A stretch of 62,789 nucleotides of DNA, the filler included, from Folioceros fuciformis (Eukaryota), in the NCBI GenBank assembly GCA_049999805.1. It is 5 parts of 4 records of this genome, joined end to end, with 100 filler letters (N's around TTAATTAATTAA, not from the genome) between each part and the next. Parts side by side here need not be neighbours in the genome. Positions count along the whole stretch, not along the records: positions 1 to 28,555 come from JBNGIO010006246.1; 4 more parts are not named here. One strand, 5' to 3'. The notes beneath the pieces are model-generated. The model made no database searches. It was not told the DNA's origin and saw only the letters and a list, made by a program, of their open reading frames with translations. The translations under genes and the position numbers were made by a program. This document shows, piece by piece, positions 1 through 62,789 of the stretch. How positions within the stretch are numbered: position 1 is the first letter of the stretch; each line of letters starts with the position of its first letter.

Positions 1-1
1 A

Positions 2-1258
2 GAGCAGGAACGGGAAAGGGAGCAGGAACGAGAAAGGGAGCAGGAACGTGATCGTGAAAGGGAGCGAGAGCGGGAGCGGGAGCGGGCCGAGGATATCAAG
101 GACAAGAAGAAGGCTGCGGCCGTCAAAGACGTGGCAAAACGAACGCTCAAGGCTCCCGCCAAGGGCCGTTCCGATGAAGTCCTCAAGAAGAGTGCGGGTA
201 AGTCTCGTAGACAGGAAGAGAGGTCGGAGGACGAGAAGGGGGAGGAGAAAGAACTGCTCCGGCGTTTGATGGCACGTAACTCCAAAAAGGATGCATCCTC
301 CTCCGTAGACAAGGGGAAAGAGAAAGAAAAGGAGAAGGTTGTGCCCCTTGTCAGGCCTTCAAGCGGGATGACGGCCCCTGCGTCAGACTCAGAGGATCAA
401 GGACCCAAAGAAGAACCTGAATTAGAGCTGAAGTGTGGTTGCACAAGCAGCAAATTTGGTGACACCGTCGGTCTCGTGAAGGTTTACAAGTCCGGGGATT
501 TCGTTCTGTTCTGTGAGTGCAAACCGGGTTGCGCAGAAGGTAAAATGAAATGCATCTCGTCGGGTGGTTTCCAGTTGCGACGCGTTAGGACTTGGCTTTC
601 GGTACTGACGTTTGTTTCTCGCTGTTCTGGTTTCAGCTGGTATTGCATTAACTCCCGCAGCCTTTGAGAGGCATGCGGGGCGTGGATCCTCCAAGAAGTG
701 GAAGAATACCATCTGGGTGATGATGGGGGACGACAAAGTTCCGATTGCCAAGGTGAAAGCCCTGGAGCCTTATTACAAGAAGTATAAGGTGCGGAAGAAC
801 CAGAAGGTGGTTCCTACTCCAGGGGCAGTGGCACCAACGGTAATTCATCGGGACGAATTCGTGAGATGTTGTAAGTGTCAGAAGGAAAGGAGGTTCAAGC
901 GGAGGAACAAGGAGGAATGCAAGCTTTACCACGACGCAAGCTTGAACCGGAAGTGGGAGTGCGCCAACTTGCCGGACGAGAGGTAAGCAGCTATGTTTCA
1001 ATCAGTGCGTGGTGAAAGGTTGCTAGGAGACTGGGACGCTGATCTCCCTGGTGCAGGTATGCCCGGTGCGGGGAGGATGAGGAAAGAGAAGTCCGGCGGG
1101 CTCTCAAGGGGTGCACTCGTGTCCGGAATTGCCCCGGCTGTTTTGAATGCGTATGCATCGGGTGCCTGACCTGTAGATTCAGCAGCTGCAGCTGCCGCAC
1201 CTGCACAGAGTTCATGGCTAATGCCCCGAGCTCTGGCAATGCGCAGGGCTCTGCTTGA
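2..1258 (+). CDS. ULT1: ULTRAPETALA-like SAND-domain / Cys-rich protein, 5'-partial, 3 exons visible (2-539, 637-982, 1057-1258)
   Basis: Spliced translation gives CGCTSSKFGDTVG...LTPAAFERHAGRGSSKKWKNTIWV (SAND), IHRDEFVRCCKCQKERRF and GCTRVRNCPGCFECVCIGCLTCRFSSCSCRTC, all ULT-family motifs. GT-AG introns at 540-636 and 983-1056; TGA at 1256-1258; frame is open from the window start. Confidence 0.9.
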
Positions 1259-3225
1259 CGTAAGCGAACTGGGTCTTGTAAATCCCTCGTCTCTTTGGGT
1301 TCCGGGGGTAGTGGCTGGGCCCCCGTCTCCCTCTCGCCGTCTTCAGTAGTGTAGGTAGAGAGACTGGTGCCCGGTGCCCCTTGCAGTAGTAGTATTCAGA
1401 AAGCATGACACTCTATGATCTGGATGACTCGTTAATCTATTATTTAGTGCGACCGGTTGCACAGTTGCGTGATATTGAGAAGATGTGGCAGTCGAGAGGC
1501 TCGGTGCCCCCGCTGTAGCATGTGCTCTGTGCGAGGATGCCGGTCGTGCAGCTCCGGTGCACAACACGGTCTTCTTGTTTAACGAGAGATGTTTTGTCCC
1601 TTGCGCCCCTGCTCGTTCACAAGGCTGCTTTTAGAACGGCCTCTCTATCTTGCATTCCAATGCCTGGTCATAGAGGTGAGACAACTTCTGTTCACACTAT
1701 GAACCCACGCCTGCGAACAAATCCGGTAAGCAGATCCAGGAGGAGCACACCGTCTGTCTTGGTAAACTCGGTGCTCACGACGTTGTATTTCCAGGGACAT
1801 GGTTATACATGCATTTCAAATTGTCGGGAGCAGGGGCGGGAGCAGAGGACGTTGATGTTTTACATCACATACATTGAGGAGACTTTTAAGAAGAGGACGT
1901 GCTTCCTTCCTTCCGTCCTTCCTTCCGTCCTTCCTTCCTCGTAACAACGTTGTAAGAACCGCCAAGCCAAAGCCAAATCTCGGTGCATCAGCATCAGTTT
2001 AGTACCTGCCCAAGACTTGAATCACCACGGTCACAATAACTACTCGACATACCAGTAGCAGTAGCAGTGGCAATAGCAGTAGCAGTAGCAGTAGGCCACC
2101 AAGCGGGTAAGGCTCCGCCGACCGTCCTCTGTTCGTTCGCAGTAGCTCCACCCTCGTTACGCGTTACGTCTCTCAAACTTGTGGTATCTACTGCTACTGC
2201 ACTTTGCGCACCACCTGACTGTATTTCAAGCAAAAGCCGCCCGGCTACTGCAGCAATCTTCACAGCAAATGCAATTCCTGTTACAGGGTTCCTTACTGCC
2301 AATTTTCGATTACCCCAATCTCCCTTGGATTGATTTAATCCAGGTTCCAATCGTTGAACATTAAACAGCCGGTACGCAGGTTCCTCTGCCTGTCGGACTT
2401 CGTACTGAACATCAAAAGCCACTGAATTTGACGCTCAGGCTCAGGAAGAGCTCTTTCCAAGGAAGCTGTCTTGGGCATGGACTCGTCTACGAGCGGGATC
2501 AAAGACCCGGACAACAGCTTCATGCCTAAGTGAAACCCGTACAGTGCGTATGTGTCTGGTCCGTACGTACGAGGAGGGTAACCCTTGGCAAGTGATTCAT
2601 TCTAATCTGCCAAGTTCACAACCAGAGCTTTTTTTAGAAGTAGCAATAAAATAAAAAGAGGAGGAGAATTCTAGTTGCGTGTAGAACAAGCAACCAAGAT
2701 ACAACAGCTAAGGACGACATGCGGCCAAGGACTCTAGTTAGGATACAGTTTTTTATAAGCTAAGGAGCAAATAAATGACACAGAATAAAGAACCACCTAT
2801 TTTTCAACCACGAAATGGAAGCCACCAAAGTTAGAAGGATTCTGAATGTTTGTTACAAGACCTAACAAGTACAATGCACTACACTTAGAGCATGTTTTCT
2901 GAACATCTTACTAGTCTATTCTATTATACATGAGAAATAGTTTTATCATCTCTCACTATGCTTCTATTTTATTATATATATTTTTATAAGTTATCATATA
3001 TAAAATAACTTTTACATATTAGTGTAGACTAACACCCCTTGAGTGAGGTGGGGAAACCATGTAATTCAAAGCAAAATTAAGAGGAAGAGTAAGCGACAAA
3101 CACCTGATACTAGCACTAGGCCTCCAAGCAACCTATCCCTCTCTTGTAGTCAATACTCTTGCTCCTACAAGAGCTCTTTATTCCACAATCAAGAGTCAAC
3201 TAGAATGCATAGCAAAAGACTCTTG

Positions 3226-3510
3226 TTGCAAGAGCTCTTAATTCCACAATCAAACATCCTTAGAACAATCAAGTTAGAGAGAACTCTCCATCTCCCATTG
3301 TTGCAAGAGCTCTTAATTCCACAATCAAACGTCCTTAGAACAATCAATTAGAGAGAACTCCCCATCTCTTGTTGTTGCAAGAGCTCTTAATTCCACAATC
3401 AAACGTCCTTAGAACAATCAAGTTAGAGAGAACTCCCCATCTCTTGTTGTTGCAAGAGCTCTTAATTCCACAATCATAGAACAATCAAGTTAGAGAGAAC
3501 TCTCCATCTT
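3226..3510. repeat. Tandem repeat, ~75-bp unit, ~4 copies
   Basis: Unit ttgcaagagctcttaattccacaatcaaacRtccttagaacaatcaagttagagagaactc recurs at ~3227, 3301, 3375 and 3450. Confidence 0.85.
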
Positions 3511-3926
3511 CGCCTAAGTAGGCACCTTTGCCATCTTGCTCCCTCCCTGTAACCTCCTCCATAAGTTACCACTCTTCCCATCACCTGCTCCACAAGAGCT
3601 CTCTCGTAACACACACTTTGGATGCGCACAGCCTAAGCACTCCATGCTCTCAAGGCATGAAGGATGTGTCTGTGTGTCCTTAGCCCAAGGCTAGGTACCC
3701 TTCTATACTCAAGTCCCCTTTTTCTATACTCTTACACTCTAGTTAGGCTCTTAGTAACTACTTAACTTAAACTCCAAGCTACGTCCTACTATCACTCATT
3801 TTCTAGGGCTGTTCATGTATGCTCCTCTATCAAGCTCTCTCATGTGCTTTATCGCCTTGCACTCTTCTTTAGGAGACTTTCTTATGTGCTTCTTAAATAG
3901 ATTTAGTCGCATGCATGTTCCTTTAT

Positions 3927-4262
3927 CAAACTCTCTTGCTTGTTCCTTAAGCAAGCTTAGTCACCATGCACACTTCATTTACAAACTCTCTTGCTTGTTC
4001 CTTAAGCAAGCTTAGTCACCATGCACACTCCGTCTACAAACTCTCTTGCTTGTTCCTTAAGCAAGCTTCGTCACCATGCACACTCAGTTTACAACCTCTC
4101 TTGCTTGCTCCTTAAACAAGCTTTTTCATCAAGCACATTCCGTCACCATGCACACTCAGTTTACAACCTCTCTTGCTTGCTCCTTTTACAACCTCTCTTG
4201 CAACCTCTCTTGCTTGCTCCTTAAACAAGCTTTGTCACCATGCACATTCCATTTACAACCTC
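3927..4262. repeat. Tandem repeat, 55-bp unit, ~5-6 degenerating copies
   Basis: caaactctcttgcttgttccttaagcaagcttagtcaccatgcacac recurs at 3927, 3982, 4037 and 4092, then degenerates. Confidence 0.85.
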
Positions 4263-4604
4263 TATGACAGGTTCCTTGAGAAAGCCTTGAGAAATCTTAG
4301 TTACTAGGCGCACCCTCTTGCATGGTACTAAACAAGTTTTGTTTCAAGTGTTGCTCATGTGAATGGTATAGTGATAGAACAGAACAGCTTAGTTTCAAAA
4401 GCCAATGCTGTTAAAAACCGGCCATGCCCTATCAATGGATAAGTAACATAACTACATATAGTACGCTTAGTTACATATTTCTAGGTGGAAGATTCACAAT
4501 ATGCGAACCAGGTACAAACTGCAATACGCAGTACATATGCGCTGTAGGCAGGCCAGATAGCGGGAGCTGGATATTGCTACTATACAAGTGTCCACGCAAA
4601 TGCG

Positions 4605-7600
4605 CTACGGGAGGATAGATTTGTACGCAGAAAGATGGCCTTCGACTGCAGATGAGTCCCATGAAAAGTCGGCGGTCATGCCATTCCTTTGCAGAGTAGA
4701 CCAGGCCTCTGGATTTTGACTCTGCAAATGGAGATACTTGTCAGGAAATACCGTAGCAAAAGCGGATTAGCCCCGCACTACAGGCGCGGACATGGAATGC
4801 TGACCTGAAGATCCAAGGCACGGCGTAAAGCAGAGGAAACGTCTGGTCCTGTGATGGAGTAGAACGTGAATCCTGTCCTCTTGGACATGTCGTAGTTTGT
4901 GTCATTCACATCAACCACGCTGCCATGACACCCGTAGTTAGAATACCGACAGTGCTAGAAGCATCATCGACAAGTCCACAGACTGGAAGGTGGAGATGTG
5001 ACGCATGTTTGTCAGCTAAACTCGAAATGTTGCAGACCTGCCCTGCTGACCGGCAATTTTCCTTGCCACTGGAAGGGCTCCATACTTCATGGCAATCAGC
5101 TGCAAGTACGGTACGGGTGATGAGACGATGAGGACATCCATCATCAGCTAGCTCTCGAACATTTTTCTAGCAGATAGATGACGAAGGAAGAAGATACTGA
5201 CAGGTGACTGATCCGTTGGTTCCAGGACAGAAGCACAGACGAAAACGTCACTTGCAGCCATAACCAAGTGCACAAGAGCATCGTTGTACTTCAGCGCAAA
5301 CCCAGCGTTTAGAGTCTGAAACGCAGAAGCCGGAAGCTGTTAGCATTCTAGTAACTACCAGACCGGGTAACATTGAACACCTACAAGCATCATGGAGCAA
5401 ATCCCGCATCTTTACCTTGCAATCTCTCTGAAGATCCTCGAGCACTAGCTGTATTCGTGGACTCTTACTTGCACCGACGAATACGAACTGCAACCACAGA
5501 GTTCCTTCCATCTGAGAAATAATTGGCTACAATGACTAGCATCTGACCTCCCTAGGTCAGAAAGAGACAGACCTGAATACGTCTTTCTAACGCGCAGTCC
5601 AACGCTGCCTTAACCAATGCCAGCTCCAATTCCGACACCTGAGGCACTATGCAGCCCACCTGCATTTGCAAAGTTCAGCTTCACTCCGTCCAGAACCTCA
5701 ACATAGGGATGTGATAACACAGACACCTCGTGCTAAAGCCCTGACCAATGGTTCATCCATTTCTGATGCTGGAAGCGACAAGAACTGTCTCAAATCCTCC
5801 TTGCAACGAGCCTTCCCAGAAAGATCGTCGACTGAAAAGGTCCAAGGGAGCAGGCTGTCCTTGGCCGGGTTCCATACAGACTCATCCAAACCATTGAATA
5901 TTCCGACAACCTTGGTTCTGCCATCAGCCAGAGCCTCAGAATGAAGGTTCCAACTGAAACATCCCCAACGTATTTCCCAAGGGAAACAAACCAAGTATCA
6001 ACACTCACTTGTTTGAAATAAGGGTCGAATCAAGGCCATGACCAAACTCGCGAGTCATAGAGTCCCTCAAATAAATCGGAGAGACTGTGGTAACTTTGTT
6101 AGAGTACACAATACCTCCCTGGACCCACATGAGTACACAAGTTGATGAAAATGAAGTAACAGCACTTCACACAAACGTTGATTCATAGACAGTAGCAGTT
6201 CACCGCACCAAGGACTCACCTTCAAAATGTTCACATATCTGGACTCCAGGTTGTCTTGCAATCGATCAGATCGGTGCAATTGCAATGGATCGAGACCACA
6301 TAGAGAAAGTTTTTGAGGTTCTTGAAGGCACTACAGATCAAGTTTTCAAGATTTTGCATCAAATGTGTATAAGCCTTGTAAATCATGACCAGACTAGGCC
6401 ACCCACCGGGCGGCCTATCTCATTTGAACAAGCCAAAGGTGTACCTCAGCTCCCTGTCTATCTACACTGTGCGCACGAATTACCTGATACTTGAAATTGT
6501 GGCAGGTGAACACGATACGGGTATTTCCAAGACCCTGAAACAGACAATATGCATCGTCAGATATCATACAATACATTATTCTCATTCAATGACAGTAGAT
6601 CACTCAACCACATTTTCAACACCTGATTAGCGTAGATGTCCCAAAACAAAGGGGCAACTGGGGCAGTTTGCCAATTGTGTAGATGTAGTACGTTGGGCTG
6701 TTTTCCAGACTTCAGGAGGTACTCTAACGATGCTCGTGAGAAATAAGCAAACCTGCGAACCCATAAAAATCATGACGGTAAGCAGAACGTGTGGCCTACA
6801 AGTTGGCCTCTAGGAAGGTGTCGTACCTACTTCAGGACCAAACTGGTAATCCAGTTTAGAGGCAAGTTGCCTACCTCTCAAAGTCATCCTCGTAGTCATA
6901 AAGCTTAGGACGAGAGAACCACCCACTTGGATGCAAAGGTTCGATGAAAGTAACAGGAATGCCATACACAGTTCTGCAAAATGAACAAGAGGCGAAAGGG
7001 ACTTTGAACAAGAGGGCCCAGAAAACAGAGCGTGGCAGATCAAGACCGGAGCCCTTCATCACATCATCAAGTGAACCCGGCACCGAAGGACCGGTCCAAC
7101 ATGTGTGTAGCAAGCAAGGTTTTCCCACCAGCATCATACCCTATCCATAGCTTGTTCTTATGCCACCCGCCAGCAAAAAATGAGTACAGATCTGCTTTGA
7201 TCTCCTTCAGATTGTTGACCTGGCTCATATCCAGTGACTCGTATCTGCAACACATGACAATCCAGATAACATTTCAACTCAGCATTAAGGAACAAGAACA
7301 TTTTGGAAGCGCTAGTTCATAAAGACCTTAGAACTCTAGATTGATTAGAATCCCACGACGTACACTTACTTTGGCAAAAAGACCTCCACTAGATGACCTT
7401 TACGTTGCAGAGCACGACACAAGGAAGTTATGTAAGTTGCAAGGTTCCCAGACACCGCAACTGGATGCATTTCTGTACAAATGTGTACAATATGTAATTT
7501 CTGCCTGCACGAAAGCCAAATCATGAAAATAACAAAACATGTCCACCAACGTCGAAAGACACTGACAAGTCACAACGTTTGGCCCGCACTAATCCAGTCT

Positions 7601-8430
7601 GCAGTCAATTTCACCACACTCAAGGGCAGTACCTTCGGCCTTGGTCCAATAGCATCAGGATCTGACTGGCTAGATCCCTTTCATCCGAGATATCTTGTGC
7701 TGAGAGCTTGGCAAAGTGCTCAGCAGCTTCCACATCCCTAGAACAGACAAGTCTTCTCAGAGCTTTTCCCTGATCGATCTTGATGGCGCCTGTCATTATC
7801 AGCGCATCTATCTGCTGGAGGAGTTCACTCCACATAGCTGTTGGGAATGAAGACTCACTGAAACCTCTTCGACCTGCAATTCGAATTTCAGACGGGTACA
7901 TTTCTACATTCCTCCTGCAGAAGAAGATATATCAAGTTAGTCCTTGAAAAGGACAATACCTTGAGTGGCGAACGCAAGTTCTGTAGCCCGTAGTTTGCCC
8001 TGCAGGACATCACACTCGGCAACAGCGGCCTGATTTTCTGCCTCCAATTGCGCCACTCTAGCCAGCAGCAACTCTTTGTCCCTTTCACTCCGCTGCAACT
8101 CTTCCACTGCCATCAACCGCTGCTTGTTGAGCTGCAGTATGTCTGCGAAGAACGCGAAAATGTCAAGCTAGGGACGACGTCTTACAGAGAGCGTGCAAAT
8201 AGCGCGAAGGGCGACTAGAAGCTCACTTTGTTGGGCATCATTGAACAGCTTCACCAGATCCCCGTTGGTGGGTACTTTCATCTTCTCCTGAGCGGAATCA
8301 GGTAGCTGCACACGACGTTTGGGAGCTACACTTCAGGCCCACAAGTCCAGCGCAGAAGAACTAGTATAGAAAAACCACAACCCACAAGTTACTTACCTTC
8401 AAAGCTTGAATACCATTTCCAACGCCCCTC
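4605..8430 (-). CDS. SS5: Starch synthase 5 (non-canonical GT5 starch-synthase-like), multi-exon; first exon/start not resolved (upstream of 8430)
   Basis: Exon translations: LVKLFNDAQQNILQLNKQRLMAVEEL (SS5 coiled coil), WSELLQQIDALIMTG, LHIVHICTEMHPVAVSGNLATYITSL, YGIPVTFIEPLHPSGWFSRPKLYDYEDDFER, LHRSDRLQDN...VNILK, GIFNGLDESVWNP; last exon MTADFSWDSSAVEGHLSAYKSILP* (stop 4605-4607). Confidence 0.85.
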
Positions 8431-10691
8431 CTGCCAAGCCAACAATGCAAACACTTCAAAACTCTATGCGTGCCTAGTTTCGACGGAGTGTGTCTATCTC
8501 ACTCCTTCCACCTGCGGCGTTATCATTTGGAAATTCATCCGCTGATGCTCGTACGATGCGTACCATGAAACAGATGACGATGAGAGGCTCAGAAGCATTC
8601 TGTCCTACTGGCAGACACGTTTCTGAGCTGCAGTGTGGCACCGTCAAGTGCAGGAGCTCAAGAGAAGATGCCTCCAGGAGGTAGAAACCAGCTTCAGCCC
8701 CGCACACAAATCAATTCCTCCTCCGCCTGCAGATGCTAGACTAATAAGTCTGTCGTTGGACCAATTACGCCCACAATTGTCGCATACTTAAACGACTCCC
8801 TTGTCAGAAAACCAACGGTATCAGAGCTCCCAGGCCTCCACTACTTTGTCTTATCGTAAGTAGATGGATTTTCCGGGCCCCAGAGAGAGCCAACAACCTC
8901 ATCCACCCCTAAGAACTAAAAGCCTCGCTGAAGAACCCGCATTATTCGATAACGGGAATCGTAGAGGTCCCACAAAACGCACGGTTGGCGTCTACACGTG
9001 CAAATATCTTCATCGTCGAACTGTTGAAAACAAGGCGTGCCTGCCACACCACGGCTATATGTACATACATGCATGTATCGTAAGTGCGCAAAATGCATGC
9101 ATCCTGGCTGCTGGATCGGGGAGGTATGGATGGGGCAACACTGAAATTTCCACCTCCAGAATTGCATCTTCATCATTGAAGGATTGCTCTCCTCTTGGCA
9201 CAGGAAGTATGGTCCCCGGTAACCACGAGTCTCCCTCGTGAGCCTCTATGGCGGCCGGACCATTACTCCCTAGCCCAATGGTTCCTCTTGTCATAAGGTA
9301 ATCGGGAATTTGGGCCGGTCGCACACGAAACTAAGGATGAAAACATGCACACGACACAGGAGGGAGGGGAACAGGTAGATACAACACAATGGCTTTCGGG
9401 CCGCAACCAGAAGGGTGTTTCAGGCTCAATGCTTCGGAAAACCTTGAGTACGGTAATGCTCATCTCCAATGCGTACATGAGATGTGCTTGAGATGGTTGC
9501 TGAGCAGCCTAGAAGCGTCGGGCAGCTGAGTATGCGATCTTGAGTGGTGACGCTTTCTTTCAGTGTGTATGAGAGCTCGTTTGTCAAGCTAGAAGCTAAC
9601 ACGAGCCAAGTCAGAGGCGGAAGGAATGGCCTCCTCAATGGCGGCGGTTCGAGCTTTCCAGGTCTCCAGCCGGATGCCGAGCGATGTCACATGGTACACA
9701 ACGAAACGGAAACCTTGGCGGCGAGACGCAGTACAAGGACGTCCCGGACGTTCGGAGCAAAGAAAGTGTGAAAAACTGATTGCATGACAAAATAACACAG
9801 AGAGTCAATCCGTGAACCGTGAGGAAATCGTAGGGGACGGAAACCAGCAGCCGAGAAGAGCACATGCAGTCAGATGACATGGAAAGCACCACCAAATTCT
9901 CACCGGTAGCACTTCCAGTACCAGGTGAATGCAAGCCAGCCGTCCACGAGCCAAGCGAGCCGTTCCGAAACGGTCTGGACGCAGGTAAGCCCTAGCAATC
10001 ACGAGTTCCACGTCGGCTCAGGCTGCATAGTGCAGCAATCTCAAGGAGCATGCGCCCGGAGTGTCGGGACCGGAACCCTTCCCCGATCCGCATCAAATAT
10101 CCACGAACGATCAGGGACATGAGTCTCACGCTGAGGAAGGTGGACAGGATGCGGACAAAGTGCGCGAGGGGCCTCTGAGTCCAAGCATCCACCTCGAGTC
10201 TCTGGCAAGGAGGGCTGGAAAAAAATCCCTTCCCGCATCTGTGCACTGCTCCAAGCTGGGAACTTCCTACACCAATGGGATCGTGGGACCTGCGTGTTGG
10301 TGGGGGGATGGGGCTTGAGTACCTCCGCCTATCTCCACCAGCAGTTCCGGAGACCAGCTCGTCCGGTCCTCACCTGCCTGGCTAGCCGTCTCCAGATTAG
10401 TGTTCAGTTTTCGGCTTCCATTCGTTTTAGGAATTAGACCCCAAAGCTCGGCTGGTGCACTCGAGGGAGTGTGGCAGACCACCACATCCGCATTAGTCCC
10501 CATCTATGGTCTGTTTCCGTCTTATCTTACGTAATATTATCTTAGGTTCTTGGAGTTGCCAACGTGTGACAATCCTATCCTCATGTTCTGGATTTCCACC
10601 TTGGAGGCTGCAGTTCTTAGGCAATGGGCTTTCACTTGGAGTTGATCAATAGGGTTGTGTCATTGATGTGATTGTTATGAATTTCACCTGT

Positions 10692-11497
10692 ATTCAATTT
10701 GTGAACAAGTTGTCATCAACCACTTTAGATGGGTGGGAGAGATTCAATTTGCAAGCAAGTTGTCATCAACCACTTTAGATGGGTGGGAGAGATTCAATTT
10801 GCAAGCAAGTTGTCATCAATCACTCTAGAGTCATCAACCACTCTAGATGGATGGCAAGACCTTGTGATAGCACCAAAGTCCTGCAAGACGAACAACCACT
10901 CTAGATTGTGCAAGCACCAAAGTCTATAAGTATTCTAAGAGGAACAACCACCAAAGTCTAAAAGTATTCTAAGAGGAACAACCACGTCCATAAGTATTCT
11001 AAGAGGAACAACCACTCTAGATTGTGCAAGCACCAAAGTCCATAAGTATTCTAAGACGAACAACCACTCTAGATTGTGCAATTACCAAAGTCCATAAGTA
11101 TTCTACTCTGCAAGACGAATAACCACTCTAGATTGTGCAAGCACCAAAGTCCAATTACCAAAGTCCATAAGTATTCTACTCTGCAAGACAAATAACCACT
11201 CTAGATTGTGCAAGCACCAAAGTCCATAAGTATTCTAGCCCCTGCAAGACGAACAACCACCCTAGATGGATGGCAGAGGGTTGTGCAAACACCAAAGTCC
11301 ATAAGTTGTGCAAACACCAAAGTCTGTGCAAACACCAAAGTCCATAAGTATTCTACCCTGCAATAACAATAACCACTCTACATGGGTGGCCAAAGTCCAT
11401 AAGTATTCTAGCCTACAAGACGAACAACCGATCTAGATGGATGGCAGAGGGTTGTGCAAGCACCGAAGTCCATGAGTATTCTACCTTGCAAGACGAA
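10692..11497. repeat. Compound tandem/minisatellite array (50-bp unit followed by ~50-75-bp units)
   Basis: caagttgtcatcaaccactttagatgggtgggagagattcaatttg x2-3, then many copies of aaccactctagattgtgcaagcaccaaagtccataagtattcta. Confidence 0.8.
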
Positions 11498-12401
11498 ACC
11501 TATTTTCATCCGCGTTCCTCCTAAGACTTAGGGGCCATGGCAAGGACTTCTCAATATTCATCAAGTAGTGTGCCAAGATCAAAGCCAAAGAAATGGTGTT
11601 CTTCTTCTTCCTTTTCGGTGGCCTTCTTTCAACAATGCATACCCATTTTTGTTGAAAAGAGCATTGGCCAATGCGGTTTTAAGAACAACAACAAATGTAG
11701 GTTAAGCAACTTCTTCAGCATAAGGTAGGTAGATCTTTTGTTATTCCACATTAAGACATTTTGGGAGTAGTTGATAGTTTTTTAGAATAACGCTCAAAAG
11801 GGCTAGTACCGTTTTTACCTTTTGCCCGACTTGGATTGTTTCTCCAATCTCAGGAGTAGATGGGACTTTCATCTCTTTTTCAATAATAAAAAATAACCTT
11901 TATTCATATCTTTGTAAGTTCAAGTAACTTTTAATTATCTCTATAGCTACAACCTTATTTGCAAAGTTTTATTCCTTATTGTTATTTCATTTCCACTACC
12001 AAGGCAATGTTGGATCTTAAAAAATCTCATTTCAATGACAACGTCATAGATTTCCTTCACCTATGATTAAAAGTATATGTAAGGTTTCCATTTATTATTA
12101 AATAATGAAAATCTTTTGATGGTCATTTCAAACTTCCTTGTATTTTGTGTAGTAGTAATCAAGGAGGAAGGTTGCTTAGTTAAGAAACTAGATATATTAT
12201 CTAATGCACCTATTTCTTCCTAATTTTTTTCTTCTTTTCCCACAAGTGTAAATAAAGAGAAACTAAATATTAGAAATATAGTGGCCTTTTTCTTCGATTC
12301 CTTTGTGAATTTGCTTGCGTGTATAGGTTCAAATATAGAAACTATGAATTTTTTAAAAGAGTAAAAATTTGGACTATATCTTGATTTCAGTTCATACACA
12401 C

Positions 12402-12722
12402 TATGTTTTAAGATTCGTCCCGATTGACAGTGTTTTAAGATTCGTCCCGATTGACAATGTTTTAAGATTCGTCCCGATTGACAGTGTTTTAAGATTTGTC
12501 CCGATTGACACAGTGTTGTAGGATTTGTCCCGATTGACAGTGTTTTAAGATTCGTCCCGATTGACACTCTGTTTTAGGATTCGTCTTGATTGACAGTGTT
12601 TCAAGATTCGTCCCGATTGACACAGTGTTGTAGGATTCGCCCCGATTGACATGGCTGTAAGTGAGGGCTCCCGATTGACACAAGTGTTGTAGGATTCGTT
12701 CCGATTGATAGTGTTTTAAGAT
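12402..12722. repeat. ~28-30-bp tandem array (core GATTCGTCCCGATTGAC), left part; interrupted by the Gypsy insertion
   Basis: tgttttaagattcgtcccgattgaca repeated ~10 times head-to-tail; the array resumes at 22334. Confidence 0.85.
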
Positions 12723-12833
12723 TGTCGTGCTCCCAGCATCAACTGTTGTGAGCACTTCAGTTCAGTCCATCAGCTGCAAGGCTAATGTCTTGTGCACTAA
12801 GAAAAAGAGAACAAAAAGATTGTCCATGCCTTC
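12723..12833 (-). repeat. Terminal repeat segment B2 (111 bp), 3' end of element
   Basis: Near-identical (4 substitutions) to 13306-13416. Confidence 0.9.
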
Positions 12834-13303
12834 AAGATGTTAGGCTGCTCATATGCGCCATAGCTCACTCCGTGTCGTAAAGCTGCGAAAAGGGGACTGC
12901 CCTCGTCGGGCTGCCCAGAGTTGGTAAGTCACTAGCGGGATGCCACCATCTCCCTCACACCGTCAATCTGCACCAAATAGCTTGTCCTTTCATAGACGGC
13001 TAGTGAACAACAAAAAAAGGTTTAGGTCTTCCGGTGGTTCCTCTCATGAGCGACTTCGACAATTGCCTTTTTCCTCGCCGTGTTCGATTTCTTTGTTTGG
13101 TGCCCCTCCAAGCCGTTTCCCATGGGCTGTATGAGCCCACGTGCTTCTAGTGGGCAAGTAGCCATGGCTAGTATTTTAGCCATTTACGTAATTTAGGTTG
13201 AGTTAGTTTAGTCACCTATTATCTTATCAACTGAATTCCACTAAACTATCACGTTCACCATGACGCTCTACTATAAGTCCATTTTTGCCACAATTTCACG
13301 ACA
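12834..13303 (-). repeat. LTR segment A2 (470 bp)
   Basis: Same length as 21864-22333, with roughly a dozen substitutions. Confidence 0.9.
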
Positions 13304-13305
13304 GC

Positions 13306-13416
13306 TGTCATGCTCCCGGCATCAGCTATTGTGAGCACTTCAGTTCAGTCCATCAGCTGCAAGGCTAATGTCTTGTGCACTAAGAAAAAGAGAACAAAAA
13401 GATTGTCCATGCCTTC
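13306..13416 (-). repeat. Repeat segment B1 (111 bp), directly after the polypurine tract
   Basis: Copy of 12723-12833; separated from A2 by the dinucleotide GC (13304-13305). Confidence 0.9.
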
Positions 13417-13424
13417 CCCCCCCC
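13417..13424 (-). promoter_or_regulatory. Polypurine tract (G-run) of the Gypsy element
   Basis: C-run on the + strand (G8 in element sense) lies ~40 nt after the integrase/PHD stop and abuts segment B1. Confidence 0.75.
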
Positions 13425-13465
13425 AGCTGATGGATGGGCTGAAAGCATGAAGAGCACGACAAGAG

Positions 13466-14760
13466 CTACACTCCTGGGCTGGTCACACCTGCTGCGTCCG
13501 GTTGGCACTTGGGACAATACCAAAGTTGCTCTGGTACATGGGTAAGTGGTGGCTGTAAGAGGAAAAGGTGGAAACCCCCATTGCAGCCATCACAAAGTAA
13601 CATGAGGTCAGCATCATCTGTGCGTTGACAAACCTGACAAGGGTAGTCTGCTGGTGGAATCCAATCTGTTGTGACAATAGAAGGATCAAGATTGGGCAAG
13701 TGGCAAGGTGCGCAATTCTTGGTGTGGTCAGTGGTGATCCGACCATCTGAGCCTTGCAATACCAGGATGCCATTAGGCTTGACCTCCTGAATCCGTAACA
13801 CATGCCGACTACTAGAAGTGTCCAGGGTATCTGAGGTCTGCCTCTGGAGGTAAACAAAGTCTCCTACCTGGAACTTCCTGAGCTTGGGCCTAAAATTGCC
13901 TCCCCTAGTGTGTGCATAACGAAGGGTATCCCTATGCTGGGCAATGTGCAAGTTAGCCATTGCCATGGGCATGGCCTGTTTGAACAAGGCTGCCCTGTTC
14001 CCTATCACACGTGCCCATGTAGCTGCATCATCCAGCTTGACAACTTCTAGCATTTGTTTAGCTATAGAACTAAGTGGAATTGGTTCTCTGCCAAACAAGA
14101 GGAAGTAAGGGGAAAAATGGGCAAGGGCAGCATGCTTGCTCATGCGGTAGCCCATTGCAATATATGGAAGCATGAGATCCCAATCTGTTTTGGGTTGTCG
14201 GAGACACAGCTTGCGAAGCCCCTTCTTCATAGTCTGGACCATGTGCTCGGCTAAGCCATCAGCCTACGGGTGGTCCCGGCTAGTTCTCCTGTGGTCAATA
14301 AGGGCTGCATCCATTAGATCCTGGAATTCTCCTCGAAACTCAGAACCATGATCTGTGTGTGAGACACTCTGCGCAGCCACCAAACCTACTAAGCACACAT
14401 TGTAGGAAGGCTTGTGAGGTACTCCTAGAGGTCTTGTCTGGCAGGGCCACTACCTCCACCCACTTGCTGAAGTATTCCATCATGATCATCGCATACAGGT
14501 TGCCTCGTGGAGACTACGGGAGCTCACCCATCAGGTCACATGACCATCTGAAGAATAAACCCATGATGGGCAAAGGGTGCAACTCTAGGTGCTGCATGGT
14601 GAAGGAAGCCTTGACACGGTCGCATTGCTCGCAACAGGCTACTCGTTCCTTCACTTGTTCATCCATTCGATTCCAGTAGAAATAGGGAGTCAACAGGTTG
14701 TAGGTGCGTTTGACCCCAAAATGACCCATGTCATCATGCACCCTACTGATGAGGGCAGCA
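13466..14760 (-). pseudogene. Gypsy integrase (HHCC zinc finger, DDE core) with C-terminal PHD finger (13505-13639); stops and a frameshift
   Basis: HDDMGHFG...CCEQC; WSCDLMGELP, EYFSKWVEV, TDHGSEF, DGLAEHMVQTMKKGL, SPYFLLFGR; CQVCQRTDDADLMLLCDGCNGGFHLFLLQPPLTHVPEQLWYCPKC. Confidence 0.9.
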
Positions 14761-15079
14761 CGATCTGCTGGTGGGGGTACCAATCGCTCCACTCTTTGAG
14801 CCTGTTGATGGATGAGGTGTCTGTCCCGCCAACAATACTTGATAGCCCGTTGGTGAACTCGTTCCCTTGTGGCCGCAGTCCAAGTGGGGTCCTCTCTACC
14901 TGTCTGCACATACTGAAGGGTAGCTGGATCCTCCCAAATATCCTTGGAGGATTGCTGAGCTGCACCTAAAGGCACCTGTCCCAAGCAAGTCATGGCCACC
15001 AAAGCCGATACTGCAAGCATTGTGCTGTACTCTTCATCTTGGCGAGCTCCGTTAGTATCCACACAACTACTGTCAGGAT

Positions 15080-16480
15080 TTCGTGACAAGGTATCGGCAT
15101 TCTGGTGCTTCACTCCTGGCCGATGTTCAACCTGGAATTCGTAATCTTGAAGGATCATGGCCCAACGTGCGAGCTTGCCACTGAGCTTAGTGTTGGTCAT
15201 CAGCCACTTGAGTAGTTGATGGTCTGTCACTAGTGTGAACTTCTGACCATATAAATATGGTCTGAAGTGGCACACAGCCCACACAGCAGCGAGGCATTCA
15301 CCCTCGTAGCTGCTATAGTTGGCTTCATCTCAATTGTTGCTACGCGAGGCGTAAGCAACCACACGCTCACAACCTGCTTCATCTTGTTGAGCCAGCACAG
15401 CCCCTAGCCCTAGACTACTCCAATCTGTGTGAACTACAAAGGGCTTATTAAAATTGGGTCTAGCCAACATTGGTGCAACTGTCAACTCCAGCTTTAAGGT
15501 GTCAAAAGCTTGTTGTGCCTGCTCTGCCCATGTCCACTCTATATCCTTGCGCAGCAGATCATTAAGAGGCTTGGCAATCCTGCTGAAATTGGGTATGTAT
15601 ACTCGATAGTAATTGCATAACCCTAGAAATGAACGCAGGGCTGATACGGTGGTCGGTTCCTTAACCTGCATAATTGCCTGAACCTTGGCAGCATGTGGGG
15701 TGACACCATTGGGGACACTTCTGTGACCCAAATACGCCACAATGCTCATGCCAAACTCACACTTGGCTGGGTGGCACGTGAGTTGTGCCTTCCGTAATCT
15801 TACAAACATGGTCTTCCAGGTGTACCAAATGATCCTCGAAGTCCATGCTGTGGACTAGCACATCATCAATGTAGCACATGAGATAGCCGGCTCCAGCTAG
15901 TACTATGTCCATGATGCACTGAAAGGTCACTAGCGCATTCTTGAATCCAAAGGGCATCACTAGCCATTCCCATAGCTGTTGAGAACCATGGAAGGCTGTC
16001 TTCTTGATATCTTCAGCTGCCACTGGGACCTGGTTAAACCCTTGTCGTAGGTCCAGCGTGGAGAAGAACATAGACTGTCCAAGATGGTCAAAGATCTCCT
16101 CTGGTGTCGGCATTGGGTACCGATCCTGGGCAGTTACTGCATTGACAGGCCTATAGTCGCCACACATCCTCTTCTCAGTCCACAAACCTTGGCTGTCCTT
16201 TTTGGGTGGCATCACAATGGCTTCAGTGTAGTCACTATTAGAGGTACGTATTAGGTTTGCCTCATACAGTTCCTTGCATCTTGCATCCACCATGTCCCAT
16301 TCCGTCTTGCTCAACCTATACCGTTGCCTGTATACAGGCTCTTGGGTGGTAAAGTTGATGCGAAAGGTTGTGACATTGCACCTCTTGAGCTCATGCATGG
16401 AAAAGGCAAAACAGTCCCTGTACCTAAGCAGCAAGTTACGAATGCGGTCCTGTTGCTTCAGACTGAAATCTGAGCCCATC
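15080..16480 (-). pseudogene. Gypsy reverse transcriptase and RNase H; frameshift near 15810, stop at 15330
   Basis: RMCGDYRPVN, YPMP, LDLRQGFNQV, MPFGFKNA, YIDDVLVHS, KCEFG...YLGH, LRSFLGLCNYYR, HTDWSSLGLGAVL, TDHQLLKWL. Confidence 0.92.
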
Positions 16481-16739
16481 TTCCACGGGAAATTAACAGT
16501 AGACAGCTTGGGTGTAGCTCCTGGATCCTCCTTTTCTAGCCTTGGCTTGATCAGATGCTGAGTAAACAGTACGTGATGCCAATGCTGCGTACTCCACCCC
16601 CGCAGCATCTAGCCAGAAAGGCAGTTGTGTGTATCCTGGGAATGGGAGGTGAACAGCATCTCCAAGGCAGATGCTAGCAAACAAGCCTGGGAGTAGCATG
16701 GGAGTGATATGAGTGTGCAGCTGAAAGGCAAGGCACAAA

Positions 16740-17685
16740 CTCACCAACCATGTGATGGCATGGAGGTCCATGGCTCGTCCTAGAGTGCCCTTGCGCTGCC
16801 GATTGGTGACAGTAGGGGCCGCTGTACTATGGGTTTGAAAACCCATGAGTCACTCTCGCTCCTCAACTGTTGGTTCTTCCCACCGTTGCGTTTCAGTATT
16901 CAATAATAAGCCAGCTCCTTCACCTCTGTAAGCAAATGAACCCGGAAAGCTGACCAGCGTGGGCAACGTCTGCCTTGGCTGACCTGGAATGTTGGTCTTG
17001 AACCAAGGGGCTTTCTCACTGGCCACCACAGGTCGTGGCCTATGGTAGTTCTCCAATACAGTACAAAGTTGCAGCCCTGGATCCCTGCTAGTGTTCCAGA
17101 GAGCCAAGTCCAACACGGAGACAGGGACCAAATTGGTCCAGTAGTTACAAAGCCTGTGGGCATAGCTACCCACCTGCACAGCATCCATGAGGAATGGTGG
17201 CCCTGCAAAATGTCGCACAATGGCCATATCCTGCTGCACCTATGGCCGGGTATCAAATTGGGCTGGTGTGTTCTCGAGCAGGTATGCACATTGAGGGTTA
17301 CTATCTTGTGCCCATGCCAAGATTTGTTGGAGATCTCTAAACAAACCAGAACGTGGATCTATCAACCCTGCACCTACCCCAGCTTGAGAGAATCCTTGGC
17401 ATTCCCAGCCAGCTATGACCATGTCGAAGGGGCCCAAGGCTTGGATGTGGCCCTGCTGTATATACTGGACGTCCTGAGGTAAGGACGTGAATGTATTAGC
17501 AAGAGCCTCAACTGACAGTTGCTGTGGGAAACGATGTTGTAGACCCTGCAGCCGAAATGCAGCAATTTGCCTGGCAACGGGGTCTTTGTCACAGTAAAGG
17601 TACCTTTGAATGCTCAAACCTGTCAAGAGCAAAGCTTCTAACCCGGTACAAATACCACCAAATAGTTCAACAACTGTAAGGGCTA
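16740..17685 (-). pseudogene. DNMT3-like C5 cytosine DNA methyltransferase domain inside the Gypsy polyprotein (two in-frame stops)
   Basis: Motif I VVELFGGICTGLEAL, motif IV HIQALGPFDMVIAGWECQGFS, motif VI YLLENT, motif VIII region PFLMDAVQVGSYAHRLCNYWTNL, motifs IX-X EERE*LMGFQTHST...RKGTLGRAMDL. All in the same frame as gag and protease. Confidence 0.9.
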
Positions 17686-18049
17686 GCGCAGCCGGTGCCC
17701 ATATGATGACAGTATTGTCCACATAAGATGTGGGACAAGATGATAGAGTCCCGGCTTCCAACAATTGTTGCACCTTGCTGACCTGCTCTTGTGCCTTGGT
17801 CAGCAATGCCTCTGCCTGCTCTGGACAGTCAGGCTGAACTAGAGCTTGCTGCAAACTAGTACACCTCACTTGAGCCTCTGCAACATTGGTCTCTAGATGC
17901 TTGTCCACTTGGTATGTGTCTTGGACAAGCTCCACCACATTGCTACTTTTGATACCAACTACAGCTGGGCTTTTCACCAAAGTGGCTACATCAACCTCCA
18001 CCCAGCCATGCAAATCTAATGGCAGATGTGCAATGCGACGACCTCCTTG

Positions 18050-18420
18050 CTTCCAGTCAGGCCTATAGAAGGCTTGCTCAGTCCAGTTATCCACACCAAC
18101 TCCTGGTGGAAAGAGGAACTCTTGCCCCAACAGCAAATCATAGTTGGTGGCTGTGGTTACCACGTAGGGCAAGGACAATGTCATGGCATCTGGCGTGCCC
18201 GAGTTCAAGGTGATGTCCAGGGGTTGGACTGTCTCACCACAGACTGGTTCAACAGCCCCGGATGCCGTCCTGATGTTCCAGGGCGAGGTATGCAGTGCAT
18301 CACCCTGAAGATGCAACCTTGCAGCTAGAATCTTCCCAAGGAGTACTGGTTGGGCTCCCGTGTCTAGCAACACCACTCTGGGTGCATACCCATTGATTGT
18401 GACGTGCCCACAACGATTGT
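18050..18420 (-). pseudogene. Retroviral-type aspartic protease of the Gypsy element
   Basis: VTING...VLLDTGAQPVLL active-site motif and downstream YDLLLGQEFL. Confidence 0.85.
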
Positions 18421-18640
18421 CAACAACTGCATTGCTGACACGAGCCTGTAGTCGATTGGTGGACTGCACTCGCGGTTGGCTGTCAACTCTCTCAGCTAGT
18501 TGTACAGTGTAAGAGCCATTGCAGTGACTCGGTGCAGTCTGCCCACCTGTAGAGTGTGACATCGCTGTTGGCAGCACCCATTGTGAAGTGTATGCTTTAC
18601 CCAGGCTAGGGTCAGCAGATGCAGCCGTGGCTTCTGCAGT

Positions 18641-20725
18641 TTAAAGAACTTCCTTCAGCCTGCTGGTCGTGATGCCCATGTCCTGCAGTGTGAAAACTGG
18701 CACCTGAGTTAGCTTGGCAGCCAGTTGTGTGATTGTGGTGGTTTGAGGTAAGAGATACACATGCTTTGGTGTTGGTATGCTATGGCCAGGTGTTCTACTC
18801 GTGGGCAGTTGTTCCACACGCAGCGTTGAGTGCTCCTGGCCTCGTTCCGGAATTGCAGACCCCGGTGGCAGTGGGGCAAAGGACTTTGGCATGGTAGCCC
18901 TGGCCCCTCGATTCTTGGTGAGAGGCCCTAAGGCAGTTGTTGTTGTTCCCATGACCACCTGTAAATTCTGCCCCACCCATGTGGCTGGCAACTCCACCTC
19001 CATGCTGCTCTCACCAATTCTGTCAACCATACATACTTGGTGTGCTGGGCCATAATCCTCATCCTCTTGTCCTGGTACCAACTTCACCGCATTGGCTGGT
19101 TTGGAAGAGCCAGTGATGCTGGATAGGTTGGCTGTCAAGACTCCAAGTTGAGCTGTCATGACAGCCATGGAAGCCTCAAGGGAGCTGACCTTGTCAGCAG
19201 TGGCGGCTGCCTTAACCTTGGCCTTGTCACGCTGCTGTTTACTGCGGGACAACCCAACAGCGCTCCTCATTCCTCCTGCTTCCACACTGGCAATTGTGGC
19301 TCCTGCAGACCCTACGGTACCAATCTTCTGGTATCTTCGTTCGGGGTGCTTTTGGAAGCACACAGTAACCACGTGTCCATTCTTCTGGCAATGGGTGCAG
19401 TAGAGTCCCTCCGGAGGACACTTGCATGCAGGGGACATGTGCTCAGGGCTGCCACAATGGTTACACATGGCTACCACTGCTGCCGCTGGAGTTGCTGCTG
19501 AAGCTACCTTAACTGGCTTAGTCTGACCAGCCTTGGCTCCTACACCTGTGTTAGCTGCCCCCTTGCTAGAGAACATGGACTGGTAGTGCGTGAAGGCCTT
19601 GGAATGCCGAGAGGCATAGGCCGAAAAGGCTACCTACTTCTTCTCAACTTCTTCATGCACTTGCTCCAAAGTATACTTGTCCCCATATTTGTCCACCAAG
19701 GATGTAACCAGCTGGAAATGAAACAACGGGTCTCCTTCAAGTGCAGTCAAAAACCTTTGCGCTGCTTCCTGATTTGTTAACATCCTTGTACCTTCCCTCA
19801 ATTTCTGTAGCCTCCTGAAGCACATCTAGACTGTCTCCCCCTTTTTGCGAGCAAAGGCAGCAAGTTCTGCAAATTTCCCTGGGGTCTTCAGTGGGAATGC
19901 CCTCTCCAAAATAGCTAGGAACTCCTCCACTGGGTTCAGGTACTTGCAGGTGTGTAGAAACTCTTGCACACCAGCTGTGGCAGTAGCCCGCTCTGCTAAT
20001 GTCAAATTCACCACCGTTGGAGGTGGTGTGGTGGCGGAGATGGTCTTGGCTACAATCTCCACCTGATGGTCGTTAATGGCTGCTGCCAGTTTGGCATTAT
20101 ATGCCAACTGTAGAGCCGAGTGATGGGCTGGGTTAGGAGTGGCAATTGTGCCCAACAGCTTAGCCTGGTGAGCCTCGTACAAATCCAATGCCTCATCTGC
20201 TAAGTAGCTGGACAACTGTTCAAACATGTACTGGTGGTTGTAGGCAGCACCATGTTTGAACTTCACCCTGCTGATGACTGCATTGATGAACAAGCGAAAG
20301 TCCCTTAAGGATTGGGTGCTTGGTCTGCCTGAGAAATTCTCAGGCCTAAGCCTTGATGAACCACCCTCCATGGTGTCTGACCCTTTAGACAGGTCACCCT
20401 GGCCTTGCCCTACACCAAGGACAGACCCAGCAAACCCCAGATGTGTTTGCTGTGACCTCACAAATGACTGTTGTGAATAGAGAGACCCTTGTTGTTCAGG
20501 TTCCTCGTGACAAACTAGCTGACCCCCTAAATTTGAGCTAGTTGGCACAACAATCTTGCCCAAGTCTAAGAGGGGTGACCAGCTGGGTTGCCCAACAAAT
20601 GTTGCTGGTTCCAAGTCCTCTCTCAAGTCTTCTTCACTTGCAAGTTGGCGTCGTCGAGCTACCCATCTTCTCCTCCGCTGTGCACACTCCGGTGATGCCC
20701 TAATAGGAGTGTCTCGACTCCTCAA
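18641..20725 (-). pseudogene. Gypsy gag with two CCHC zinc knuckles; in-frame stops at 19826, 19634 and 18641
   Basis: RPENFSG...YLADEALDLYE capsid-like segment; CNHCGSPEHMSPAC and CTHCQKNGHVVTVC. ORF pieces starting at 20725, 19825, 19576 and 18577 share one frame. Confidence 0.8.
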
Positions 20726-21842
20726 TCGGTAACGTAGGCTCGCCTCTTGCTAATTTGGTTGCATACCCCATGCACCCCTGTTACACCTACAGCTGGTGCT
20801 TGGCAAAAACAGTGAGGTGCTGTGTTGCAAATAACAGCACCGGGCCTGGGGAAGTGACTCTCGCTGGGACGCCACACACTGCTTCAGCCGTACCCACAAT
20901 ACCTTCAGGCTTCTACTGGCTGTTGCTGGCCCCCAAATCAAACCCCTGTTCTCAAAGGCAAAATGAGCCCCTAAACATGTGGTTCCAACAAACCACGCGT
21001 GCCTCTCGACAAATGTCACCAAGAAATGAGGGTTAGCTCCTCCCAAATATCTGATGGTGGCCTCCCTTCGTGCCGCGTTTGGTCGCAACTTATAGCTGCC
21101 CCCCACAGTCTGAATGAGTGTGAGCAAAGCTCAGCTACTCCCTATCCAGATAATCCTAGTTTGGGAAAATCCTACCCCTGGAAAATCTCAATTTCCTAGG
21201 CTTGCTGGGCAGATGTAGCTGTGAAAGAAAGCAAAGAAACACAACTTTCTTGGAGTCATGAGGGGACAAGAAATCTACCCCTCCCCAAAGCATCCATGAT
21301 CAACCATGTCCCTCTTTCTGCAGTGATCAAAATGTTCGCCTCTTCAAGACAAATCTGTTGGTATATAGATTCTAAGGCAGACAAGCGGAATTGCGGCCGT
21401 TGTGTCCTCCTTAAGTTTGGCGTCCACACCCTCAAACCCCAAACCCGAGGCTTAAGTGCGTGAAATGCTGAGCGACTTGCTGGGGCTGCCTCGATGTGGT
21501 CTCTTAGCGGTGCCTTAGCTGCCAGCTCTCCTAAGCCCTGTCTATAGAGCCTTGGATCAACATGTAGTTGCTGCGAGTAGAAAGGTAGTTGCTACAACAC
21601 TGAGCATGCACATTCCAGACTCACGGCTGCTACAAAGGAAGAGAGGGATTCTCCAAGGCTGCTGCCTGAATGCACATGTCTGGCGCGCCCCTAGAGTCCC
21701 TACAAACCCTAAATCCCTAGCAATGCAAAGGGAAAATGACAGACTTCACACAAACGGGTCTGGATGGGTGCTCCACAAATGCTGCCTTGCTGTAGCTGCT
21801 TGGCTGCGCTCTAAGAGGTCCTCGCCCGTGCCCTCATTGCCT

Positions 21843-21863
21843 GAAAAAGGCAGTTGTCGAAGT
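21843..21863 (-). promoter_or_regulatory. Putative self-priming primer-binding site
   Basis: Directly abuts the inner end of the 5' repeat; exact 21-nt reverse complement of 22083-22103; lacks the TGG start of a tRNA PBS. Confidence 0.7.
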
Positions 21864-22333
21864 AAGATGTTAGGCTGCTCACATGCGTCATAGCTCACTC
21901 CGTGTCGTAAAGCTGCGAAAAGGGGACTGCCCTCGTCGGGCTGCCCAGAGTTGGTAAGTCACTAGCGGGATGCCACCATCTTCCTTACACCCTCAATCTG
22001 CACCAAATAGCTCTTCCTTTCATAGACGGCTAGTGAACAACAAAAAAAGGTTTAGGTCTTCCGGTGGTTCCTCTCATGAGCGACTTCGACAACTGCCTTT
22101 TTCCTCGCCGTGTTCGGTTTCTTTGTTTGGTGCCCCTCCAAGCCGTTTCCCATGGGCTGTATGAGCCCACGTGCTTCTAGTGGGCAAGTAGCCATGGCTA
22201 GTATTTTAGCTATTTACGTAATTTAGGTTGAGTTAGTTTAATCACCTATTATCTAATCAACTGAATTCCACTAAACTATCACGTTCACCATGACGCTCTA
22301 CTTTAAGTCCATTTTTGCCACAATTTCACGACA
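21864..22333 (-). repeat. LTR segment A1 (470 bp), 5' end of element
   Basis: Direct repeat of 12834-13303; begins TGTCGTG in element sense. Confidence 0.9.
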
Positions 22334-22465
22334 AGATTCGTCCGGATTGACACGATTGTGAGAGAGGGCTCTCGATTGACACGGCCGTGAGTGAGGGCTC
22401 CCGATTGACACCACTATGAGGGAGGGGTCCTTATTGCCACCGCCATGAGGGCTCCCAATCGACAC
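22334..22465. repeat. Right-hand continuation of the CCCGATTGAC tandem array
   Basis: agattcgtccggattgacac, ctctcgattgacac, ctcccgattgacac: same core as 12402-12722. Confidence 0.75.
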
Positions 22466-22672
22466 TGCGGTTTGGGCAGGTTCTGCATTGGAGAGGCAAA
22501 AACTCAGACGGTTAGGGGTGTGCATGGAGGCGACATATGTGTGCACAACAGACAGCACTGTAAATGCTGAGGGCCGAAGGAAGGATGCTGAACCCACAAG
22601 CCCTAACTCTAACTAAAAAAAGTGAATGAGTGTGAGTGGAGAGAGACGGACCCGAACGTGAGGGATAAAATA

Positions 22673-22718
22673 AGGGCACAAAGTAGATGTCCCTATCGGG
22701 ACACCTACTTTGTGCCCT
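22673..22718. repeat. Inverted repeat / hairpin (21-bp arms, 1 mismatch, 4-nt loop)
   Basis: agggcacaaagtagatgtccc-tatc-gggacacctactttgtgccct. Confidence 0.8.
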
Positions 22719-23506
22719 ACGACCGAAGTAGGCACATCTATTATGTCCAAAATGTTTGGACCATATACCGCCGCCCTAAAGTTTGTGTGAAAGGTACCCT
22801 GACCGTATTAGTATTCCATAGCTAAGTAGAAGGTGAACAGAAACATACTACCTTTACACACAATGCAACACAATAAAAATTATTATTTGTAAGTTAATTA
22901 ATTAATTAGAACAAAGAATGTGTCCCTTTCGGTCCACATACTGGTTAGAGTGAGAGAAAAAAAATCCCTATGCGGTGTATAGAAGTGTGTAGAGAAGTGG
23001 CTAGGTTGAGTATAGGAATATTCTCGAGATGCCACCATATATTCCCATAGAGATGCTACCATGTGTTCCCATAAAAAATACGTAAGAACATAAGTGTAGT
23101 GTAGCCCTTGTCCGAAGTATTCCATACTTAGCTTTATATAATTCTCTTAATTTTTTTTCAACATAAACTAAATGTTTTTCCTCCTTGGTCTCTTCTTACC
23201 AATATCCCTATCCCATTTTTCTTGATTATATGTGGTAAATAAGTTGATATATATTTTGAGTTTGACATATATTATTGTCAAGGTCCCTGAAATTGATTGA
23301 GATTTTCAATAAAAGGAATAAAAGAGGACATGGGAAGAGAAGAATATTACTTAAAGGTGATGAAGGCGGCCAGAACCAAATTCCATCCCGAAAAGCAGCT
23401 ACCACTCTTGAAGGTACGTGAGCGCAGGCCTTGGTTTAGATATGTATTTTGTACAAAATTTTAAAAATAAAATACATAGGAAGATCTCAGGAGAAGGGAG
23501 AAATTG

Positions 23507-25201
23507 TCAGAGCGACAGTCTCCTTCGCACTCTTCGGGTCTGCGGTCGGACCATGAGACCATACTCGAGCTCCTCCGGAGCAACATCCGAAACATGGGCC
23601 TCCTGCTGAGGCTGAGGCGAAGTTGGAGGAAGTTGGTTTTGCTGCGCAGCTTCCGGTGGGATGTCCTCCACTGGCCTGTTGAGCTGGTGCATTCGGTTTC
23701 TCACAGCCTGGATGGAGTCTCGCCAGTGGGGCAAATATTCTCGCACCCTTGAGCACAGGCTCCACCAAGTACCCGACCACATGTTCCCAGAGATGGTTCC
23801 AGAGTAGAACCCGAAAGCATTGCCCCTGGAAGCTCTGCGGCTTGTCGCCTCCGCAGAGGACCAGGTGGTGTCCTCTCTTGCTGACTCGTGTTCTTCACCG
23901 TCCTCGTCTTGCTCATCAGCATTCCGCAAGTAGTCGTGACTGGTGTCGCTCGCATCTGAGGCCGTGTCCTCGTCGTAGTCGCTGCCTTCCATATCCACAC
24001 TCCGCCTGTTGATCGTGGAGCGCGCTATGCTCTGCTCGTCGTCCACGATGGCGCTGCCGTCGAAGCCCTCGGGCTCCGGGTAGTCGGGATCGCTGTCCGT
24101 AGCCTCAACGATTTCCTGGTACACCTCCACGCGATCGGCGCGGTTGTCTGGATCCGGATCCGGATCCGAAACCGGGTCCGGAGCCGGGTCCTGATGCGTC
24201 TCTTGTTGGACAGCTCCGATCTCCTCCACTCGGCCGGGTGCAACCGCAGGCGCAGCGTCTCCCCCGATCTCACCGACCGTGCCGCCAGCTTCATCCACCT
24301 CCTGTTGCGGCTCGGGGACGTCCTGCAGTGGGCTAAGTGCCGCGTGCGAGCTATCGCCTGCTGCTTCCTCATGCGACTCCACGGTCGGCTCTTGCCCGGA
24401 TCTCCTGCTCTCCTCGGTCTCGGCCTCTTCTCCGACACGGGATCCCTGAGACGTGTTTCTGGCTTCCCTACTCCTCCTGCTCGCGATCGCTTCCTGAGCT
24501 CGTTGCCTCGCCCTGGATCTGGCTCGCCTATGCACTCGGCTCCGGACGGCTCCCCTCCGCGACGGTGCCACCTCGATGCCTTCCGCCTGGCTCTTCAAGA
24601 ACCGCCGCTCGATGGACCAGCACAGGCTGATGTCTTGCGGCTGGTTCACAATGCTGGACTCCACCTTGTCTCGCAGCCTGTCCTTCCAAGGCGAGAGTTG
24701 GAACCAAGAGCTGCACGCAGCAATCGGATCAGGCTTCACCACGGCAGAACAGCCAAGATCCGCACGCACTGCATTCGCACTCTCCAATCTCGCGCACGAC
24801 GCCGGCCCTTGGCAGAAACGCCGAAACTGCTCCCATGCCTGCCTCACACGGAGTAACTGGAGCAGGAAGCACCAAACCGGCTGCGATCCAGGACGCCACA
24901 CAGAATCTCGCTCCTCCTCCGATGGCTCCAGTTCCGACACAAGCCGATCGAACAGAGCAGCTTTGCAGAGCAGGCAGATCTCGCACCGGTACCGTGCTCG
25001 CGCTGTGTTCGAAGCTCCGCCTTCGCACCGCTGGTGCAGATTAGGTTTTCCTCGAATGCCACAACACGGACACACGTCTTCCGCACGCCGCTGCCTCCAA
25101 GCGCAGCTGCGATGCACCGCGTCTCCGCACGGCTGCCATCTCTCCCAGCGCTGCCCCGCAACCGGCTGCTTGCATATCTGGCACACGCATTCCTGATCCA
25201 T
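23507..25201 (-). CDS. Intronless protein with N-terminal RING-like zinc finger and long acidic/low-complexity C-terminus
   Basis: Long GC-rich ORF; first ATG at 25201 gives MDQECVCQIC-x13-PCGDAVHRSC-x10-CPCC; D/E/P-rich tail. Confidence 0.6.
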   Translation of the reverse strand: MDQECVCQICKQPVAGQRWERWQPCGDAVHRSCAWRQRRAEDVCPCCGIRGKPNLHQRCEGGASNTARARYRCEICLLCKAALFDRLVSELEPSEEERDSVWRPGSQPVWCFLLQLLRVRQAWEQFRRFCQGPASCARLESANAVRADLGCSAVVKPDPIAACSSWFQLSPWKDRLRDKVESSIVNQPQDISLCWSIERRFLKSQAEGIEVAPSRRGAVRSRVHRRARSRARQRAQEAIASRRSREARNTSQGSRVGEEAETEESRRSGQEPTVESHEEAAGDSSHAALSPLQDVPEPQQEVDEAGGTVGEIGGDAAPAVAPGRVEEIGAVQQETHQDPAPDPVSDPDPDPDNRADRVEVYQEIVEATDSDPDYPEPEGFDGSAIVDDEQSIARSTINRRSVDMEGSDYDEDTASDASDTSHDYLRNADEQDEDGEEHESAREDTTWSSAEATSRRASRGNAFGFYSGTISGNMWSGTWWSLCSRVREYLPHWRDSIQAVRNRMHQLNRPVEDIPPEAAQQNQLPPTSPQPQQEAHVSDVAPEELEYGLMVRPQTRRVRRRLSL

Positions 25202-25594
25202 GACCGTGCCCGTGACTCGATCCCCGCAACCGAGTCCGATCCCGTTCCCGGCAGTCCCACACGGTGGGCGCCAATGCGCCTCGTCTCCCAGGCGCCACAA
25301 GCCAAGCCTTCAAGAGGCAGCCGCTTCGGTTGCCCTCGATCCTCGTCGTCGTCCCCATGACGGTCCTCGGCCCGTGGCCTACCCCTCCCTGCGCCATGGC
25401 AGCGTCGGTTCGCGGTTCACTTGAAGGAAGACAGCAACCGCCAAAAACCAGTTTTCGTTGTCTCGGTCGGCTGGCTAAAACACCAGCGGCCACCTAAACC
25501 GTAACCGAGAAACGCAATAGCTACCCAAAAAGTTGACTTTATTCCGAAGCGCACACAAGAGGCCTTGCCTTGGAGGAAGACGATGAGACGGAGG

Positions 25595-27678
25595 TCAGGC
25601 CTTAAATCTCCCGCTGTATCCATACGATTCCAGCAATTTCTCATCCTCTCTCCAGTCTTTCCGGACAAGCACCCGGATCTGTACAGGGAGGACATGACCG
25701 GCTGACACAACATCAGGTACGAGCATCTGATTGCAGACCCACTGAAATCAGCGATCATCAAGGAACAGCATAGGATGAGTCACCTCGACGAAAACATTTC
25801 TGCCCAGGAACTCTTCGATGTCCAACCTTGCTGCTGTGGCTAGAACCTTCATTGCAATCCCATCCTGCACCGAGTGATACAAGTTAGCATTAGAAGGTGA
25901 TGAGTACTGTTGACCTAAGGGGAGAGTAATGAGGCTAGACCTTGCCCAATAGAATGGCTCTCTGGGATTCCCTTTCCACCAGAACTTCGATCTCAATGAA
26001 GTCCTTGCCTGCTTGTCTGGTTGCATACTTGACCACGTTCACCTGTGAGAACCAACAGGGCGGTAAGTTTCTGCAGAAGGAGGCATGGGCTCCCTGCAAA
26101 TGAACGAATCATGGTTACCTGACACACGTACGGGATTTCCTGCTGGTACTGCATCAAAATCTTCTCTCGGACAATCTCCCCAACAAAGAATTTCTCTGGA
26201 TGCTCGCTTACAATGTCCTGATGGCATCTGTGAAGGTCATGTTCTGCTATTCACAGACGGCAACTGGTTTGTACCCAGAAAGTGCACTCACTTTAGGATA
26301 ATATGATGGCCCGTAGGGTAACTTGTTCACCAGCCACTCCCTCACTTCGTTGACTCCATGGCCGTGCTTGGCACTGACAGCCAATACATGATCTGCTTTG
26401 CCGAAGTTTTCATACCACTGCCAAAAGCAGGCACATGGCTCATTGTCCTCCACACCTTTACACTGCACTCTAGGATTGCATCTGACTGTTTGCACGGTGG
26501 GAGTGTGTCAAGCCAAAGAGTTGTGCCAAGCACATCAATACCTCTACTCGTTTGGCCAGCTCCCCCGGCTTCACGAGATCCTTCTTATTCACTACAAGCA
26601 GTGTCGGCCTTCTCTCCAGAACCGATGCGGCACCTTCCTCCAACATGCTGGCCACCTGTTTCCTTAGCACCAAGCACACAGACTCACCATATTTTCGCCC
26701 GGAATTCAGGACAGAATAGGAGGCATAGCTGCTCACAGCTGCCACTTCATACCTCCTCCGGTAGCTTGCAAGCGTCAACGATGATCAAGACACAATCGGC
26801 GTTGAGAGTAGCAGTTCGCACATTTTGCATCATTAGCTCATCCAGTTTCTTCACCTTCTTGGAGATCACACCTGGCGTATCGTATAATATCATCTGCACA
26901 CCAATGCGGAAGACCGTCCAGCTACGTTGGATATTACAAGCTCTTACCACTATGATCAACATCACTAACTACCCCAGGTGTGCAACTTAACCCACCTGAT
27001 ACTGGGGACCAGAAGCAATACCAAGTATTCTGTGCCGAGTAGTCTGTGGCTTACTTGTAACGATTGACAGTTTCTGCCCAATCAGCTGATTCAAGAGCGT
27101 GCTCTTGCCAACGTTTGGCTTCCCGATCAGTGCAACATATCCTGCACAAAGCAGAAGCCGGAGTAGCAATGTGAGATTGCCATCTCTGTCCCACCGGATC
27201 TCCAAAGCCTCCACGAACTGGATGCCAATAAAAGAATTGCATGGCATTTGGAGCAACTCGCACTTCCCACGATTGTTTCCCAGCGTCCGAAATTTGGGAG
27301 CGTACCACTTTTGTGATCAGGCTCCACTTTCAAGTCTCTGTAATCCGATTGCCCGAAGCTGGTACCAACATCGTCGTCCAGATAATCAGATGACACACGC
27401 TTCCTCGACGGACTTGCATCTTGCAAGTCCTCAAGCTTCCTGGCAGGCTTGTTGTTGAGGAGGAAGATGGGCGGAGGCTGCTTGGAAGATGCAGAGCTGG
27501 CTGTCACGCACAGCCCCCTCCACTCCGTCACCCTGTCTGCAGCATCAGCAGCAGGCTGATCCGGGAGCTTGCTTCCCGAAAATGACAGCACCCTCCCGCA
27601 CTTGACAAAACCAGAGTAGCATGGCAGACTGTCTACTGCGCCCACATGGGCAAGCCTCCTAACCAGGCTAGTGTCCAT
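25595..27678 (-). CDS. ERA: Era-family GTPase (probably plastid-targeted), multi-exon
   Basis: [41 protein letters not shown] (G1/G2), YDTPG (G3), NKKD (G4), VSAKHG, KH-like tail [16 protein letters not shown]...[14 protein letters not shown]; transit-peptide-like N-terminus. Confidence 0.92.
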
Positions 27679-28357
27679 GACTTCCACCCCTGCCCACGAT
27701 CTGGATGCAGTGCCCGTGTACGGCACTCCGACCTGATGTTTCCGAATGCCGTCGTCGCATATCGGTTAGTGAGGCTGCCGGTCAAGACGAGGGAAGATTC
27801 TAAGAAACTGTCAGGCTTTCGCAACTAGGGTTCCCGGCCCTCGCTGTTCAAGATCATCCATGCTACAGCCTCATCTATATGCTAACGTATGCGCGCCTGT
27901 GTGGGATGCGCAATGGGCTGCAGCAGTGTGGGATAATTCGCGAGCACGGAAGTGAGTGGTGAGGTTAGCTTCTGGATCTGAAGAAAGTGGCGCCCTTGCA
28001 AGATCTGCCCGGGCAGCAAGCCCGGTGTGTGTGCCTGGACGAAAGTGGCGGGGGAGCTGTGCGATGAAGGGAAGCGATTGGTGAAGGGCATGTCAGACCG
28101 GAGGCACAGCTGGACTGCTGCGCAGTGGGTTGGTTCCCCTTCATATCCCACCAGGGACGTCTCCTCGGGGACAGAGGATCAGTGGGGAGTTGCCTCTGGC
28201 AGATGCATGGGCCAGTGCGCTTTCCGCGGTAAGTGGACTATGGCCTTGGTCGGCTGCTCTGCTTCTTGCAAGCTGGTGCTGGATGCTTTTGTTTGGGTGG
28301 CGATTGGGTGCCTCACTTCGTGTGTATGCGTTGGCAGCAGGTACTCCGAAGTCAGAA

Positions 28358-28555
28358 ATGGCAGAGCCTGGGCGGGGATCGCTGGGTGATTCGTTTGTTA
28401 CGCCTCCCCCGTCTACGTTGGAGCGATTCTCCTTTCTCAGGTTTGAGGGCGGGAGCCAGGGAGGCTTTGTGGTGCCGACGAGGTTCAACGAGCAAGGAGT
28501 GCTGGAGCCCGTGTTGACGGAGGCTCAGAGGGCCAACTGCGAAGCTGCGTTGAAG
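28358..28555 (+). CDS. 5' fragment of a gene cut by the contig end; possibly plant protein tyrosine phosphatase
   Basis: ATG ORF open into the linker. LTEAQRANCEAALK resembles the helix preceding the catalytic domain of plant PTP1 (recalled similarity only). Confidence 0.3.
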
Positions 28556-28655
28556 NNNNNNNNNNNNNNNNNNNNNNNNNNNNNNNNNNNNNNNNNNNNT
28601 TAATTAATTAANNNNNNNNNNNNNNNNNNNNNNNNNNNNNNNNNNNNNNNNNNNN
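28556..28655. other. Artificial contig linker (44N-TTAATTAATTAA-44N)
   Basis: Six-frame-stop spacer, identical at four places in the window. Confidence 0.97.
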
Positions 28656-31600
28656 GGACAGGACGGAAGAGGAAGAAGCCCGAGGCGGAGGATGTTTCCG
28701 GGAGCAGCTTGTTTGAGATTGTGAAGACCAACGGGGAAGCAGTGCAAGAGGCCGCTCGGGAGTGGCTGGTTCGGTACGAGACGGACAGGGATGCTGCTGT
28801 CACCGAGCTGCTCACGATGTTGTTTCAGGCATGCGGATCTAGGTTTGTGATGGAGGATGCTGGGACGGATGTGGATGAGGCTGTGGAGACCATGGTTGCG
28901 CAGGCTAAGATGGGCAATTTGGATGATAGCATCGGATCCAAGAAGGGGGATGTGCGGAATTTTAAGAGCAATCTTGAGGCCTTCTGGGAGGCCCTTGTCC
29001 TTGAGTGCCAGGAAGTGGCTCTTTTCGACCAGTATTTGATGGACAAGGTTATGGATTTCGTTATCGCTATTTCCTGCACTCCGCCCAGGAATTTTCGGCA
29101 TGTGGCAACGCTGGTCGGGCTGCAGCTGGTGAGTGCTTTTGTGACTCTGGCTAACACGCTCTGTCGAGCCCGTGAGACGAAACAGCGGCAGCTGAATGCG
29201 GAGAGGAAGAGGAATAAGGGGGGTCCTTTGTTGGCTGAGGCGCTCGCCAAATCTCTGTCCGAGACTCACGAGAGGATCACGCAGGTGGAGGAGATGATGC
29301 GGAAGATATTCACGGGGCTTTTTATGCATCGGTATCGAGACAAGGATGAAAACATACGGGTGGCTTGTGTCTCGTCTATCGGTTCTTGGATTGCATCCTA
29401 CCCGTCCTTGTTTCTGCAGGAGCTGTATCTGAAGTATCTAGGGTTCCCGCTGAATGACAAGAGGCCCAATGTCCGGAATAGTGCGATTCTGGCTCTGCAG
29501 GCGCTGTATACGGTGGATGCCTACGTTCCTTCTTTGGCCCTCTTCAGTACGCGCTTCTGCAGTCGGATGGTTGAATTGGCCGATGACATCGAAGTTAGTG
29601 TGGCAGTGAATGCGATTGGCTTGTTGAAGCTGTTATTCAAGCACCAACTTGTTCCGGACGAATACTTAGACTCCCTTTTTGACCTGTTGATCGATGACCA
29701 GGCACAGATCCGGCATGCTGTGGGGGACTTGGTCTATGAGCACCTGGTTATTCAGAACCCCAGCTCTGACCCAAAGGCACTTGAGGAGCCTGTGGAAGCC
29801 GAGCTGGATCGAATACTGCAGATACTTGGGGAGTTCTCAGCTGATCCTATTCTTTCGGACTATGTGATCGATGCGTTCTGGGATAAGAGCAAGGCGATGA
29901 AGGACTGGAAGTGTCTACTGTCTATGTTGTTGGATGAGAAGCCAAGGATTGAGCTGGCAGATGGGGACGCCACAAACCTCATCAGAGTGCTTTTGGCGTC
30001 AGCTAAAAAGTCTGTGGGAGAAAAGATCGTTCCTTCAGTGGAGGTGCGGACAACTGATCATCGGAAGTCGGCAATGAACAAGGCTCAGAAGGAGGCCTTG
30101 GAGGCTGCCAAGGCTGAGATGACTTCTGCTTTGATGAAGGCCTTCCCGAAGCTGCTTAGGAAGTTTCTTGTGGACCGAGGCAAGGTGGCGGCCATAGCGG
30201 AGGTTCTGTTGTACATGGATCTTCAGTTGTTCTCATTGAAGCGCAAGGAGCAGGAGTATACATCTGCGTTGCACTTGTTGAAGGATGCTTTCCTGAAACA
30301 TGGAGATGAGGAAACGCTTAGAGCTTGCATCAAGGCTCTGTCCTTCGCGCTCACCGATAGCCACGCTGACTTGCTGGATACTGCCCAGGTGGTCGTTAGC
30401 GAGACCGTGGATGACCTCACGGTGAAGCTGAGGCATGCCATCAGTCACGCAGGAGAAACAGAGGATGAGTATTCCCTGATAGCAAATTTGAGAAGGATGC
30501 ATCATATGCTGTTGGCAGTGCCTGTGACCAACGAGAGTCTGTTCACAGAAATGCTGGGGTTGATCAAGGACTTCAACTACTTGGATGACGAGGTTATCAG
30601 GCTGGTGTTATTGAACATGTTTCTGCAAGTTGCTTGGTTACTGAAGTCCGTTGATGTCGACCGTCCTGACGAGTCGACTATCGAGGCCTTGATAGTCAGG
30701 AGGAGTAGCTTGCTGGAACAGCTGCGCTGTTTTGGTGACAGCGTGTACGACAGTTGGGAAAATGGAAGTCCCAGGAGCCCTCTGAGCAGCACCATATGCG
30801 TCATCCTGTCCGACGTGTGGAGCTTATTTTCTGCGGAGAAGCTGGCGCCTACTAGACTGCATAAACTGGGAATCTCTCCTGATGATGATTTGCTGCGCCA
30901 CTTTTGGAATCTCTGTGAGCACAAGCTTTTTGCCAATGATGACGCTGAGGAAGCAGCTGAAGAGCACAGCGAGTACTTGGACGAGAAGGTAGTGGTTATG
31001 TCTGCAGCAGCTAAGCTGGTGGCTAACAGGTTGATTCCCACGGACTTTCTGGGCCCGGAAATTGTGTCCCATCTGGTGCTGCATGACAATATTGTGTCCG
31101 AGACGGTGAGGCAGTTGGTGGTGTCCCTGAGGGAACAGGAGACTCCCGAGAACGTATCTCACCTTTACCTGGAAGCAATGAAGAGAGCTCACCGGCGGTT
31201 TCTGGACGATTCTGACGACAGCTGGTCCACCAAGGATTCATACAACACCTGCAAGGAACTGGCACTCCGGTTGAGCGCGACTCTCAAACGGACGGCCAAG
31301 GCCACCATCCTCAAGATTGTCAAGGGAGGCATCAAGCACGCGTTTGTGGAATCTCCCAAGCAGCTCACGTTCCTGGAGGTCGGAGTGCTACAATTTGCAG
31401 CCAAGCTCACGTCTGCGGACCTGCGCCCCATCTACGACCTGATGGTCTCGAGGATGCAAGGCATCAACACCGACGAAGACCCCAGCGCCTGGCGCCCATG
31501 TCTCGTCTTCCTGCAGTACCTGAAGGAGAAGTGCTCCATCAGCGACGTCTCCGCCGACAAGGGCAGCGGGAAGCGAGGCAGGCGCAGGGCGGCAGCCATC

Positions 31601-32269
31601 AAAGGAAAGAAACTCTTCGATGGCCAGGACACGTCTGAGGAAGACAATGCCGATCCCATCTCCAGCGCCTCCGGGGAGGCCGACGAGGAAGAGGAGGAGG
31701 AGGACGAGGAGCGCGTCGTGCTGGCCAACTTGAAGACCGCCCGCACTGCTCGCCAACGCGCAGTGAAGGCCAAAACGAGCAACAAGGCAGCCGCAACTGC
31801 AACCGCGGCTACGTCTACTACCCCATCCACGAGCGAAGCCGACCACCAGCAGAGATCCGACAATCCTGTATCCCACACAAGAAATGACTTCGCCAATACT
31901 GCAACAGAGGAACAGCTTCCTCGAGGCTCCGCCGCTGCATATCAAGAACAGGACCAGACTGTTAGCCTCCAGGAGGAGCCGTCCTCGAATGGCGACCAAT
32001 CGGTCGACGCCCTCTCTCCTGTTTCATCAGGGCACGCTCATCAGCGACCCGGCACGTGGACTGAAGAGCGGCTCCCTGGTAGGTATGCCCGGAGGCGAAC
32101 CCGGAGCCGCGAAGACGACGACGGAGCATCCCCTGCTGATGATGTTTCTGGTGGACAAGAAACGTCCCTCTTGAAACAAACCTCCTCTACGGAAGAAGCT
32201 GATCGTGGGAAGAGCATATCTTCTGGGAAAGAAGGGTCTCCTCCTGCCAGCATGTCCGCTGGAGACTAG
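28656..32269 (+). CDS. SCC3: Cohesin subunit SCC3 / stromalin (STAG), intronless, 5'-partial
   Basis: Single ORF of >1180 codons with STAG/SCD motifs: LFDQYLMD, PRNFRHVATLVGLQL, FMHRYRD...IR..C...IGSWI..YP..FL...YLKYLG..LNDK, RMVELADD; acidic tail. Confidence 0.95.
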
Positions 32270-32431
32270 CAGGTGACTACTGTCGCAGGTTGGTGCTTTT
32301 CTAATCGTATATGCCTGTGATCAATTCTTACTCAAACCAATTCATGTTCTGATGTATGTACATTCAGAAAAAATTGAAAGCCCGAAAAGTTTTCGTAGTG
32401 GCGTATTCACAGTGTGGCTCCTTTATCTACA

Positions 32432-34168
32432 TCATTGCCAGTAGCATGAGGAAGGGCCTTCAGGGGCGGACCTGGCGAGCGCATTGGAGACCGGGGCAGC
32501 AGCGACCCCTCGTTGAATAAGCAGGCAGCGGAAGAAATGCAGGCGGGGCAAAGCAGCGTCCACACCCGCATCGTCGATGGCATGGCGCGGACTCCACAAT
32601 CTCTCTGCCGCGGCGGCGGCTCGGGGCCAGATAGTTTGCTGCAGATCAGAGGAGTCCACCGTCTCGCCCCACATGCAGACCTCGCCGCCGAGGAGAAGGT
32701 CGGAATCTGACTCCGAAATGTCCAGGGCGGGCTCATTAAGGTAGAAGGCCTGCCATGGCACGTCCAGATGGTCCAGGTACCAGACATCTTGGTTACTCAC
32801 GATGCAGCGGAGCCCGGCCTCGAGCACCCGCGGAGCCAGTCCTCTGGCCCACCAGTTGTGCACGACGGACCGCGGGTGCAGTACCTTAGGGAAGTTGTCG
32901 AACGGCTCCTCCCAGTTCACAGGGTCCCAGCCGAGGGAGGCAGCGATCTCCTGAGCGCGCACCACAAAATGCGCGTACGCCTCCTGCCCTGACATTCCAT
33001 GCCCCCGGAGCCAGGCCCTGACGTGCGGCACCCGCTCCCAACACCGTGTATCCACCTCGTCCCCTCCCAGGTGGAAGAGCTCGAAGGGGAAGAGCTCCCG
33101 GAGATCCGCCAGGATAGCGGCTATGGTGTTGAACGTGCTGTCCTTGCTCACGTCCAGCGGCTCTCGGCAGTTCTCCGAAGGCCAGAGTTCCGGATACCCT
33201 AAACCCCAAGACTGAGCGTGTCCGGGCACATCGAGCTCCGGCATGACGTGGATCCCCCGCGCGGCCGCATATGCCACTACGTCCGTCACGTCCCGCACAG
33301 TATACCTCTCCCGCGGTGTATAGGACCCCCGCCACAGCTCCTTCCGGGAGGGGACCTCTAAGGGGAACGCCTGCTCGTCCACTAGGTGCCAATGTAGGAC
33401 GTTGAGCTTGGAGAAGGCCATCGCGTCCAGCACCTCCTTGATGGCCGGAACTGGCAGGAAATGCCTACCGGTATCGATAAGCAGGCCACGGAATCTGAAC
33501 CGCGGCCAGTCCCGGATCTCCCAGGGAGCCTGCTCGATTTCCACCGCCTTGCTTCTGAAGTTGAAGACGCAGAGCTGGCTCAGGGTTTCCATCCCCCGCA
33601 CCGCACCGTAGACAGTCTCCGCCTCCAAACTGGCCGTCCCATCCCCATCCTCCCCCGGCAACGATAGCCTGTACTCCTCACTCGTATTGAGCCGCAGTCG
33701 CTCGTCCCCCGACCACACCTTCACCACCAGCCTCCGTAGCAAGGGTTTCCCGTCCCAGTGCTCGCTCTCCTCCACATCTCCCGTGTGCTGGAAGATGATG
33801 CCGCGGTACCTCTTCCACGCGTTCTTCACCACATCCGACTCCCCTCCCTGGCCTTCCGCCACCAGCTCCAGGCCGGGATCCACTGTCAGCACGGACTCTC
33901 CCCGCGATACCTCCGCGGGCAACGGCCAGATCTTAACGTCGTAAGATCCGCTGAAGCTGATGCCATCGCTGCGCCGGTCCCCGCCGACTGCCTCGCTTGA
34001 GCCCGGGCCCGAGCCCAGGCGCAAGCGCAGGTGCAGAGCCGGCCAACTCCAGCAATGCCCGCCGGTGGCCTGGGCCAGCAGGAACAGCAGGAACAGCGGC
34101 AGCCTCAACGACTGCCGGGGAGCCCGCCCCGCCATGTTGCACCCTTCGGGAGAGGTCCGTGTGCTCAT
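32432..34168 (-). CDS. HEXO: Beta-hexosaminidase (GH20, HEXO1/HEXO3 type), intronless; start may be the ATG at 34135
   Basis: Signal peptide; PRFRFRGLLIDTGRHF, KLNVLHWH, PELDVPGHA, catalytic FHLGGDEV, GGEVCMWGE, IWPRAAAAAERLWS. Confidence 0.95.
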   Translation of the reverse strand: MSTRTSPEGCNMAGRAPRQSLRLPLFLLFLLAQATGGHCWSWPALHLRLRLGSGPGSSEAVGGDRRSDGISFSGSYDVKIWPLPAEVSRGESVLTVDPGLELVAEGQGGESDVVKNAWKRYRGIIFQHTGDVEESEHWDGKPLLRRLVVKVWSGDERLRLNTSEEYRLSLPGEDGDGTASLEAETVYGAVRGMETLSQLCVFNFRSKAVEIEQAPWEIRDWPRFRFRGLLIDTGRHFLPVPAIKEVLDAMAFSKLNVLHWHLVDEQAFPLEVPSRKELWRGSYTPRERYTVRDVTDVVAYAAARGIHVMPELDVPGHAQSWGLGYPELWPSENCREPLDVSKDSTFNTIAAILADLRELFPFELFHLGGDEVDTRCWERVPHVRAWLRGHGMSGQEAYAHFVVRAQEIAASLGWDPVNWEEPFDNFPKVLHPRSVVHNWWARGLAPRVLEAGLRCIVSNQDVWYLDHLDVPWQAFYLNEPALDISESDSDLLLGGEVCMWGETVDSSDLQQTIWPRAAAAAERLWSPRHAIDDAGVDAALPRLHFFRCLLIQRGVAAAPVSNALARSAPEGPSSCYWQ

Positions 34169-34569
34169 CCGATCTCCTCATATCCGAGCTTTACAGAGAG
34201 GTGGCAGTAGTACACAGACCTAATCCCAGCTTTTGATTGAGTGTCTGTTTCCACGGGAGAAGCATATGAGTCAAATGAAAACAGACTACTTCTGACTGCC
34301 GGCAACGGGCGAGAACCGGCGGTGGTGTAACAGTTCCGCGGACAACCCCGGGCCCCACAGTGTGAAATGGAAACAGGTCGGCCATGGTTCGCAGACACCC
34401 CGGATAACATGTATATACTTGCTGCCTGGAATCGTCATGGCTTGCCTTCGTATATATCCATGGCCGCGGCAAGCACGATGCAGGAGCGCCGCGAGCAACC
34501 GGAGCAGGAGGACTTCCAGTTGCTCCAGGAGCACAAGCCGATTGTAGCCGCTTTGCCTTCTCCATTGCC

Positions 34570-36219
34570 ATGGACACTGTGTTCAAGGACGGATTGTCAG
34601 GGCTTGCGGCAGGCGTGGCAACCGTGGTCACGGGCCATCCCTTCGACACCATCAAGGTTCCAAGAATTGCTGCATTGATGATTGCTGCTCGTCAGATCGG
34701 GCTGCGGGTGGACAGCTTTTTGATGGTCACGCGGTGGTGCAGGTGAAATTACAGACGCAGCACACCGCTTCTCACAACCTGAGATACAGGAACGCTCTAG
34801 ACTGCACTTCGCAGATTCTCAGGACGGAAGGGGTGTGTAGTGCGGGGATTGCACTATGGAAGTGGCGGATTTAGGGCTGGCGGATGGAGCTGACTGTGGT
34901 GCCTTGTGCTGTGTTGTGCGGTGGCAGGCTAAAGGCTTGTATCGAGGGGCAGCGTCTTCATTTCTCGGCGTGGCAGTGGAGAGTTCTTTGCTTTTCGGAT
35001 TTTACTCCCAAGTGAGAAGAGCTCTGCGAGTAAGTGTGTGCAGTCGGAGGTCGTTTCTGGTAGTCCGCTGTTTTTTCCAACCCCAGTTGCTTTCCCGCGG
35101 TTAGGTTGTGGATGGCTGGGCCTGATGATACGGTTCTTGGCTCGCTCGCGATTTTGGAAGCATGGAGACGCTGATACCCCGACACTCCTCAATGTTGTGC
35201 CTGCTGGAGCAGTTGCTGGAGCTGCCGTGAGTACCATACTCTGCCCGACAGAGCTTGTTAAGGTGTGTTGCTGTGTCCCCCCCACCCCTGCCCTCCTCCC
35301 TGTCCTGTAGGTTTCAATTTTGGAGCGTGACCTTCCATGTTCCCTATCAATTTAATGCGGTAGCCTCTGATCGTGCAGTGTCGTCTCCAAGTGCAAGCAA
35401 AGACAAGCAGCCCTTCCTTGCTCGTCTACTCCGGCCCCTGGGATTGTGTGCGCAAGACAGTGCAGACAGATGGGGTGATTGCTGGAACTCCCTCGTCAAC
35501 GTCTTAACTTCCTGGCCACACGGTTGGTGCGTGTCCAGATCCAGGTCTTTTGACACCTTTCACTCGTGGTCAACAGGTCAAGGGGTTGTTTCGAGGAGGC
35601 ATGTCCACATTGGCAAGGGAATCGGTAGGCAACGCCGTCTTTTTCATGGCATACGAGTACTCGAGGAGCTACATGTTATCAGCTGTCAAGTTCCATCGCA
35701 GACTCTCAGATGGTCGTCTCTCTGACATGGAGGAGGAACGCCTGGATAACTCGTTATCAGAAGTGTTGCTACAGTCGGCCATTGCAATCACGAGTGGAGG
35801 GCTTGCTGGAATAGCAGTAAGTACCTTCGAGGACCCTCTTGGAAGATCAACGACAATTACTCTTTTCTCATCTCTCTCACACATGGCCTGCTCTTGTGCC
35901 GCAGTTTTGGTCTGTAGTTTTGCCTTTCGATGTCTCGAAAACCCGAATTCAAACGTCTTTGGACCCATCGATAAACAGAAATCCCTTACATCATTTTAGA
36001 CAGGTAACGAACTAGGCCTGAAATGCTGTCCTTTTTCCTCAAGGATTGTCATATTTTTCTCATACCTTGTTCGTGCGTTTGCTCCCGCAGGTTTACCGGT
36101 CTCAAGGCATTCGAGGATTGTATGCAGGATTGGGTCCTACGTTAGTGCGGGCGTTTCCTGCCAATGCTGCTGGGGTTCTTGCCTGGGAGCTTACGTCAAG
36201 ACTTTTAGGCGTCCGGTAG
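34570..36219 (+). CDS. BAC1: Mitochondrial basic amino acid (arginine/ornithine) carrier, multi-exon
   Basis: Three carrier repeats GHPFDTIK, LCPTELVK, LPFDVSKTRIQ; KGLYRGAASSFLGVAVESSLLFG; GLGPTLVRAFPANA; stop 36217-36219. Confidence 0.88.
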
Positions 36220-36676
36220 TGGTACGTAGGATCATATAACTCGGGAGTAGCTCATTCTTTTCATAGTTATTACACGCTGGGACAGCTGATCAGGCTCCCT
36301 CCAATTTTTTTTGAAAATGATAAAACCAAGACCGCTGAAGGGCCTCATCTTCCCACTTTATTCTCACTTGGATGTATACTTCGAATTAGTATGAAGTCCC
36401 TGAATTCAAGACCGGCCGAACCAGGATCTCTCAGGGTGAGAATTGGAGTAAGTGAAAAAACGCTTGAGTCATTGGCTCTAGGACAGGTGCATGGGCACCG
36501 TGTGTATACACACATGAATGGAGACGTACGGGTACGTATTGTACATCCGTAGCCATGGGGGGCTGGATTTCCCCGATGTTAATTTACGCAAGCCTCCGAC
36601 TCGCGTATTTCATTAGCTTGTATTAAATAGGGCCTATGGAAATGGGACCACCGAACGCTGAAACGTTCCGAGCACG

Positions 36677-36850
36677 ATGGCCAAGGCGAAGGGTGGTGCG
36701 GTGCTGGTAAGGCTTGTATCCGCAGCTGGCACCGGATTCTTTTACGTCAAGTCCAAGAATCCGCGCAAGTTTCCCACCAAGCTTGAGTTCCGCAAATACG
36801 ATCCTGTCGTCAAGCGTCATGTTCTCTTCACGGAGGCCAAAATGCGGTGA
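36677..36850 (+). CDS. RPL33: Ribosomal protein L33 (bacterial/mitochondrial type), 57 aa, not in the ORF track
   Basis: [58 protein letters not shown]33 signatures LVS.AGTG.FY and L...KYDP....HV.F.E.K. Confidence 0.93.
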
Positions 36851-37051
36851 ATTCTACCTCTGCCTCTTAACCTAATTGCAGGAACGGGACTTTGGGCTGC
36901 TGAATCGACACTACAGCTAGATCTGGTGGCTTCAGATCGGAACTGGTATTGATTGCACAAGACTGTGCAAGGCTCCCGACTGCGGGGTTTAGAATCGTGG
37001 AATTCGGGTTTTGACCTGGAAGAGTGAGAGGGGCTTTACCAGTTTAGGCCG

Positions 37052-40000
37052 ATGCAGCCCCGACTTGGATACGTCGTATGGCTGGGGGTTCTTCTCTTGG
37101 TCTGCTGGGGAGCTGGTCCAGCATGGTGCCAGCACTCCAAGGCCGTTGCGCACGACGATAATATGAAGGATTTGGCAGAAAGCAACAAGTTTCTGGCTCG
37201 AGAAGCCTCAGATGACCATCTTCCCACAGGAAAACTGTAAGTTCCCTTTAAATGTCTGTCTATTTCCTGGATATGCCCCGCGGACTTTTACGATGGATTA
37301 ATGACTTCGCCTCTTGCATTTTTTTTTGTAGTGATGAGGAGGCGTTGGCTAGAAGCCAGTGCCCTCAGAACGTGGAGTTGAGGTGGCAAACGGAGGTCAG
37401 CTCCAGCGTTTATGCCACTCCTCTCATCGCAGACATCAACTCGTATGTGCTGTGTCTCCATCCCTCGCTCCTGCACGAAAATGATGTGATCAGTGCTTTA
37501 GGCTAAACTGGCCAGACTTTCGTGTTTACCACGTTTTGCTGTTGAATTGATTGGCCACTGTAGTGATGGTAAGCTCGAAGTGCTTATTCCCTCCTTTGTC
37601 CATTACTTGGAAGCACTCGAAGGAGCTGACGGGGAAAAAGTGATTGGTACGTAGTCCACCAGTGTGGTTGTTAAACCTCAACGACAAAAGCTTCGTACTT
37701 CAGGTTTCATACGCTCCGTGATTTATTGTCATACTTGATGGGTCTCTCTTGCAGGTTTCCCAGCCTTCCATCAGTCAACTGTGCATGCCAGCCCTCTGCT
37801 TTATGACATCGATAAGGACGGCATTCGAGAGATCTTGCTTGCCACCTTCAATGGCGACATTGTTTTCTTCAGGTGTGTATCTTATCGTCCTTTGTATTCG
37901 TCTTTGCATGTGATCCAACACTAAGCTTTTGGCAATTGCCTGCGCTACAAAGTATAGCAGATTCTCTGTCCACCTTTAATTTACCGGACTGTGAATCTGG
38001 ATACAGGAATAGCGGCTACCTGATGCCAGAGAAGTTGACAGTACCAAGGCTTCGTATAAAAAAGGACTGGTTTGTGGGTCTGGACCCTGATTGGGCAGAT
38101 CGCTCCAATCCAGATGTGCATGATGAGGGTATTGACGTCAATGTCCAGAGCAGTAAGGGTAAGGCAACTGGTGCTAAAGTGGGAGAGACGCCTGCTGTGA
38201 CAGAGTCTGTATCTTCTGGGGGACAGGTGGATGAAATTCTTGACAAGGTCCGCCGTTCCGAACATGATTCTAGCATCACTGTCGAAGCGGAGATTGCAAA
38301 AAATGTGCAGCGACGGTTGCTAGAAGATACTGAGGATACAAAACAAGCGGCCACCGTAGAAAACGATCAGCAGGGGCTGGACGAGGATGCTATTGCTGCG
38401 TTTGAGCTTCTTCGCGATTATAGTGCAGACGATGAGGCAGTCACTGATGAGTATAATTATGACTATGATGACTACGTGGATGAAAGTATGTGGGGTGACG
38501 ACGACTGGAATGAGGTTGCTCATGAAAAGGTGGAAGACTATACAGATGTTGATGCGCACATCCTGTGTACTCCGGTTAGTTGGTTCTTGAGATGCCTCTC
38601 TGTAGATTATTTTCATGTTGCTACGCGGTGCCAACTCTTCTGTTCATTTTCCGAGTGGTTCGTATTTTTTGGTGTTGATTGATGTAGGATTTTGCAGGTT
38701 ATTGCCGACATTGACAACGATGGAGTAGATGAGATGATTGTTGCATCCTCTTTCTTCTATGACCGGGAGTAAGCTCCGATTACCGTGTGTCCCAAACATA
38801 TGCAGTTTCCTGGCGTATGTCCCTGCATGAATCTTTTACCAGCATAAGCTGTGTGTGGACTTGCTAGGTATTATGATGCACAGGAGCATAAGAAGGAGCT
38901 TGGGGACTTGGACATCGGGAAGTACATAGCTTGCTCTGTGGTTGTTTTCAACCTCGAAACAAAACAAGTGAAATGGAACATCCACCTTGATCTGAGCACA
39001 GACTCCGGAAGCTATCGTGCTTTCATATATTCTTCACCAACGGTTGCTGACATTGATGGGGATGGGTTCCTTGAAATCATTGTGGGCACATCGTTCGGTT
39101 TTCTCTATGTTCTCCGTCACAATGGTAAGCCATTTTTAGGCAATGTGTCTTTTTCTCCGTTAGTAGTCCGGTGCCGGTTTTGTTGCAAGTAGTTCTTACG
39201 TGTCACTCTACGAAAACGAAATGCAGGCCGAGTTATGGAAAATTTTCCAGTGTTAATGGGAGAGATTCAAGGGCAAGTCATTGCAGCAGACATAAACGAT
39301 GATGGTCTTATAGAAATCGTGAGTGTTGATACTAGAGGCAATGTTGCTGCTTGGAGCAGCAAGGGAAAGGAAATTTGGGAGAGGCACTTAAAGAGCCTGA
39401 TTTCACAGGTGAGTTCTGCGTGAATATCATCTAGTTTCCTAGTGTCGTGGAAGGTTCCTTGCTCTGGGACATGATTTTGTCTGCTTCATGTGTTTGGTTC
39501 TCAGATCGATGACCGACGTGTGTGCATTGCTTGTGCTCAGGGAGCGACGGTTGGTGATGTCAATGGTGATGGACACACAGAAATCGTTGTCCCCACATCC
39601 TCAGGAAATATCTATGTGTTGAAAGGTGCTGATGGTTCAATTGTCAGCCCCTTCCCATATCGCACTCATGGAAGGGTGATGGCACCTGTACTATTGGTTG
39701 ACTTGAACAAGCGCGGTAGTGATAAAAGAGCACTTACACTTGCGGTAACGTCTTTTGATGGCTACTTCTACCTGATCGATGGTGCGACAGGTTGTGCAGA
39801 TGCCGTTGACATTGGCGAAACCTCGTAAGTGTTCTCCAGCAGATTTGGCTGTCTTTCGTTGTCCAGGCATTGCAGGGTGACCCTGTGTATGTGCGGCTTA
39901 CCAGATACAGCATGGTGGTGGCTGACAACGTGGACGGTGGAGATGATCTGGACTTGATTGTCACAACAATGAATGGGAACGTGTTGTGTTTCCAAACCCC

Positions 40001-40708
40001 CTCTTCCTATCATCCTCTCAAGGTACGGTGCAGGGTTTCAGTGCGTAGAAATACTTTTGGTGTGCTATTCTCTGGGAAGCCCTTTTCCAATGGTGTTCTT
40101 GTCCCACAGGCATGGCCAGGTCAAGCACAAGGAAGAAATGTGGTATCCAATAGGGGTAATCGGCAGGGCATTTTTGTGGTGGAGTCATCTCGCAAATTCC
40201 GGGATGAAGCAGGAGACAAGTTCTGGATTCAATTTCAGATCGTTGATGAGTACCGGCCGTCATCTAAAACGCAGGGGCCATACAAGGTTAAGGTGAGGAT
40301 GATAAAGTGTTTCGGGGGAAGGATTCGTCCTTCTTTCGGCATTTCTAGTATAATGAATCTTTTCCTCACCGTCATCGGCAGATCACGCTGTTCGTTCCTG
40401 GAAACTATCAAGGTAACCGAAGTACAGTCGTGGAGGAAACGTATAAGGAGCGTGGAGTACACAAGATAGGGTTGCCATGTCTACCTCTGAGGACCGGAGC
40501 TACAGTTCTCGTGGAGATGACAGACAGAAATGGGCTGTACTTCTACGACGAGTTTTCCCTCACATTCCACATGCGGTATTATCGGCTCCTGAAATGGCTA
40601 GTAATTCTTCCACTAATGGGAATGGCTGCCGTACTCATCCTTGTTAGACCCCAAGATGCGGTTGAGTCCTTGCCAACTTTCGCCGGCGACAAGAAGTACT
40701 CGTTTTGA
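37052..40708 (+). CDS. DEX1: DEFECTIVE IN EXINE FORMATION 1 (FG-GAP/integrin-alpha-like repeat membrane protein), multi-exon
   Basis: Signal peptide; [57 protein letters not shown], repeated D.D.DG..E motifs; C-terminal [16 protein letters not shown] plus a TM helix. Confidence 0.92.
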
Positions 40709-40946
40709 GGGGATAAAAGTTTTGTCGGAAATTTGTACTTTTGATCCTTCGGCTTGTACCGTGGGTAATAGTGCCTGAGATCGTACGTTTTGTCTGCTTG
40801 GGCCGTGGAAATGAACTACAAAGTGACCCCGCTGCAGACTGGTCTGCAGGACGAAAAGCTGACTTGACAGTATTTCGTGTTCTGGTAGTCTTTTCTATCT
40901 ACACCAGTAAAAATGCATTACAAATTCTTCGATGCCCAGTTCCAAA

Positions 40947-42430
40947 TCATGCCGCAGCCGCAGGTATTTCAACCTCAATTTCTTTCTCTCCTGACGACCT
41001 TGTTGAACCCCCTGTAGGGTTGATGAACGGTCGATGATATTCTGATTCCTGACGAGAACCCGACCTATCCAGCCTCTCTTCGGTGGACAAGGCAACCGGC
41101 GTTTCGCCGTTGACCGCAATTAGTCTTTTCAGGTCTTCCTTCAGTTCAGATTCTTCACACCCATCTAGCTGGCCAGACTCGTCGTCGTCCAAGCTCATTT
41201 TCTCAGCAGCCTCCCTTAGCTCAAATTCCTGCATTGCCCTTCTGCCATACACTGTGACAGTGATCCCAATCACAGCGGCCACCGACAGGCCAACTGTGTT
41301 GTAAACAATCTCCACTGGCGTCAGAGTTCTTTTCTGATGGTTCACGTCTGCTAGTGTCCTGAGCAACTTCCCGCTGCAAGGAGATGTTCACGGGTCAGGA
41401 CTGGAGGCAGGCAGTGTTCACACATCCCACCCATCCCTCAGCAGGAGAGGCTTGCACATCGATTGTCAAAAAACGTTTTGCCAAAAACGCAAACTCTGTA
41501 CCTGTAAATTGTGATGAATGCTTCAGGCACCATGCCAGTCATGGAACCCATGATGTAAGGACCATATCCTATAGTGGTGACTGTTATAGCGTAGTTGAAA
41601 AACGGATACGGGAATGGAGACACTCGTAAGAGTGCTATAGCCCGAAATTGATGGAACCAAGTACCCTGTTCCGCGAACTTGAGAACCGAAACTTGCTTTG
41701 GCCACCGCTTCAACCAGTTCTGTGAACAATCCAGGGGACAAGGCCGAGTCATTAGAAGTCCTCTCAGACTCTGTACAACCCACACATACTCCAGCAGGGA
41801 ACTCATCGGAGACAAGGATAAGGGAACGTGCCCGTATTCGATCATGCACCAGCTGATGTCCGATGAAAAATGGCAGGGACTGGCCGATAAAGGTGCCCAC
41901 CATGATGATCAGAAAGCCGACACCATACCCAAAAACAATCCCCGCTAGCCACATAGATGGACCAGAAGGTATCAAGACTAGAGGGAACAACGCCAGTGAA
42001 GCTATAAGAACAAATGCCAAGACGGGCCTGCTAAACGTCCGAGCCTCCCAATCCAAAAGTGGTATGACTACCTGCAAAGAGTAGAGTAACAAACATAAAA
42101 CGTCAGCCCAAAACCAACTGCCTTCACAAACGAATGAGGCCATCCGAAAGCACGGGCAGCAACCTCGCTCACCTTCTCAAGAAGAAAAGGCCCCAAAAAC
42201 ACAAAAACAGCACCTATAACCGCAAATGCCACGAAGGCCACAACCAGTATCTTCGTCCAGTACCAGACCCTCCGCCACCTTGTGTTTTCCACAGGCTGTA
42301 CGACGTCAAACTCATCCATCTCCAGGTCGTCAGGGTCTAATCTCAAGTACTCCGAATCTTCTTGCATTTCCTGCATTTCGACACCACTAGGTGCAGCAGA
42401 GTGGACATACTCGTGCCTGTCCGAACCCAT
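40947..42430 (-). CDS. TVP38/TMEM64 (SNARE-associated Golgi, DedA-like) membrane protein, multi-exon
   Basis: VVIPLLDWEARTFSRPVLA...LIPSGPSMWLAGIVFGYGVGF, WFHQFRAIALLRVSPFPYPFFNY, GMVPEAFITIY. Confidence 0.85.
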
Positions 42431-45400
42431 GTTCACAGTGACAGTGCCGATCCCAACAAGCACCACCAACTTCCACACCCGCCACCAGACAGAACCCTGC
42501 AACAGCCGAAGGATCCATCATCTGCCCGCACCTTAATCCACGCAAACACTACCGTGAGCCATCTACCCTTCCCATACCAGCCTTCACTCACAACGTCAGA
42601 AACACCTGCGCACGTACCGGTCTACTGCTGTACACCTTCAGACGGCGAACAATCTAGCACTCCAGTCTTTCAGGACAGGAACGAATCACTGCACCTCAAC
42701 CCCAGATACACTCTACCCTTAGCCATGGTGGATCACAACTGAATCGTTCTAACGCATCGCAACTCCTGCAAGTGTCCACCTCCAGCTTGCCTGACATCAG
42801 ATCTGCATACCATCTCCTTCAATTCGCACCTCCAAACCTCCACCCACAGCACAGCCTTAACCCAGCTTTCACCCATCAAGCCTCCGCCACACTACCCCTG
42901 TCCCTCAGCCCGCGCATGCGGAAGCTGTATCAATTCCCCTCCTCCCCTGCCTCCTTGTATCACACAACACGTGCCCAATTCCGTGCATTCCCAGATCTGA
43001 GCAACGAGACTCTCCCTCACCCTGCAGTGCCAACTACCAGCCAGAAGTAGCAACGAAATATCCTCAACCGCCCACAAACTCTCCAGCCACTTGGCAGACC
43101 CGCACCAGCAGGCAAGCGTGATTGAGGCGGCGCGAGGAGGGCAATCCCAGGTCAGCCCCAATTTCTTTTGGCCAAGACAACCCCTGCAGTTGCTAGCAGC
43201 CTTGCAGCCGGTAAGTGGGTGCGAGTGTCTGGATGGAACTACAACCTATGCCCCTCCTCACTCGATAAGACTGCCGTCAAGAGCACTTCAATTCTGAACC
43301 CCTTTAGTGCTGCCGCATTTCGCGCCTCCCCATGTATTTGACACGGCATACCTGCTCCCACAGTCATCCCCGTGCCTTCCCCCTGGCCGGCAAATTTGTC
43401 CATTTGGTTTTGCGCTTTCGCCTCCAGGTCCAAACTCGAGGAAATTTTTTGCTTTGCTGGCGGCTTCCAAGCCTTGTGCCAAATTCACTCTATAATGTAT
43501 GTATTTTGCGCGTGGCAGCACCTAAACGGTCCTAAACCTATGCAAGGGAGGCTCATAATAATGCGGTTTATTAGTTGCAGTATTGCTTTTAGAATGCTTC
43601 TTATCCTTGGCTGGTCCTATGCCAACTCGGGGCATGAGCGAGAGGGATAAGTAGCAGTCGTGCTGTCCACCACCACCGGTATCTACAACTTGGCTTACAT
43701 TCCATCAGCCTCATGCTTCTAGGATTTAAAGAAATGGGACCGCAAGCTACATGTGCGAAGGCCCATTTGAGTAGCAGCCAAGCATCATTTGGGATTTTGA
43801 AATCAATTCGTTGCGTCTCTCATTTGTTGCTTTCGAGCTTACGCTGTCAACCCTATGACTTGTACTACCAAACATGACTGGCTTTGACTGGAATCCACTC
43901 TTTTGACTGAATTTTGCTTAAGACTGGACCACTTCCTATCATTTTTGCAGCTTGCAATGGCACAGGAAGAAGGACCATCTCAGCAACCAGAAAAGCAAGA
44001 GGGCGATGACGTGCCATCACGGCTGATTGCTAGCACCAACATAGTGAGCAGCCAAGCTTCTTGCTCTAAAGCTTTGTCGCAAAATGCGGAGGTGCACAAT
44101 GTGTTGCTCAACCTTCTGCCTAGTAGTGAACCAGAGAACATAGATGTCACAACTATTGGACAATATGGAATGCAACATTGCCAAGTTGCTATGGAGGCCA
44201 CCTCATATGTTCCGTTGCATGCTTCATGACTAGCTTCAGGATGCTCTACCTGCAAGAGGGACACCTAAACTCAAAGACATTCTCTAATGAAGTTGTGACA
44301 TGTTGCTAAAGATCTGCTCCACTATTGCTATTTGTACTTGACAAACTAAAACACATTAAACATCGGTCAATACTATGGTTTAGAGTCCATGGCTTGCATG
44401 AAGATGCAATGATTGCACCCAGTTTGTTGGAGGATTGTTTTATGTACTAATCATATGCAATGTTAAGCAGAAGTGATGGTGTGGCCTACCTTATATGTAG
44501 TACAACATGCCTATGTAGCCATTGGTGCTCTAGTCTTGAGATTTTTCACATCCTTGCATTTCCAATCAAGCAAGCATATAGAGGTCAAGCTCCACATCCA
44601 TATACAAATTCCTTTGATGTGGATTCTGAGATGCCATGAACTTAGAGGCATAATATAGGGCCTCCATTACAAAATAACTTAATGCCATGGGTGCTTCTAG
44701 ATCTTGATTATAAACAAGGCCTTTCATTTACAAGACTCCCATGTATCACTCCAATGGGTACATCCATCTTACACAAGGCATCTCATGTCTTTCAACTTCA
44801 TCTACCTAGTGGATAATAAGATGCTACATAATGTTCCGAAATGTAGATGGCAAAACTTGCTCAAGAAGTATGATGGTTATGATAGCTCCACGAGTGAGAA
44901 ATGGCCTCCTAACGCAATTGGCAAATAGTATTGTAGAAGGCAATGCCAATCATTTCAAGGTTGCACATTATCAATCCTTCCAAACCAAGGCGTGAAGTTT
45001 GGATACGTGCATGTCTGGATATAGTCGTTAGCCCTTCTCCGCATATTGCTTGCCTCAAAAAATTGCCTTAGTGTCATCTGCATAGCGGAGCATTCAAATA
45101 GGGGGGTGAGGAGAGCAAGAGAAGCATTGTAATCATCAAAGAGGTGCATAGGAGAACTTGAAGACGGTGCCAGAGCTCGTGCAGAGTGCATCTTCTCTCA
45201 CGGAGTCAGGAGCTAAGAAGGTGCAAAGGCAAAGGTGCAAAGATGCAAATGGCGTCCACGAATGCCGAGGCAGGGGGTTACGGGCGATTTGGTCAAACAA
45301 CAGGAGTTGAACTTGCCCAAGATATCTGGGAACATTCAAGCCATGACAATCATCCAAGAGTTCACTTGGAACTTGTTATTTTGCTCCAAGGGGAGGCACA

Positions 45401-46869
45401 TGTCCAAGCATATATGGTCTAATCCCCTCATGTAGACCATGTAGATGATGTGTGAAGTCTACAAGCCGCGCCACGGAGAAAGGGAGTCTATACCTCAATT
45501 CCCACTGAAGCACAGCCCTGGTGAAGGAATCATCAATGATACTCATCTTTGATAGAGCCTGCAAGACCACACGCAAGTGGCTGATCCACAACATTCGTAA
45601 CTTCTTAATACGAGGAGTAGCTAGATTAATTGTCAACCAGCTACCATTCTCAAAACGAACCTTATCGTTCACCCTTGAGGGTCCTTCTACTTCTTTATGG
45701 ATTAGCGTAAGGGTCCCTAGTAGATTGGGGAAAGGTAGTGGGACATTGGATCGAGGTTCAAAGGTTATGACAAAAAGAAATCCCCTCTATCGGGGCTCTC
45801 ACCCTTCCTCTACCATATCTAGAGCATTTCTCAATTACCTAACACAGGTGGAGCAACAGTCCCTGCCCTGAGCATTCCCTCCCTCAACATTCCCTCCCTA
45901 AACATTCCCTCCCTAAACATTCCTTGCCCTAAGAAACATACTTGAATTGGAGACACTCATAGCACACCCTGGAGGGCACAACCTCCAGCACCTCCACGCC
46001 GCTTGCTCGAGACCTTCTCCATGGTTGCTATGCAGGATGAAATTTGCTATTCCTGGTTGCAACCCTGGAATTCACAACACCTGCTGAATGGCTACAAACG
46101 TGATATACCTGAGCAGACTCAGGGGTACGCTCTAGTTGTTCTGGTAGGTAGACGCTATGCTCCGCTGCTCTGCTATGAGGAGGAGACCTGAGTGTCCTCC
46201 TGCTGCTGTCAGCACTACGTGATCACTCCCTAGGTTGAGGTCGACTTGCCCTAAGCTCCTGTTGGGCTTCCATGGTCTCTGATGGAGGATGCTTGCATGG
46301 ACGTCCCCTCTTGCGCTTGGGTGACAGTGGCGCTTCGCCTTGTGATGCTTTACCTTCAGCAATTGTGGGTAGGGTAGGGATTTTACACCTTCATCCTCGC
46401 ACGTGTGAGGCCGTCTTGCCCATGGCGCTATGTATCCAACTCCAAATAGCTGCAATAGGATTCAGAAATACGTCATGAGGAATTCCCAGCCTGCGAGCTT
46501 GTTCAGCCTATACATGCAGAAATTCCTCCTTCAAAATGGCATGCTCTCTCGGAGCTACACGTGCCCACTGTCGCCTCTTGTTTCTGGTCCGAATTGGACC
46601 CTTACTGGGCGTGACATTCCTGTGTAACTCTGCAATTCTCCTTCTCACTATCTCCTGCTTTCGCAAAGTACTGGCTTCTTGCTCTGTTCGTCAACGCTCA
46701 AAGTTTGCATGCCCTTGAGCCTACGCAGCATACCAAACTGCGAGTTTGGTTTGAAGCCTCTCACGTCTCTCCTCCCTGCTGTGCCTAGAGACTTCTGTGT
46801 CAGCTTCCACCTCATGTGGATTTAATACAGCATCATTTCCTTCTTCTTCAAGAGCCATGTTCACACTTA

Positions 46870-48232
46870 GCACGTTATAGTGCTCACATAATCATTCTCC
46901 TTCTGGAACATTGTCCAGTGCTAGTTTGAGACAAAACAAATGGTAACTACGATTACATCTGTTACATAACAACATGAACTCTTCGTCAGTTGTGTGCCCA
47001 CACTTCTCACAGGGCAAATCTGTTGGTGGCGTCTAGGCCTGAGGCACAGTTTGTGTGTCCAAGTTAGGCAAATGGCATGGAGCCAAGTGCTTCATGTGCT
47101 CCTTGCACCTTCTGCCATCTCTTCCTTCAAGTTCAACCACACCCTGCTCACCAACTTGCACAACTCTCAAGATAAGCCTCCATGTGCTGACATCCAACAT
47201 GCTTGCAGGCCTATGCTGCAAATACACATAATTTCCAACGCAAACTTGCAAGCTTTGGGCTTCCATGAGCCCCCCAGCGTGTAAGCATACCTCAGTTGAT
47301 CCCAATGCTCGACCACAGCCAAATTGTCCATAGCCATAGGAAGAATCCTTTGAAACACCTCAGCTCTGGCTTAAACCTGTGCAAAGCACACATTTGCATC
47401 TTTGTTCCAGTTAACAAGGATGGAGTAAGTTTCACCACATTCGGCAACACTGCATTGCGTCCAAATAACAAGAAATATGGATTGAAGCTCTCAAGAGCTG
47501 CTTGTACCCCAACACGATTTAAGGGAGCAATTCATCCCAACACTTGGGCTCCACAATGATGCAGTATTTCCTTAGTGCGTCCTTGAAGGTCTGCACTAGC
47601 TTCTTTGTCAGGCCATCGGCTAGTGGACCCTGGTCTATGAGCACCTCTACGAAGCTCCCAAATCTGCTAAGCACACACTGCAGAAAGGCTTTGCTGGTGT
47701 AATGCGAAGTTCTTTGTGGCAAGAAGGCTACCTCAACCCACTTAGAGAAGTGCTCAATCATGACCATGCAAGGTCTGTTACCTTGCTTCGTGAGAGGAAG
47801 CTCTAGCATAAGATCAACTGACCATCTGAAAAATAGTCCTCTGATTGGTAGGGAGTGCAACACCACATCTTGAGTGTTAAATCTAGCTTTGATTGTGTCA
47901 CATACAGCACCCTTAGCCACCACCTTCTCAACATCTGCATACATCCCTAACTAGAAATATGTATTCTTCAGCATGTGGTGTGTCCTCTTCACACCAAAGT
48001 GGCCAAGGGTTTCGTGCACCTTGGTCACTATCCCAACCCTTTCCTCAGGGCTTGGAACTTTCTTCACGAGCTCTCCCTCTGATAGCAACAACTCACCATT
48101 TCTCCATGAGTATCTGGTCACACACCTCCTGAGCTTAGCCAAGCCTACTTCAGTGATTCTAGGCACTGTGCCTTCCTTCAGCAGTTGTAGGGCTTGAGGA
48201 TGTCTCCACACATCCCTGACAGACTCTATCAA
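46870..48232 (-). mobile_element. Heavily degraded Gypsy integrase + PHD remnant, related to the 12.7-22.3 kb element
   Basis: VHETLGHFGVKRT, LPIRGLFFRWSVDL, IEHFSKWVEV, APCHLPNLD, then CEKCGHTTDEEFMLLCNRCNRSYHLFCL...W*LC (PHD, 46877-47011). Confidence 0.85.
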
Positions 48233-48549
48233 AACAAGTCCTTCTTCATGCTTGTGGCGGCAAAACCCTGGGCACTATTTGCCAACGGTTTCGACCTTTA
48301 GTGGCCACACTTATCCCATTGTCATTGAGACATTGGGTTTCGTTCCCACGAAGGAGCGATGGGGTTCCTCGCTGCTATGGATGGAGGGTCGGACTCAATT
48401 GACTCGATGACGAATTCAAGGGCTCCCCTCCAACTTTGATAAGGCTTGGGACAATCCTCGCTGTCCAGCAGTCAACTGCACCTCTCTCGGTGCCTACAAA
48501 TGCACTCCAATCACTACAACGACACTAACCTCTCAAATCTACAACTTTC

Positions 48550-48650
48550 CTCACTCACTTCGCTCACTCACTCACTTCGCTCACTCGCTCACTCGCTCAC
48601 TCGCTCACTCGCTCACTCCCTCACTCCCTCACTCACTCACTCACTCACTC
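48550..48650. repeat. (TCAC/TCGC)n microsatellite
   Basis: Run of tcactcactcgc tetramers. Confidence 0.85.
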
Positions 48651-49510
48651 AAGCACAAGCACCAGCAACCCTAAACCCAACACCACTACCTTCTACACTT
48701 CCCTATTGACTCCCCCACTCGGCAAGAGTCACTAGACTAACCCCAAAGAAGAGCATGCCACAACCCACGATCCTACTAGACACCATGCGAGCATGGTCGG
48801 CACTCACTCTAGTCCTGCGAGGAAACAAGAATGACAGATCATAGGGCACAACACGGAGAGCACGATCAAGAATTAAAGGGACCCCGCCCTTAACTCTGAC
48901 CACCACTTCTGAGAGTTTTACCAGACGCTGCACACATGGATAGCCGGCACACACTGTTGTATCCAAGCTAGGACAACCTGAGAGAGATCGCAAAGTGTAA
49001 CCTGCCTCCTACAAGCTCACTCGATCTTATAGAAGCCTCTCTCTTTCGTGCCTCACCTCTCTCTAGCTTGACAATTATTATTTTAATAAGACTACTAGCC
49101 TAACCGACTATCACTAGCCACTTATTTAGACTTTCCTAGCACTTCTTGCCGCCAATATTGATGAGCTAGCCCTACCACCACAAGTATCCACTACCTATTA
49201 AACTATTCTAAGACCTTGAAGGATGCCTGATCTTCAAAGATCTTGCGGATGCCACCTCTTCCTTGCTGGATGGCTGCCCGCAAAGCCTTCTCTTGTAACT
49301 GTTTCCCCTGGTGGCTGAGTCTGTCTCCATGGGAGGAGTATGAGCAGTGGGAGAAGAAAGGGAATAGGTGAGAAGAAGTGTGATCAGCAACCGGAACCGG
49401 GCTTGAAATCGGCAGCTTATTCAACAGAACTGGCTTCCAACCGAAATGGTTCCTCGGCCATGGAAAACTAATCATGGGGTCCCGGGACAATTCAAACTGT
49501 CGACCAAGTG

Positions 49511-49610
49511 NNNNNNNNNNNNNNNNNNNNNNNNNNNNNNNNNNNNNNNNNNNNTTAATTAATTAANNNNNNNNNNNNNNNNNNNNNNNNNNNNNNNNNN
49601 NNNNNNNNNN
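49511..49610. other. Artificial contig linker
   Basis: 44N-TTAATTAATTAA-44N. Confidence 0.97.
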
Positions 49611-50637
49611 ACCATATTTCTGCACCAGACCAAATATGCACATGAGATATTAGAAAGATATGAGATGTCGCATTGTAAGCCTATCGCCACACCTATTGAG
49701 CAGAATACAAAATATGTAGCTCAGGTAGGTAACATACTTGCTGAAGATGAAGAGCTGGTGGCGATGTACCCGTCCAAGAATGGAAGCTTGATGCAACTGA
49801 TGATAGGGACGCGCCCAGACCTAGCATTCAGCTCGAGGCTGACCTCGAGATTCGTCTCGAATCCAAACCGTCAGCACAATAATCTTATGACCAGATTGTA
49901 CAGGTATATTGCAGCAACCCCTGACTGGGGAATCCTGTACAGCAGAAAGGCGAAAGATGCTCTCCAGCTGGTGGCGTACAGTGACGCTGACTAGGCTGGA
50001 GACCCTGATAGCAGGAAGAGCATATCGTGCTATGTCACCATACTCGCAGGAGGTGCAATTGGGTGGAGCAGCAGGCGACAGTCCATGATTGCGCTCTCCT
50101 CGACGGAGGCGGAGTATAAAAGCCTCACCGAAGCCTGCAAAGAGCTAACCTGGACAGTTGGAGCAATGGGTGAGCTGGGAGTAGTCCAAACCCTGCCAGT
50201 GAGCCTATTTTGTGACAATTAGAGTGCGATTGCACTCAGCATGAACCCCAGGTTCCACGCCAGGACCAAGCACGTTGAGGTTCAGCATCACTACATACGA
50301 CAAGTGATCGGACAAGGGTTGGTTGAGGTTATTTACTGTCCGACTGATTTGATGACTGCTGATATCCTCACGAAGAGCCTTGGGCGCATCAAACATTACC
50401 AGCACGCAGCAGCCCTAGGACTTCGTGCAGCTGGTGAGAAGCTCAAATGGAGCAGGATGCCGGATCCACAGCTGGCGAGTTCGTCGGGCCTGCAGCGTGA
50501 AGACTGAAGCACGGACTGAAGGGACAAGCGGGAAGAAGACGAAGACTTTCCAAGTTTCTTTGGCCATGAAACGTTTGCGTCGTAGTTTAGATAAAATAAA
50601 TAACTAAATAATATCTACCCTCTAGTCTCAGTGGGAG

Positions 50638-50813
50638 TGTTAGTGAGTATAGAGTTAGGTATACTCATAGTCTTATTTAAATACATTTTCAGACATTAGG
50701 GTTAGTAGTAGAGACGGTTATTTATAATAACCGTCACCAGGAGTCACATTCACGTGACGCCGCTGTAAACGCGTCATGCAATACAAGCTTGCTAAGCGCA
50801 TCCATCGTTGAGA
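50638..50813 (+). repeat. Short Copia LTR (~175 bp) flanked by PPT and tRNA-Met PBS
   Basis: Preceded by gtgggag, starts TGTTAG, followed by TGGTATCAGAGC at 50814-50825. Confidence 0.85.
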
Positions 50814-53800
50814 TGGTATCAGAGCACTGAGTGCGATCTGATGCGCGCATGCACTCCCCGTGCACGCATTTATGGACTGCCAGCATTTTCTCGTTTTTCT
50901 GGCAAGTTTCTTGCGGCAGTTTGTATGGCCTACACTTTATTCGTTCTACTTTCCCTGCTAAAGCGTTCCTGCTTCTGATCTACTAGACGGGCGTATCTCT
51001 GCTGCAACGAATCCTTTGCGTGCAAGTGCCTTCAGGTATCTTCACCTACAAGAATGCACTCAAATCTGTGTGTTAGCAACAGACATGCCCAGCCTTAGGA
51101 AGAGAGAACGATTAGCAAGGAGGGTGCACCGTCAGCAAAGCTTACAAGATTGGATAAAGGCTAGGGACGAAGAATACCTCCGCTCCCTTGGCCCCAATCG
51201 CTGGCAGCAAGTGTGGTCCAAGATCAACATAATCCTGGAGCTCATGGCAACTAACATTTTGCAAGGGTACCCTGCACTGGATGGATACGACTGGAGCACT
51301 TTTTGACTTCTCAGATCTAGTATGACAAGATGCTAACCTCGAGCTTCTGTACATTTAATTTGTATCTGCCTGCATCAGCAGCTATCATATATTCTCTACT
51401 TCACGGTTACCTTCGCAACCTGTTTTTAAGACGACCTAAACAGCCAGAAGCAGCCTTACTACATCAGTATGCTGCTCATATTTCCTATCACATCAGAGAA
51501 GAATACAACATCCGTGAAGTAGAAGTGCTGAAGGTCACCTTGCAGCTGTGCTATGCACCAACACAGCCTATTTCAGTCCGGGCCACGTATGAGCCCTTGG
51601 CCCTCTTATTAAAATTCCTCCAACATGGCCCAGCCTCAGCAGCCACCCACTCTGTCCTCCAACCCCAACATACCGAAGGAGGACAAGTTCGATGGAACAA
51701 ATTTCCATGTCTGGAAATTCAGGATGGCCGAGATTTTCAAGTGTCGTAAACTCTGGGCACATGTCCATGGTGTGGGAACCCCACCGGTCCCCACACCTAA
51801 GCCAGCTGCAACATACCCTGATGCTCTTGCTAAGTGGGAGGAGGACGACCAGTTGGCAAGGACGCTTCTGCATTTTAGCGTGAAGAGTACGCATATTGAT
51901 GTCTTCCAAGGGGCAGAGGAAACAGCAGCAGAGTGGTGGAGACAAGTCCTGATGGTCTACGATTCCCGTGACCTAATGCTACAAACTTACGTCCTCAAGC
52001 AATTTACTGGGCTTAAGATGTCAGATGGTGACCCTGTGGACAAACATGTCCTTGAGTTTCGTACATGGAGAGGCAAAATGCAATTAGCAGGCTTCTTTCT
52101 GGAAGAAGAATTTATGGCAGTCTTCTTCCTTACAACGCTGCCAGACTCCTGGTCAAGCGTTGTCCATGCCCTCCAAGACGTATCTACACTCACAGTGAAT
52201 CGGGTCATCGTAGCTATGTTGACCGAGGAATCCAGGCGGAAAATTGCAAACAAGTTTTCATGACAAGGCATTGTACCTGAACAAGCCTGCACGAGGACGA
52301 GGCAGAGGCCGTCCATTCTCCAGAGGAAGAGGTGGCCGAGGTGGCCGAGGAGGTTTTAGACCTCCGAATGCTAACAGCAACAGGCCAAGGCCTCCATGTG
52401 GTTTCTGTGGCATGACGAACCACACGTGGGAGGTATGTCGCAAGCGACTGTCCACAGAAGGTGGACAACCCTCAGGCCATTTGGCTGCTACGATGAGCAA
52501 GTACAGCAGGGCATTTCTTACACATACCGTTGGAGCACAGTCTGCTCCTCTCAAGGAGATCCTTCATCACTGCCATGTAGTTTCATGTTTTGCAAACCAG
52601 CCTGTAGACACTTGGTACATTGACAGTGGTGCTTCTCAACACATGACTCCACACTCAGCTTATTTTGTTGAAATAAGGGACAGTTCGCNNNNNNNNNNTG
52701 AAGGAGTTAAAGGTTACAAGCTTCTAAATAAGCAAACAAGACAAGTGTCTCACTCCAGAGATGTAGTATTCGCTGAAGGCATAGAGGCCATTCCAATAGT
52801 GGGAGCACCTGCTGATGCTGACTGGGACAAGGAGGACGACTCCTCTTCAGATGAGCATGAAGATTTTATGGTGGGCGACCTGCATGTACCTCTGCCTGCA
52901 CATCAGCAACCTGTGGCAAATCCAGTACCTAATGTAGTGCCTGCACAATCACCTGCAGTCCGTACCCCTGCAAGGACACCAGGTCGTGCTGTTAGTAATC
53001 GCAATCTTTATGATACACCATCAGGTCATGTTACATTCGACCTGGATGGGCTGGAAGATGAAGAGGTACAAATGCCACCTCAAAGTGTTCAGCAGAGAAG
53101 GAACAAAAAGCATGCTCACCTGACTCCGAGGCCACACTCAACCAGAAGTCACAAGCCTCCAGACTTCCTGGTTCTTGAGGATTTTCGTCACCACAAATCA
53201 CATCTAACTTACTGTCTAGCTGCATACACAAAAGCATTTGAACCCCAAACATATGAGGATGCTGTGTCATGCCCGGATGTAGCGCTGTGGCGGAAGGCCA
53301 CCGAGTCAAAACTCGACTCATTGAATGAAAATCAGACATGGACTATCACAAGTCTCCCTGCACATCGCAAAGCTGTGGGGTCCAAATGGGTATTCAAACT
53401 GAAACTACGGGCAGATGGCAGCATAGACATATACAAGGCCAGGGTAGTCGCCAAAGGTTATTCACAAATCCCAGGAGTAGATTATGATGATACCTTTAGT
53501 CCTGAGGTCAAGCTGACTACGCTTCGAATGTTCATTGCATTGGCTGCTGCTGAAGATTACGAGCTGGAACAGCTCGATGTAACAACCGCATTCGTCTACG
53601 GAAACCTGCAAGAGGAGATATATATGCAAGTCCCATCAGGTGTTAGCATTCCAAAGGATCTGCCTAATCCTGTATGCAAGCTACAAAAATCACTGTACGG
53701 GCTCAAACAGAGCCCACGGGCTTGGTATTCTCGCATAGACAGTTACCTGAGAGGTCTAGTATATGAAAGTCTGAATGCAGATAGTAATGTATATGTGAAG

Positions 53801-55007
53801 CGAGAGGGAAGAGACTTCCTTGCATTGGCCATCTATGTTGATGATATCATCATCATGAGCAACTCTCCACGGATGATTTCTAACCTGAGAGAGCAGCTGA
53901 GCCAAGCATTTAAGATCACAACTGGAGGTGCCTTGACATACTGCTTAGGTATGCAACTGCTGAGAAACCGCAAGGAGGGGACCATATTTCTGCACCAGAC
54001 CAAATATGCACATGAGATATTAGAAAGATATGAGATGTCGCATTGTAAGCCTATCGCCACACCTATTGAGCAGAATACAAAATATGTAGCTCAGGTAGGT
54101 AACATACTTGCTGAAGATGAAGAGCTGGTGGCGATGTACCCGTCCAAGAATGGAAGCTTGATGCAACTGATGATAGGGACGCGCCCAGACCTAGCATTCA
54201 GCTCGAGGCTGACCTCGAGATTCGTCTCGAATCCAAACCGTCAGCACAATAATCTTATGACCAGATTGTACAGGTATATTGCAGCAACCCCTGACTGGGG
54301 AATCCTGTACAGCAGAAAGGCGAAAGATGCTCTCCAGCTGGTGGCGTACAGTGACGCTGACTAGGCTGGAGACCCTGATAGCAGGAAGAGCATATCGTGC
54401 TATGTCACCATACTCGCAGGAGGTGCAATTGGGTGGAGCAGCAGGCGACAGTCCATGATTGCGCTCTCCTCGACGGAGGCGGAGTATAAAAGCCTCACCG
54501 AAGCCTGCAAAGAGCTAACCTGGACAGTTGGAGCAATGGGTGAGCTGGGAGTAGTCCAAACCCTGCCAGTGAGCCTATTTTGTGACAATTAGAGTGCGAT
54601 TGCACTCAGCATGAACCCCAGGTTCCACGCCAGGACCAAGCACGTTGAGGTTCAGCATCACTACATACGACAAGTGATCGGACAAGGGTTGGTTGAGGTT
54701 ATTTACTGTCCGACTGATTTGATGACTGCTGATATCCTCACGAAGAGCCTTGGGCGCATCAAACATTACCAGCACGCAGCAGCCCTAGGACTTCGTGCAG
54801 CTGGTGAGAAGCTCAAATGGAGCAGGATGCCGGATCCACAGCTGGCGAGTTCGTCGGGCCTGCAGCGTGAAGACTGAAGCACGGACTGAAGGGACAAGCG
54901 GGAAGAAGACGAAGACTTTCCAAGTTTCTTTGGCCATGAAACGTTTGCGTCGTAGTTTAGATAAAATAAATAACTAAATAATATCTACCCTCTAGTCTCA
55001 GTGGGAG

Positions 55008-55183
55008 TGTTAGTGAGTATAGAGTTAGGTATACTCATAGTCTTATTTAAATACATTTTCAGACATTAGGGTTAGTAGTAGAGACGGTTATTTATAATAA
55101 CCGTCACCAGGAGTCACATTCACGTGACGCCGCTGTAAACGCGTCATGCAATACAAGCTTGCTAAGCGCATCCATCGTTGAGA
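55008..55183 (+). repeat. Second identical Copia LTR with PPT and PBS
   Basis: Same sequence as 50638-50813; PBS at 55184-55195. Confidence 0.85.
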
Positions 55184-55976
55184 TGGTATCAGAGCACTGA
55201 GTGCGATCTGATGCGCGCATGCACTCCCCGTGCACGCATTTATGGACTGCCAGCATTTTCTCGTTTTTCTGGCAAGTTTCTTGCGGCAGTTTGTATGGCC
55301 TACACTTTATTCGTTCTACTTTCCCTGCTAAAGCGTTCCTGCTTCTGATCTACTAGACGGGCGTATCTCTGCTGCAACGAATCCTTTGCGTGCAAGTGCC
55401 TTCAGGTATCTTCACCTACAAGAATGCACTCAAATCTGTGTGTTAGCAACAGACATGCCCAGCCTTAGGAAGAGAGAACGATTAGCAAGGAGGGTGCACC
55501 GTCAGCAAAGCTTACAAGATTGGATAAAGGCTAGGGACGAAGAATACCTCCGCTCCCTTGGCCCCAATCGCTGGCAGCAAGTGTGGTCCAAGATCAACAT
55601 AATCCTGGAGCTCATGGCAACTAACATTTTGCAAGGGTACCCTGCACTGGATGGATACGACTGGAGCACTTTTTGACTTCTCAGATCTAGTATGACAAGA
55701 TGCTAACCTCGAGCTTCTGTACATTTAATTTGTATCTGCCTGCATCAGCAGCTATCATATATTCTCTACTTCACGGTTACCTTCGCAACCTGTTTTTAAG
55801 ACGACCTAAACAGCCAGAAGCAGCCTTACTACATCAGTATGCTGCTCATATTTCCTATCACATCAGAGAAGAATACAACATCCGTGAAGTAGAAGTGCTG
55901 AAGGTCACCTTGCAGCTGTGCTATGCACCAACACAGCCTATTTCAGTCCGGGCCACGTATGAGCCCTTGGCCCTCT

Positions 55977-56076
55977 NNNNNNNNNNNNNNNNNNNNNNNN
56001 NNNNNNNNNNNNNNNNNNNNTTAATTAATTAANNNNNNNNNNNNNNNNNNNNNNNNNNNNNNNNNNNNNNNNNNNN
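55977..56076. other. Artificial contig linker
   Basis: 44N-TTAATTAATTAA-44N. Confidence 0.97.
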
Positions 56077-58904
56077 GTGTGAGTTTCAACGAGAGCTTCA
56101 TCCTTGCCTCTCATCTTCAGTCTGTTACAAGCCACAAGCCCTTATCAGAACCTTCAATCTATGGTCATACTCCACAACAACACTTAGAAGAGGACGAAGT
56201 AAACAAAGATATTTCTGTTTTTCCTTTAGAGTTCCTTGACAACTCAGCTGCTCCCGGAGCACCATTAGGGCCTGTACACCAACAGCAGCCTTTGCTAGCA
56301 GCACCTCCTCTACTAGACCCTGCAGATGTTTTGGATAATCATTGAACCCCCAGCACAAGAACCTGCTGCAGAGGTAGATCAAACCAATGACCCTGCAGAG
56401 TTAGATGAAGATCCTCAACCAGAAGAACATGAACAATTGGCAGTAGATGAACAAGAGGTACCTTTACTTCGTAGATCAGCTAGGATTCATTGCCCTAGGT
56501 CAGAATGGATTAAGACACCTTATGAACTAGGTGACACCTTTGTTTATGTTCCACCTAGGACATCCCTAGCAGCTCTAGCTACAAATGCAGCTGCTTCAAT
56601 ACTTGATCCTCCAGATACACCTGTCACATACCAGGAAGCCCTTTTAGGCCCCTACAAAGCTGAATGGCAAAAGGCCATTGATTCAGAATACAATAGCTTG
56701 ATCACAAATCACACTTGGGAGTTGGTGACTTTACCTCCGGATAGACGCCCCATTACATCCAAATGGGTGTTTACATTGAAGCTAAATCTAGATGGTACGG
56801 TTGTTCGTTTTAAAGCTCGCCTCGTTGCCCGGGGCTATACCCAAGTTTAGGGTTTGGACTATACAGAAACTTTCAGTCCAGTGGTGAAGCCGACATCTAT
56901 ACAGATCCTTATGTGTTATGCCGTAAAACACAAGCTCCTTGTCCACCAAATGGACATTAAGACGGCCTTTCTAAACGGAGAATTAAAGGAGACCATCTAT
57001 ATGAATGAACCGGAAGGCTACATTACATATTCGACTAAGGTATGTCACCTACTCAAATCTCTATACGGACTGAAACAGTCTGCAAAATTGTGGAATGCAA
57101 GAGCGGACAAGAAGCTATGCAAGCTTGGTTTCGTACCTCTCACTGCTGACTGCAGTGTATATGTAATGAAGAGGACCAACCAGTTTTGTATCATTGCATT
57201 GTATGTTGATGATAACTTTCTTTTCGCTAGTGACACCCACATTTTGGCAGAAATGAAAGAAGCCCTGTCACAAGAATGGGACATGACGGATGTAGGTCCC
57301 TTGAAGTTCGCCTTAGGCATTCAATTTAGCTTTAGCCCTGATAGGACCTGCGTCACTATCGACCAGGCACACTTCATAAGACAGTTGCTGTCCAAATTCA
57401 ACCTTTCTGCATTACATCCCGTTACCACCCCTATAGCATCTGGAGAAAAGTTATCCATAGAGGACTGTCCTACCACACCAACAGACGTTGCAGAAATGGC
57501 AAAAGTACCTTACAGAGAAGCAGTAGGTAGTCTCTTGTACTTGGCTGGTTGGACTCGTCCGGACATCTCACAGGCTGTAGGTGTAGTGTCTCGTTTCCTC
57601 TCCAACCTAGGTTAGAAGCATTGGACAACCGTCAAACGAATCCTACATTATTTGAAAGGTACACAGGATTTTTCTATGAAATATACAGCTGCTGGAAGCG
57701 GAATACTTACTTCTTATGCAGATGCAGACTGGGCTAGCGATGTGGATTCAAGGAAATCCATTGCTGCATATTGTCTACTGTTATGTGGATTTGCCATTAG
57801 TTGGCAGTCTAAGAAACTTACAACAGTGAGCCTTTCATCAATTGAGGCGGAATACGGAGCCCTATCACATGCAGCACGTGAGATCATATGGGTTCGTCAA
57901 TTCCTGGAGGGCATTCACTGGAAGCAACCGGCAGCCACAATATTAGCATGTGACAATCAATCCGCTATTGCTCTCATAGCTAATCCTATTCTTCATGCTC
58001 GGTCGAAACACATTGAGATACAGTTCCATTTTATTCGTCAAGCAGTTGAAACAGGCATGGTCCAGCTTCAATATGTGCACACAACAGAGAATGTTGCTGA
58101 CCTGTTAACTAAGGGCCTTCCTAAGGCAACACATGCACAACATCGCACCACACTGGGCTTAACGGGAACAACAACTTATCTTGAAAACAAGCAACATGCC
58201 ACAGCAACAGCAGCCTAAGATTCTAATGCAGCATTTTGACTTCCGCAGAGAACACATCCCCTGTGTGTTACGCACAGCTCAGTCACTGGAGCCAATCCTG
58301 CATCACCTACACACACATGAATCAGTCTTGGATGAAGCATCAAGGTAAACGAATCAGGACTCACGAACCTCTTAGTTTTATTGCCATACCAATGCTGCAG
58401 GCATGAGTTACTATGATGGGAAGAGGCACGCGCCTATTTTAGCTTTTATCAGCCCAGCTTGCAGCGGATCTTCACACATGGTTGATGCTCGGGTACTGCT
58501 CTACCTCTCAATCACCTTGCGGTGAGCATGGGACATAGGAGAGCGGTTAGCCAGCATGCACAAGCCATAGCAAGGGGGCGCGAATTCGGAGTGCGTTCGC
58601 ATCACCAAAACTAGCTGTGTGGAGACCAAAATTTGCGCTTCGCCTCAAGTTTTCGCTGATGTGATTAAATTGGCATTAGGCCTGAGGGGGCGTGTAGGAT
58701 TGGCAATTACCTATTCAGACACTAAGCCAATAACGGTTCGTATTTAAGTTAGGTTAAAACGATTACAACTAGCTCTCTGTTTTAAGTTTTTTTTAAACCT
58801 CAATGTAATAATCACTTACGCCAACGCCTTAGCTTCTTCATGCTCTTGATCATGGNNNNNNNNNNACTTACGCCAACGCCTTAGCTTCTTCATGCTCTTG
58901 ATCA
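56077..58904 (+). mobile_element. Second Ty1/Copia family, 3' half (RT, RNase H, PPT, 3' LTR from 58693); in-frame stops
   Basis: KWVFTLK, FKARLVARGY, QMDIKTAFLNG, LYGLKQS, YVDD, YADADWA, HARSKHIEIQFHF; gagggggcg then TGTAGG at 58693. LTR end is approximate because of a 10-N gap. Confidence 0.88.
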
Positions 58905-58934
58905 TGGTGCTGCCCACGGTGATTCTGGTCACGC

Positions 58935-59292
58935 GATAACTACGTTAGTGAAACTACGTTAGTGAAGAAGCTCTCCACCCCGGACTGAGAAGCTCTCCAC
59001 CCCGGACTGCTTTGACGCAGTGACGGATGCTTTAGATGTGTACGCGGAAGCGTCCATGGCCGTGCGGGAGGACGTCGATGCCTGCACCCGGGACGTGGAG
59101 TCGTACTCCCGCGTGAGGGGATACAAAAGCGCCTGCATGTCGTTCTGCGCAATGGCCGAGACGATGATGCAGGAGTTCCTTCCCCCACATGTACGCGCGC
59201 ATCCCGCCATCCAGAAGTTGGCCTGGACCGCCTGCTTACATGTCAGTTTCCTGAACGACCTCTTTTCCTACGACAAGGAAGTGGCCAGCGCA
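58935..59292 (+). pseudogene. Microbial-type class I terpene synthase (MTPSL) fragment
   Basis: DVESYSRVR, LPPHVRAHPAIQKL and NSE motif FLNDLFSYDKE. Upstream part is broken by short tandem duplications and the Copia LTR; 3' end is cut by the linker. Confidence 0.75.
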
Positions 59293-59392
59293 NNNNNNNN
59301 NNNNNNNNNNNNNNNNNNNNNNNNNNNNNNNNNNNNTTAATTAATTAANNNNNNNNNNNNNNNNNNNNNNNNNNNNNNNNNNNNNNNNNNNN
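59293..59392. other. Artificial contig linker
   Basis: 44N-TTAATTAATTAA-44N. Confidence 0.97.
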
Positions 59393-62300
59393 AGCACTCT
59401 GTCTCCACTTCATGCTCAAATACCTCTTTGATAGTGATAGTGATAGCGACATAGATGAGGACCCTGCCACAGAACGAAACTTCCTTCAATCACTGACTGT
59501 ACAGTTTCCTTCATTTGTCATTCCTTTTCCACCACCCCTGCCACCCATGGCACCTGGTCAGCCTACAGTGCCCATATTCACATCTGAGCTCAAAGAAAGG
59601 GACCGATTCAATGGAACGAAATATGAAGTCTGGAGAGTGCGAATGAAGACTACACTCATCGCTCGTGGAGTGTGGCCTGTCGTTGTTGGTTCACTCAAAG
59701 ACCATGGTGCCCCAGTCACAGGAGGTGGAACCACTCAAGCAAACAAGGACAACTGGGATCAACTTAACAATATTGCCATTGCCCTGTTGCCTCGAAGCTG
59801 ACTTGGTTCCAGAGATTGAGTACCTGAATACATCCAAAGAGATTTGGGATCAACTTGCTGGTACATACCAAGTGCAGAATATTCTCACCCTCTGCGCCGT
59901 GAGACAAGAGTTCTACGGGCTTCGGATGAGAGAAGGGGAGAAAATTGCAGCCTACACCAGCAAGTTCAGGCACTTACGTGCATAGCTGCATTCTCTCGGC
60001 ACAGAAATGGAGGAGATAGACGCTGTTGCCCAGCTGCTAAGTAGCTTACCTCCTAGCTATCAGTCCTTTGTTAGCACACAAAATGGGCCCATTTGAGCTG
60101 CAAGCCAGGCAGCTGCTGCCAAACAGCCATATTTGATTGAGCTAGACGATGTCATTGGGGCCTTGTATCAAGAGGAACAAAGCCGCCACATGTCCACTCC
60201 TGGACAGAGATCCAGACCAGACAACAAGGTGTTCAGTACCTTCAACAAAGGCAGACCCTTCAATAAAAATAAACCCAGGCATCAACCTGATCAACGCGGT
60301 GGCAGCAGGCACATTGGCTCAGAAACGGCAAGGCAATTGCAACTGGTGTGGTATACCTGGCCACTGGGCTCGAGAATGTCGAAAGAAGAAGGCCGGCGAA
60401 CCTCAACGGGCTCCTCGACCTGCAGCACATACGACAACCAAAGATAAGAATTCCGCTGATCCAGTGTCCAACTCAAGCAAACCTGTCATCAAAATACTAA
60501 CAACCTGCTTGAGATCCCCTATGAGTGGCAAGGAATGCTGGACAGAATTCCCTATCCCTCATTCTTCAGTTCAGGCCATGACATTCTGCGTCAACACATT
60601 GACAAGTGAAAAAGACAAGTGGTACCTGGACTCTGGCGCTGCCCATATCTGCAAGGACAAATCACTTTTCACCACTCTGATGTTATCAGCAACTGCTGAA
60701 AAGGTTTTCCTTGGTGATGAGAGTAGCACCTCTAGCCTTCAAATCCTTGGCAAAGGAGTCTTCAAGTTTCCTTCACATGATAACACAGTCTTGGTGTTAC
60801 CCGACGTGTTATATGTACCCAAGATGGCTAAGAACATGATGTCTCTTAGCCGCCTAATGAGAATGAAGGATCTGGTCCTTCAGGTTGTGGATAATACATG
60901 CTGTTTTGCTAAGAAGCATACTCCTTCAATCTGCATCTTCAAAGCATATTTGGATTCAGAACTCTATTGGCTAGATATATCTTGTATGCGAAGAGATGAA
61001 GCTTATTCCACAACTGTTGGTCACTTGACGTCTGCACAGCAAGCCAAACTCTAGCATGCACGACTTGGCCACGCCAACAGGACCAAGCTCATTGAGGCAT
61101 CAAGGCAGGACTGTTACCGGGAGCCTTTACCCCGCTGCTTCAAAGAACTGACAGTGTGTGAAATCTATGCTCTGGCCAAGCAGAGGGAGACCCCATTTCC
61201 AAATGCTCCTGCACACAGATCCACATCAGTCCTTGACCTCGTTCATGCGGATATCTCAGGCAGATTACAAGTGCCATCACTGGGTGGTGCTGAGTATTAC
61301 CTCACCCTCACGGATGATTATAGCCGTTATACTTGGACTTACCCTATGAAATATAAACAAGAGACATTTACCTTCTTAAGGATTGGTTATTGGTTGCTCA
61401 GAGGCAGACCGGCAGATTGCTCAAGCTGTTCAGATCTGACAATGGAGGAGAGTTTGTTAACAATGCCTTCACCCAGTTCCTGAACGAGCAAGGTATCATC
61501 CATCATCTTATCGTTCCTTACACTCAACAGCAAAACGGAGTTGCTGAAAGGAAGAACCAAACCTTGATGGGGATGACTCATTCGATGTTGCTGTGGTCTG
61601 GCTTGCCATCACCTTACTGGGCTGAAGCCGTGGTTATGGCTACATACATTCTGAATTGTCTGCTCACATATTCTATTTCGGATAAAACTCCATATGAAAT
61701 GTTCTAGGGACGCAAGCCCACCATTTTAAGACCGCCTTTCTCCATGGTGTTCTTGAGGAAGAGTTGTACATGGAGCAGCCCGAGGGCTATGAAGACCCTG
61801 CACATCTAGACTGGGTGTGTCAACTTATAAAATGCCTGTATGGTCTACTGCAGAGTGCAGAACGCTGGAATGCACGACTAGATACCTATCTGAAGTCACT
61901 TGGTTTCCGACAGAGCCCTGCCGAACCTTTTGTTTACATTTATGATGATGGTGCCTCCTATGTACTCCTTGCAGTCTATGTAGACGATGCCATCTTTGCA
62001 GCAAGTGACAAACTGCTATTAGAAAGGGTAAAGGCCATGCTTCGCAATGAATTCAAAATGACAGACGTTGGTGAATTGAAGTTTTGCCTTGGCATTCAAG
62101 TTCTGCGTGTTCGTGAGCAAGGCCTCATCATCATACACCAACTCAAGTACATCACAGAGATACTGCGTAGATTCAATATGGATAAAGCACATTCAGCCAG
62201 CACACCTGGAGCTTCTGGAGTACAGCTTTCCCTTATGGACTCTCCCACTTCAGCTACTGACATTGCTGATATGAAAGATGTGCCTTATCGCCACGCAGTG

Positions 62301-62789
62301 AGTAACTGGACCAAACCTGACATAACGTATTCAGTTAACAGTGCTTCCCAGTTTCTGGAGCGTCCTGGAAGGAATCATTGGACAGCAGTCAAGCGTGTGT
62401 TTAGATACTTGAAAGGGACCTACTACCTAGGGCTACACTACAAGAGAAGTGGTGAAGTGCCTACCTTGCACGGCTTCGTTGATGCAAACTGGGCTTCGGA
62501 TGGTGATTCCAGAAAAAGCCTCTCCACATACACCTTTCTTCTTGCTTCAGCAGTAGTGAATTGGAGCTGCAAAAAGCAGACAAGCATTGTACTTAGTAGC
62601 ACTAAGGCAAAATACAAGGGACTGACAGAGGCTGTCAAGGAGATAGAGTGGGAGCGTAATTTTCTTGCATCAGTACATGCAGAGCAGAAATCACCCACTA
62701 CCTTGTTCTGTGACAACCAGTCCGCCCTAGCACTTGTAGAGTGTCCACGTTTTCATGCTAGAACCAAACACATTGAAATCCAGCATCAT
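59393..62789 (+). mobile_element. Third Ty1/Copia family, degenerate gag-PR-INT-RT-RNaseH with an internal deletion; runs off the window end
   Basis: DRFNGTKYEVWRVRM, CNWCGIPGHWAREC, WYLDSGA, DLVHADISG, DDYSRYTW, RSDNGGEF, QQNGVAERKN, KTAFLHG, YVDD, HARTKHIEIQHH; many stops and frameshifts. Confidence 0.9.

Follow-up and report, generated by a model that had tools for sequence, protein, structure and literature searches.

A dead Ty3/Gypsy copy with a DNMT3-like methylase and a PHD finger, whose odd end repeats suggest insertion from joined-up DNA

How does a retroelement with a DDE integrase come to carry terminal repeats in the order A...B-GC-A-B, and is such an element new? The question is raised by positions 22333..12723 (minus strand) of a 62,789-nucleotide stretch, filler included, joined from 5 parts of 4 records of the Folioceros fuciformis assembly GCA_049999805.1 (hereafter the window), in which an original prediction had seen a candidate undescribed system of a land plant. 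The element, a Ty3/Gypsy retrotransposon reading gag-PR-DNMT-RT-RNaseH-integrase-PHD, is very probably a mutated, inactive copy from a multi-copy family of the “Gypsy-DNMT3” kind, with a DNMT3-like methylase between protease and reverse transcriptase and a PHD finger after the DDE integrase (Table 1). Its odd end repeats suggest, in addition, that it was inserted from a joined-up (circular) DNA copy. Identity and joined-cDNA mechanism taken as a whole form our best explanation, to which we give an even chance.

Table 1. Features of the element, by position in the window.
Feature	Positions	Strand	Remarks
ATCT target-site duplication, left copy	22334..22337	-	flanks A1
A1, 5' terminal repeat, 470 nt	21864..22333	-	457/470 identical to A2; starts TGTCGTG
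Inner A1 segment, proposed RNA 5' end and self-primer	22083..22103	-	complement of 21863-21843
Primer-binding-like site, not tRNA-like	21843..21863	-	directly after A1
gag region, by position	18641..20749	-	two CCHC zinc knuckles in translation
Aspartyl protease	18113..18403	-	PF13975 2e-7, residues 80-176 of ORF 18640..17240
DNMT3-like C5 cytosine methyltransferase	16493..17701	-	FGG, (E)CQ, EN(T) motifs
Reverse transcriptase	15757..16608	-	RVT_1 1.6e-18; frame unlike DNMT frame
RNase H	15141..15854	-	RT_RNaseH 2.5e-21, RT_RNaseH_2 5.6e-20
Integrase: H2C2 zinc finger, then DDE core	14100..14777	-	Integrase_H2C2 2.6e-17
PHD finger, C-terminal end of integrase ORF	13505..13639	-	PHD 8.6e-11
G-run, proposed polypurine tract (plus-strand primer)	13417..13424	-	directly upstream of B1
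B1, internal 111-nt copy	13306..13416	-	107/111 identical to B2; proposed U3 start
B1-GC-A2 junction	13296..13311	-	CATGACA-GC-TGTCGTG here; proposed integrase cutting site
A2, second 470-nt copy	12834..13303	-	457/470 identical to A1
B2, terminal 111-nt copy	12723..12833	-	107/111 identical to B1; ends CACGACA
ATCT target-site duplication, right copy	12719..12722	-	flanks B2

The predicted architecture is present in one element, as seen by translation and Pfam matches, gag being placed by position, with no Pfam family matched by its ORFs. The reverse transcriptase is closest to Ty3 (4.7e-62) and the integrase to Ty3 and PFV; the DDE core is split by a frame change near 14354, its D..D..E context is read in shifted frames, and the core (rve) matches in a shifted frame only, at 2.8e-5 and 24.7 bits, below the 32.6 cut-off. 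The methylase region matches DNA_methylase at 1.4e-5 (25.1 bits; cut-off 22), and its profile is best matched by DNMT3A, DNMT3C and DNMT3B (4.8e-23 to 4e-20, DNMT3A being at 4.8e-23), against 1e-9 for HhaI and 7e-8 for DRM2; by sequence, it is DNMT3-like. Residues F14, G16, C101, Q102, E143 and N144 are invariant across 11 sequences, while motif IV reads ECQ, not PCQ, in most members, which counts against the best explanation. No chromodomain was matched in the ORFs of the window, where the PHD finger occupies that place. This finger, which has a Leu at one Cys position in the window's copy, resembles the PHD of KDM5D (1.1e-14) and those of WSTF, BAZ2B and UHRF1, and it may read histones, to judge by its likeness to PHDs of known histone specificity.

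The window's copy is dead: two in-frame stops (19826 and 19634) interrupt gag, further ones lie at 17240 and 16850 (methylase) and 15330 (RNase H), a stop stands at the border at 18641, and there are three frame changes. It is neither a one-off nor a misassembly, since its layout recurs both in the same organism and in a related metagenome family, the copies and relatives keeping the DNMT and the split repeats. In the same organism, 400 contigs in X1 and 334 in X2 fall on the stretch at 90-100% likeness, and contigs with unlike flanks end at 12723 (X1) and at 22333/22335 (X7, X2). Moreover, a 9251-nt contig of X3 (a run from a different study, taken as RNA by automated guess only) spans 13012..22066 across internal-B1-GC-A2, so that both the termini and the B-GC-A junction are common to other contigs.

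The ends are intact, as had been predicted, and so is the repeat layout. TGTCGTG at the start of A and CACGACA at the end of B2 form a 7-nt inverted pair with TG..CA, GC occupies 13305-13304, and at the joint of A2 with B2 a U5 end is set exactly against a U3 start. The insertion lies within a satellite with a unit of 27-29 bp, the phase of which is restored once the element and one ATCT are taken out; the target duplication is therefore 4 bp. The T and the A neighbouring ATCT are ambiguous. The junction palindrome is imperfect in the window's copy because B1 has C>T at 13310; in most other copies this position is C (the other base accounting for 241.5/261.1 in X1, 188.2/193.9 in X2 and 17.5/17.5 in X3), which gives a perfect 16-nt palindrome.

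Relatives were encoded by 335 of 429 candidate stretches, from which 80 loci were kept. The metagenome family agrees with the window's element in domain order, in its split repeats and CA-NN-TG junction, in the G-run that precedes B and in having 4-bp duplications, and one locus (L003) reads PR-DNMT-RT-RNaseH-H2C2-rve-PHD in a single frame. The order PR-DNMT-RT is shared by the window's element, L003, P0001, Marchantia P0002 and Calypogeia P0132, while the database relatives P0003, P0006 and P0008 have RT-RH-DNMT-INT-PHD. A..B-A-B was found at 14 distinct 3' ends; where B adjoins A, the sequence is ..CA, two nucleotides, TG.. in all rows (22/22), the two nucleotides being GC, AC, GT or AT, i.e., GC and its transitions; and the joint of A2 with B2 again unites U5 end and U3 start. 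The G-run stands directly before B1 in 14/17 rows. The three rows without such a call are L009, which begins inside the run, and L075 and L077, which have other sequence. Among 13 distinct two-ended elements, the 4-bp duplication is exact in nine, retains 3/4 bases in two and is absent from two.

This anatomy fits a joined or circular intermediate, as the original prediction had it, and from it we derive, tentatively and at a little less than an even chance, a life cycle in which the working LTR would be B-GC-A, and not A or A-B. Since the polypurine G-run lies directly before B1, plus-strand DNA would start at B, and since the primer site lies directly after A1, minus-strand DNA would start at the A end. 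Transcription would start within A1, at about 22103, and the first 21 nt of the RNA would fold onto the primer site and prime reverse transcription, as in Tf1/sushi; ordinary strand transfers would then yield a linear cDNA, [B-GC-A]-internal-[B-GC-A], whose natural ends lack TG..CA. Joining of these ends, whether in a 2-LTR circle or by a comparable head-to-tail joint, would create the exact joint of A with B, after which the DDE integrase would cut the CA-GC-TG palindrome in the left LTR and integrate the molecule so opened, duplicating 4 bp of target and leaving A-internal-B-GC-A-B. We read A1 as comprising R-U5 of the working LTR together with the distal portion of its U3; it would serve as promoter and R-U5, B1-GC-A2 as U3-R for the next round, and B2 would be a by-product of integration. 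There is precedent for the cut: the palindrome at which the two LTRs of a 2-LTR circle meet is cleaved by PFV integrase (PMC1180852), and the same cleavage has been reported for HIV-1 integrase (PMC1905944).

A circle would, however, contain two identical palindromes, so that random cutting should yield the mirror product A-B-A-internal-B half the time. This product was absent from all 33 informative rows (24 distinct insertions), and the circle model therefore needs a directional bias, which it leaves unexplained. The absence is explained by an alternative in which the working LTR is again B-GC-A but no covalent circle forms, the terminal B being added on linear cDNA, for example when the polymerase, on reaching the right end of a cDNA, switches to the left end of that cDNA or of a different one. 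Such a homology-free end-to-end jump is not known as a regular step of LTR-element replication, and we consider this alternative unlikely, even though DIRS-1 is reported to amplify via linear single-stranded cDNA (PMC7192593). The integrase would here use the palindrome nearest each end, turning plain cDNA into A-internal-B and extended cDNA into A-internal-B-GC-A-B. The frequent A-internal-B copies are thereby explained as well: in eight or nine distinct relatives, A-internal-B is followed by flank, and three of the four that have both ends carry the 4-bp duplication. Yet deletion between B1 and B2 would explain these copies equally well, and they may be either such deletions or direct products of another pathway.

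For the priming step of the joined-cDNA cycle, the predicted non-tRNA primer site is present: it does not start with TGG, and 21863-21843 is a perfect complement (21 nt, 100%) of 22103-22083, whereas the longest complement among 200 shuffles was 10 nt. The predicted minimum-free-energy fold of 22103..21843 (-92.3 kcal/mol) is closed by this 21-bp stem. In 6/10 loci of relatives, the 11-13 nt right after A1 are matched by a complementary stretch within A, some 115-120 nt from its end; in a seventh (L070), an 11-nt match begins 7 nt after A1, and the remaining three reach no more than 7-8 nt, L051 being the only one of them whose best complement lies at the A1 end. The complement might instead be an RNA structure (for packaging, dimerisation or translation control), with an unrecognised cellular RNA as primer, a reading favoured by the shortness of the relatives' complement and by shuffles of their A/T-rich sequence, which yield complements of 10-14 nt. 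We nevertheless judge it improbable, given the lack of a TGG start and that two families unrelated in sequence both have the complement starting with the very first base behind A, the position required of a primer site; self-priming has, moreover, been predicted for the plant elements Tcn1 and TAR (PMC6317226). Compared with Tf1/sushi and Tcn1, in which the primer site likewise complements the element's own 5' region instead of a tRNA, the present element has a PHD finger in the chromodomain's place. Its 21-nt complement is also longer than that of Tf1, which is 11 nt.

Elements with split direct repeats are usually explained by a joined or circular intermediate. The closest in layout are PAT, Ngaro and Viper, of which A1..B1-A2-B2 repeats, the inner pair lying downstream of the enzyme-coding part, are a hallmark (PMC4157794), and a cycle like theirs would have circular cDNA recombined in by a recombinase supplied in trans, leaving the DDE integrase idle in insertion. 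This is very improbable: no recombinase domain was found in the ORFs of the window or in L003, the H2C2 and DDE integrase is conserved in place of a tyrosine recombinase, the RT is of Ty3 type, and TG..CA ends with 4-bp duplications are signatures of DDE integration. That an ordinary A-B LTR (TG..CA) was rearranged after insertion, losing its 5' B and gaining B-GC before the 3' LTR, or that the assembly is at fault, would suit the canonical ends with their inverted repeat, but is scarcely credible and already contradicted by the recurrence of the layout at the relatives' 3' ends and in the X3 contig, by termini common to other copies, by a G-run preceding B1 and not A2, and by A-B being found on the 5' side in no row among the 80 loci.

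On novelty, the original prediction went too far. A Gypsy element with DNMT3 and “DIRS-like” repeats is already in print, namely KnitGypsy-Dnmt3 of Klebsormidium nitens (de Mendoza et al. 2018, PMC5890265), and “streptophytes (Gypsy-DNMT3)” are named in a 2026 preprint (10.64898/2026.05.21.726589). Compared by published description and not by sequence, KnitGypsy-Dnmt3 and the present element are both Gypsy elements whose polyprotein includes, within pol, a Dnmt3-type methylase that is not rearranged, in hosts of the streptophyte lineage, and both have repeats structured like those of a DIRS element (Fig. 4c legend, PMC5890265) rather than ordinary LTRs. The main text of that paper has no PHD, chromodomain or “split direct”, and its section on KnitGypsy-Dnmt3 does not mention priming; in the literature searched, we found no published account of the PHD finger, the self-priming site or the palindromic internal integrase site. 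Nor is a land-plant host established, as a GH20 ORF of the host is 49-59% identical to every named land-plant protein, liverworts included, among the 120 matches listed. Architecture, primer site, layout, ends and duplication thus stand, in a dead copy, while “undescribed” and “land plant” are not supported as worded.

Each component has its parallel elsewhere. As proposed here, PFV and HIV-1 have a DDE integrase cutting an internal CA..TG palindrome into two processed ends (PMC1180852, PMC1905944), but their palindrome consists of joined LTR ends, whereas here each LTR contains the palindrome in its own sequence, and joining of the cDNA ends would form a non-palindromic joint of A with B. Chromoviruses carry a chromatin-reader module at the integrase C-terminus, a chromodomain there and a PHD here, and self-priming of Tcn1 is predicted in mosses and club-mosses (PMC6317226). 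Among C. reinhardtii transposons, PHD is described as frequent in the role of an accessory domain (PMC8557442); unlike in these and in chromoviruses, the reader here is a KDM5/WSTF/BAZ2/UHRF1-type PHD combined with a DNMT3-like domain.

The methylase and the PHD finger probably both work on chromatin, during integration or later: the PHD finger would guide insertion towards silent chromatin that is unmethylated at H3K4, such as the satellite at the present site, and methylation of the inserted copy or of the DNA around it would fall to the DNMT3-like domain. The element could also methylate its own cDNA, and its targeting could be histone-guided, as originally proposed. The window thus holds an inactive copy of a mobile element of the green lineage that has its own DNA-methylating enzyme and a chromatin-reading finger, and of which a close relative was reported in an alga in 2018 (PMC5890265).

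The element occupies 22333 to 12723 of the minus strand (both strands were read) and, like its relatives, does not carry two identical full LTRs: its 5′ end consists of A only, A being a 470-nt repeat, and its 3′ end reads B-GC-A-B, B being a 111-nt repeat. The two copies of A are identical at 457 of 470 positions and those of B at 107 of 111, and both repeat search and direct reading bear out the A...B-GC-A-B terminal layout of the original prediction. The intact ends and the target-site duplication that it had claimed also hold. Indeed, the termini (TGTCGTG at the start of A, CACGACA at the end of B2) form a 7-nt inverted pair with TG..CA, and removing the element together with one ATCT brings the unit of the host site, a 27–29-bp satellite, back in phase, which makes the target duplication real and 4 bp long. 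The satellite array that served as insertion target extends over 12402-12722 and 22334-22465 (core CGATTGACA...TAAGATTCGTCC, plus strand), and either side of the element also has a variant unit with GAGGGCTCCCGATTGACAC. A joint between 12426 and 22394, which spans the element, was considered as an empty site and rejected, because it lies within the satellite and has sides of 21 nt.

Layout of the element, listed in its own reading direction (coordinates of the window)
Feature	Coordinates	Strand	Remarks
A1	22333-21864	minus	470 nt; repeat search and direct reading
Primer-like site	21863-21843	minus	21 nt, directly after A1
Coding sequence	between the 21-nt site and the G-run	minus	about 8.4 kb
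G-run	13424-13417	minus	directly before B1
B1	13416-13306	minus	111 nt; followed by GC
A2	13303-12834	minus	second copy of A, after B1-GC
B2	12833-12723	minus	terminal copy of B

Two DNA runs from the same organism, X1 and X2, contain 400 and 334 contigs on the element stretch, with 90–100% likeness, and contigs whose flanks are unrelated stop precisely at 12723 and 22333/22335. Moreover, a 9251-nt contig from a run of a different study (X3, used as an independent assembly only, its RNA nature being a guess) spans 13012..22066, including internal-B1-GC-A2, and differs by about 3%. These shared break-off points, the X3 contig and the related family with the same layout dispose of a one-off chimera or misassembly, the alternative named with the original prediction: the element is neither. 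At 13310, the majority of the same-organism copies hold another base than the window, which turns its CATGACA-GC-TGTCGTG into the perfect 16-nt palindrome CACGACA-GC-TGTCGTG. Perfect 16-nt palindromes number 237 in the window, presumably simple repeats, and this count is uninformative.

The remainder of the window holds a complete SCC3/STAG cohesin subunit (28604-32269, plus strand, 1221 aa) and a GH20 beta-hexosaminidase (32432-34177, minus strand, 581 aa), each in one unbroken ORF, something unusual among the nuclear genes of streptophytes. Among the 120 matches listed, the GH20 protein is 49–59% identical to every named land-plant protein and 69% to one further protein, identities that do not appear to separate a land plant from a streptophyte alga as host of the window. 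An ORF running off the window start (2-667, plus strand) encodes an ULTRAPETALA1-type SAND domain (1.1e-13). Tandem-repeat arrays with a unit of about 55–75 bp are found at 11017-11483 and 3223-4293, and pieces of Ty1/Copia pol (RVT_2, Pol_BBD, CCHC) cluster at 49611-54364, 56317-58218 and 60146-62789. Finally, a direct repeat of at least 300 nt, 100% identical, lies at 49611 and 53981, its second copy overlapping a Ty1/Copia RT ORF.

The Pfam order in the element, i.e., protease, DNA_methylase, RVT_1, RNase H, Integrase_H2C2 and PHD, agrees with the predicted gag-PR-DNMT-RT-RH-INT-PHD, the DNA_methylase match being weak yet above the curated cut-off and the Integrase_H2C2 match reaching 2.6e-17. 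The rve core is in a shifted frame and below cut-off in the window; it scores 48.5 bits in L003, a metagenome locus in which PR-DNMT-RT-RNaseH-H2C2-rve-PHD all lie in one frame. For gag, no Pfam family matched in the scan of the window ORFs, and the assignment comes from its position and two CCHC knuckles. The window copy is dead, given its in-frame stops (19826, 19634, 17240, 16850, 15330) and the three frame changes in its coding region; a further stop, at 18641 on the border of gag and pol, could be native. One cysteine position of the PHD is a Leu in this copy. Of the 291 places at which it differs from the same-organism X1 contigs, 137 have A/T in the window and G/C in the contigs, which we read as a sign that methylated cytosines were deaminated as the copy decayed.

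The profile of 11 family DNMT domains is closest to DNMT3A/3C/3B (4.8e-23 to 4e-20), with HhaI, DRM2 and DNMT2 far below. In the alignment, the motifs follow the non-rearranged order I-IV-VI-VIII-IX-X; FGG of motif I, the catalytic CQ and EN of motif VI are invariant in the 11 sequences, and motif IV is mostly ECQ in the family. The RT-RH of L003 is nearest to Ty3 (4ol8, 4.7e-62) and the family integrase to Ty3 and PFV. Pfam scans of the window ORFs and of L003 returned no tyrosine recombinase, a DDE integrase being present. The element has the Ty3/Gypsy hallmarks: the order PR-RT-RNase H-integrase, a Ty3-like RT, an H2C2 plus DDE integrase, TG..CA termini and a short target duplication. The family PHD is nearest to the PHDs of KDM5D/Lid, WSTF, BAZ2B and UHRF1, which mostly bind H3 tails lacking K4 methylation.

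Two protein searches returned 9 and 51 related proteins. Marchantia polymorpha (P0002, 31%) and Calypogeia fissa (P0132, 54% across the DNMT part) are among the sources of PR-DNMT or gag-PR-DNMT proteins, and further matches come from Closterium, Chlamydomonas eustigma and Haematococcus; none of the 9 and 51 matches is a Klebsormidium protein. A second order, RT-RH-DNMT-INT-PHD, is seen in the database proteins P0003, P0006 and P0008. In these three and in P0004, the DNMT stands between RNase H and integrase, and the C-terminal part has a PHD and a long additional region; in P0008, this region contains a G-patch match. Scanning metagenome contigs with the DNMT alignment gave 429 candidates, of which 335 were relatives and 80 loci were kept, with 39–49% amino-acid identity to the window.

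Self-comparison and probe mapping recovered A..B-A-B at 14 distinct 3′ ends of these relatives. Every B>A adjacency (22/22 rows) reads CA plus 2 nt plus TG, the spacer being GC, AC, GT or AT, all of them GC or derivable from it by transitions in a CAG/CTG context, and in 14 of 17 rows B1 is immediately preceded by the G-run. At A2|B2, the end of A abuts exactly on the start of B. Among the 13 distinct relatives with both ends, the 4-bp duplication is exact in nine, retains three of four bases in two and is absent from two. Eight or nine distinct relatives display A-internal-B ending directly at the flank, and are either B1/B2 deletions or a second insertion product. Eight loci end in this way (L002, L011, L037, L040, L041, L056, L074, L080), with the 4-bp duplication in three of the four that have both ends.

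Directly after A1, starting at the first base, 21863-21843 is a perfect 21-nt complement of 22103-22083 inside A1, compared with a longest complementary match of 10 nt in 200 shuffles, and the 261 nt from 22103 to 21843 fold with the 21-nt stem closed. The site does not start with TGG and is complementary to A1 itself, so that, judged from these features, it is not of the tRNA-complementary type, as had been predicted. In 6 of 10 relative loci, a stretch of 11–13 nt that begins at the first, second or third base after A1 is complementary to a site inside A, about 115–120 nt from the A end, the sequence of which is unrelated to that of the window; a seventh locus has an 11-nt complement starting 7 nt further on. 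Shuffles of these A/T-rich relatives reach 10–14 nt, which makes the complement of each single relative weak. Self-priming is known for Tf1/sushi; for the plant Tcn1 and TAR elements it is predicted (PMC6317226). Tf1/sushi/Tcn1 elements bear a chromodomain at the integrase C-terminus, whereas the window element and L003 have no chromo match and a PHD in that place.

These features suggest the following route. The G-run before B1 would be the start of plus-strand DNA and the site after A1 that of minus-strand DNA, which would make B-GC-A the duplicated unit, i.e., the working LTR. The expected linear cDNA would then be [B-GC-A]-internal-[B-GC-A], with tips that are neither TG..CA nor inverted repeats. 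Joining both tips would create the A|B joint, and if the joined molecule were then opened in the left unit, at its CA-GC-TG palindrome, the outcome would be exactly A-internal-B-GC-A-B. Opening and insertion would both be the work of the DDE integrase, as the TG..CA termini and the 4-bp duplication suggest. We infer the joining, opening and self-priming steps from this anatomy. As precedents, cleavage of the palindromic junction of 2-LTR circles is reported for PFV integrase (PMC1180852) and also for HIV-1 integrase (PMC1905944).

The main rival is a linear, end-extended cDNA intermediate instead of a circle. In its favor, none of the 33 informative rows, which represent 24 distinct insertions (three rows were left out because they have no upstream sequence), shows the mirror layout A-B-A-internal-B, the alternative product expected of a randomly cut circle; this is a real difficulty for such a circle. 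The A-internal-B copies that end at the flank likewise count against the joined-tip route. The A2|B2 joints of the relatives come in several forms (full, shortened by 2 nt, shortened by 3 nt, one with G), which lie intermingled on a tree that is star-like and has good support for only 1 of its 17 inner branches; these forms could be fresh end-joining scars, but slippage in the ATAT run accounts for them just as well.

The element is a genuine, conserved oddity; it belongs to the published Gypsy-DNMT3 kind, as a member or as a variant, and the original prediction of an undescribed system was too strong. KnitGypsy-Dnmt3 of Klebsormidium nitens (de Mendoza et al. 2018) is described in PMC5890265 as having a Dnmt3 within Gypsy pol, under purifying selection, and shares with our element a Dnmt3-type, non-rearranged methylase in that position. 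Its repeats are structured like those of a DIRS element according to the Fig. 4c legend, and thus resemble A..B-GC-A-B in not being plain LTRs. The main text of that paper does not contain PHD, chromodomain or “split direct”, and its figure or supplements may hold details that reduce the novelty; “streptophytes (Gypsy-DNMT3)” are also cited in a passage of a 2026 preprint (10.64898/2026.05.21.726589). The literature searched, Marchantia included, yielded no further description of a DNMT-bearing or split-repeat DDE Gypsy, and the text of the REXdb survey mentions neither PHD nor methyltransferase. The split direct repeats A1..B1-A2-B2 are those of PAT/Ngaro/Viper, as given in PMC4157794, but these carry a tyrosine recombinase and the window element a DDE integrase. 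What appears to be new is the putative anatomy (a B-GC-A working LTR, an internal palindromic integrase site, a precise cDNA-end joint, self-priming and an integrase-PHD fusion) and the presence of family members among liverwort and chlorophyte records.

In the general view, LTR retrotransposons insert linear cDNA by way of the LTR tips, 2-LTR circles being mostly regarded as dead ends. With expected cDNA tips devoid of integrase sites, a precise end-to-end joint and an internal CA-GC-TG palindrome, the family offers a natural test case for DDE integration from joined or circular cDNA, and could account for an origin of split direct repeats without tyrosine recombinases. LTR finders expecting two equal LTRs will mis-call such elements, and related polyproteins stand unremarked in public annotations of Marchantia polymorpha and Calypogeia fissa (liverworts), Closterium and chlorophytes. 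With both a DNMT3-like writer and a PHD reader fused to its integration machinery, the family goes beyond the 2018 report: the PHD would steer the element to H3K4-unmethylated chromatin and the DNMT would methylate the new copy, roles on which the satellite target provides one data point. Altogether, we put forward as a possible reading, though one less likely than not, a widespread green-lineage clade of DDE-integrase elements in which the integrase site has moved from the LTR tips to an internal palindrome, joined (2-LTR circle-like) cDNA integrates, replication is self-primed, and a DNMT3-like writer with an H3K4me0-type PHD reader lets the element pick silent chromatin and set its own methylation state on arrival. 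Such a clade, if true, would be the convergent counterpart of tyrosine-recombinase split-repeat elements, and the family bears on how transposons shape, or hide in, plant methylation systems.

Follow-up and report, generated by a model that had tools for sequence, protein, structure and literature searches.

The minus strand of positions 12723-22333 in the window (the whole 62,789-nt stretch of DNA analysed here) is occupied by a 9.6-kb Ty3/gypsy-type retrotransposon with permuted, or split, LTRs. In element sense, a scripted comparison within the window gives its layout as A1(470)-internal-G8 tract-B1(111)-GC-A2(470)-B2(111), with TG..CA ends. This layout is real and lineage-wide, and recurs in a second family found in metagenomes. 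As to its origin, we lean towards a mechanism in which end-joined cDNA, most simply a two-LTR circle, is cut by DDE integrase at a palindrome inside U3 to give the permuted provirus.

Results

Repeat layout and element ends

In the canonical arrangement two complete LTRs adjoin primer site and purine tract, and the LTR ends are the element ends. The element in the window is built differently (Table 1): its 5' end has A only, the purine tract adjoins B, the primer site adjoins A, and the element ends fall inside the predicted reverse-transcription LTR. An earlier reading of the sequence had proposed just this order of parts (A1-internal-PPT-B1-GC-A2-B2), correctly to the base. Divergence is indistinguishable between the A pair and the B pair (Fisher p = 0.55), so that both repeat pairs look equally old.

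The match of A1 to A2-B2 ends, and that of B1 begins, at one and the same point, 12833/12834 (..CATCTT|GAAGGC..), in agreement with the original prediction that cDNA ends other than TG/CA are fused exactly there. Relative to the borders set by primer site and G tract, this A|B joint has lost or gained zero bases, both in the window and in metagenome loci L002 and L006/L007 (see below). The joint is not palindromic and persists in the window copy. A near-palindrome does exist 111 nt into U3, where B1, GC and A2 meet: the plus strand reads CACGACA-GC-TGTCATG, self-complementary at 14/16 positions and at 16/16 when the terminal allele of B2 is used. As had also been predicted, the TG..CA termini are the two halves of this sequence, and its central GC is missing from the integrated ends.

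Table 1. Features of the element and its insertion site (window positions; arrows and descending ranges follow the element sense)
Feature	Position	Strand	Remark
27-29-bp satellite array, insertion target	12404..12722		resumes at 22334, to about 22460
Target-site duplication, left copy AGAT	12719..12722	+	
B2, terminal 111-nt repeat, element 3' end	12723..12833	-	..CACGACA in element sense; 107/111 identical to B1 (ungapped)
A2, 470-nt repeat	12834..13303	-	starts TGTCGTG in element sense; 457/470 identical to A1 (ungapped)
Internal CA-GC-TG near-palindrome (B1 end, GC, A2 start), proposed integrase cutting site	13297..13312		counterpart in L002 and L006 has central AC
Central GC dinucleotide between B1 and A2	13305-13304	-	
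B1, internal copy of B, 111 nt	13306..13416	-	first part of U3 in reverse-transcription sense
G8 tract, polypurine-type plus-strand primer site directly upstream of B1	13417..13424	-	CAGCT(A)GGGGGG context common to L001/L002/L006
PHD finger, integrase C-terminus	13505..13639	-	
Integrase, H2C2 zinc domain and DDE core	14240..14777	-	core disrupted (one in-frame stop, one frameshift); D, D, E align with intact P0014
Reverse transcriptase and RNase H	14517..16608	-	three frames, frameshifts
C5 cytosine DNA methyltransferase domain inside Pol	16853..17668	-	in-frame stops; approximate ends
Aspartic protease	18113..18403	-	
Two CCHC zinc knuckles, presumed gag	19358..19465	-	
Internal region, ends in G8	21863->13417	-	
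Primer binding site, 21 nt directly after A1	21843..21863	-	perfect complement of A1 positions 231-251
Self-primer segment inside A1	22083..22103	-	element positions 231-251
A1, 5' terminal repeat, 470 nt	21864..22333	-	neither B nor GC upstream of it
Target-site duplication, right copy AGAT	22334..22337	+	

Removal of the element together with one AGAT rebuilds an unbroken unit of the 27-29-bp satellite that is found on both flanks, which fixes the element ends at 12723 and 22333. The AGAT duplication goes beyond what had been noted for this locus before. Duplications of 4 bp are present in 2/2 copies for which both ends are available, the window element (TGTCGTG..CACGACA, AGAT duplicated) and metagenome locus L001 (TGTCATG..CACAACA, TACA duplicated), each being a match of no more than 4 bp and L001 having the single-B form discussed below. 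Target duplication and loss of the central dinucleotide fit the chemistry of a DDE integrase.

Coding domains

The element encodes gag, protease, a C5-DNA methyltransferase (DNMT), reverse transcriptase (RT), RNase H, a DDE integrase and a PHD finger. Pfam matches place protease, RT, RNase H and integrase in this order along the minus strand, the order of Ty3/gypsy (Metaviridae-type) elements. The integrase is matched by Integrase_H2C2 (2.6e-17) and by rve (1.4e-6), whose 28.9 bits stay under the Pfam cut-off of 32.6 because the gene is broken; D, D(35)E can be read in the window and aligns with P0014, an intact 1991-aa relative that carries PF00665 and to which the window integrase is 47% identical over 290 residues. 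For the intact relative P0016, the best structure match is Ty3 Gag-Pol (7q5b, 3.3e-71). PF00145 (C5-DNMT) is matched in Pol at 1.4e-5, with 25.1 bits against a cut-off of 22, and also in relatives P0009, P0011, P0014 and P0016; in the window the Pfam match spans just about 17270-17473, with DNMT-like motifs at about 17668, 17410 and 17275. At the integrase C-terminus Pfam finds no chromodomain, a PHD finger being present instead, and P0002, when compared with solved structures, gives PHD-finger matches only. Across the 20 translations scanned, Pfam matched no tyrosine-recombinase family.

The window copy is dead, with 6 in-frame stops in gag-PR-DNMT plus further stops and frameshifts. Its nearest named proteins come from bryophytes and Closterium (31-43% identity), so that the lineage must be wider than one alga; the 14 protein matches include no Klebsormidium-named protein, and viral contigs searched with the RNase H-integrase ORF and with P0016 yielded no relative, and a megablast comparison with a phage collection gave no match. 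We read the element, with moderate confidence, as a decayed copy from a DNMT-and-PHD-carrying Ty3/gypsy-type lineage whose replication LTR is out of phase with its integration ends, and this confidence covers that reading and the whole end-joining mechanism set out below jointly.

A self-priming site

Directly after A1 lie 21 nt that are complementary, 21/21, to a segment inside A1. Among 2000 shuffled sequences none had a complement longer than 12 nt, a length that came up once, and the 21-bp stem is present in both the MFE and the centroid fold of element positions 231-500 (z = -3.27, with 0/200 shuffles as good). Complementarity and predicted folding together mark the primer site as Tf1-like and self-priming. 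Priming by a tRNA was set aside as a reading, since an initial TGG is lacking and the 21-nt self-match accounts for the site.

In the metagenome family the self-primer is 12/12 nt, within L006 (primer site ATTCGAAGAACT, A2 segment AGTTCTTCGAAT) as well as between L001 (primer site ACTCAAAGAACT) and L002 (A2 segment AGTTCTTTGAGT). Two pairs are changed on both sides between L006 and L001/L002, a covariation for which the L001 primer site was set against the A repeat of L002, a locus of the same subfamily with about 90% identity to L001. In A1 of L001 itself, 14 nt are deleted at the self-primer segment. For L006/L007 the 12-nt complement was found in A2 by local alignment, the exact-match scan having given just a chance 9-mer, and their A1 copy has 2 mismatches there.

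Tf1 is primed by its own RNA through a self-primer duplex of 11 nt; the duplex is 21 bp in the window element and 12 bp in the metagenome family. Like the Tf1/Sushi group and the plant Tcn1 clade (PMC6317226), the element appears to lack a tRNA-type primer site, and its post-U5 sequence is complementary to its own leader. Unlike the chromovirus Tf1/Sushi type, its integrase carries a PHD finger and not a chromodomain.

The layout recurs in a second family

The second family consists of 8 metagenome loci with 40-57% amino-acid identity to the window element. Self-comparison of all 8 recovered the A1-internal-B1-A2-B2-type layout in L002 and L006/L007, which read G-tract|B1..CAYGAYA-AC-TGTCATG..A2|B2; L006/L007 additionally show flank|A1|primer site. 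Terminal heptamers, G-rich tract and exact A|B joint are common to both families, and in both the primer site and the G tract sit precisely at the A-end and B-start borders. The central dinucleotide is AC in the second family as against GC in the window, with the terminal heptamers kept. Canonical LTRs in sister copies, which would have spoken against the original prediction, are not what L002 and L006/L007 have: their layout is permuted as well.

A single B is found in 2/4 independent metagenome-family copies seen: L001 reads A1-internal-G-tract-B, with its 4-bp duplication and without A2-B2, and L004 likewise ends in a single B. Such copies are predicted by-products of the mechanism proposed below; alternatively, they can come from recombination between B1 and B2.

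Contigs from sequencing runs

Assembled contigs, not raw reads, from four runs (X1, X2, X3 and X7) were compared with the window. Note that X1 and X2 may be the data behind the window assembly itself, while X3 belongs to a different study and is, at a guess, RNA. The G-tract|B1 border (13416) is crossed by contigs from X1, X2 and X3. X3 record 16 (9251 nt) spans G-tract-B1-GC-A2 in one piece, running from A1 positions 268-470 through primer site, internal region, G tract, B1 and GC to A2 1-292; about 25 nt of A are common to its two ends, while the A|B joint and any flank are missing from it. The contig closes on itself as internal-B-GC-A, for which one-LTR circles and tandem copies are equally possible sources.

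An X1/X2 contig represents another copy, whose A|B joint carries different bases, and in an X7 contig the match ends at 22333 and is followed by unrelated sequence. Many variant contigs of the element are found in the DNA runs. The matches listed comprise 15 of 19 joints, 24 of 210 loose ends and 32 of 716 pieces, so that a minority of canonical copies could be hidden. No circular or joined extrachromosomal molecule was seen among the contigs of the four runs.

Further joints among those listed are 13017->13426, 12822->13453 (ACA between), 12786->12743 and 13222->22219. The shorter side measures 30 nt in the first two and 71 nt in the third; all four are probably diverged copies aligned in short pieces.

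A model for integration

The element combines an ordinary primer site and purine tract with integrase ends inside the LTR, an exact U5|U3 joint that has been kept, and a target duplication. End processing of a linear cDNA could not by itself yield such an anatomy. Imagine, however, that reverse transcription were of the ordinary LTR kind. The minus strand would be primed by the element's own RNA, the A stretch folding back on the 21 nt after A, so that U5 would end where A ends; plus-strand synthesis would begin after the G tract, so that U3 would begin at the start of B. The resulting cDNA, (B-NN-A)-internal-(B-NN-A), would be blunt-ended, its termini being other than TG/CA. That the reverse-transcription LTR is B-NN-A (B-GC-A in the window, as first proposed) is supported by what lies on either side, the 21-nt self-complement adjoining the end of A and the G-rich tract the start of B.

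Inside U3 of such a cDNA the integrase recognition sequences (..CAYGACA and TGTCRTG..) would stand head to head as a CA-NN-TG palindrome. Were both cDNA ends joined exactly, most simply in a two-LTR circle, DDE integrase could act on the LTR that precedes the primer site, nicking each strand of its palindrome behind CA and leaving recessed CA-3'OH ends with a 2-nt 5' overhang, exactly the substrate that 3'-processed retroviral DNA provides. Insertion of these CA-3'OH ends by integrase with a 4-bp stagger would yield A-internal-B-NN-A-B, a 4-bp target duplication and ends devoid of the central dinucleotide. This product alone would keep U3-R downstream of the coding region and thus be able to replicate again, whereas a one-LTR circle, once cut, or a linear cDNA opened at its two palindromes would give the dead-end form A-internal-B. 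One expectation may count against the model: random choice of palindrome in a two-LTR circle should also yield A-B-NN-A-internal-B.

The interpretation originally offered, a ligated circle cut by integrase inside one LTR, draws support from the phasing of the LTR, the palindrome-half ends, the exact joint and the recurrence of the layout, while the joining of the cDNA ends, the circle and integrase as the cutter are steps that we infer.

Alternative explanations

There are several other ways in which the layout might have come about. The strongest competitor is a linear head-to-tail multimer, made when RT, on reaching the end of A, carries on at the start of B, by an end-to-end template switch or by strand transfer to a second cDNA or RNA; integrase then cuts the permuted unit out at two successive palindromes. 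It would give the same product with the same exact A|B joint, needs no host ligase, and accommodates the closed X3 contig as well as a circle does. It does, however, require an extra, unprimed template switch. LTR elements commonly give rise to two-LTR circles whose junctions are exact, so that a circle needs less new machinery than a multimer. We regard the multimer as unlikely.

Perhaps A-internal-B is the primary insertion, made from linear cDNA cut at both palindromes or from a one-LTR circle, and A-internal-B-NN-A-B is secondary, arising for example by unequal exchange. Single-B copies do exist in the proportion given above, L001 with its 4-bp duplication intact. Without R downstream of the coding region, however, first-strand transfer could not be completed and the family could not amplify from this form, yet the DNA runs hold many variant contigs. 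Moreover, the A and B pairs in the window are equally diverged and the duplication flanks the whole A..B2 unit, which points to one event. This order of events strikes us as quite improbable.

Fainter still is the prospect of DIRS-type integration, with a tyrosine recombinase, either the element's own and undetected or acting in trans, inserting circular cDNA at the B|A junction. The repeat layout equals the split direct repeats of PAT, Ngaro and VIPER, and DIRS-type elements with DNMTs exist. Against this, the 20 translations gave no tyrosine-recombinase match and a DDE integrase is present, the element ends in TG..CA, the central dinucleotide is lost, and the 4-bp target duplication contrasts with DIRS elements, which are described as lacking duplications (PMC8969392).

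Finally, the layout might be a singular rearrangement, or an error of assembly, in what was an ordinary element with A-B LTRs of 581 bp. The single copy in the window and the possible identity of X1/X2 with the assembly's own data might lend this some colour, but it can practically be dismissed, given that the layout recurs in other samples in the family at 40-57% amino-acid identity, that primer site and G tract lie exactly at the repeat borders in both families, that the A|B joint is found in another X1/X2 copy and G-tract-B1-GC-A2 in an X3 contig from a different study, and that KnitGypsy-Dnmt3 has been printed with the same layout (Fig. 4c legend, PMC5890265).

Discussion

If cDNA ends are indeed joined and cut by integrase inside U3, the element would be a case from nature where integrase cannot do without cleaving an internal palindrome. 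In the textbook account, LTR elements and retroviruses integrate their cDNA in linear form, circles counting as dead ends; the route in which the circle junction serves as att site is an old model that was abandoned for retroviruses. Were our model true, that abandoned route would be the normal life cycle in this lineage, and the element constitutes a natural test case for circle integration. More broadly, and here our confidence falls a little short of an even bet, DDE LTR elements of streptophyte algae and bryophytes may integrate obligatorily from end-joined (circular) cDNA via a CA-NN-TG cut inside U3, with split direct repeats as a convergent footprint of the circle whatever the enzyme. 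If the model holds, such repeats would tell us what topology the intermediate had and not which type of recombinase acted. On a practical note, LTR finders that expect two full LTRs beside primer site and purine tract likely mis-annotate elements of this kind.

The repeat layout as such is already known. A-coding-B-A-B repeats together with Gypsy domains are given for KnitGypsy-Dnmt3 of Klebsormidium nitens in the Fig. 4c legend of de Mendoza et al. (2018, PMC5890265). Compared by description only, that element shares with ours the LTR/Gypsy domain set, a C5-DNMT inside Pol and DIRS-like repeats; the available portions of the text mention no primer sites, ends, target duplication or mechanism (PMC5890265). 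If the mechanism holds, it would explain why a Gypsy element should have a DIRS repeat layout, a point that the paper leaves open. In the open literature, subscription journals and Repbase aside, we found the layout in Gypsy elements only in PMC5890265 and no description of the mechanism; among the matches listed for split direct repeats, titles and the opening lines of abstracts held nothing on DDE elements. The surprise voiced in the original prediction should be toned down, as the layout had been recorded for KnitGypsy-Dnmt3 and is textbook in PAT, Ngaro and VIPER.

Split-direct-repeat elements of the DIRS order (PAT, Toc, Kangaroo, Ngaro, VIPER) are likewise arranged as A1-internal-B1-A2-B2, and in the accessible parts of their descriptions the B1-A2 junction corresponds to joined element ends and a circular intermediate is proposed (PMC8969392, PMC4157794, PMC7192593). 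Their enzyme is a tyrosine recombinase, and their insertions are described as free of target duplications (PMC8969392). The window element has their order of repeats but a DDE integrase, with no tyrosine-recombinase match in the translations scanned, and it has TG..CA ends and a 4-bp duplication. Its internal junction is longer by two bases, and its primer site and purine tract form an ordinary pair.

Internal cleavage of a CA..TG palindrome is within the reach of retroviral integrases, as described for PFV (PMC1180852) and for HIV-1 in vitro (PMC1905944); cleavage of the two-LTR circle junction by integrase is also treated in PMC4372172. The likeness consists in an internal cut by a DDE enzyme at a CA..TG palindrome that gives 3'-processed, integration-fit ends, a cut that is proposed here for the window element. 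In retroviruses, however, it is the U5|U3 joint itself that forms the palindrome, and integration by this path is accessory at best (PMC1180852, PMC1905944). In the window element the U5|U3 joint is non-palindromic and uncut and the palindrome lies inside U3, so that the route would be obligatory and the provirus permuted.

Repeat layout and ends of the element

The retroelement covers 9611 bp on the minus strand (window 12723-22333), with the split-repeat site at its 3' end. At base level, the order A1-internal-G tract-B1-GC-A2-B2 set out in the original prediction proved correct in every element of its description (see table). A1 and A2 are identical at 457 of 470 positions and B1 and B2 at 107 of 111, in both cases without gaps, and the equal divergence of the two pairs (Fisher p = 0.55) points to both being equally old and derived from one event. 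The match of A1 to A2-B2 ends, and that of B1 begins, at the same break point, 12833/12834. Such an identical break point marks a circular permutation rather than two unrelated deletions.

On the plus strand, the B1-GC-A2 junction reads CACGACA-GC-TGTCATG and is self-complementary at 14 of 16 positions, or at all 16 when the allele from the outer end of B2 is used, as had been predicted. The element starts with TGTCGTG and ends with CACGACA; the central GC is, again as predicted, absent from these integrated ends. AGAT flanks both sides, and the host sequence on either side is a 27-29-bp satellite. Removing the element together with one AGAT restores an unbroken satellite unit, so that the ends 12723 and 22333 and the 4-bp target duplication are fixed independently of the repeats.

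Other repeats occur in the window. Tandem or dispersed short repeats lie upstream of the element at 3223-3476, 3910-4293 and 10822-11477 (units of ~75, 55 and 60-73 nt). A 1996-bp direct repeat of 100% identity (49611-51606 and 53981-55976, 4370 bp apart), whose outer sides border N runs (49511-49610, 55977-56076), may be an assembly duplication or a very young repeat pair, or may border withheld sequence.

Layout of the window element and of related loci in metagenome contigs
Feature	Position	Length	Strand	Description
A1	22333->21864	470 nt	minus	element sense
Internal region	21863->13417		minus	3' end is eight G
B1	13416->13306	111 nt	minus	element sense
GC dinucleotide	between B1 and A2		minus	element sense
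A2	13303->12834	470 nt	minus	element sense
B2	12833->12723	111 nt	minus	element sense
Satellite	12404-12722 and 22334 to about 22460			unit ..AAGATTCGTCCCGATTGACA..
L006 and L007 (one locus, shared flank)				flank / A1 (TGTCATGACC.., 337 nt) / primer site / internal region of 3.6 kb (deletion derivative) / ..CTAGGGGGGCG / B1 ..CACACGATA / AC / A2 TGTCATGACC.. / B2 (truncated at 56 nt)
L002				..CTAGGGGGGCG / B1 ..GTACGACA / AC / A2 / B2 ..ACATGACA / unrelated flank
L003				same copy as L002 or one nearly identical to it; stops at B1 / AC border
L005, L008				end before 3' region
L001, L004				one B, then unrelated sequence

Recurrence in a second family and in sequencing runs

Scanning metagenome contigs with the RNase H-integrase ORF as query returned eight loci (L001-L008) with 40-57% amino-acid identity to the window element; all were compared with themselves and their junctions read. 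They form one family (~85-92% nucleotide identity between copies) whose nucleotide similarity to the window repeats is limited to short motifs, and all have the same DNMT, integrase and PHD set wherever that region is covered. The A..B-NN-A-B order (NN being the central dinucleotide) recurs at L002 and L006/L007, that is, in a distant family and in other samples, along with the terminal heptamers, the G-tract context and the exact A|B joint (..TTTTC|AGTTG..). The two central bases are AC here and GC in the window, as expected if they are discarded. Judged from these sequences, the permuted layout holds for a lineage. L001, a complete copy with a single-B layout (A1-internal-G-tract-B), is flanked by a 4-bp duplication (TACA).

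The first 20-25 nt past the 3' end look alike in L001 (12187-12230) and L002 (7082-7110; GGTGCC..TTGG.ACC), two different insertions, and a 17-nt motif recurs on either side of L001; target preference or chance could account for this. Separately, ~590-nt inverted repeats, unrelated to L001, surround the 5'-truncated element and 3' flank of L002 (195-784 and 8879-9705) and may represent another mobile element or an inversion.

At least one third of the element's sampled words occurred in three sequencing runs; four runs, in every case as contigs, were compared over window 12700-22360. X1 and X2, from one sample and possibly the assembly source, contributed 366 and 296 contigs; many places show several variants, indicating a multi-copy family. 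The A|B joint is present in one contig of each, with seven letters in place of six reference ones where B starts, and thus belongs to another copy with the same joint. A contig of X7 matches A up to 22333 and then leaves for unrelated sequence, marking a further insertion that ends at the same base. The G-tract|B1 border is spanned by contigs of X1, X2 and X3. The G tract (13416-13424) varies in length among copies, those contigs having one base fewer. At window 21328-21411 (leader or gag start), the X3 contig and high-depth X1/X2 contigs hold ~160-220 extra nt, so that most copies have a local duplication or insertion absent from the window copy.

X3 comes from a different study, and its RNA nature is only a guess. 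Its 9251-nt contig runs from A1 268-470 through primer site, complete internal region, G tract, B1 and GC to A2 1-292, without the A|B joint or flank, and its two ends overlap by ~25 nt within A. Such a contig would be expected from k-mer assembly of a terminally redundant RNA (R-U5..U3-R) or of a one-LTR circle, in either case with B-GC-A as LTR; genomic DNA would probably produce branch points where A and B end. Sister copies with canonical LTRs, which would contradict the original prediction, should show joints of G tract to A start and of B end to primer site; neither occurs among the 15 joints listed of 19 (alongside 24 of 210 loose ends and 32 of 716 pieces). The runs may possibly contain a minority of other forms.

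Priming of reverse transcription

Tf1 uses a self-priming mechanism. In the window element, the 21 nt directly 3' of A1 are the perfect reverse complement of A positions 231-251; of 2000 shuffled versions of the 40 nt following A1, one reached a 12-nt complement in A and none a longer one. The 21-bp stem is present in both the minimum-energy and the centroid RNA structures of element positions 231-500 (z = -3.27; 0 of 200 shuffles fold as well), an arrangement like that of the self-priming Ty3/gypsy elements in the relevant passages of PMC6317226. With a self-complementary primer site directly after A1, the 3' boundary of U5 coincides exactly with that of A, and immediately upstream of B1 lies ..CAGCTGGGGGGGG, a typical purine tract. 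This phasing supports the proposal that B-GC-A is the true LTR. The predicted cDNA would be (B-GC-A)-internal-(B-GC-A) with termini GAAGGC.. and ..CATCTT, and the genomic A2|B2 joint is the exact fusion of these termini that had been claimed for 12833/12834.

In L006/L007, the first 12 nt past A1 (ATTCGAAGAACT) perfectly complement AGTTCTTCGAAT (A2 positions 167-178), the A1 copy of this segment having 2 mismatches. In the other subfamily, the L001 primer site ACTCAAAGAACT perfectly complements the L002 A2 segment AGTTCTTTGAGT, a pairing between different copies within that subfamily, since 14 nt are deleted at this segment in the A1 of L001 itself. The self-primer covaries, with two pairs altered on both sides.

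Coding content

The Pfam searches covered ten ORFs running from stop to stop, three translations that read through stops (written as X) and additional small ORFs. The domain order is presumed gag, protease, C5 DNA methyltransferase (DNMT), RVT_1 and RNase H, Integrase_H2C2 and rve, PHD finger. The presumed gag has two CCHC knuckles and is followed by an aspartic protease domain; the methyltransferase match scores 25.1 bits against a cut-off of 22, with RVT_1 and RNase H matched downstream. Integrase_H2C2 is matched at 2.6e-17 and the C-terminal PHD finger at 8.6e-11, while rve (1.4e-6) falls under the Pfam cut-off because a stop and a frameshift interrupt the integrase core. The D, D(35)E residues are legible and align with P0014, an intact 1991-aa protein relative that carries PF00665 and is 47% identical to the window integrase over 290 residues. 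No tyrosine-recombinase family was matched by any of 20 translations. The window copy is dead: frameshifts aside, gag-PR-DNMT by itself contains six in-frame stops.

The DNMT lies at about 16853-17668, between protease and RT, whereas in P0014 a DNMT-like motif (around residues 892-901) follows RNase H (560-682) and precedes integrase (from 1189), so the DNMT position varies within the lineage. Among named proteins, the protease-DNMT ORF has relatives in Calypogeia, Sphagnum, Marchantia and Closterium (31-43% identity), making the lineage wider than one charophyte. The PHD finger (window 13505-13639) is closest to the histone-H3-tail-reading PHD fingers of KDM5/Lid, WSTF, UHRF1 and CHD4, and stands at the integrase C-terminus, where chromoviruses have a chromodomain. 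An AT-rich tandem-like repeat is also present downstream of B in L004; together, the satellite setting, this repeat and the PHD finger hint at insertion aimed at repeat-rich chromatin.

Proposed integration route

From the layout, ends, target duplication, primer positions, enzyme family and recurrence seen in these elements we infer a route of end joining, circular topology and integrase cleavage. Given an ordinary primer site and purine tract, trimming of linear cDNA alone cannot give A..B ends with a second A-B past B1. B would have to come to stand behind the end of A, most simply by exact joining of both blunt cDNA ends into a two-LTR circle, which would contain two CA-NN-TG palindromes. 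Nicks on both strands after CA, at the palindrome upstream of the primer site, would leave CA-3'OH ends recessed behind 2-nt 5' overhangs, the form of DNA that DDE strand transfer normally uses, and insertion with a 4-bp stagger would yield the observed product, minus the central dinucleotide. A-internal-B-NN-A-B would be the only product with U3-R downstream of the genes, and hence copyable again. A-internal-B, the form of L001 and L004, would instead arise from a one-LTR circle or from linear cDNA cleaved at its two palindromes; B1/B2 recombination would also produce it. The main rival to the circle, a head-to-tail multimer arising from end-to-end template switching, predicts an identical product.

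Comparison with known systems

PAT, Toc, Kangaroo, Ngaro and VIPER share this layout, known as 'split direct repeat'. The relevant passages of PMC8969392, PMC4157794 and PMC7192593 describe these elements as having a tyrosine recombinase and as being without target duplications; neither applies to the window element. DIRS-like repeat order with Gypsy domains is given for KnitGypsy-Dnmt3 of Klebsormidium nitens in the Fig. 4c legend of de Mendoza et al. 2018 (PMC5890265), whose text on this element is without ends, primer sites, duplication or mechanism; the supplements may hold more. In the literature searched we found no other mention of this layout in Gypsy-type elements and no treatment of its mechanism. 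The layout as such is already in print; new, as far as the literature searched goes, are the mechanistic reading and its supporting features, namely a self-primer adjoining A, an internal att palindrome that is conserved around a variable centre, an exact U5|U3 joint, a target duplication and a single-B by-product. For integrase cleavage of a two-LTR circle, the nearest biochemical precedent is that PFV and HIV-1 integrases cleave the two-LTR junction palindrome internally (PMC1180852, PMC1905944); in those viruses palindrome and U5|U3 joint are one and the same, and the route is at most accessory.

What the first reader, a model, noticed from the sequence alone, without database searches (positions are those of the whole stretch)
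16740..17685. DNMT3-like C5 cytosine methyltransferase embedded in pol between protease and RT
Seen: motifs I, IV, VI, VIII, IX and X occur in canonical order and in the gag-PR reading frame, so the domain is part of the polyprotein rather than a passenger insertion. Segments HIQALGPFDMVIAG, MDAVQVGSYAHR..YWTNL and ERE.LMGF...LGR closely parallel DNMT3 catalytic domains. The catalytic Cys and the motif VI Glu-Asn are kept, but the usual Pro-Cys reads GWEC. Known: retrotransposon-encoded DNMTs were reported in dinoflagellates and charophyte algae (de Mendoza et al. 2018). Inference: this extends the phenomenon into a land-plant genome, and the enzyme would be packaged with RT where it could methylate nascent cDNA.
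Basis: partly seen in the sequence, partly recalled or inferred. Interest (0 to 1): 0.9.

Follow-up and report, generated by a model that had tools for sequence, protein, structure and literature searches.

The report
Retrotransposon carrying its own DNA methyltransferase
A dead copy of a jumping gene that encodes its own DNA-methylating enzyme, of a kind so far described only in one green alga, sits here in a plant-lineage genome and belongs to a large, widespread family.

Summary
Window 16706-17680 (minus strand) encodes a DNMT3-type C5 cytosine methyltransferase domain. It lies in the gag-protease reading frame of a 9.6-kb Ty3/Gypsy-type element (12723-22333).

Evidence for the domain:
- Pfam PF00145 scores above its cut-off.
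- The best solved-structure match is DNMT3A (E 8.6e-10; family profile 4.8e-24, against DRM 1e-10).
- The predicted fold matches DNMT3A/B/C (Foldseek E 4e-18).

The closest described relative is KnitGypsy-Dnmt3 of Klebsormidium nitens (37% identity, E 4e-58). It has the same protease-DNMT order and the same DIRS-like split direct repeats.

The window copy is dead: it carries stops, frame breaks and lost conserved residues. The family is large: 607 clusters at E<=1e-30, and many diverged copies in the host's own sequencing runs. In a sister family the DNMT evolves under purifying selection like RT.

Glu-Cys in place of Pro-Cys is a family trait, not decay.

Named relatives include a liverwort (Calypogeia fissa), Closterium and, in a second architecture, Scenedesmus. 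The host's genes group with bryophytes, but no outgroup was available, so "land plant" is likely and not proven.

Enzymatic activity and cDNA methylation remain inference.

Verdict: a new member of a known kind, of moderate interest.

The parts
12723..22333 (-). Whole Gypsy-DNMT3 element (9611 bp), layout A1 - gag-PR-DNMT-RT-RH-INT-PHD - B1-A2-B2
   Evidence: Self-BLAST and boundary reading; domain scans
21864..22333 (-). Repeat A1 (5' terminal repeat), starts TGTCGTG
   Evidence: 97.2% identical to A2 over 470 nt, 13 differences
18641..20749 (-). gag, in phase with PR-DNMT but interrupted by stops; two CCHC zinc knuckles at about 19355-19462
   Evidence: ORFs read directly; no Pfam hit at E<=0.01; weak tblastn match to gag of P0208
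18113..18403 (-). Aspartyl protease (LLDTGAQ)
   Evidence: PF13975 E 2e-7 and PF13650 E 3.1e-7, aa 80-176 of ORF 17240-18640
16706..17680 (-). DNMT3-type C5 cytosine methyltransferase domain (P0001 aa 41-365)
17387..17410 (-). Motif IV, GWECQGFS: catalytic Cys kept, Glu in place of the usual Pro
   Evidence: Glu in 87 of 151 relatives, Pro in 44; no Pro in any of 80 loci
17240..17242 (-). In-frame stop inside the DNMT domain, after motif VI
16850..16852 (-). In-frame stop inside motif IX
15811..16206 (-). Reverse transcriptase (YIDD), in a different frame from the DNMT
   Evidence: PF00078 E 1.6e-18; frame break between 16493 and 16608
15141..15530 (-). RNase H
   Evidence: PF17919 and PF17917 on two adjacent ORFs
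14607..14777 (-). Integrase zinc-binding domain (H2C2)
   Evidence: PF17921 E 2.6e-17
14269..14543 (-). Integrase catalytic core, broken by a frame change (approximate limits)
   Evidence: tblastn of P0208, whose rve domain is aa 1967-2061; no Pfam rve hit on the window ORFs
13505..13639 (-). PHD finger at the integrase C-terminus; one Cys that relatives keep is Leu here
   Evidence: PF00628 E 8.6e-11; present in 34 of 80 related loci and in type B polyproteins
13416..13424 (-). Run of 9 G directly before B1, a polypurine-tract-like site
   Evidence: a similar G run (5-8 G) before B1 in 5 related loci
13306..13416 (-). Repeat B1
   Evidence: 96.4% identical to B2 over 111 nt
12834..13303 (-). 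Repeat A2
12723..12833 (-). Repeat B2 (3' terminus), ends CACGACA, the inverted complement of the A1 start
22334..22337 (-). Target-site duplication ATCT (5' side, element orientation)
12719..12722 (-). Target-site duplication ATCT (3' side)
12348..12722 (.). 27-29-nt satellite array into which the element inserted; it continues beyond 22334

Best explanation
The stretch is the DNMT3-type cytosine-C5 methyltransferase domain of a dead copy of a Ty3/Gypsy-type retrotransposon. The element is of the 'Gypsy-DNMT3' kind first described in Klebsormidium nitens. Shown: one polyprotein frame encodes gag (two CCHC knuckles), protease, DNMT, RT, RNase H, integrase and a C-terminal PHD finger. The element ends in split direct repeats (A1 ... 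B1-A2-B2) with inverted termini TGTCGTG/CACGACA, and it inserted with a 4-bp duplication into a satellite array. The DNMT keeps the catalytic Cys, the motif VI Glu-Asn and (in relatives) the motif VIII Arg-x-Arg. Across a sister family it evolves under purifying selection about as strong as on RT. Inferred: in live copies the enzyme is translated as part of Pol. It therefore travels with RT and integrase, where it most likely methylates the element's own newly made DNA, or the fresh insertion, at CG. New copies would then carry a host-like methylation state from the start. The PHD finger on the integrase tail would read a histone tail to steer integration. This copy can do none of this: it has two stops in the DNMT, three frame breaks in Pol, further stops in gag, and has lost a conserved Arg (motif VIII) and a PHD Cys.
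For: Domain identity: Pfam PF00145 above its cut-off. DNMT3A is the best solved-structure sequence match, E 8.6e-10. The family profile scores DNMT3A 4.8e-24, DNMT3C 3.5e-21 and DNMT3B 1.5e-20, against DRM 1.2e-10, M.HhaI 1.9e-9 and DNMT2 2e-4. The fold matches DNMT3A/B/C at E 4e-18. Integral to Pol: same frame as PR. PR-DNMT or DNMT-RT order in 23 of 176 relatives, including an intact 2188-aa CCHC-PR-DNMT-RT-RH-INT protein and K. nitens GAQ93235.1. The window's DNMT is 37% identical to the K. nitens one, E 4e-58. The split repeats match the legend of Fig. 4c of PMC5890265 and recur in 5 of the 17 fetched loci of 12.9 kb or more. Selection: in 80 sister-family loci the median pairwise dN/dS of the DNMT falls from 0.62 to 0.12 as dS rises. 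RT does the same, from 0.61 to 0.25. Cys, E-N, G-S and H-R are invariant or nearly invariant across 18 proteins from Closterium, a liverwort and unnamed sources. Not a single-copy oddity: 365 contig pieces in one DNA run and 292 in another (both of one sample) of the same organism lie on the element, in all identity classes. They include pieces 87-98% alike over the DNMT. CpG observed/expected is 0.38 in the element, against 0.76-0.96 in three neighbouring host-like ORFs and 0.52-0.59 in two Copia elements. This fits long-term CG methylation of the lineage.
Against: No activity is shown for any Gypsy-DNMT3 enzyme. The K. nitens domain gave no methylation in yeast, which the authors call inconclusive because human DNMT3B also failed (PMC5890265, section 10). 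The Pro of the Pro-Cys motif is Glu here and in most relatives, so the chemistry may differ. The substrate (cDNA, integrated DNA or RNA) and the timing are pure inference. CpG depletion is equally expected from host silencing and rests on three elements in one window. The dN/dS figures come from a sister family (42-50% identical to the window's DNMT in the tblastn matches) of unnamed origin. The pairs are not independent, some loci are duplicates, and stop codons were skipped. Selection on the host's own copies could not be measured. 78 of the 80 sister loci carry stops in the domain, so most copies everywhere are dead.
Confidence: 0.6

Rival explanations
1. The DNMT is active but works in the nucleus after integration. 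It would methylate the new insertion and its surroundings, or other copies. The effect would be self-limitation of copy number or camouflage as methylated gene-body-like DNA, rather than methylation of cDNA inside the particle.
For: The conserved PHD finger on the integrase tail points to action on chromatin. The family lineage is strongly CpG-depleted. The authors of PMC5890265 raise slowed retrotransposition and effects on chromatin at the insertion site as options (section 11).
Against: Nothing here separates this from cDNA methylation. The PHD sits on integrase, not on the DNMT, and protease cleavage sites are unknown.
Confidence: 0.2
2. The domain is a conserved non-catalytic module: a pseudo-enzyme that binds DNA or S-adenosylmethionine. 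It would be kept for a structural or targeting role in Pol.
For: The Pro of the Pro-Cys motif is replaced by Glu, Asp, Ser or Cys in 92 of 151 relatives, and the Pro/Glu state changes at least 12 times on the tree. The K. nitens domain showed no activity in yeast (PMC5890265, section 10).
Against: The nucleophile Cys, the motif VI Glu-Asn and the motif VIII His-Arg are invariant or nearly so over very distant hosts. That is hard to explain without catalysis. The K. nitens members keep the canonical Pro-Cys.
Confidence: 0.1
3. The enzyme methylates RNA (the element's genomic RNA or a primer), as DNMT2 does, rather than DNA.
For: PMC5890265 (section 11) raises RNA methylation for the LINE-borne DNMT. 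The altered catalytic loop could go with a changed substrate.
Against: The profile is far closer to DNMT3 (E 4.8e-24) than to DNMT2 (E 2e-4), and the fold matches DNA-bound DNMT3 structures.
Confidence: 0.05
4. The DNMT is a neutral passenger: a host DNMT3 fragment captured once and carried along without function.
For: The window copy and 78 of 80 sister loci are riddled with stops.
Against: There are 607 clusters at E<=1e-30 in hosts from chlorophytes to a liverwort. The position in Pol is fixed within each of two clades. dN/dS is well below 1 and tracks RT. Catalytic residues are invariant.
Confidence: 0.02

Closest known systems
KnitGypsy-Dnmt3 of Klebsormidium nitens (de Mendoza et al. 2018, PMC5890265; protein GAQ93235.1)
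   Same: A DNMT3-type domain with non-rearranged motif order inside the Pol of a Gypsy-type element. The order is CCHC-protease-DNMT. The repeats are DIRS-like split direct repeats (legend of Fig. 4c). The DNMT domains are homologous over their full length, 37% identity, E 4e-58. Purifying selection is reported there (Ka/Ks < 0.2) and seen here in a sister family.
   Different: It lies in a different DNMT clade, on a different branch of the type A side of the tree. Motif IV reads Glu-Cys here and Pro-Cys in the K. nitens clade (4 of 4 rows). The host is different: K. nitens is not among the best 120 hits for either of two host genes. The element appears to be in many copies in this host, whereas the paper stresses few copies in K. 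nitens. Whether the K. nitens element carries the PHD finger could not be seen: the figure and supplements are not held, and the word PHD is absent from the text.
Host DNMT3 (DNMT3A/B/C of mammals; DNMT3 of bryophytes)
   Same: The catalytic domain is the closest among solved structures by sequence and by fold, with motifs I-X in canonical order.
   Different: There is no PWWP or ADD domain (no Pfam hit). It is embedded in a retrotransposon polyprotein. Glu replaces Pro in motif IV. Identity to the solved structures is 19-23%.
SymbioDIRS-Dnmt3 of Symbiodinium (same paper)
   Same: A DNMT3-type domain inside Pol and split-repeat termini. That domain was shown to methylate CG de novo in yeast (section 10).
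   Different: It is a DIRS element, described in the paper as only distantly related to Gypsy (section 9), and an independent capture according to the authors. That DIRS elements use a tyrosine recombinase is recalled, not taken from any passage read. Here there is a DDE-type integrase with H2C2 zinc domain, TG..CA ends and a 4-bp target duplication.
Type B green-lineage elements, RT-RH-DNMT-INT-PHD (e.g. 'pol' KAF8056149.1 of Scenedesmus sp. PABB004)
   Same: A homologous DNMT domain, the same PHD finger after integrase, and the same Pro/Glu variation in motif IV.
   Different: The DNMT sits between RNase H and integrase instead of between protease and RT. The two layouts fall on opposite sides of one well-supported branch of the DNMT tree (one change; 99% SH-aLRT).
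Chromoviruses (Ty3/Gypsy with an integrase chromodomain)
   Same: A histone-reader module on the C-terminal tail of integrase.
   Different: PHD fingers in retrotransposons are already in print (passage in PMC6673714).

Membership tests
C5 cytosine methyltransferases (Pfam PF00145) | Profile match above the curated cut-off | tested here: met
   25.4 bits against a cut-off of 22, E 1.2e-5, covering motifs IV-VI only. Relatives score up to 58 bits.
C5 cytosine methyltransferases (Pfam PF00145) | Motifs I, IV, VI, VIII, IX, X in canonical order, with the nucleophile Cys and the motif VI Glu | tested here: met
   C134, E176 and N177 are present here and invariant or nearly so in 18 relatives.
C5 cytosine methyltransferases (Pfam PF00145) | Pro-Cys dipeptide in motif IV | tested here: not met
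   Glu-Cys here. Of 151 relatives, 87 have Glu, 44 Pro, 5 Asp/Ser/Cys and 15 were unread. That Pro is near-universal in the superfamily is recalled, not tested.
C5 cytosine methyltransferases (Pfam PF00145) | Arg-x-Arg of motif VIII | tested here: not met
   The window reads Arg-Leu-Cys. The second Arg is kept in at least 90% of 18 relatives. This is a loss private to decayed copies.
DNMT3 family | Catalytic domain closest to DNMT3, not to DRM, DNMT1, CMT, DNMT2 or bacterial enzymes | tested here: met
   Profile against PDB: DNMT3A 88 bits, DRM 44 bits, M.HhaI 40 bits, DNMT2 23 bits; no chain named DNMT1 or chromomethylase at E<=0.01. Foldseek's listed top matches are all DNMT3. No phylogeny against plant DNMT3, DRM, CMT or MET1 could be made, because no such sequences were on hand.
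DNMT3 family | Non-rearranged motif order (unlike DRM) | tested here: met
   Collinear alignment to DNMT3A from motif I to motif X.
DNMT3 family | N-terminal reader domains of host DNMT3 (PWWP, ADD) | tested here: not met
   No such Pfam hit in any ORF of the element. The only reader is a PHD finger after integrase.
Gypsy-DNMT3 retrotransposons (KnitGypsy-Dnmt3) | DNMT3-type domain inside the Pol ORF of a Gypsy-type element | tested here: met
Gypsy-DNMT3 retrotransposons (KnitGypsy-Dnmt3) | Sequence homology of the DNMT to the K. nitens element, and the same domain order | tested here: met
   37% identity, E 4e-58. GAQ93235.1 reads CCHC-PR-DNMT. Same side of the A/B split in the tree.
Gypsy-DNMT3 retrotransposons (KnitGypsy-Dnmt3) | DIRS-like repeat structure instead of plain LTRs | tested here: met
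   A1 ... B1-A2-B2 here and in 5 of 17 large related loci. For K. nitens only the figure legend was read.
Gypsy-DNMT3 retrotransposons (KnitGypsy-Dnmt3) | Purifying selection on the DNMT across copies | tested here: inconclusive
   Met in a sister family from metagenome contigs. Not measurable for the host's own copies, because read laying returns no contig sequences and no genome is held.
Ty3/Gypsy LTR retrotransposons | PR-RT-RH-INT order, H2C2 plus DDE integrase, TG..CA ends, short target duplication | tested here: met
   The 4-bp duplication ATCT is verified against the uninterrupted satellite unit.
Ty3/Gypsy LTR retrotransposons | Two identical long terminal repeats | tested here: not met
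   The termini are A (470 nt) at the 5' end and A+B (581 nt) at the 3' end, with a further B before A2.
Chromoviruses | Chromodomain at the integrase C-terminus | tested here: not met
   A PHD finger instead, PF00628 E 8.6e-11.

The most novel reading that the evidence does not exclude
Gypsy-DNMT3 elements are not a Klebsormidium curiosity. They would be an old lineage spanning the green plants, in two layouts (PR-DNMT-RT and RH-DNMT-INT, both with an integrase PHD finger), that survived into land plants and multiplied recently to many copies in this host. Their widespread Glu-Cys catalytic loop would mark a changed substrate or chemistry, for example action on single-stranded or RNA:DNA products of reverse transcription. 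New copies would then be methylated before they reach the chromosome. The split repeats with an LTR-circle-like B1|A2 junction would reflect a replication cycle intermediate between the LTR and DIRS types.
Probability: 0.25. Interest if true: 0.75.

Novelty: new member of a known kind. Interest (0 to 1): 0.45.

Why it matters
Transposons that carry the host's own silencing enzyme turn the usual arms race around. In the papers I could search, Gypsy-DNMT3 is documented only for Klebsormidium nitens. The full-text searches found no report for a land plant. A 2026 preprint and a 2025 paper speak only of 'streptophytes', citing the 2018 work.

The data here add four points:
- The family is large: 607 clusters at E<=1e-30.
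- It occurs in a named liverwort, in Closterium and, in a second layout, in a chlorophyte.
- It is constrained like RT.
- Most members carry Glu-Cys, not Pro-Cys, in the catalytic loop.

The last point may bear on why the one family member tested in yeast, itself of the Pro-Cys type, gave no activity. It gives a concrete choice for the next assay: test both loop types. If the host is a bryophyte, there would be a land plant in which transposon-encoded de novo methylation could be studied next to the host's own DNMT3, DRM, CMT and MET1 systems.

Tried and rejected
**No result**
- No whole genome is held for the window. No census of intact copies and no dN/dS on the host's own copies was possible.
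- Read laying returns differences, not contig sequences.
- No RNA holder is listed for the stretch. Run X2 is labelled RNA only by guess. Its 9251-nt contig, about 97% like the element, therefore says nothing about expression.
- Rfam gave no match at gathering score in the whole window.
- Look-ups in earlier findings by place and by sequence returned nothing.
- The first related-loci query (alignment A1) was too diverse. It was repeated with the six closest sequences.
- The first Pfam call on five long proteins exceeded the size limit. It was repeated with four.

**Host placement**
- The SCC3 and hexosaminidase trees have no algal outgroup, because only the best 120 hits are returned.
- The window's position is next to liverworts and mosses, on a long branch. 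This is what a hornwort-like lineage would give (recalled phylogeny), but it is formally also what an outgroup would give.
- A literature look-up on ULTRAPETALA distribution was not followed up.

**Rejected readings**
- A host DNMT3 gene: there are no introns and no PWWP or ADD domains, and it lies in frame with PR.
- DRM: the motif order is not rearranged, and DRM scores 44 bits lower.
- The window being K. nitens itself: only 37% identity, and K. nitens is not among the host-gene hits.
- A tandem pair of elements as the source of the B-A-B arrangement: B is the 3' internal flank, not the 5' one. The same arrangement recurs in five related loci, and the A-B junction appears in high-depth contigs.

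**Not seen**
- Fig. 4c and Supplementary Fig. 13 of PMC5890265 (architecture drawing and motif alignment). They may already show the PHD finger or the motif IV state.

**Not done**
- No complex prediction was run, because no binding claim is made.
Full report
**What is there**

The finding lies on the minus strand. Stop-to-stop ORFs and Pfam scans give, in element orientation:
- gag, 20749..18641, with two CCHC knuckles read directly from the translation
- aspartyl protease, 18403..18113
- a C5 cytosine methyltransferase domain, 17680..16706
- reverse transcriptase with YIDD, 16206..15811
- RNase H, 15530..15141
- the integrase H2C2 zinc domain, 14777..14607
- a broken integrase core, about 14543..14269 (placed by tblastn with an intact relative)
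- a PHD finger, 13639..13505 (PF00628, E 8.6e-11)

gag, protease and the whole DNMT are in one phase. The 466-aa ORF 17240-18640 holds both the protease and DNMT motifs I-VI.

**Is it a DNMT3-like enzyme domain?**

The stretch was read with X at its stops (P0001).
- It matches PF00145 above the curated cut-off (25.4 against 22 bits).
- Among all solved structures it matches DNMT3A best (E 8.6e-10, collinear from motif I to motif X).
- A profile of 18 family members scores DNMT3A 4.8e-24, DNMT3C 3.5e-21 and DNMT3B 1.5e-20. DRM scores only 1.2e-10, M.HhaI 1.9e-9 and DNMT2 2e-4. No chain named DNMT1 or chromomethylase appears at E<=0.01.
- An AlphaFold model built on that alignment has mean pLDDT 78.8, above 90 over most of residues 41-360. 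It superposes on DNMT3B, 3A and 3C catalytic domains with Foldseek E 4e-18 and TM 0.78-0.83 normalised to the target.

**The element and its ends**

Self-comparison gives a 470-nt repeat at 12834-13303 and 21864-22333 (97.2% identical, 13 differences). It also gives a 111-nt repeat at 12723-12833 and 13306-13416 (96.4%). In element orientation this reads A1 - internal - B1 - A2 - B2.
- A starts TGTCGTG and B ends CACGACA, an exact inverted pair.
- The B1|A2 junction therefore looks like the two element ends joined.
- A run of nine G abuts B1.
- The element is flanked by ATCT on both sides inside a 27-29-nt satellite. The uninterrupted satellite units show that ATCT was duplicated.

So this is an integrase-type insertion of an element with split direct repeats. 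The legend of Fig. 4c of de Mendoza et al. 2018 (PMC5890265, section 9 read in full) says of KnitGypsy-Dnmt3 that the structure of its repeats is that of a DIRS retrotransposon while its domains are typical of Gypsy. The same A1...B1-A2-B2 layout recurs in 5 of the 17 related loci of 12.9 kb or more that I fetched. These show a similar G run (5-8 G) before B1 and the same kind of termini; one further locus shows only A1/A2 and eleven show none. High-depth contigs from the host's own runs carry the A-B junction (table 5). That split direct repeats of this form are known from Ngaro and PAT-type DIRS elements is recalled, not tested.

**State of this copy**

It is dead.
- The DNMT has two in-frame stops (17240-17242 and 16850-16852).
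- gag has several more stops.
- Pol changes frame three times, in the intervals 16493-16608, 15757-15854 and 14263-14514.
- The second Arg of motif VIII, kept in at least 90% of 18 relatives, is Cys.
- One Cys of the PHD finger that relatives keep is Leu.
- Each frame break lies close to an indel difference between the window copy and the high-depth contigs of the family (table 4). The breaks therefore look private to this copy.

**Is the domain only in this copy?**

No.
- In two DNA runs (one sample) of the same coded organism, 365 and 292 contig pieces lie on the element. In X1 they spread over all identity classes: 72 at 99% or more, 121 at 95-99%, 86 at 90-95% and 86 below 90%.
- These include pieces over the DNMT that are about 97-98% and about 87-89% like the window.
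- Summed depth over the internal part is in the hundreds, against about 6 in the first bin. The tool warns that this is not a copy number.

**Relatives elsewhere**

A word-based search found 20 proteins, the best 51% identical. Named ones come from the liverwort Calypogeia fissa (protease plus DNMT) and from several Closterium strains. The Calypogeia protein lies on a contig of 66,576,599 bp, the same length as the contig that carries that species' SCC3.

A full HMM search of 1.84 billion cluster representatives found 17,990 proteins at E<=0.001, 3,038 at E<=1e-10 and 607 at E<=1e-30. Many are polyproteins of 1,000-3,456 residues. Cluster look-ups of 20 of them gave these names:
- K. nitens GAQ93235.1
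- three Closterium strains
- 'pol' of the chlorophyte Scenedesmus sp. PABB004

I located domains in 176 of these proteins with local phmmer.
- 23 have PR-DNMT or DNMT-RT order (type A, the window's order).
- 103 have the DNMT between RNase H and integrase (type B, usually followed by a PHD finger).
- 48 show the DNMT only, and 2 show no DNMT.

Pfam confirmed both layouts on eight proteins. They include an intact 2188-aa CCHC-PR-DNMT-RT-RH-INT protein and the K. nitens protein (CCHC-PR-DNMT).

A quick maximum-likelihood tree was built from 151 DNMT domains (LG+G4, SH-aLRT only, midpoint root for drawing).
- The two layouts need a single change.
- All 92 type B rows lie in one clade (99%). All 16 type A rows lie on the other side (99%).
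- The window is sister to an unnamed protein (99%).
- The window's DNMT is 37% identical to the K. nitens one over 327 residues, E 4e-58.

**The Glu-Cys loop**

GWEC is not decay.
- In the first 18-protein alignment most sequences read GWECQ.
- Among the 151 tree rows, 87 have Glu before the Cys, 44 Pro, 5 Asp, Ser or Cys, and 15 could not be read. The Pro/Glu state changes at least 12 times on the tree.
- In the 80 metagenome loci none has Pro. All read WEC or a one-step decay of it.
- The K. nitens clade (4 rows) has Pro-Cys.
- The Cys itself, the motif VI Glu-Asn and Gly-Ser/His-Arg of motif VIII are invariant or nearly so.

**Selection**

One scan of metagenome contigs gave 425 confirmed relatives, of which 80 loci were kept. 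They form a sister family, 39-50% identical to the window's DNMT and about 65% identical to the Calypogeia protein.
- 78 of the 80 have at least one stop in the 321 codons compared.
- Pairwise Nei-Gojobori estimates, with stop codons skipped, give a median dN/dS for the DNMT of 0.62 at dS 0.02-0.1. This falls to 0.44, 0.36, 0.30 and 0.12 in higher dS bins.
- RT in the same loci gives 0.61, 0.39, 0.33, 0.29 and 0.25.

This is the pattern expected if recent divergence is neutral decay of dead copies and older divergence arose in active lineages under constraint. The DNMT is constrained about as much as RT. Caveats: the pairs are not independent, some loci are duplicates, their origin is unnamed, and this is not the host's own family. 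34 of the 80 loci also carry the PHD finger just before B1.

**Methylation footprint**

CpG observed/expected is 0.38 in the element, with TpG 1.52 and CpA 1.31. It is 0.76-0.96 in three neighbouring host-like ORFs and 0.52-0.59 in the two Copia elements of the window. The copy is young (2.8% A1/A2 divergence), so most of this depletion was inherited from the family lineage. That fits long-term CG methylation, whether by the element's own enzyme or by the host. With three elements in one window it is only a hint.

**The host**

Two long ORFs beside the element encode a complete cohesin SCC3 (1221 aa) and a family 20 hexosaminidase (581 aa) without introns.
- Their best hits are unnamed proteins at about 70% identity.
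- All named hits among the best 120 are land plants, at 44-59% identity, with bryophytes, lycophytes, ferns and gymnosperms slightly ahead of angiosperms for SCC3.
- In quick trees the window and its unnamed relative join liverworts plus mosses for SCC3 (97% for the split from vascular plants). They join liverworts for the hexosaminidase (96%).
- Without an outgroup this position cannot be told apart from that of a close algal outgroup, and the branch is long.
- The element's own nearest relatives are an unnamed protein (53% identical) and the sister family that stands near the liverwort's protein, not those of Closterium or Klebsormidium. This points the same way if inheritance was vertical.

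I put about three in four on a land plant, probably a bryophyte lineage without named proteins in the database.

**How it most likely works**

Shown: a DNMT3-type domain with its catalytic residues conserved over very distant hosts, translated as part of Pol, under constraint like RT, always together with an integrase and mostly with a PHD finger.

Inferred:
- The enzyme is released or kept fused next to RT in the particle.
- It methylates the element's cDNA or the fresh insertion at CG.
- The PHD finger guides integration.

This is the reading offered by de Mendoza et al. 2018 for DIRS elements (section 11). They showed CG methylation in yeast only for SymbioDIRS-Dnmt3. KnitGypsy-Dnmt3 gave none, which they call inconclusive (section 10). 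The rivals are post-integration action, a non-catalytic module, RNA methylation and a neutral passenger. They are weighed in their own sections. Only the last is contradicted by the data.

**Literature seen**

- PMC5890265: abstract, passages, and sections 9, 10 and 11 in full. Its figures and supplements were not seen.
- bioRxiv 10.64898/2026.05.21.726589: passages. It lists 'streptophytes (Gypsy-DNMT3)' among known cases.
- PMC12344493: passages. [quoted passage not shown]
- PMC6673714: passages. PHD fingers in retrotransposons are known.
- PMC10952607 and PMC11982613: passages, nothing relevant.

Searches for retrotransposon + DNMT3 with Klebsormidium, liverwort or hornwort, and for the family names, found no report of such an element in a land plant within the held library. 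That library lacks most subscription journals.

**Verdict**

The element is a new, dead member of the known Gypsy-DNMT3 kind. The wider results are worth more than the copy itself: the size and spread of the family, its two layouts, the Glu-Cys loop, the constant PHD finger, and the split repeats with integrase-type insertion.

Noticed in passing
database proteins P0146, P0155, P0161, P0184 and 99 others: A second, more numerous layout of the same DNMT family has the DNMT between RNase H and integrase, followed by a PHD finger. One named example is 'pol' of the chlorophyte Scenedesmus sp. PABB004. In the DNMT tree the two layouts are separated by one well-supported branch. The papers I could read do not mention this layout for green plants.
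   Followed up: partly
window 12723-13424 and 21864-22337; loci L003, L016, L036, L043, L080: The termini TGTCGTG...CACGACA are inverted complements split between repeat A and repeat B. The internal B1|A2 junction looks like a joined-ends (LTR-circle-like) junction, and a G run abuts B1. It is unexplained how a DDE-integrase element regenerates such ends.
   Followed up: partly
window 28604-32269 (+) and 32432-34177 (-): A complete SCC3 cohesin subunit (1221 aa) and a complete family 20 beta-hexosaminidase (581 aa) each lie in one uninterrupted ORF, 160 bp apart and on opposite strands (convergent). These genes are recalled to be intron-rich in land plants. This suggests either an intron-poor genome or retrocopies.
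   Followed up: no
window 49611-51606 and 53981-55976: Two 1996-nt direct repeats are 100% identical and flank a Copia-type RT (RVT_2). This is a very young Ty1/Copia insertion or an assembly duplicate. A second Copia-like stretch runs from about 56300 to the window end.
   Followed up: no
window 46832-48265 (-): A separate integrase-plus-tail fragment is related (31-36% at protein level) to the integrase-PHD part of the DNMT-bearing families, with no DNMT beside it.
   Followed up: no
window 2-667 (+): An open-ended ORF has an ULTRAPETALA1-type SAND domain (PF23292, E 1.1e-13), a plant-specific chromatin factor.
   Followed up: no
window 10822-11497 and 12348-12722, 22334 onward: There are two different tandem-repeat arrays: units of about 59-73 nt, and units of 27-29 nt. 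The DNMT element is inserted in the latter.
   Followed up: partly
window 23507-25309 (-): A 600-aa ORF with no Pfam match, GC 0.62 and CpG observed/expected 0.96, lies directly beside the element. It is rich in Cys/His patterns near its N-terminus.
   Followed up: no

Follow-up and report, generated by a model that had tools for sequence, protein, structure and literature searches.

In the fission yeast retrotransposons Tf1/Tf2 and Tj1, and in the Tf1/sushi group of Ty3/gypsy chromoviruses, a segment of the RNA that is encoded by the 5' LTR is complementary to a site just past that LTR, and the available text of the two sources consulted describes self-priming for Tf1 and proposes it for Tj1 (PMC4600332, PMC5006619). 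Self-priming has further been predicted from sequence in 83% of 1500 Tcn1 elements, which are plant chromoviruses of mosses and club mosses, and in 89% of 203 elements of TAR, a Ty1/copia lineage (Neumann 2019, PMC6317226). According to supplementary file 3 of the same paper, both a 5-bp target duplication and a chromodomain are found in 100% of Tcn1 elements; Klebsormidium has no entry in the five of its supplementary files that are available as text. A different line of work has described KnitGypsy-Dnmt3 from Klebsormidium nitens, a 'streptophyte Gypsy-DNMT3' that carries a Dnmt3-type methylase inside Pol and combines a DIRS-like repeat structure with Gypsy-typical domains (de Mendoza et al. 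2018, PMC5890265, Fig. 4c legend), and the streptophyte Gypsy-DNMT3 elements were named again in a 2026 bioRxiv preprint. In the available text of PMC5890265 neither 'primer binding' nor 'PHD' occurs and priming is not mentioned; a literature search, which for bioRxiv preprints extended to the main texts, returned no paper that links methylase-carrying gypsy elements to self-priming. Finally, as described in the accessible parts of PMC4157794 and PMC7192593, PAT-like and Ngaro elements have repeats of the split direct type, in the order A1-B1-A2-B2, and their joined termini correspond to the internal B1-A2 junction.

Here we describe an element that shares features with several of these systems, found in a 62,789-nt stretch of DNA from Folioceros fuciformis (GCA_049999805.1; the whole stretch is called the window below). 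Like the Tf1/sushi elements, it is devoid of a tRNA-type primer binding site (PBS), and a segment of its repeat pairs with a site directly downstream of the 5' repeat. The Tf1 primer duplex is reportedly 11 nt long; unlike it, the duplex described here comprises 21 bp, and those of its relatives 12–16 and 21–24 bp. The element also departs from Tf1/sushi in that a PHD finger replaces the chromodomain, a C5 DNA methylase is part of Pol, the target duplication measures 4 bp and the repeats are of the split direct type. It differs from Tcn1 by having no chromodomain, no 5-bp duplication and no conventional LTRs, and from TAR, which belongs to the copia lineage and has another domain order. Conventional LTRs are a feature that we ourselves assign to the Tcn1 clade.

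With the streptophyte Gypsy-DNMT3 elements, the window's element shares a C5 methylase inside a Gypsy-type Pol (seen in the window and in the relative L039) and a DIRS-like A1...B1-A2-B2 arrangement (seen in the window and in the relatives L027, L039, L049 and L059). The element fits what is written on this group, which does not imply that it belongs to the same family as the K. nitens element. The split-direct-repeat layout is shared with PAT and Ngaro as well; unlike these tyrosine recombinase elements, however, the element has a DDE-type integrase, TG...CA termini and 4-bp target duplications. Troyka elements, which were also considered, are unrelated: judging from the available text, they are animal elements with CG...CG termini and 3-bp duplications (PMC12440569).

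Architecture and coding capacity

The element lies on the minus strand, from 22333 to 12723 (9611 bp), and is a decayed Ty3/gypsy retrotransposon with Gag, protease (PR), C5 DNA methylase, reverse transcriptase (RT), RNase H, integrase (IN) and PHD finger (Table 1). Pfam matches placed an aspartic protease and a C5 cytosine DNA methylase (PF00145) in one ORF (18640–17240), with the methylase upstream of RT, RNase H and IN. Further matches were obtained to RVT_1 at 16608–15757, to RNase H at 15854–14514, to an integrase zinc domain (Integrase_H2C2) and to a PHD finger at 14263–13466; translations revealed two Gag-type zinc knuckles upstream of the protease-methylase ORF. Several in-frame stops and frameshifts indicate that this copy is dead. 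Neither in the window nor in L039 was there a match to a chromodomain, the PHD finger being present there instead, or to a recombinase family.

A reading of the window made from its sequence alone, to which we refer as the sequence-only reading, had treated the repeats of this element as simple LTRs. This description had to be replaced, as the 3' repeat copy has a 111-nt block, B, on either side, which turns the arrangement into split direct repeats. Neither the split direct repeats nor the DNA methylase had been mentioned in that reading. The order along the element is A1, PBS, coding region, polypurine tract (GGGGGGGGGAAGG), B1, GC, A2 and B2, and the termini of the whole A1...B1-A2-B2 arrangement read TGTCGTG...CACGACA. 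Block B ends in CACGACA in B2 and in the consensus of public reads, and in CATGACA in B1. At the B1-GC-A2 junction, both termini of the element are joined head to tail across a 2-nt spacer.

The likeness between A1 and A2 stops exactly at 21864/12834, where the shared ...CATCTT is followed by ACTTCG, the beginning of the PBS, in A1 and by GAAGGC in A2, where GAAGG represents the tail of the polypurine tract and the beginning of B. At the A2/B2 junction, the base that immediately precedes the PBS thus meets the bases that come first behind the polypurine tract, so that the starts of both DNA syntheses are marked by this junction. By the same token, the end of the repeat as set by reverse transcription is marked a second time, and this mark coincides with the edge of the duplex described below. 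Outside the element, ATCT is found on both sides and the two flanks combined restore one unit of a 27–29-nt satellite (12398–12722 and 22334–22470), which identifies the element as an integrase-type insertion into a satellite array.

Table 1. Features of the Folioceros fuciformis element, listed from its 5' to its 3' side; positions are those of the window.
Feature	Position	Strand	Remarks
Target-site duplication, 5' side	22334..22337	(-)	ATCT in element sense
A1, 5' copy of the 470-nt repeat	21864..22333	(-)	Starts TGTCGTG; 97.2% identical to 12834–13303
P, proposed self-primer segment within A1	22083..22103	(-)	GAAAAAGGCAGTTGTCGAAGT in element sense; 219 nt ahead of the end of A1
Primer binding site (PBS), proposed	21843..21863	(-)	ACTTCGACAACTGCCTTTTTC in element sense; opens at the first base 3' of A1
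Internal region	13425..21842	(-)	Gag zinc knuckles to PHD finger; Pfam matches and translations
Polypurine tract	13412..13424	(-)	GGGGGGGGGAAGG; last 5 nt are the first 5 nt of block B
B1, internal copy of the 111-nt block	13306..13416	(-)	Ends CATGACA; 96.4% identical to 12723–12833
B1-GC-A2 junction	13297..13312	(-)	CATGACA GC TGTCGTG, near-palindrome
A2, 3' copy of the 470-nt repeat	12834..13303	(-)	Copy of P at 13053–13073, one mismatch to the PBS
B2, terminal copy of block B	12723..12833	(-)	Joined straight to the last base of A2; ends CACGACA
Target-site duplication, 3' side	12719..12722	(-)	ATCT

Complementarity at the inner edge of the 5' repeat

The sequence-only reading had started from a pair of complementary 21-mers, and both direct reading and an inverted-repeat search confirmed that the plus strand at 21843–21863 reads GAAAAAGGCAGTTGTCGAAGT, the exact reverse complement of 22083–22103. 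The two arms are 21 nt each, 100% complementary and separated by 219 nt. The further particulars held as well: the proposed primer site adjoins the inner edge of the 5' repeat, beginning at the first base after A1; the 3' end of P (T at 22083) pairs with this first post-repeat base (A at 21863), which is the geometry that priming requires; and the edge of A1 carries no TGG-initiated site of the tRNA type, as there is no TGG within 88 nt and the first one lies 89 nt downstream. A search for the 21-mer with up to three mismatches returned three sites only, namely the two arms and the copy in the 3' repeat, for which the single mismatch reported before was found again, and none of 100 shuffles gave a match. 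When the complement was anchored at the first base after A1 and searched for inside the 470-nt repeat, it extended over 21 nt. The expected number of occurrences of such an anchored word is 3.2e-10, and none of 5000 mononucleotide shuffles reached this length, the longest complement among them being 13 nt.

The window's family is multicopy (88 contig pieces from public run X1 and 73 from run X2), and independent public runs contain both arms. Three differences were listed within the arms: 21845 A>C, 21851 C>T and 22095 G>A. Positions 21851 and 22095 pair with each other, and the C:G of the window is T:A in a 9251-nt contig of run X3 (record 17), which is one compensatory change. For the common variant 21845 A>C, no partner change at 22101 was among the differences listed; the resulting mismatch lies 3 nt from the far end of the duplex and leaves 18 perfect pairs beside the repeat edge. 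Contig depths, which cannot link the two positions copy by copy, gave T at 21851 for 208.7 of 228.6 in X1, and A at 22095 for 262.8 of 692.4 in X1 and 228.1 of 308.2 in X2. As A at 22095 holds a smaller share of the depth than T at 21851, which has nearly all of it, many repeat copies either do not have the matching base or come from other elements. The loose ends behind 22333 mostly consist of GC, TGTCGTG and B, from which it follows that the B-GC-A junction of the common variant is a perfect palindrome, CACGACA-GC-TGTCGTG; the remaining ones run into unrelated sequence, as expected for flanks of an A1 start.

Among the runs listed for the window's family, none is on record as RNA. Run X3, which we guess to be RNA, yielded the above 9251-nt contig as its only one; it circles the whole element and is uninformative on 5' ends. 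The sequence-only reading had predicted a transcription start near 22103. In the window's family no TATA box stands around 30 nt ahead of this position; what comes closest is a TATA-like stretch, TAAATAG, about 110 nt upstream. The commonest read variant (22109 T, 22115 T, 22144 A and 22149 T on the plus strand) likewise retains an A/C-rich run without TATA ahead of P. Given the missing TATA at this distance, the transcript may start upstream of P, and P may be internal to the RNA. Such a start would still permit priming after a cut by RNase H, yet it departs from the picture known from Tf1.

Relatives and their pairing arms

The protein closest to the protease-methylase ORF is unnamed, shows 43% identity and has the same Gag-PR-methylase order. 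Long relatives of this ORF are few, the others coming from Marchantia and Closterium. We scanned metagenome contigs with an alignment of three protease-methylase proteins, which gave 285 relatives, and kept 80 loci (27–51% identity). A repeat pair flanked the match in seven of these 80. One of the seven (L076) was rejected as an LTR pair, as its repeats hold a host-gene-like ORF and represent a segmental duplication, and in another (L002) the contig stops within the 3' copy. The other five loci (L027, L039, L049, L059 and L063) represent three distinct insertions, the flanks of L049 being those of L027 and the flanks of L063 those of L059. Several inverted pairs met elsewhere in the collection were discarded: those of L008, L018, L020, L040 and L072 consist of GTTGCAGC-like tandem motifs, that of L065 is a hairpin with a 42-nt loop, and the 26–39-nt pair of L069/L077, in a locus without a repeat pair, is probably a MITE.

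All five loci exhibited the layout of the window's element: a G-run, a B1 of approximately 160–176 nt ending in CACGACA, a 2-nt spacer, an A2 starting with TGTCATG or TATCATG, and B2. The B1-A2 junction of the relatives reads CACGACA, then AC, GC or GT as the spacer, then TGTCATG. Among the A2-type copies of the relatives' group 1, introduced below, the G-run stands directly ahead of B1 in 10 of 12 (about eight distinct), with four bases (CGGG) between the two in L054/L055. In 12 of 12 A2-type copies, B begins where A2 ends; the loss at this A2/B2 junction amounts to 0, 2 or 6 nt in most copies and is larger in L076/L078. The target duplications of the relatives (ACCT, GGTC and AAAC) are 4 bp long, as was the case for all four independent insertions when the window is included. 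Locus L039 encodes methylase, RT, RNase H, integrase (Integrase_H2C2 and rve) and PHD finger. The RT of this locus shows 86% identity to a protein from the liverwort Calypogeia fissa, whereas its identity to a Klebsormidium nitens protein is 55% and to a methylase-bearing protein of Marchantia 53%. Within the best 120 of 1840 matches, the nearest named proteins of the relatives come from liverworts and streptophyte algae, and no reference labelled Tf1, sushi or Tcn1 appears.

Two groups of relatives carry pairing arms of their own. Group 1 (36–51% protein identity by best segment) comprises 23 distinct copies with a pair of 12–16 nt that is unlike the window's. Here A1 ends in ...CAAT, immediately followed by TCTAGAAAAACT(A), and the complement (T)AGTTTTTCTAGA lies inside A, approximately 115 nt before its end. 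When anchored at the repeat edge, the complement measured 12–13 nt in three of the four A1/A2 pairs tested (the four pairs representing three distinct insertions), for which the expected number of occurrences is 2e-5 to 5e-5; in the remaining pair, L049, P has a G-to-A change. We aligned 23 of 30 5'-type copies, the seven dropped ones being near-duplicates from other assemblies, and found 89.3% of the cells paired vs 35–57% when the partner was slid by one to three columns. The 15-bp duplex is flawless in 10 of the 23 copies and has one to four mismatches, mostly transitions, in the other 13.

The sequence-only reading had also called for a check of covariation, the outcome of which was mixed. 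Isolated compensatory changes do occur: besides the one in the window's family, a double change was seen in one of the 16 pairs of group 1, where L043 and L023 have G:C and the other 21 copies A:U. The covariation score of group 1, on the other hand, was not significant, being reached by 113 of 500 shuffles, and the arms of this group are simply conserved, with weak covariation. A TATAAAA box is present upstream of P in all 23 copies, at a distance of 32 nt in 20 of them, 31 nt in two and 33 nt in one, a spacing from which transcription is expected to start at the first bases of P.

Group 2 (L011, which equals L014, and L002; 29–30% identity) carries a third version of the pair, with (TTC)AAAAAACATAGTTCTTTGAGT inside A and ACTCAAAGAATTATGTTTTTT(GGG) approximately 160 nt downstream. 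The duplex has 21–24 bp, G.U wobble pairs included, and TATAAAG stands about 22–30 nt upstream of its start. The end of A could not be located in this group, as its single 3' copy runs off the contig. In L075, a decayed copy of group 2, 12 nt of P are deleted. The pairing site directly follows A1 in the window and in group 1, and the sequences of the arms are unrelated between the window, group 1 and group 2. Complementarity that is not conserved among copies would have spoken against the priming signal proposed in the sequence-only reading; what we found is that relatives of 27–51% identity pair as well, and do so with unrelated sequences.

Probable self-priming and the register of the ends

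Three families of one lineage with unrelated sequences, a complement inside the repeat and no tRNA-type site, together with a promoter in group 1 that sets the RNA start at this complement, form a signature of self-primed reverse transcription. We therefore consider it likely that the two 21-mers are the self-primer (P) and the PBS of a self-primed Ty3/gypsy-type retrotransposon. The sequence-only reading had proposed the Tf1 mechanism with a longer duplex, and it is the geometry, the 21 bp and the pairing in relatives that sustain this proposal. In such a scheme, the RNA of the element would carry P in its 5' part, and P would fold back and pair with the PBS next to the 5' repeat. A cut by RNase H at the end of the duplex would then free a 3'-OH (T at 22083), which RT would extend over the last 219 nt of the repeat, giving the minus-strand strong-stop DNA. 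This DNA would be transferred to the same sequence in A2, and the plus strand would start at the G-rich polypurine tract ahead of block B. The 5' end of the RNA, the cut by RNase H and priming itself are steps that we infer.

The P-PBS duplex could alternatively be a long-range RNA structure of the 5' leader, with a role in packaging, dimerisation or translation control, while another RNA primes. Indeed, the stem is stable: in the RNA from 22103 to 21800, the 21-bp P-PBS stem is part of both the minimum-energy and the centroid fold. The total fold energy of this 304-nt RNA is unexceptional (z = -1.87; 4 of 100 shuffles fold equally well). Conservation of the group-1 arms without significant covariation would also suit a leader structure, as would the missing TATA at -30 in the window's family, where the RNA may begin elsewhere than at P. 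We nevertheless regard this explanation as unlikely, given that the edge of the duplex falls precisely on the final repeat base, the point from which DNA synthesis has to start, and that the A2/B2 junction marks the same boundary independently. Moreover, any other primer must anneal to the same bases and hence share the sequence of P, and none of the three sequence versions comes with a TGG site.

It is very improbable that the site serves a host tRNA, a half-tRNA or another small host RNA and that the match within the repeat is incidental. Half-tRNA primer sites without TGG do exist in Ty1/copia lineages, as can be taken from the available text of Neumann 2019 (PMC6317226), and the tRNA scan, in which no tRNA gene was found, was confined to the window and 38 of the 80 fetched relative loci. 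A tRNA-primed element, however, needs no copy of its primer in its own repeat; the window's element has one (21 of 21 positions), and so do, with other sequences, two groups of relatives. P itself contains an A5 run in the window, a CCA end is absent from all three versions of P (window, group 1 and group 2), and Rfam gave no match in 21700–22400. That the inverted repeat arose by chance, derives from a small DNA transposon as its terminal inverted repeats or is an assembly artefact has a negligible probability, even though the fetched loci do contain long inverted repeats that have nothing to do with the element (L069/L077), in view of the chance expectation given above, the recurrence of the right arm plus 219 nt in A2 with B2 in place of the left arm (which is not the behaviour of one inserted unit), the presence of both arms in independent runs and the persistence of the feature in relatives.

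Self-priming, then, as the preferred reading, is to be seen together with the unusual register of the repeats. From the positions of the polypurine tract and the PBS, we infer that the repeat made by reverse transcription is B-GC-A, whose register differs from that of the integrase ends. The integrated element begins with the start of A and finishes with the end of B, so the ends for integrase would be given by CACGACA-GC-TGTCGTG, the TG...CA palindrome located centrally in that repeat. We tentatively suggest that the family must pass via a DNA circle as intermediate, in a cycle that includes self-priming. The linear product would be closed into a tandem-repeat (two-LTR) circle by joining the end of A to the start of B, and the circle would be opened at the palindrome next to the PBS, resulting in the integrated A1...B1-GC-A2-B2. 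If the cuts were staggered, one after each CA with the 2-nt spacer between them, recessed CA-3'OH ends would result directly. The small losses at the A2/B2 junction in some relatives resemble the products of end-joining. Reverse transcription alone is a possible source of the same integrated product.

The mismatch of register is more unusual than self-priming itself, and it is exposed because self-primer and polypurine tract fix the start of reverse transcription on each strand. The old question of whether two-LTR circles serve as substrates for integration could thereby become testable in a natural system. Elements of this type are missed by annotation tools, as they have neither a tRNA PBS nor plain LTRs, and a suitable rule for annotation would be to search A1 for the complement of the first bases after A1. 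To our knowledge, experimental proof of self-priming is confined to elements of fission yeast. Self-priming in the element described here is a further variant of the mechanism known from Tf1/sushi, Tcn1 and TAR; if this holds true, the mechanism would be older and more widespread than the Tf1/sushi clade, or would have arisen again independently.

Repeat layout and ends of the element

In the element (window 12723-22333, minus strand), as well as in its relatives at three metagenome-contig loci (L027, L039 and L059), the direct repeats are split and arranged as A1...B1-GC-A2-B2, where, in the element itself, A1 and A2 are the copies of the 470-nt repeat and B1 and B2 those of the 111-nt block. 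The element's termini are TGTCGTG...CACGACA, and target duplications of 4 bp flank the insertions. The palindrome at the internal B1-GC-A2 junction corresponds to both element termini joined together. The B-GC-A repeat, as defined by the polypurine tract and the proposed primer binding site, has a different register from that of the ends found after integration.

The element's insertion target is a satellite of 27-29-nt units with the core TGTCAATCGGGACGAATCTTAAAACAC (window 12398-12722 and 22334-22470). A diverged subtype of this satellite adjoins the element's 5' end and occurs once more at 12643-12681. Approximately 340 nt beyond the 5' end, on the outer side, lies a hairpin (22673-22718; 21-nt arms, 95% complementary, 4-nt loop). 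In two other loci, L069 and L077, there is a 26-39-nt inverted repeat whose arms are separated by roughly 300 nt (locus positions 5639-6007). This inverted repeat, probably a MITE-type small DNA transposon, lies upstream of the A1 block, about 300 nt away from where that block starts (6318).

Domain order among relatives

The methylase and PHD finger domains are listed in the table below together with the other annotated features. Two domain orders were found among the relatives, namely PR-methylase-RT (the window, P0001 and L039) versus RT-RNase H-methylase-IN-PHD (P0003, P0006 and P0008).

Annotated features in the window
Feature	Position	Strand	Remark
C5 cytosine DNA methylase domain	16493-18640	minus	between protease and RT
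PHD finger	13466-14263	minus	after integrase
Integrase core (rve), remnant of another	47519-47950	minus	
Copia-type gag	51613-52263		
RVT_2	52223-54364		
Cohesin SCC3/STAG protein	28604-32269	plus	1221 aa without stop
GH20 beta-hexosaminidase	32432-34177	minus	581 aa
ULTRAPETALA-type SAND domain	2-667	plus	
DEX1 beta-sandwich	39810-40469	plus	

Other retroelement sequences and host-like genes

The additional rve remnant shows weak DNA similarity to the element's 14360-14493 (73.7% over 137 nt). Within the Ty1/copia coding sequence to which the gag and RVT_2 of the table belong, two 100% identical 1996-nt copies (49611-51606 and 53981-55976) lie 4370 nt apart; given that the second overlaps the RT ORF, the copies appear to reflect either a tandem duplication in the very recent past or an artefact of assembly, rather than an LTR pair. 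Further copia RT pieces were present at 56317-58218 and 60146-62789.

Four host-like genes in the window (SCC3/STAG, GH20, ULTRAPETALA-type SAND and DEX1) are seen as long frames without interruption, and they point to a plant-lineage host.
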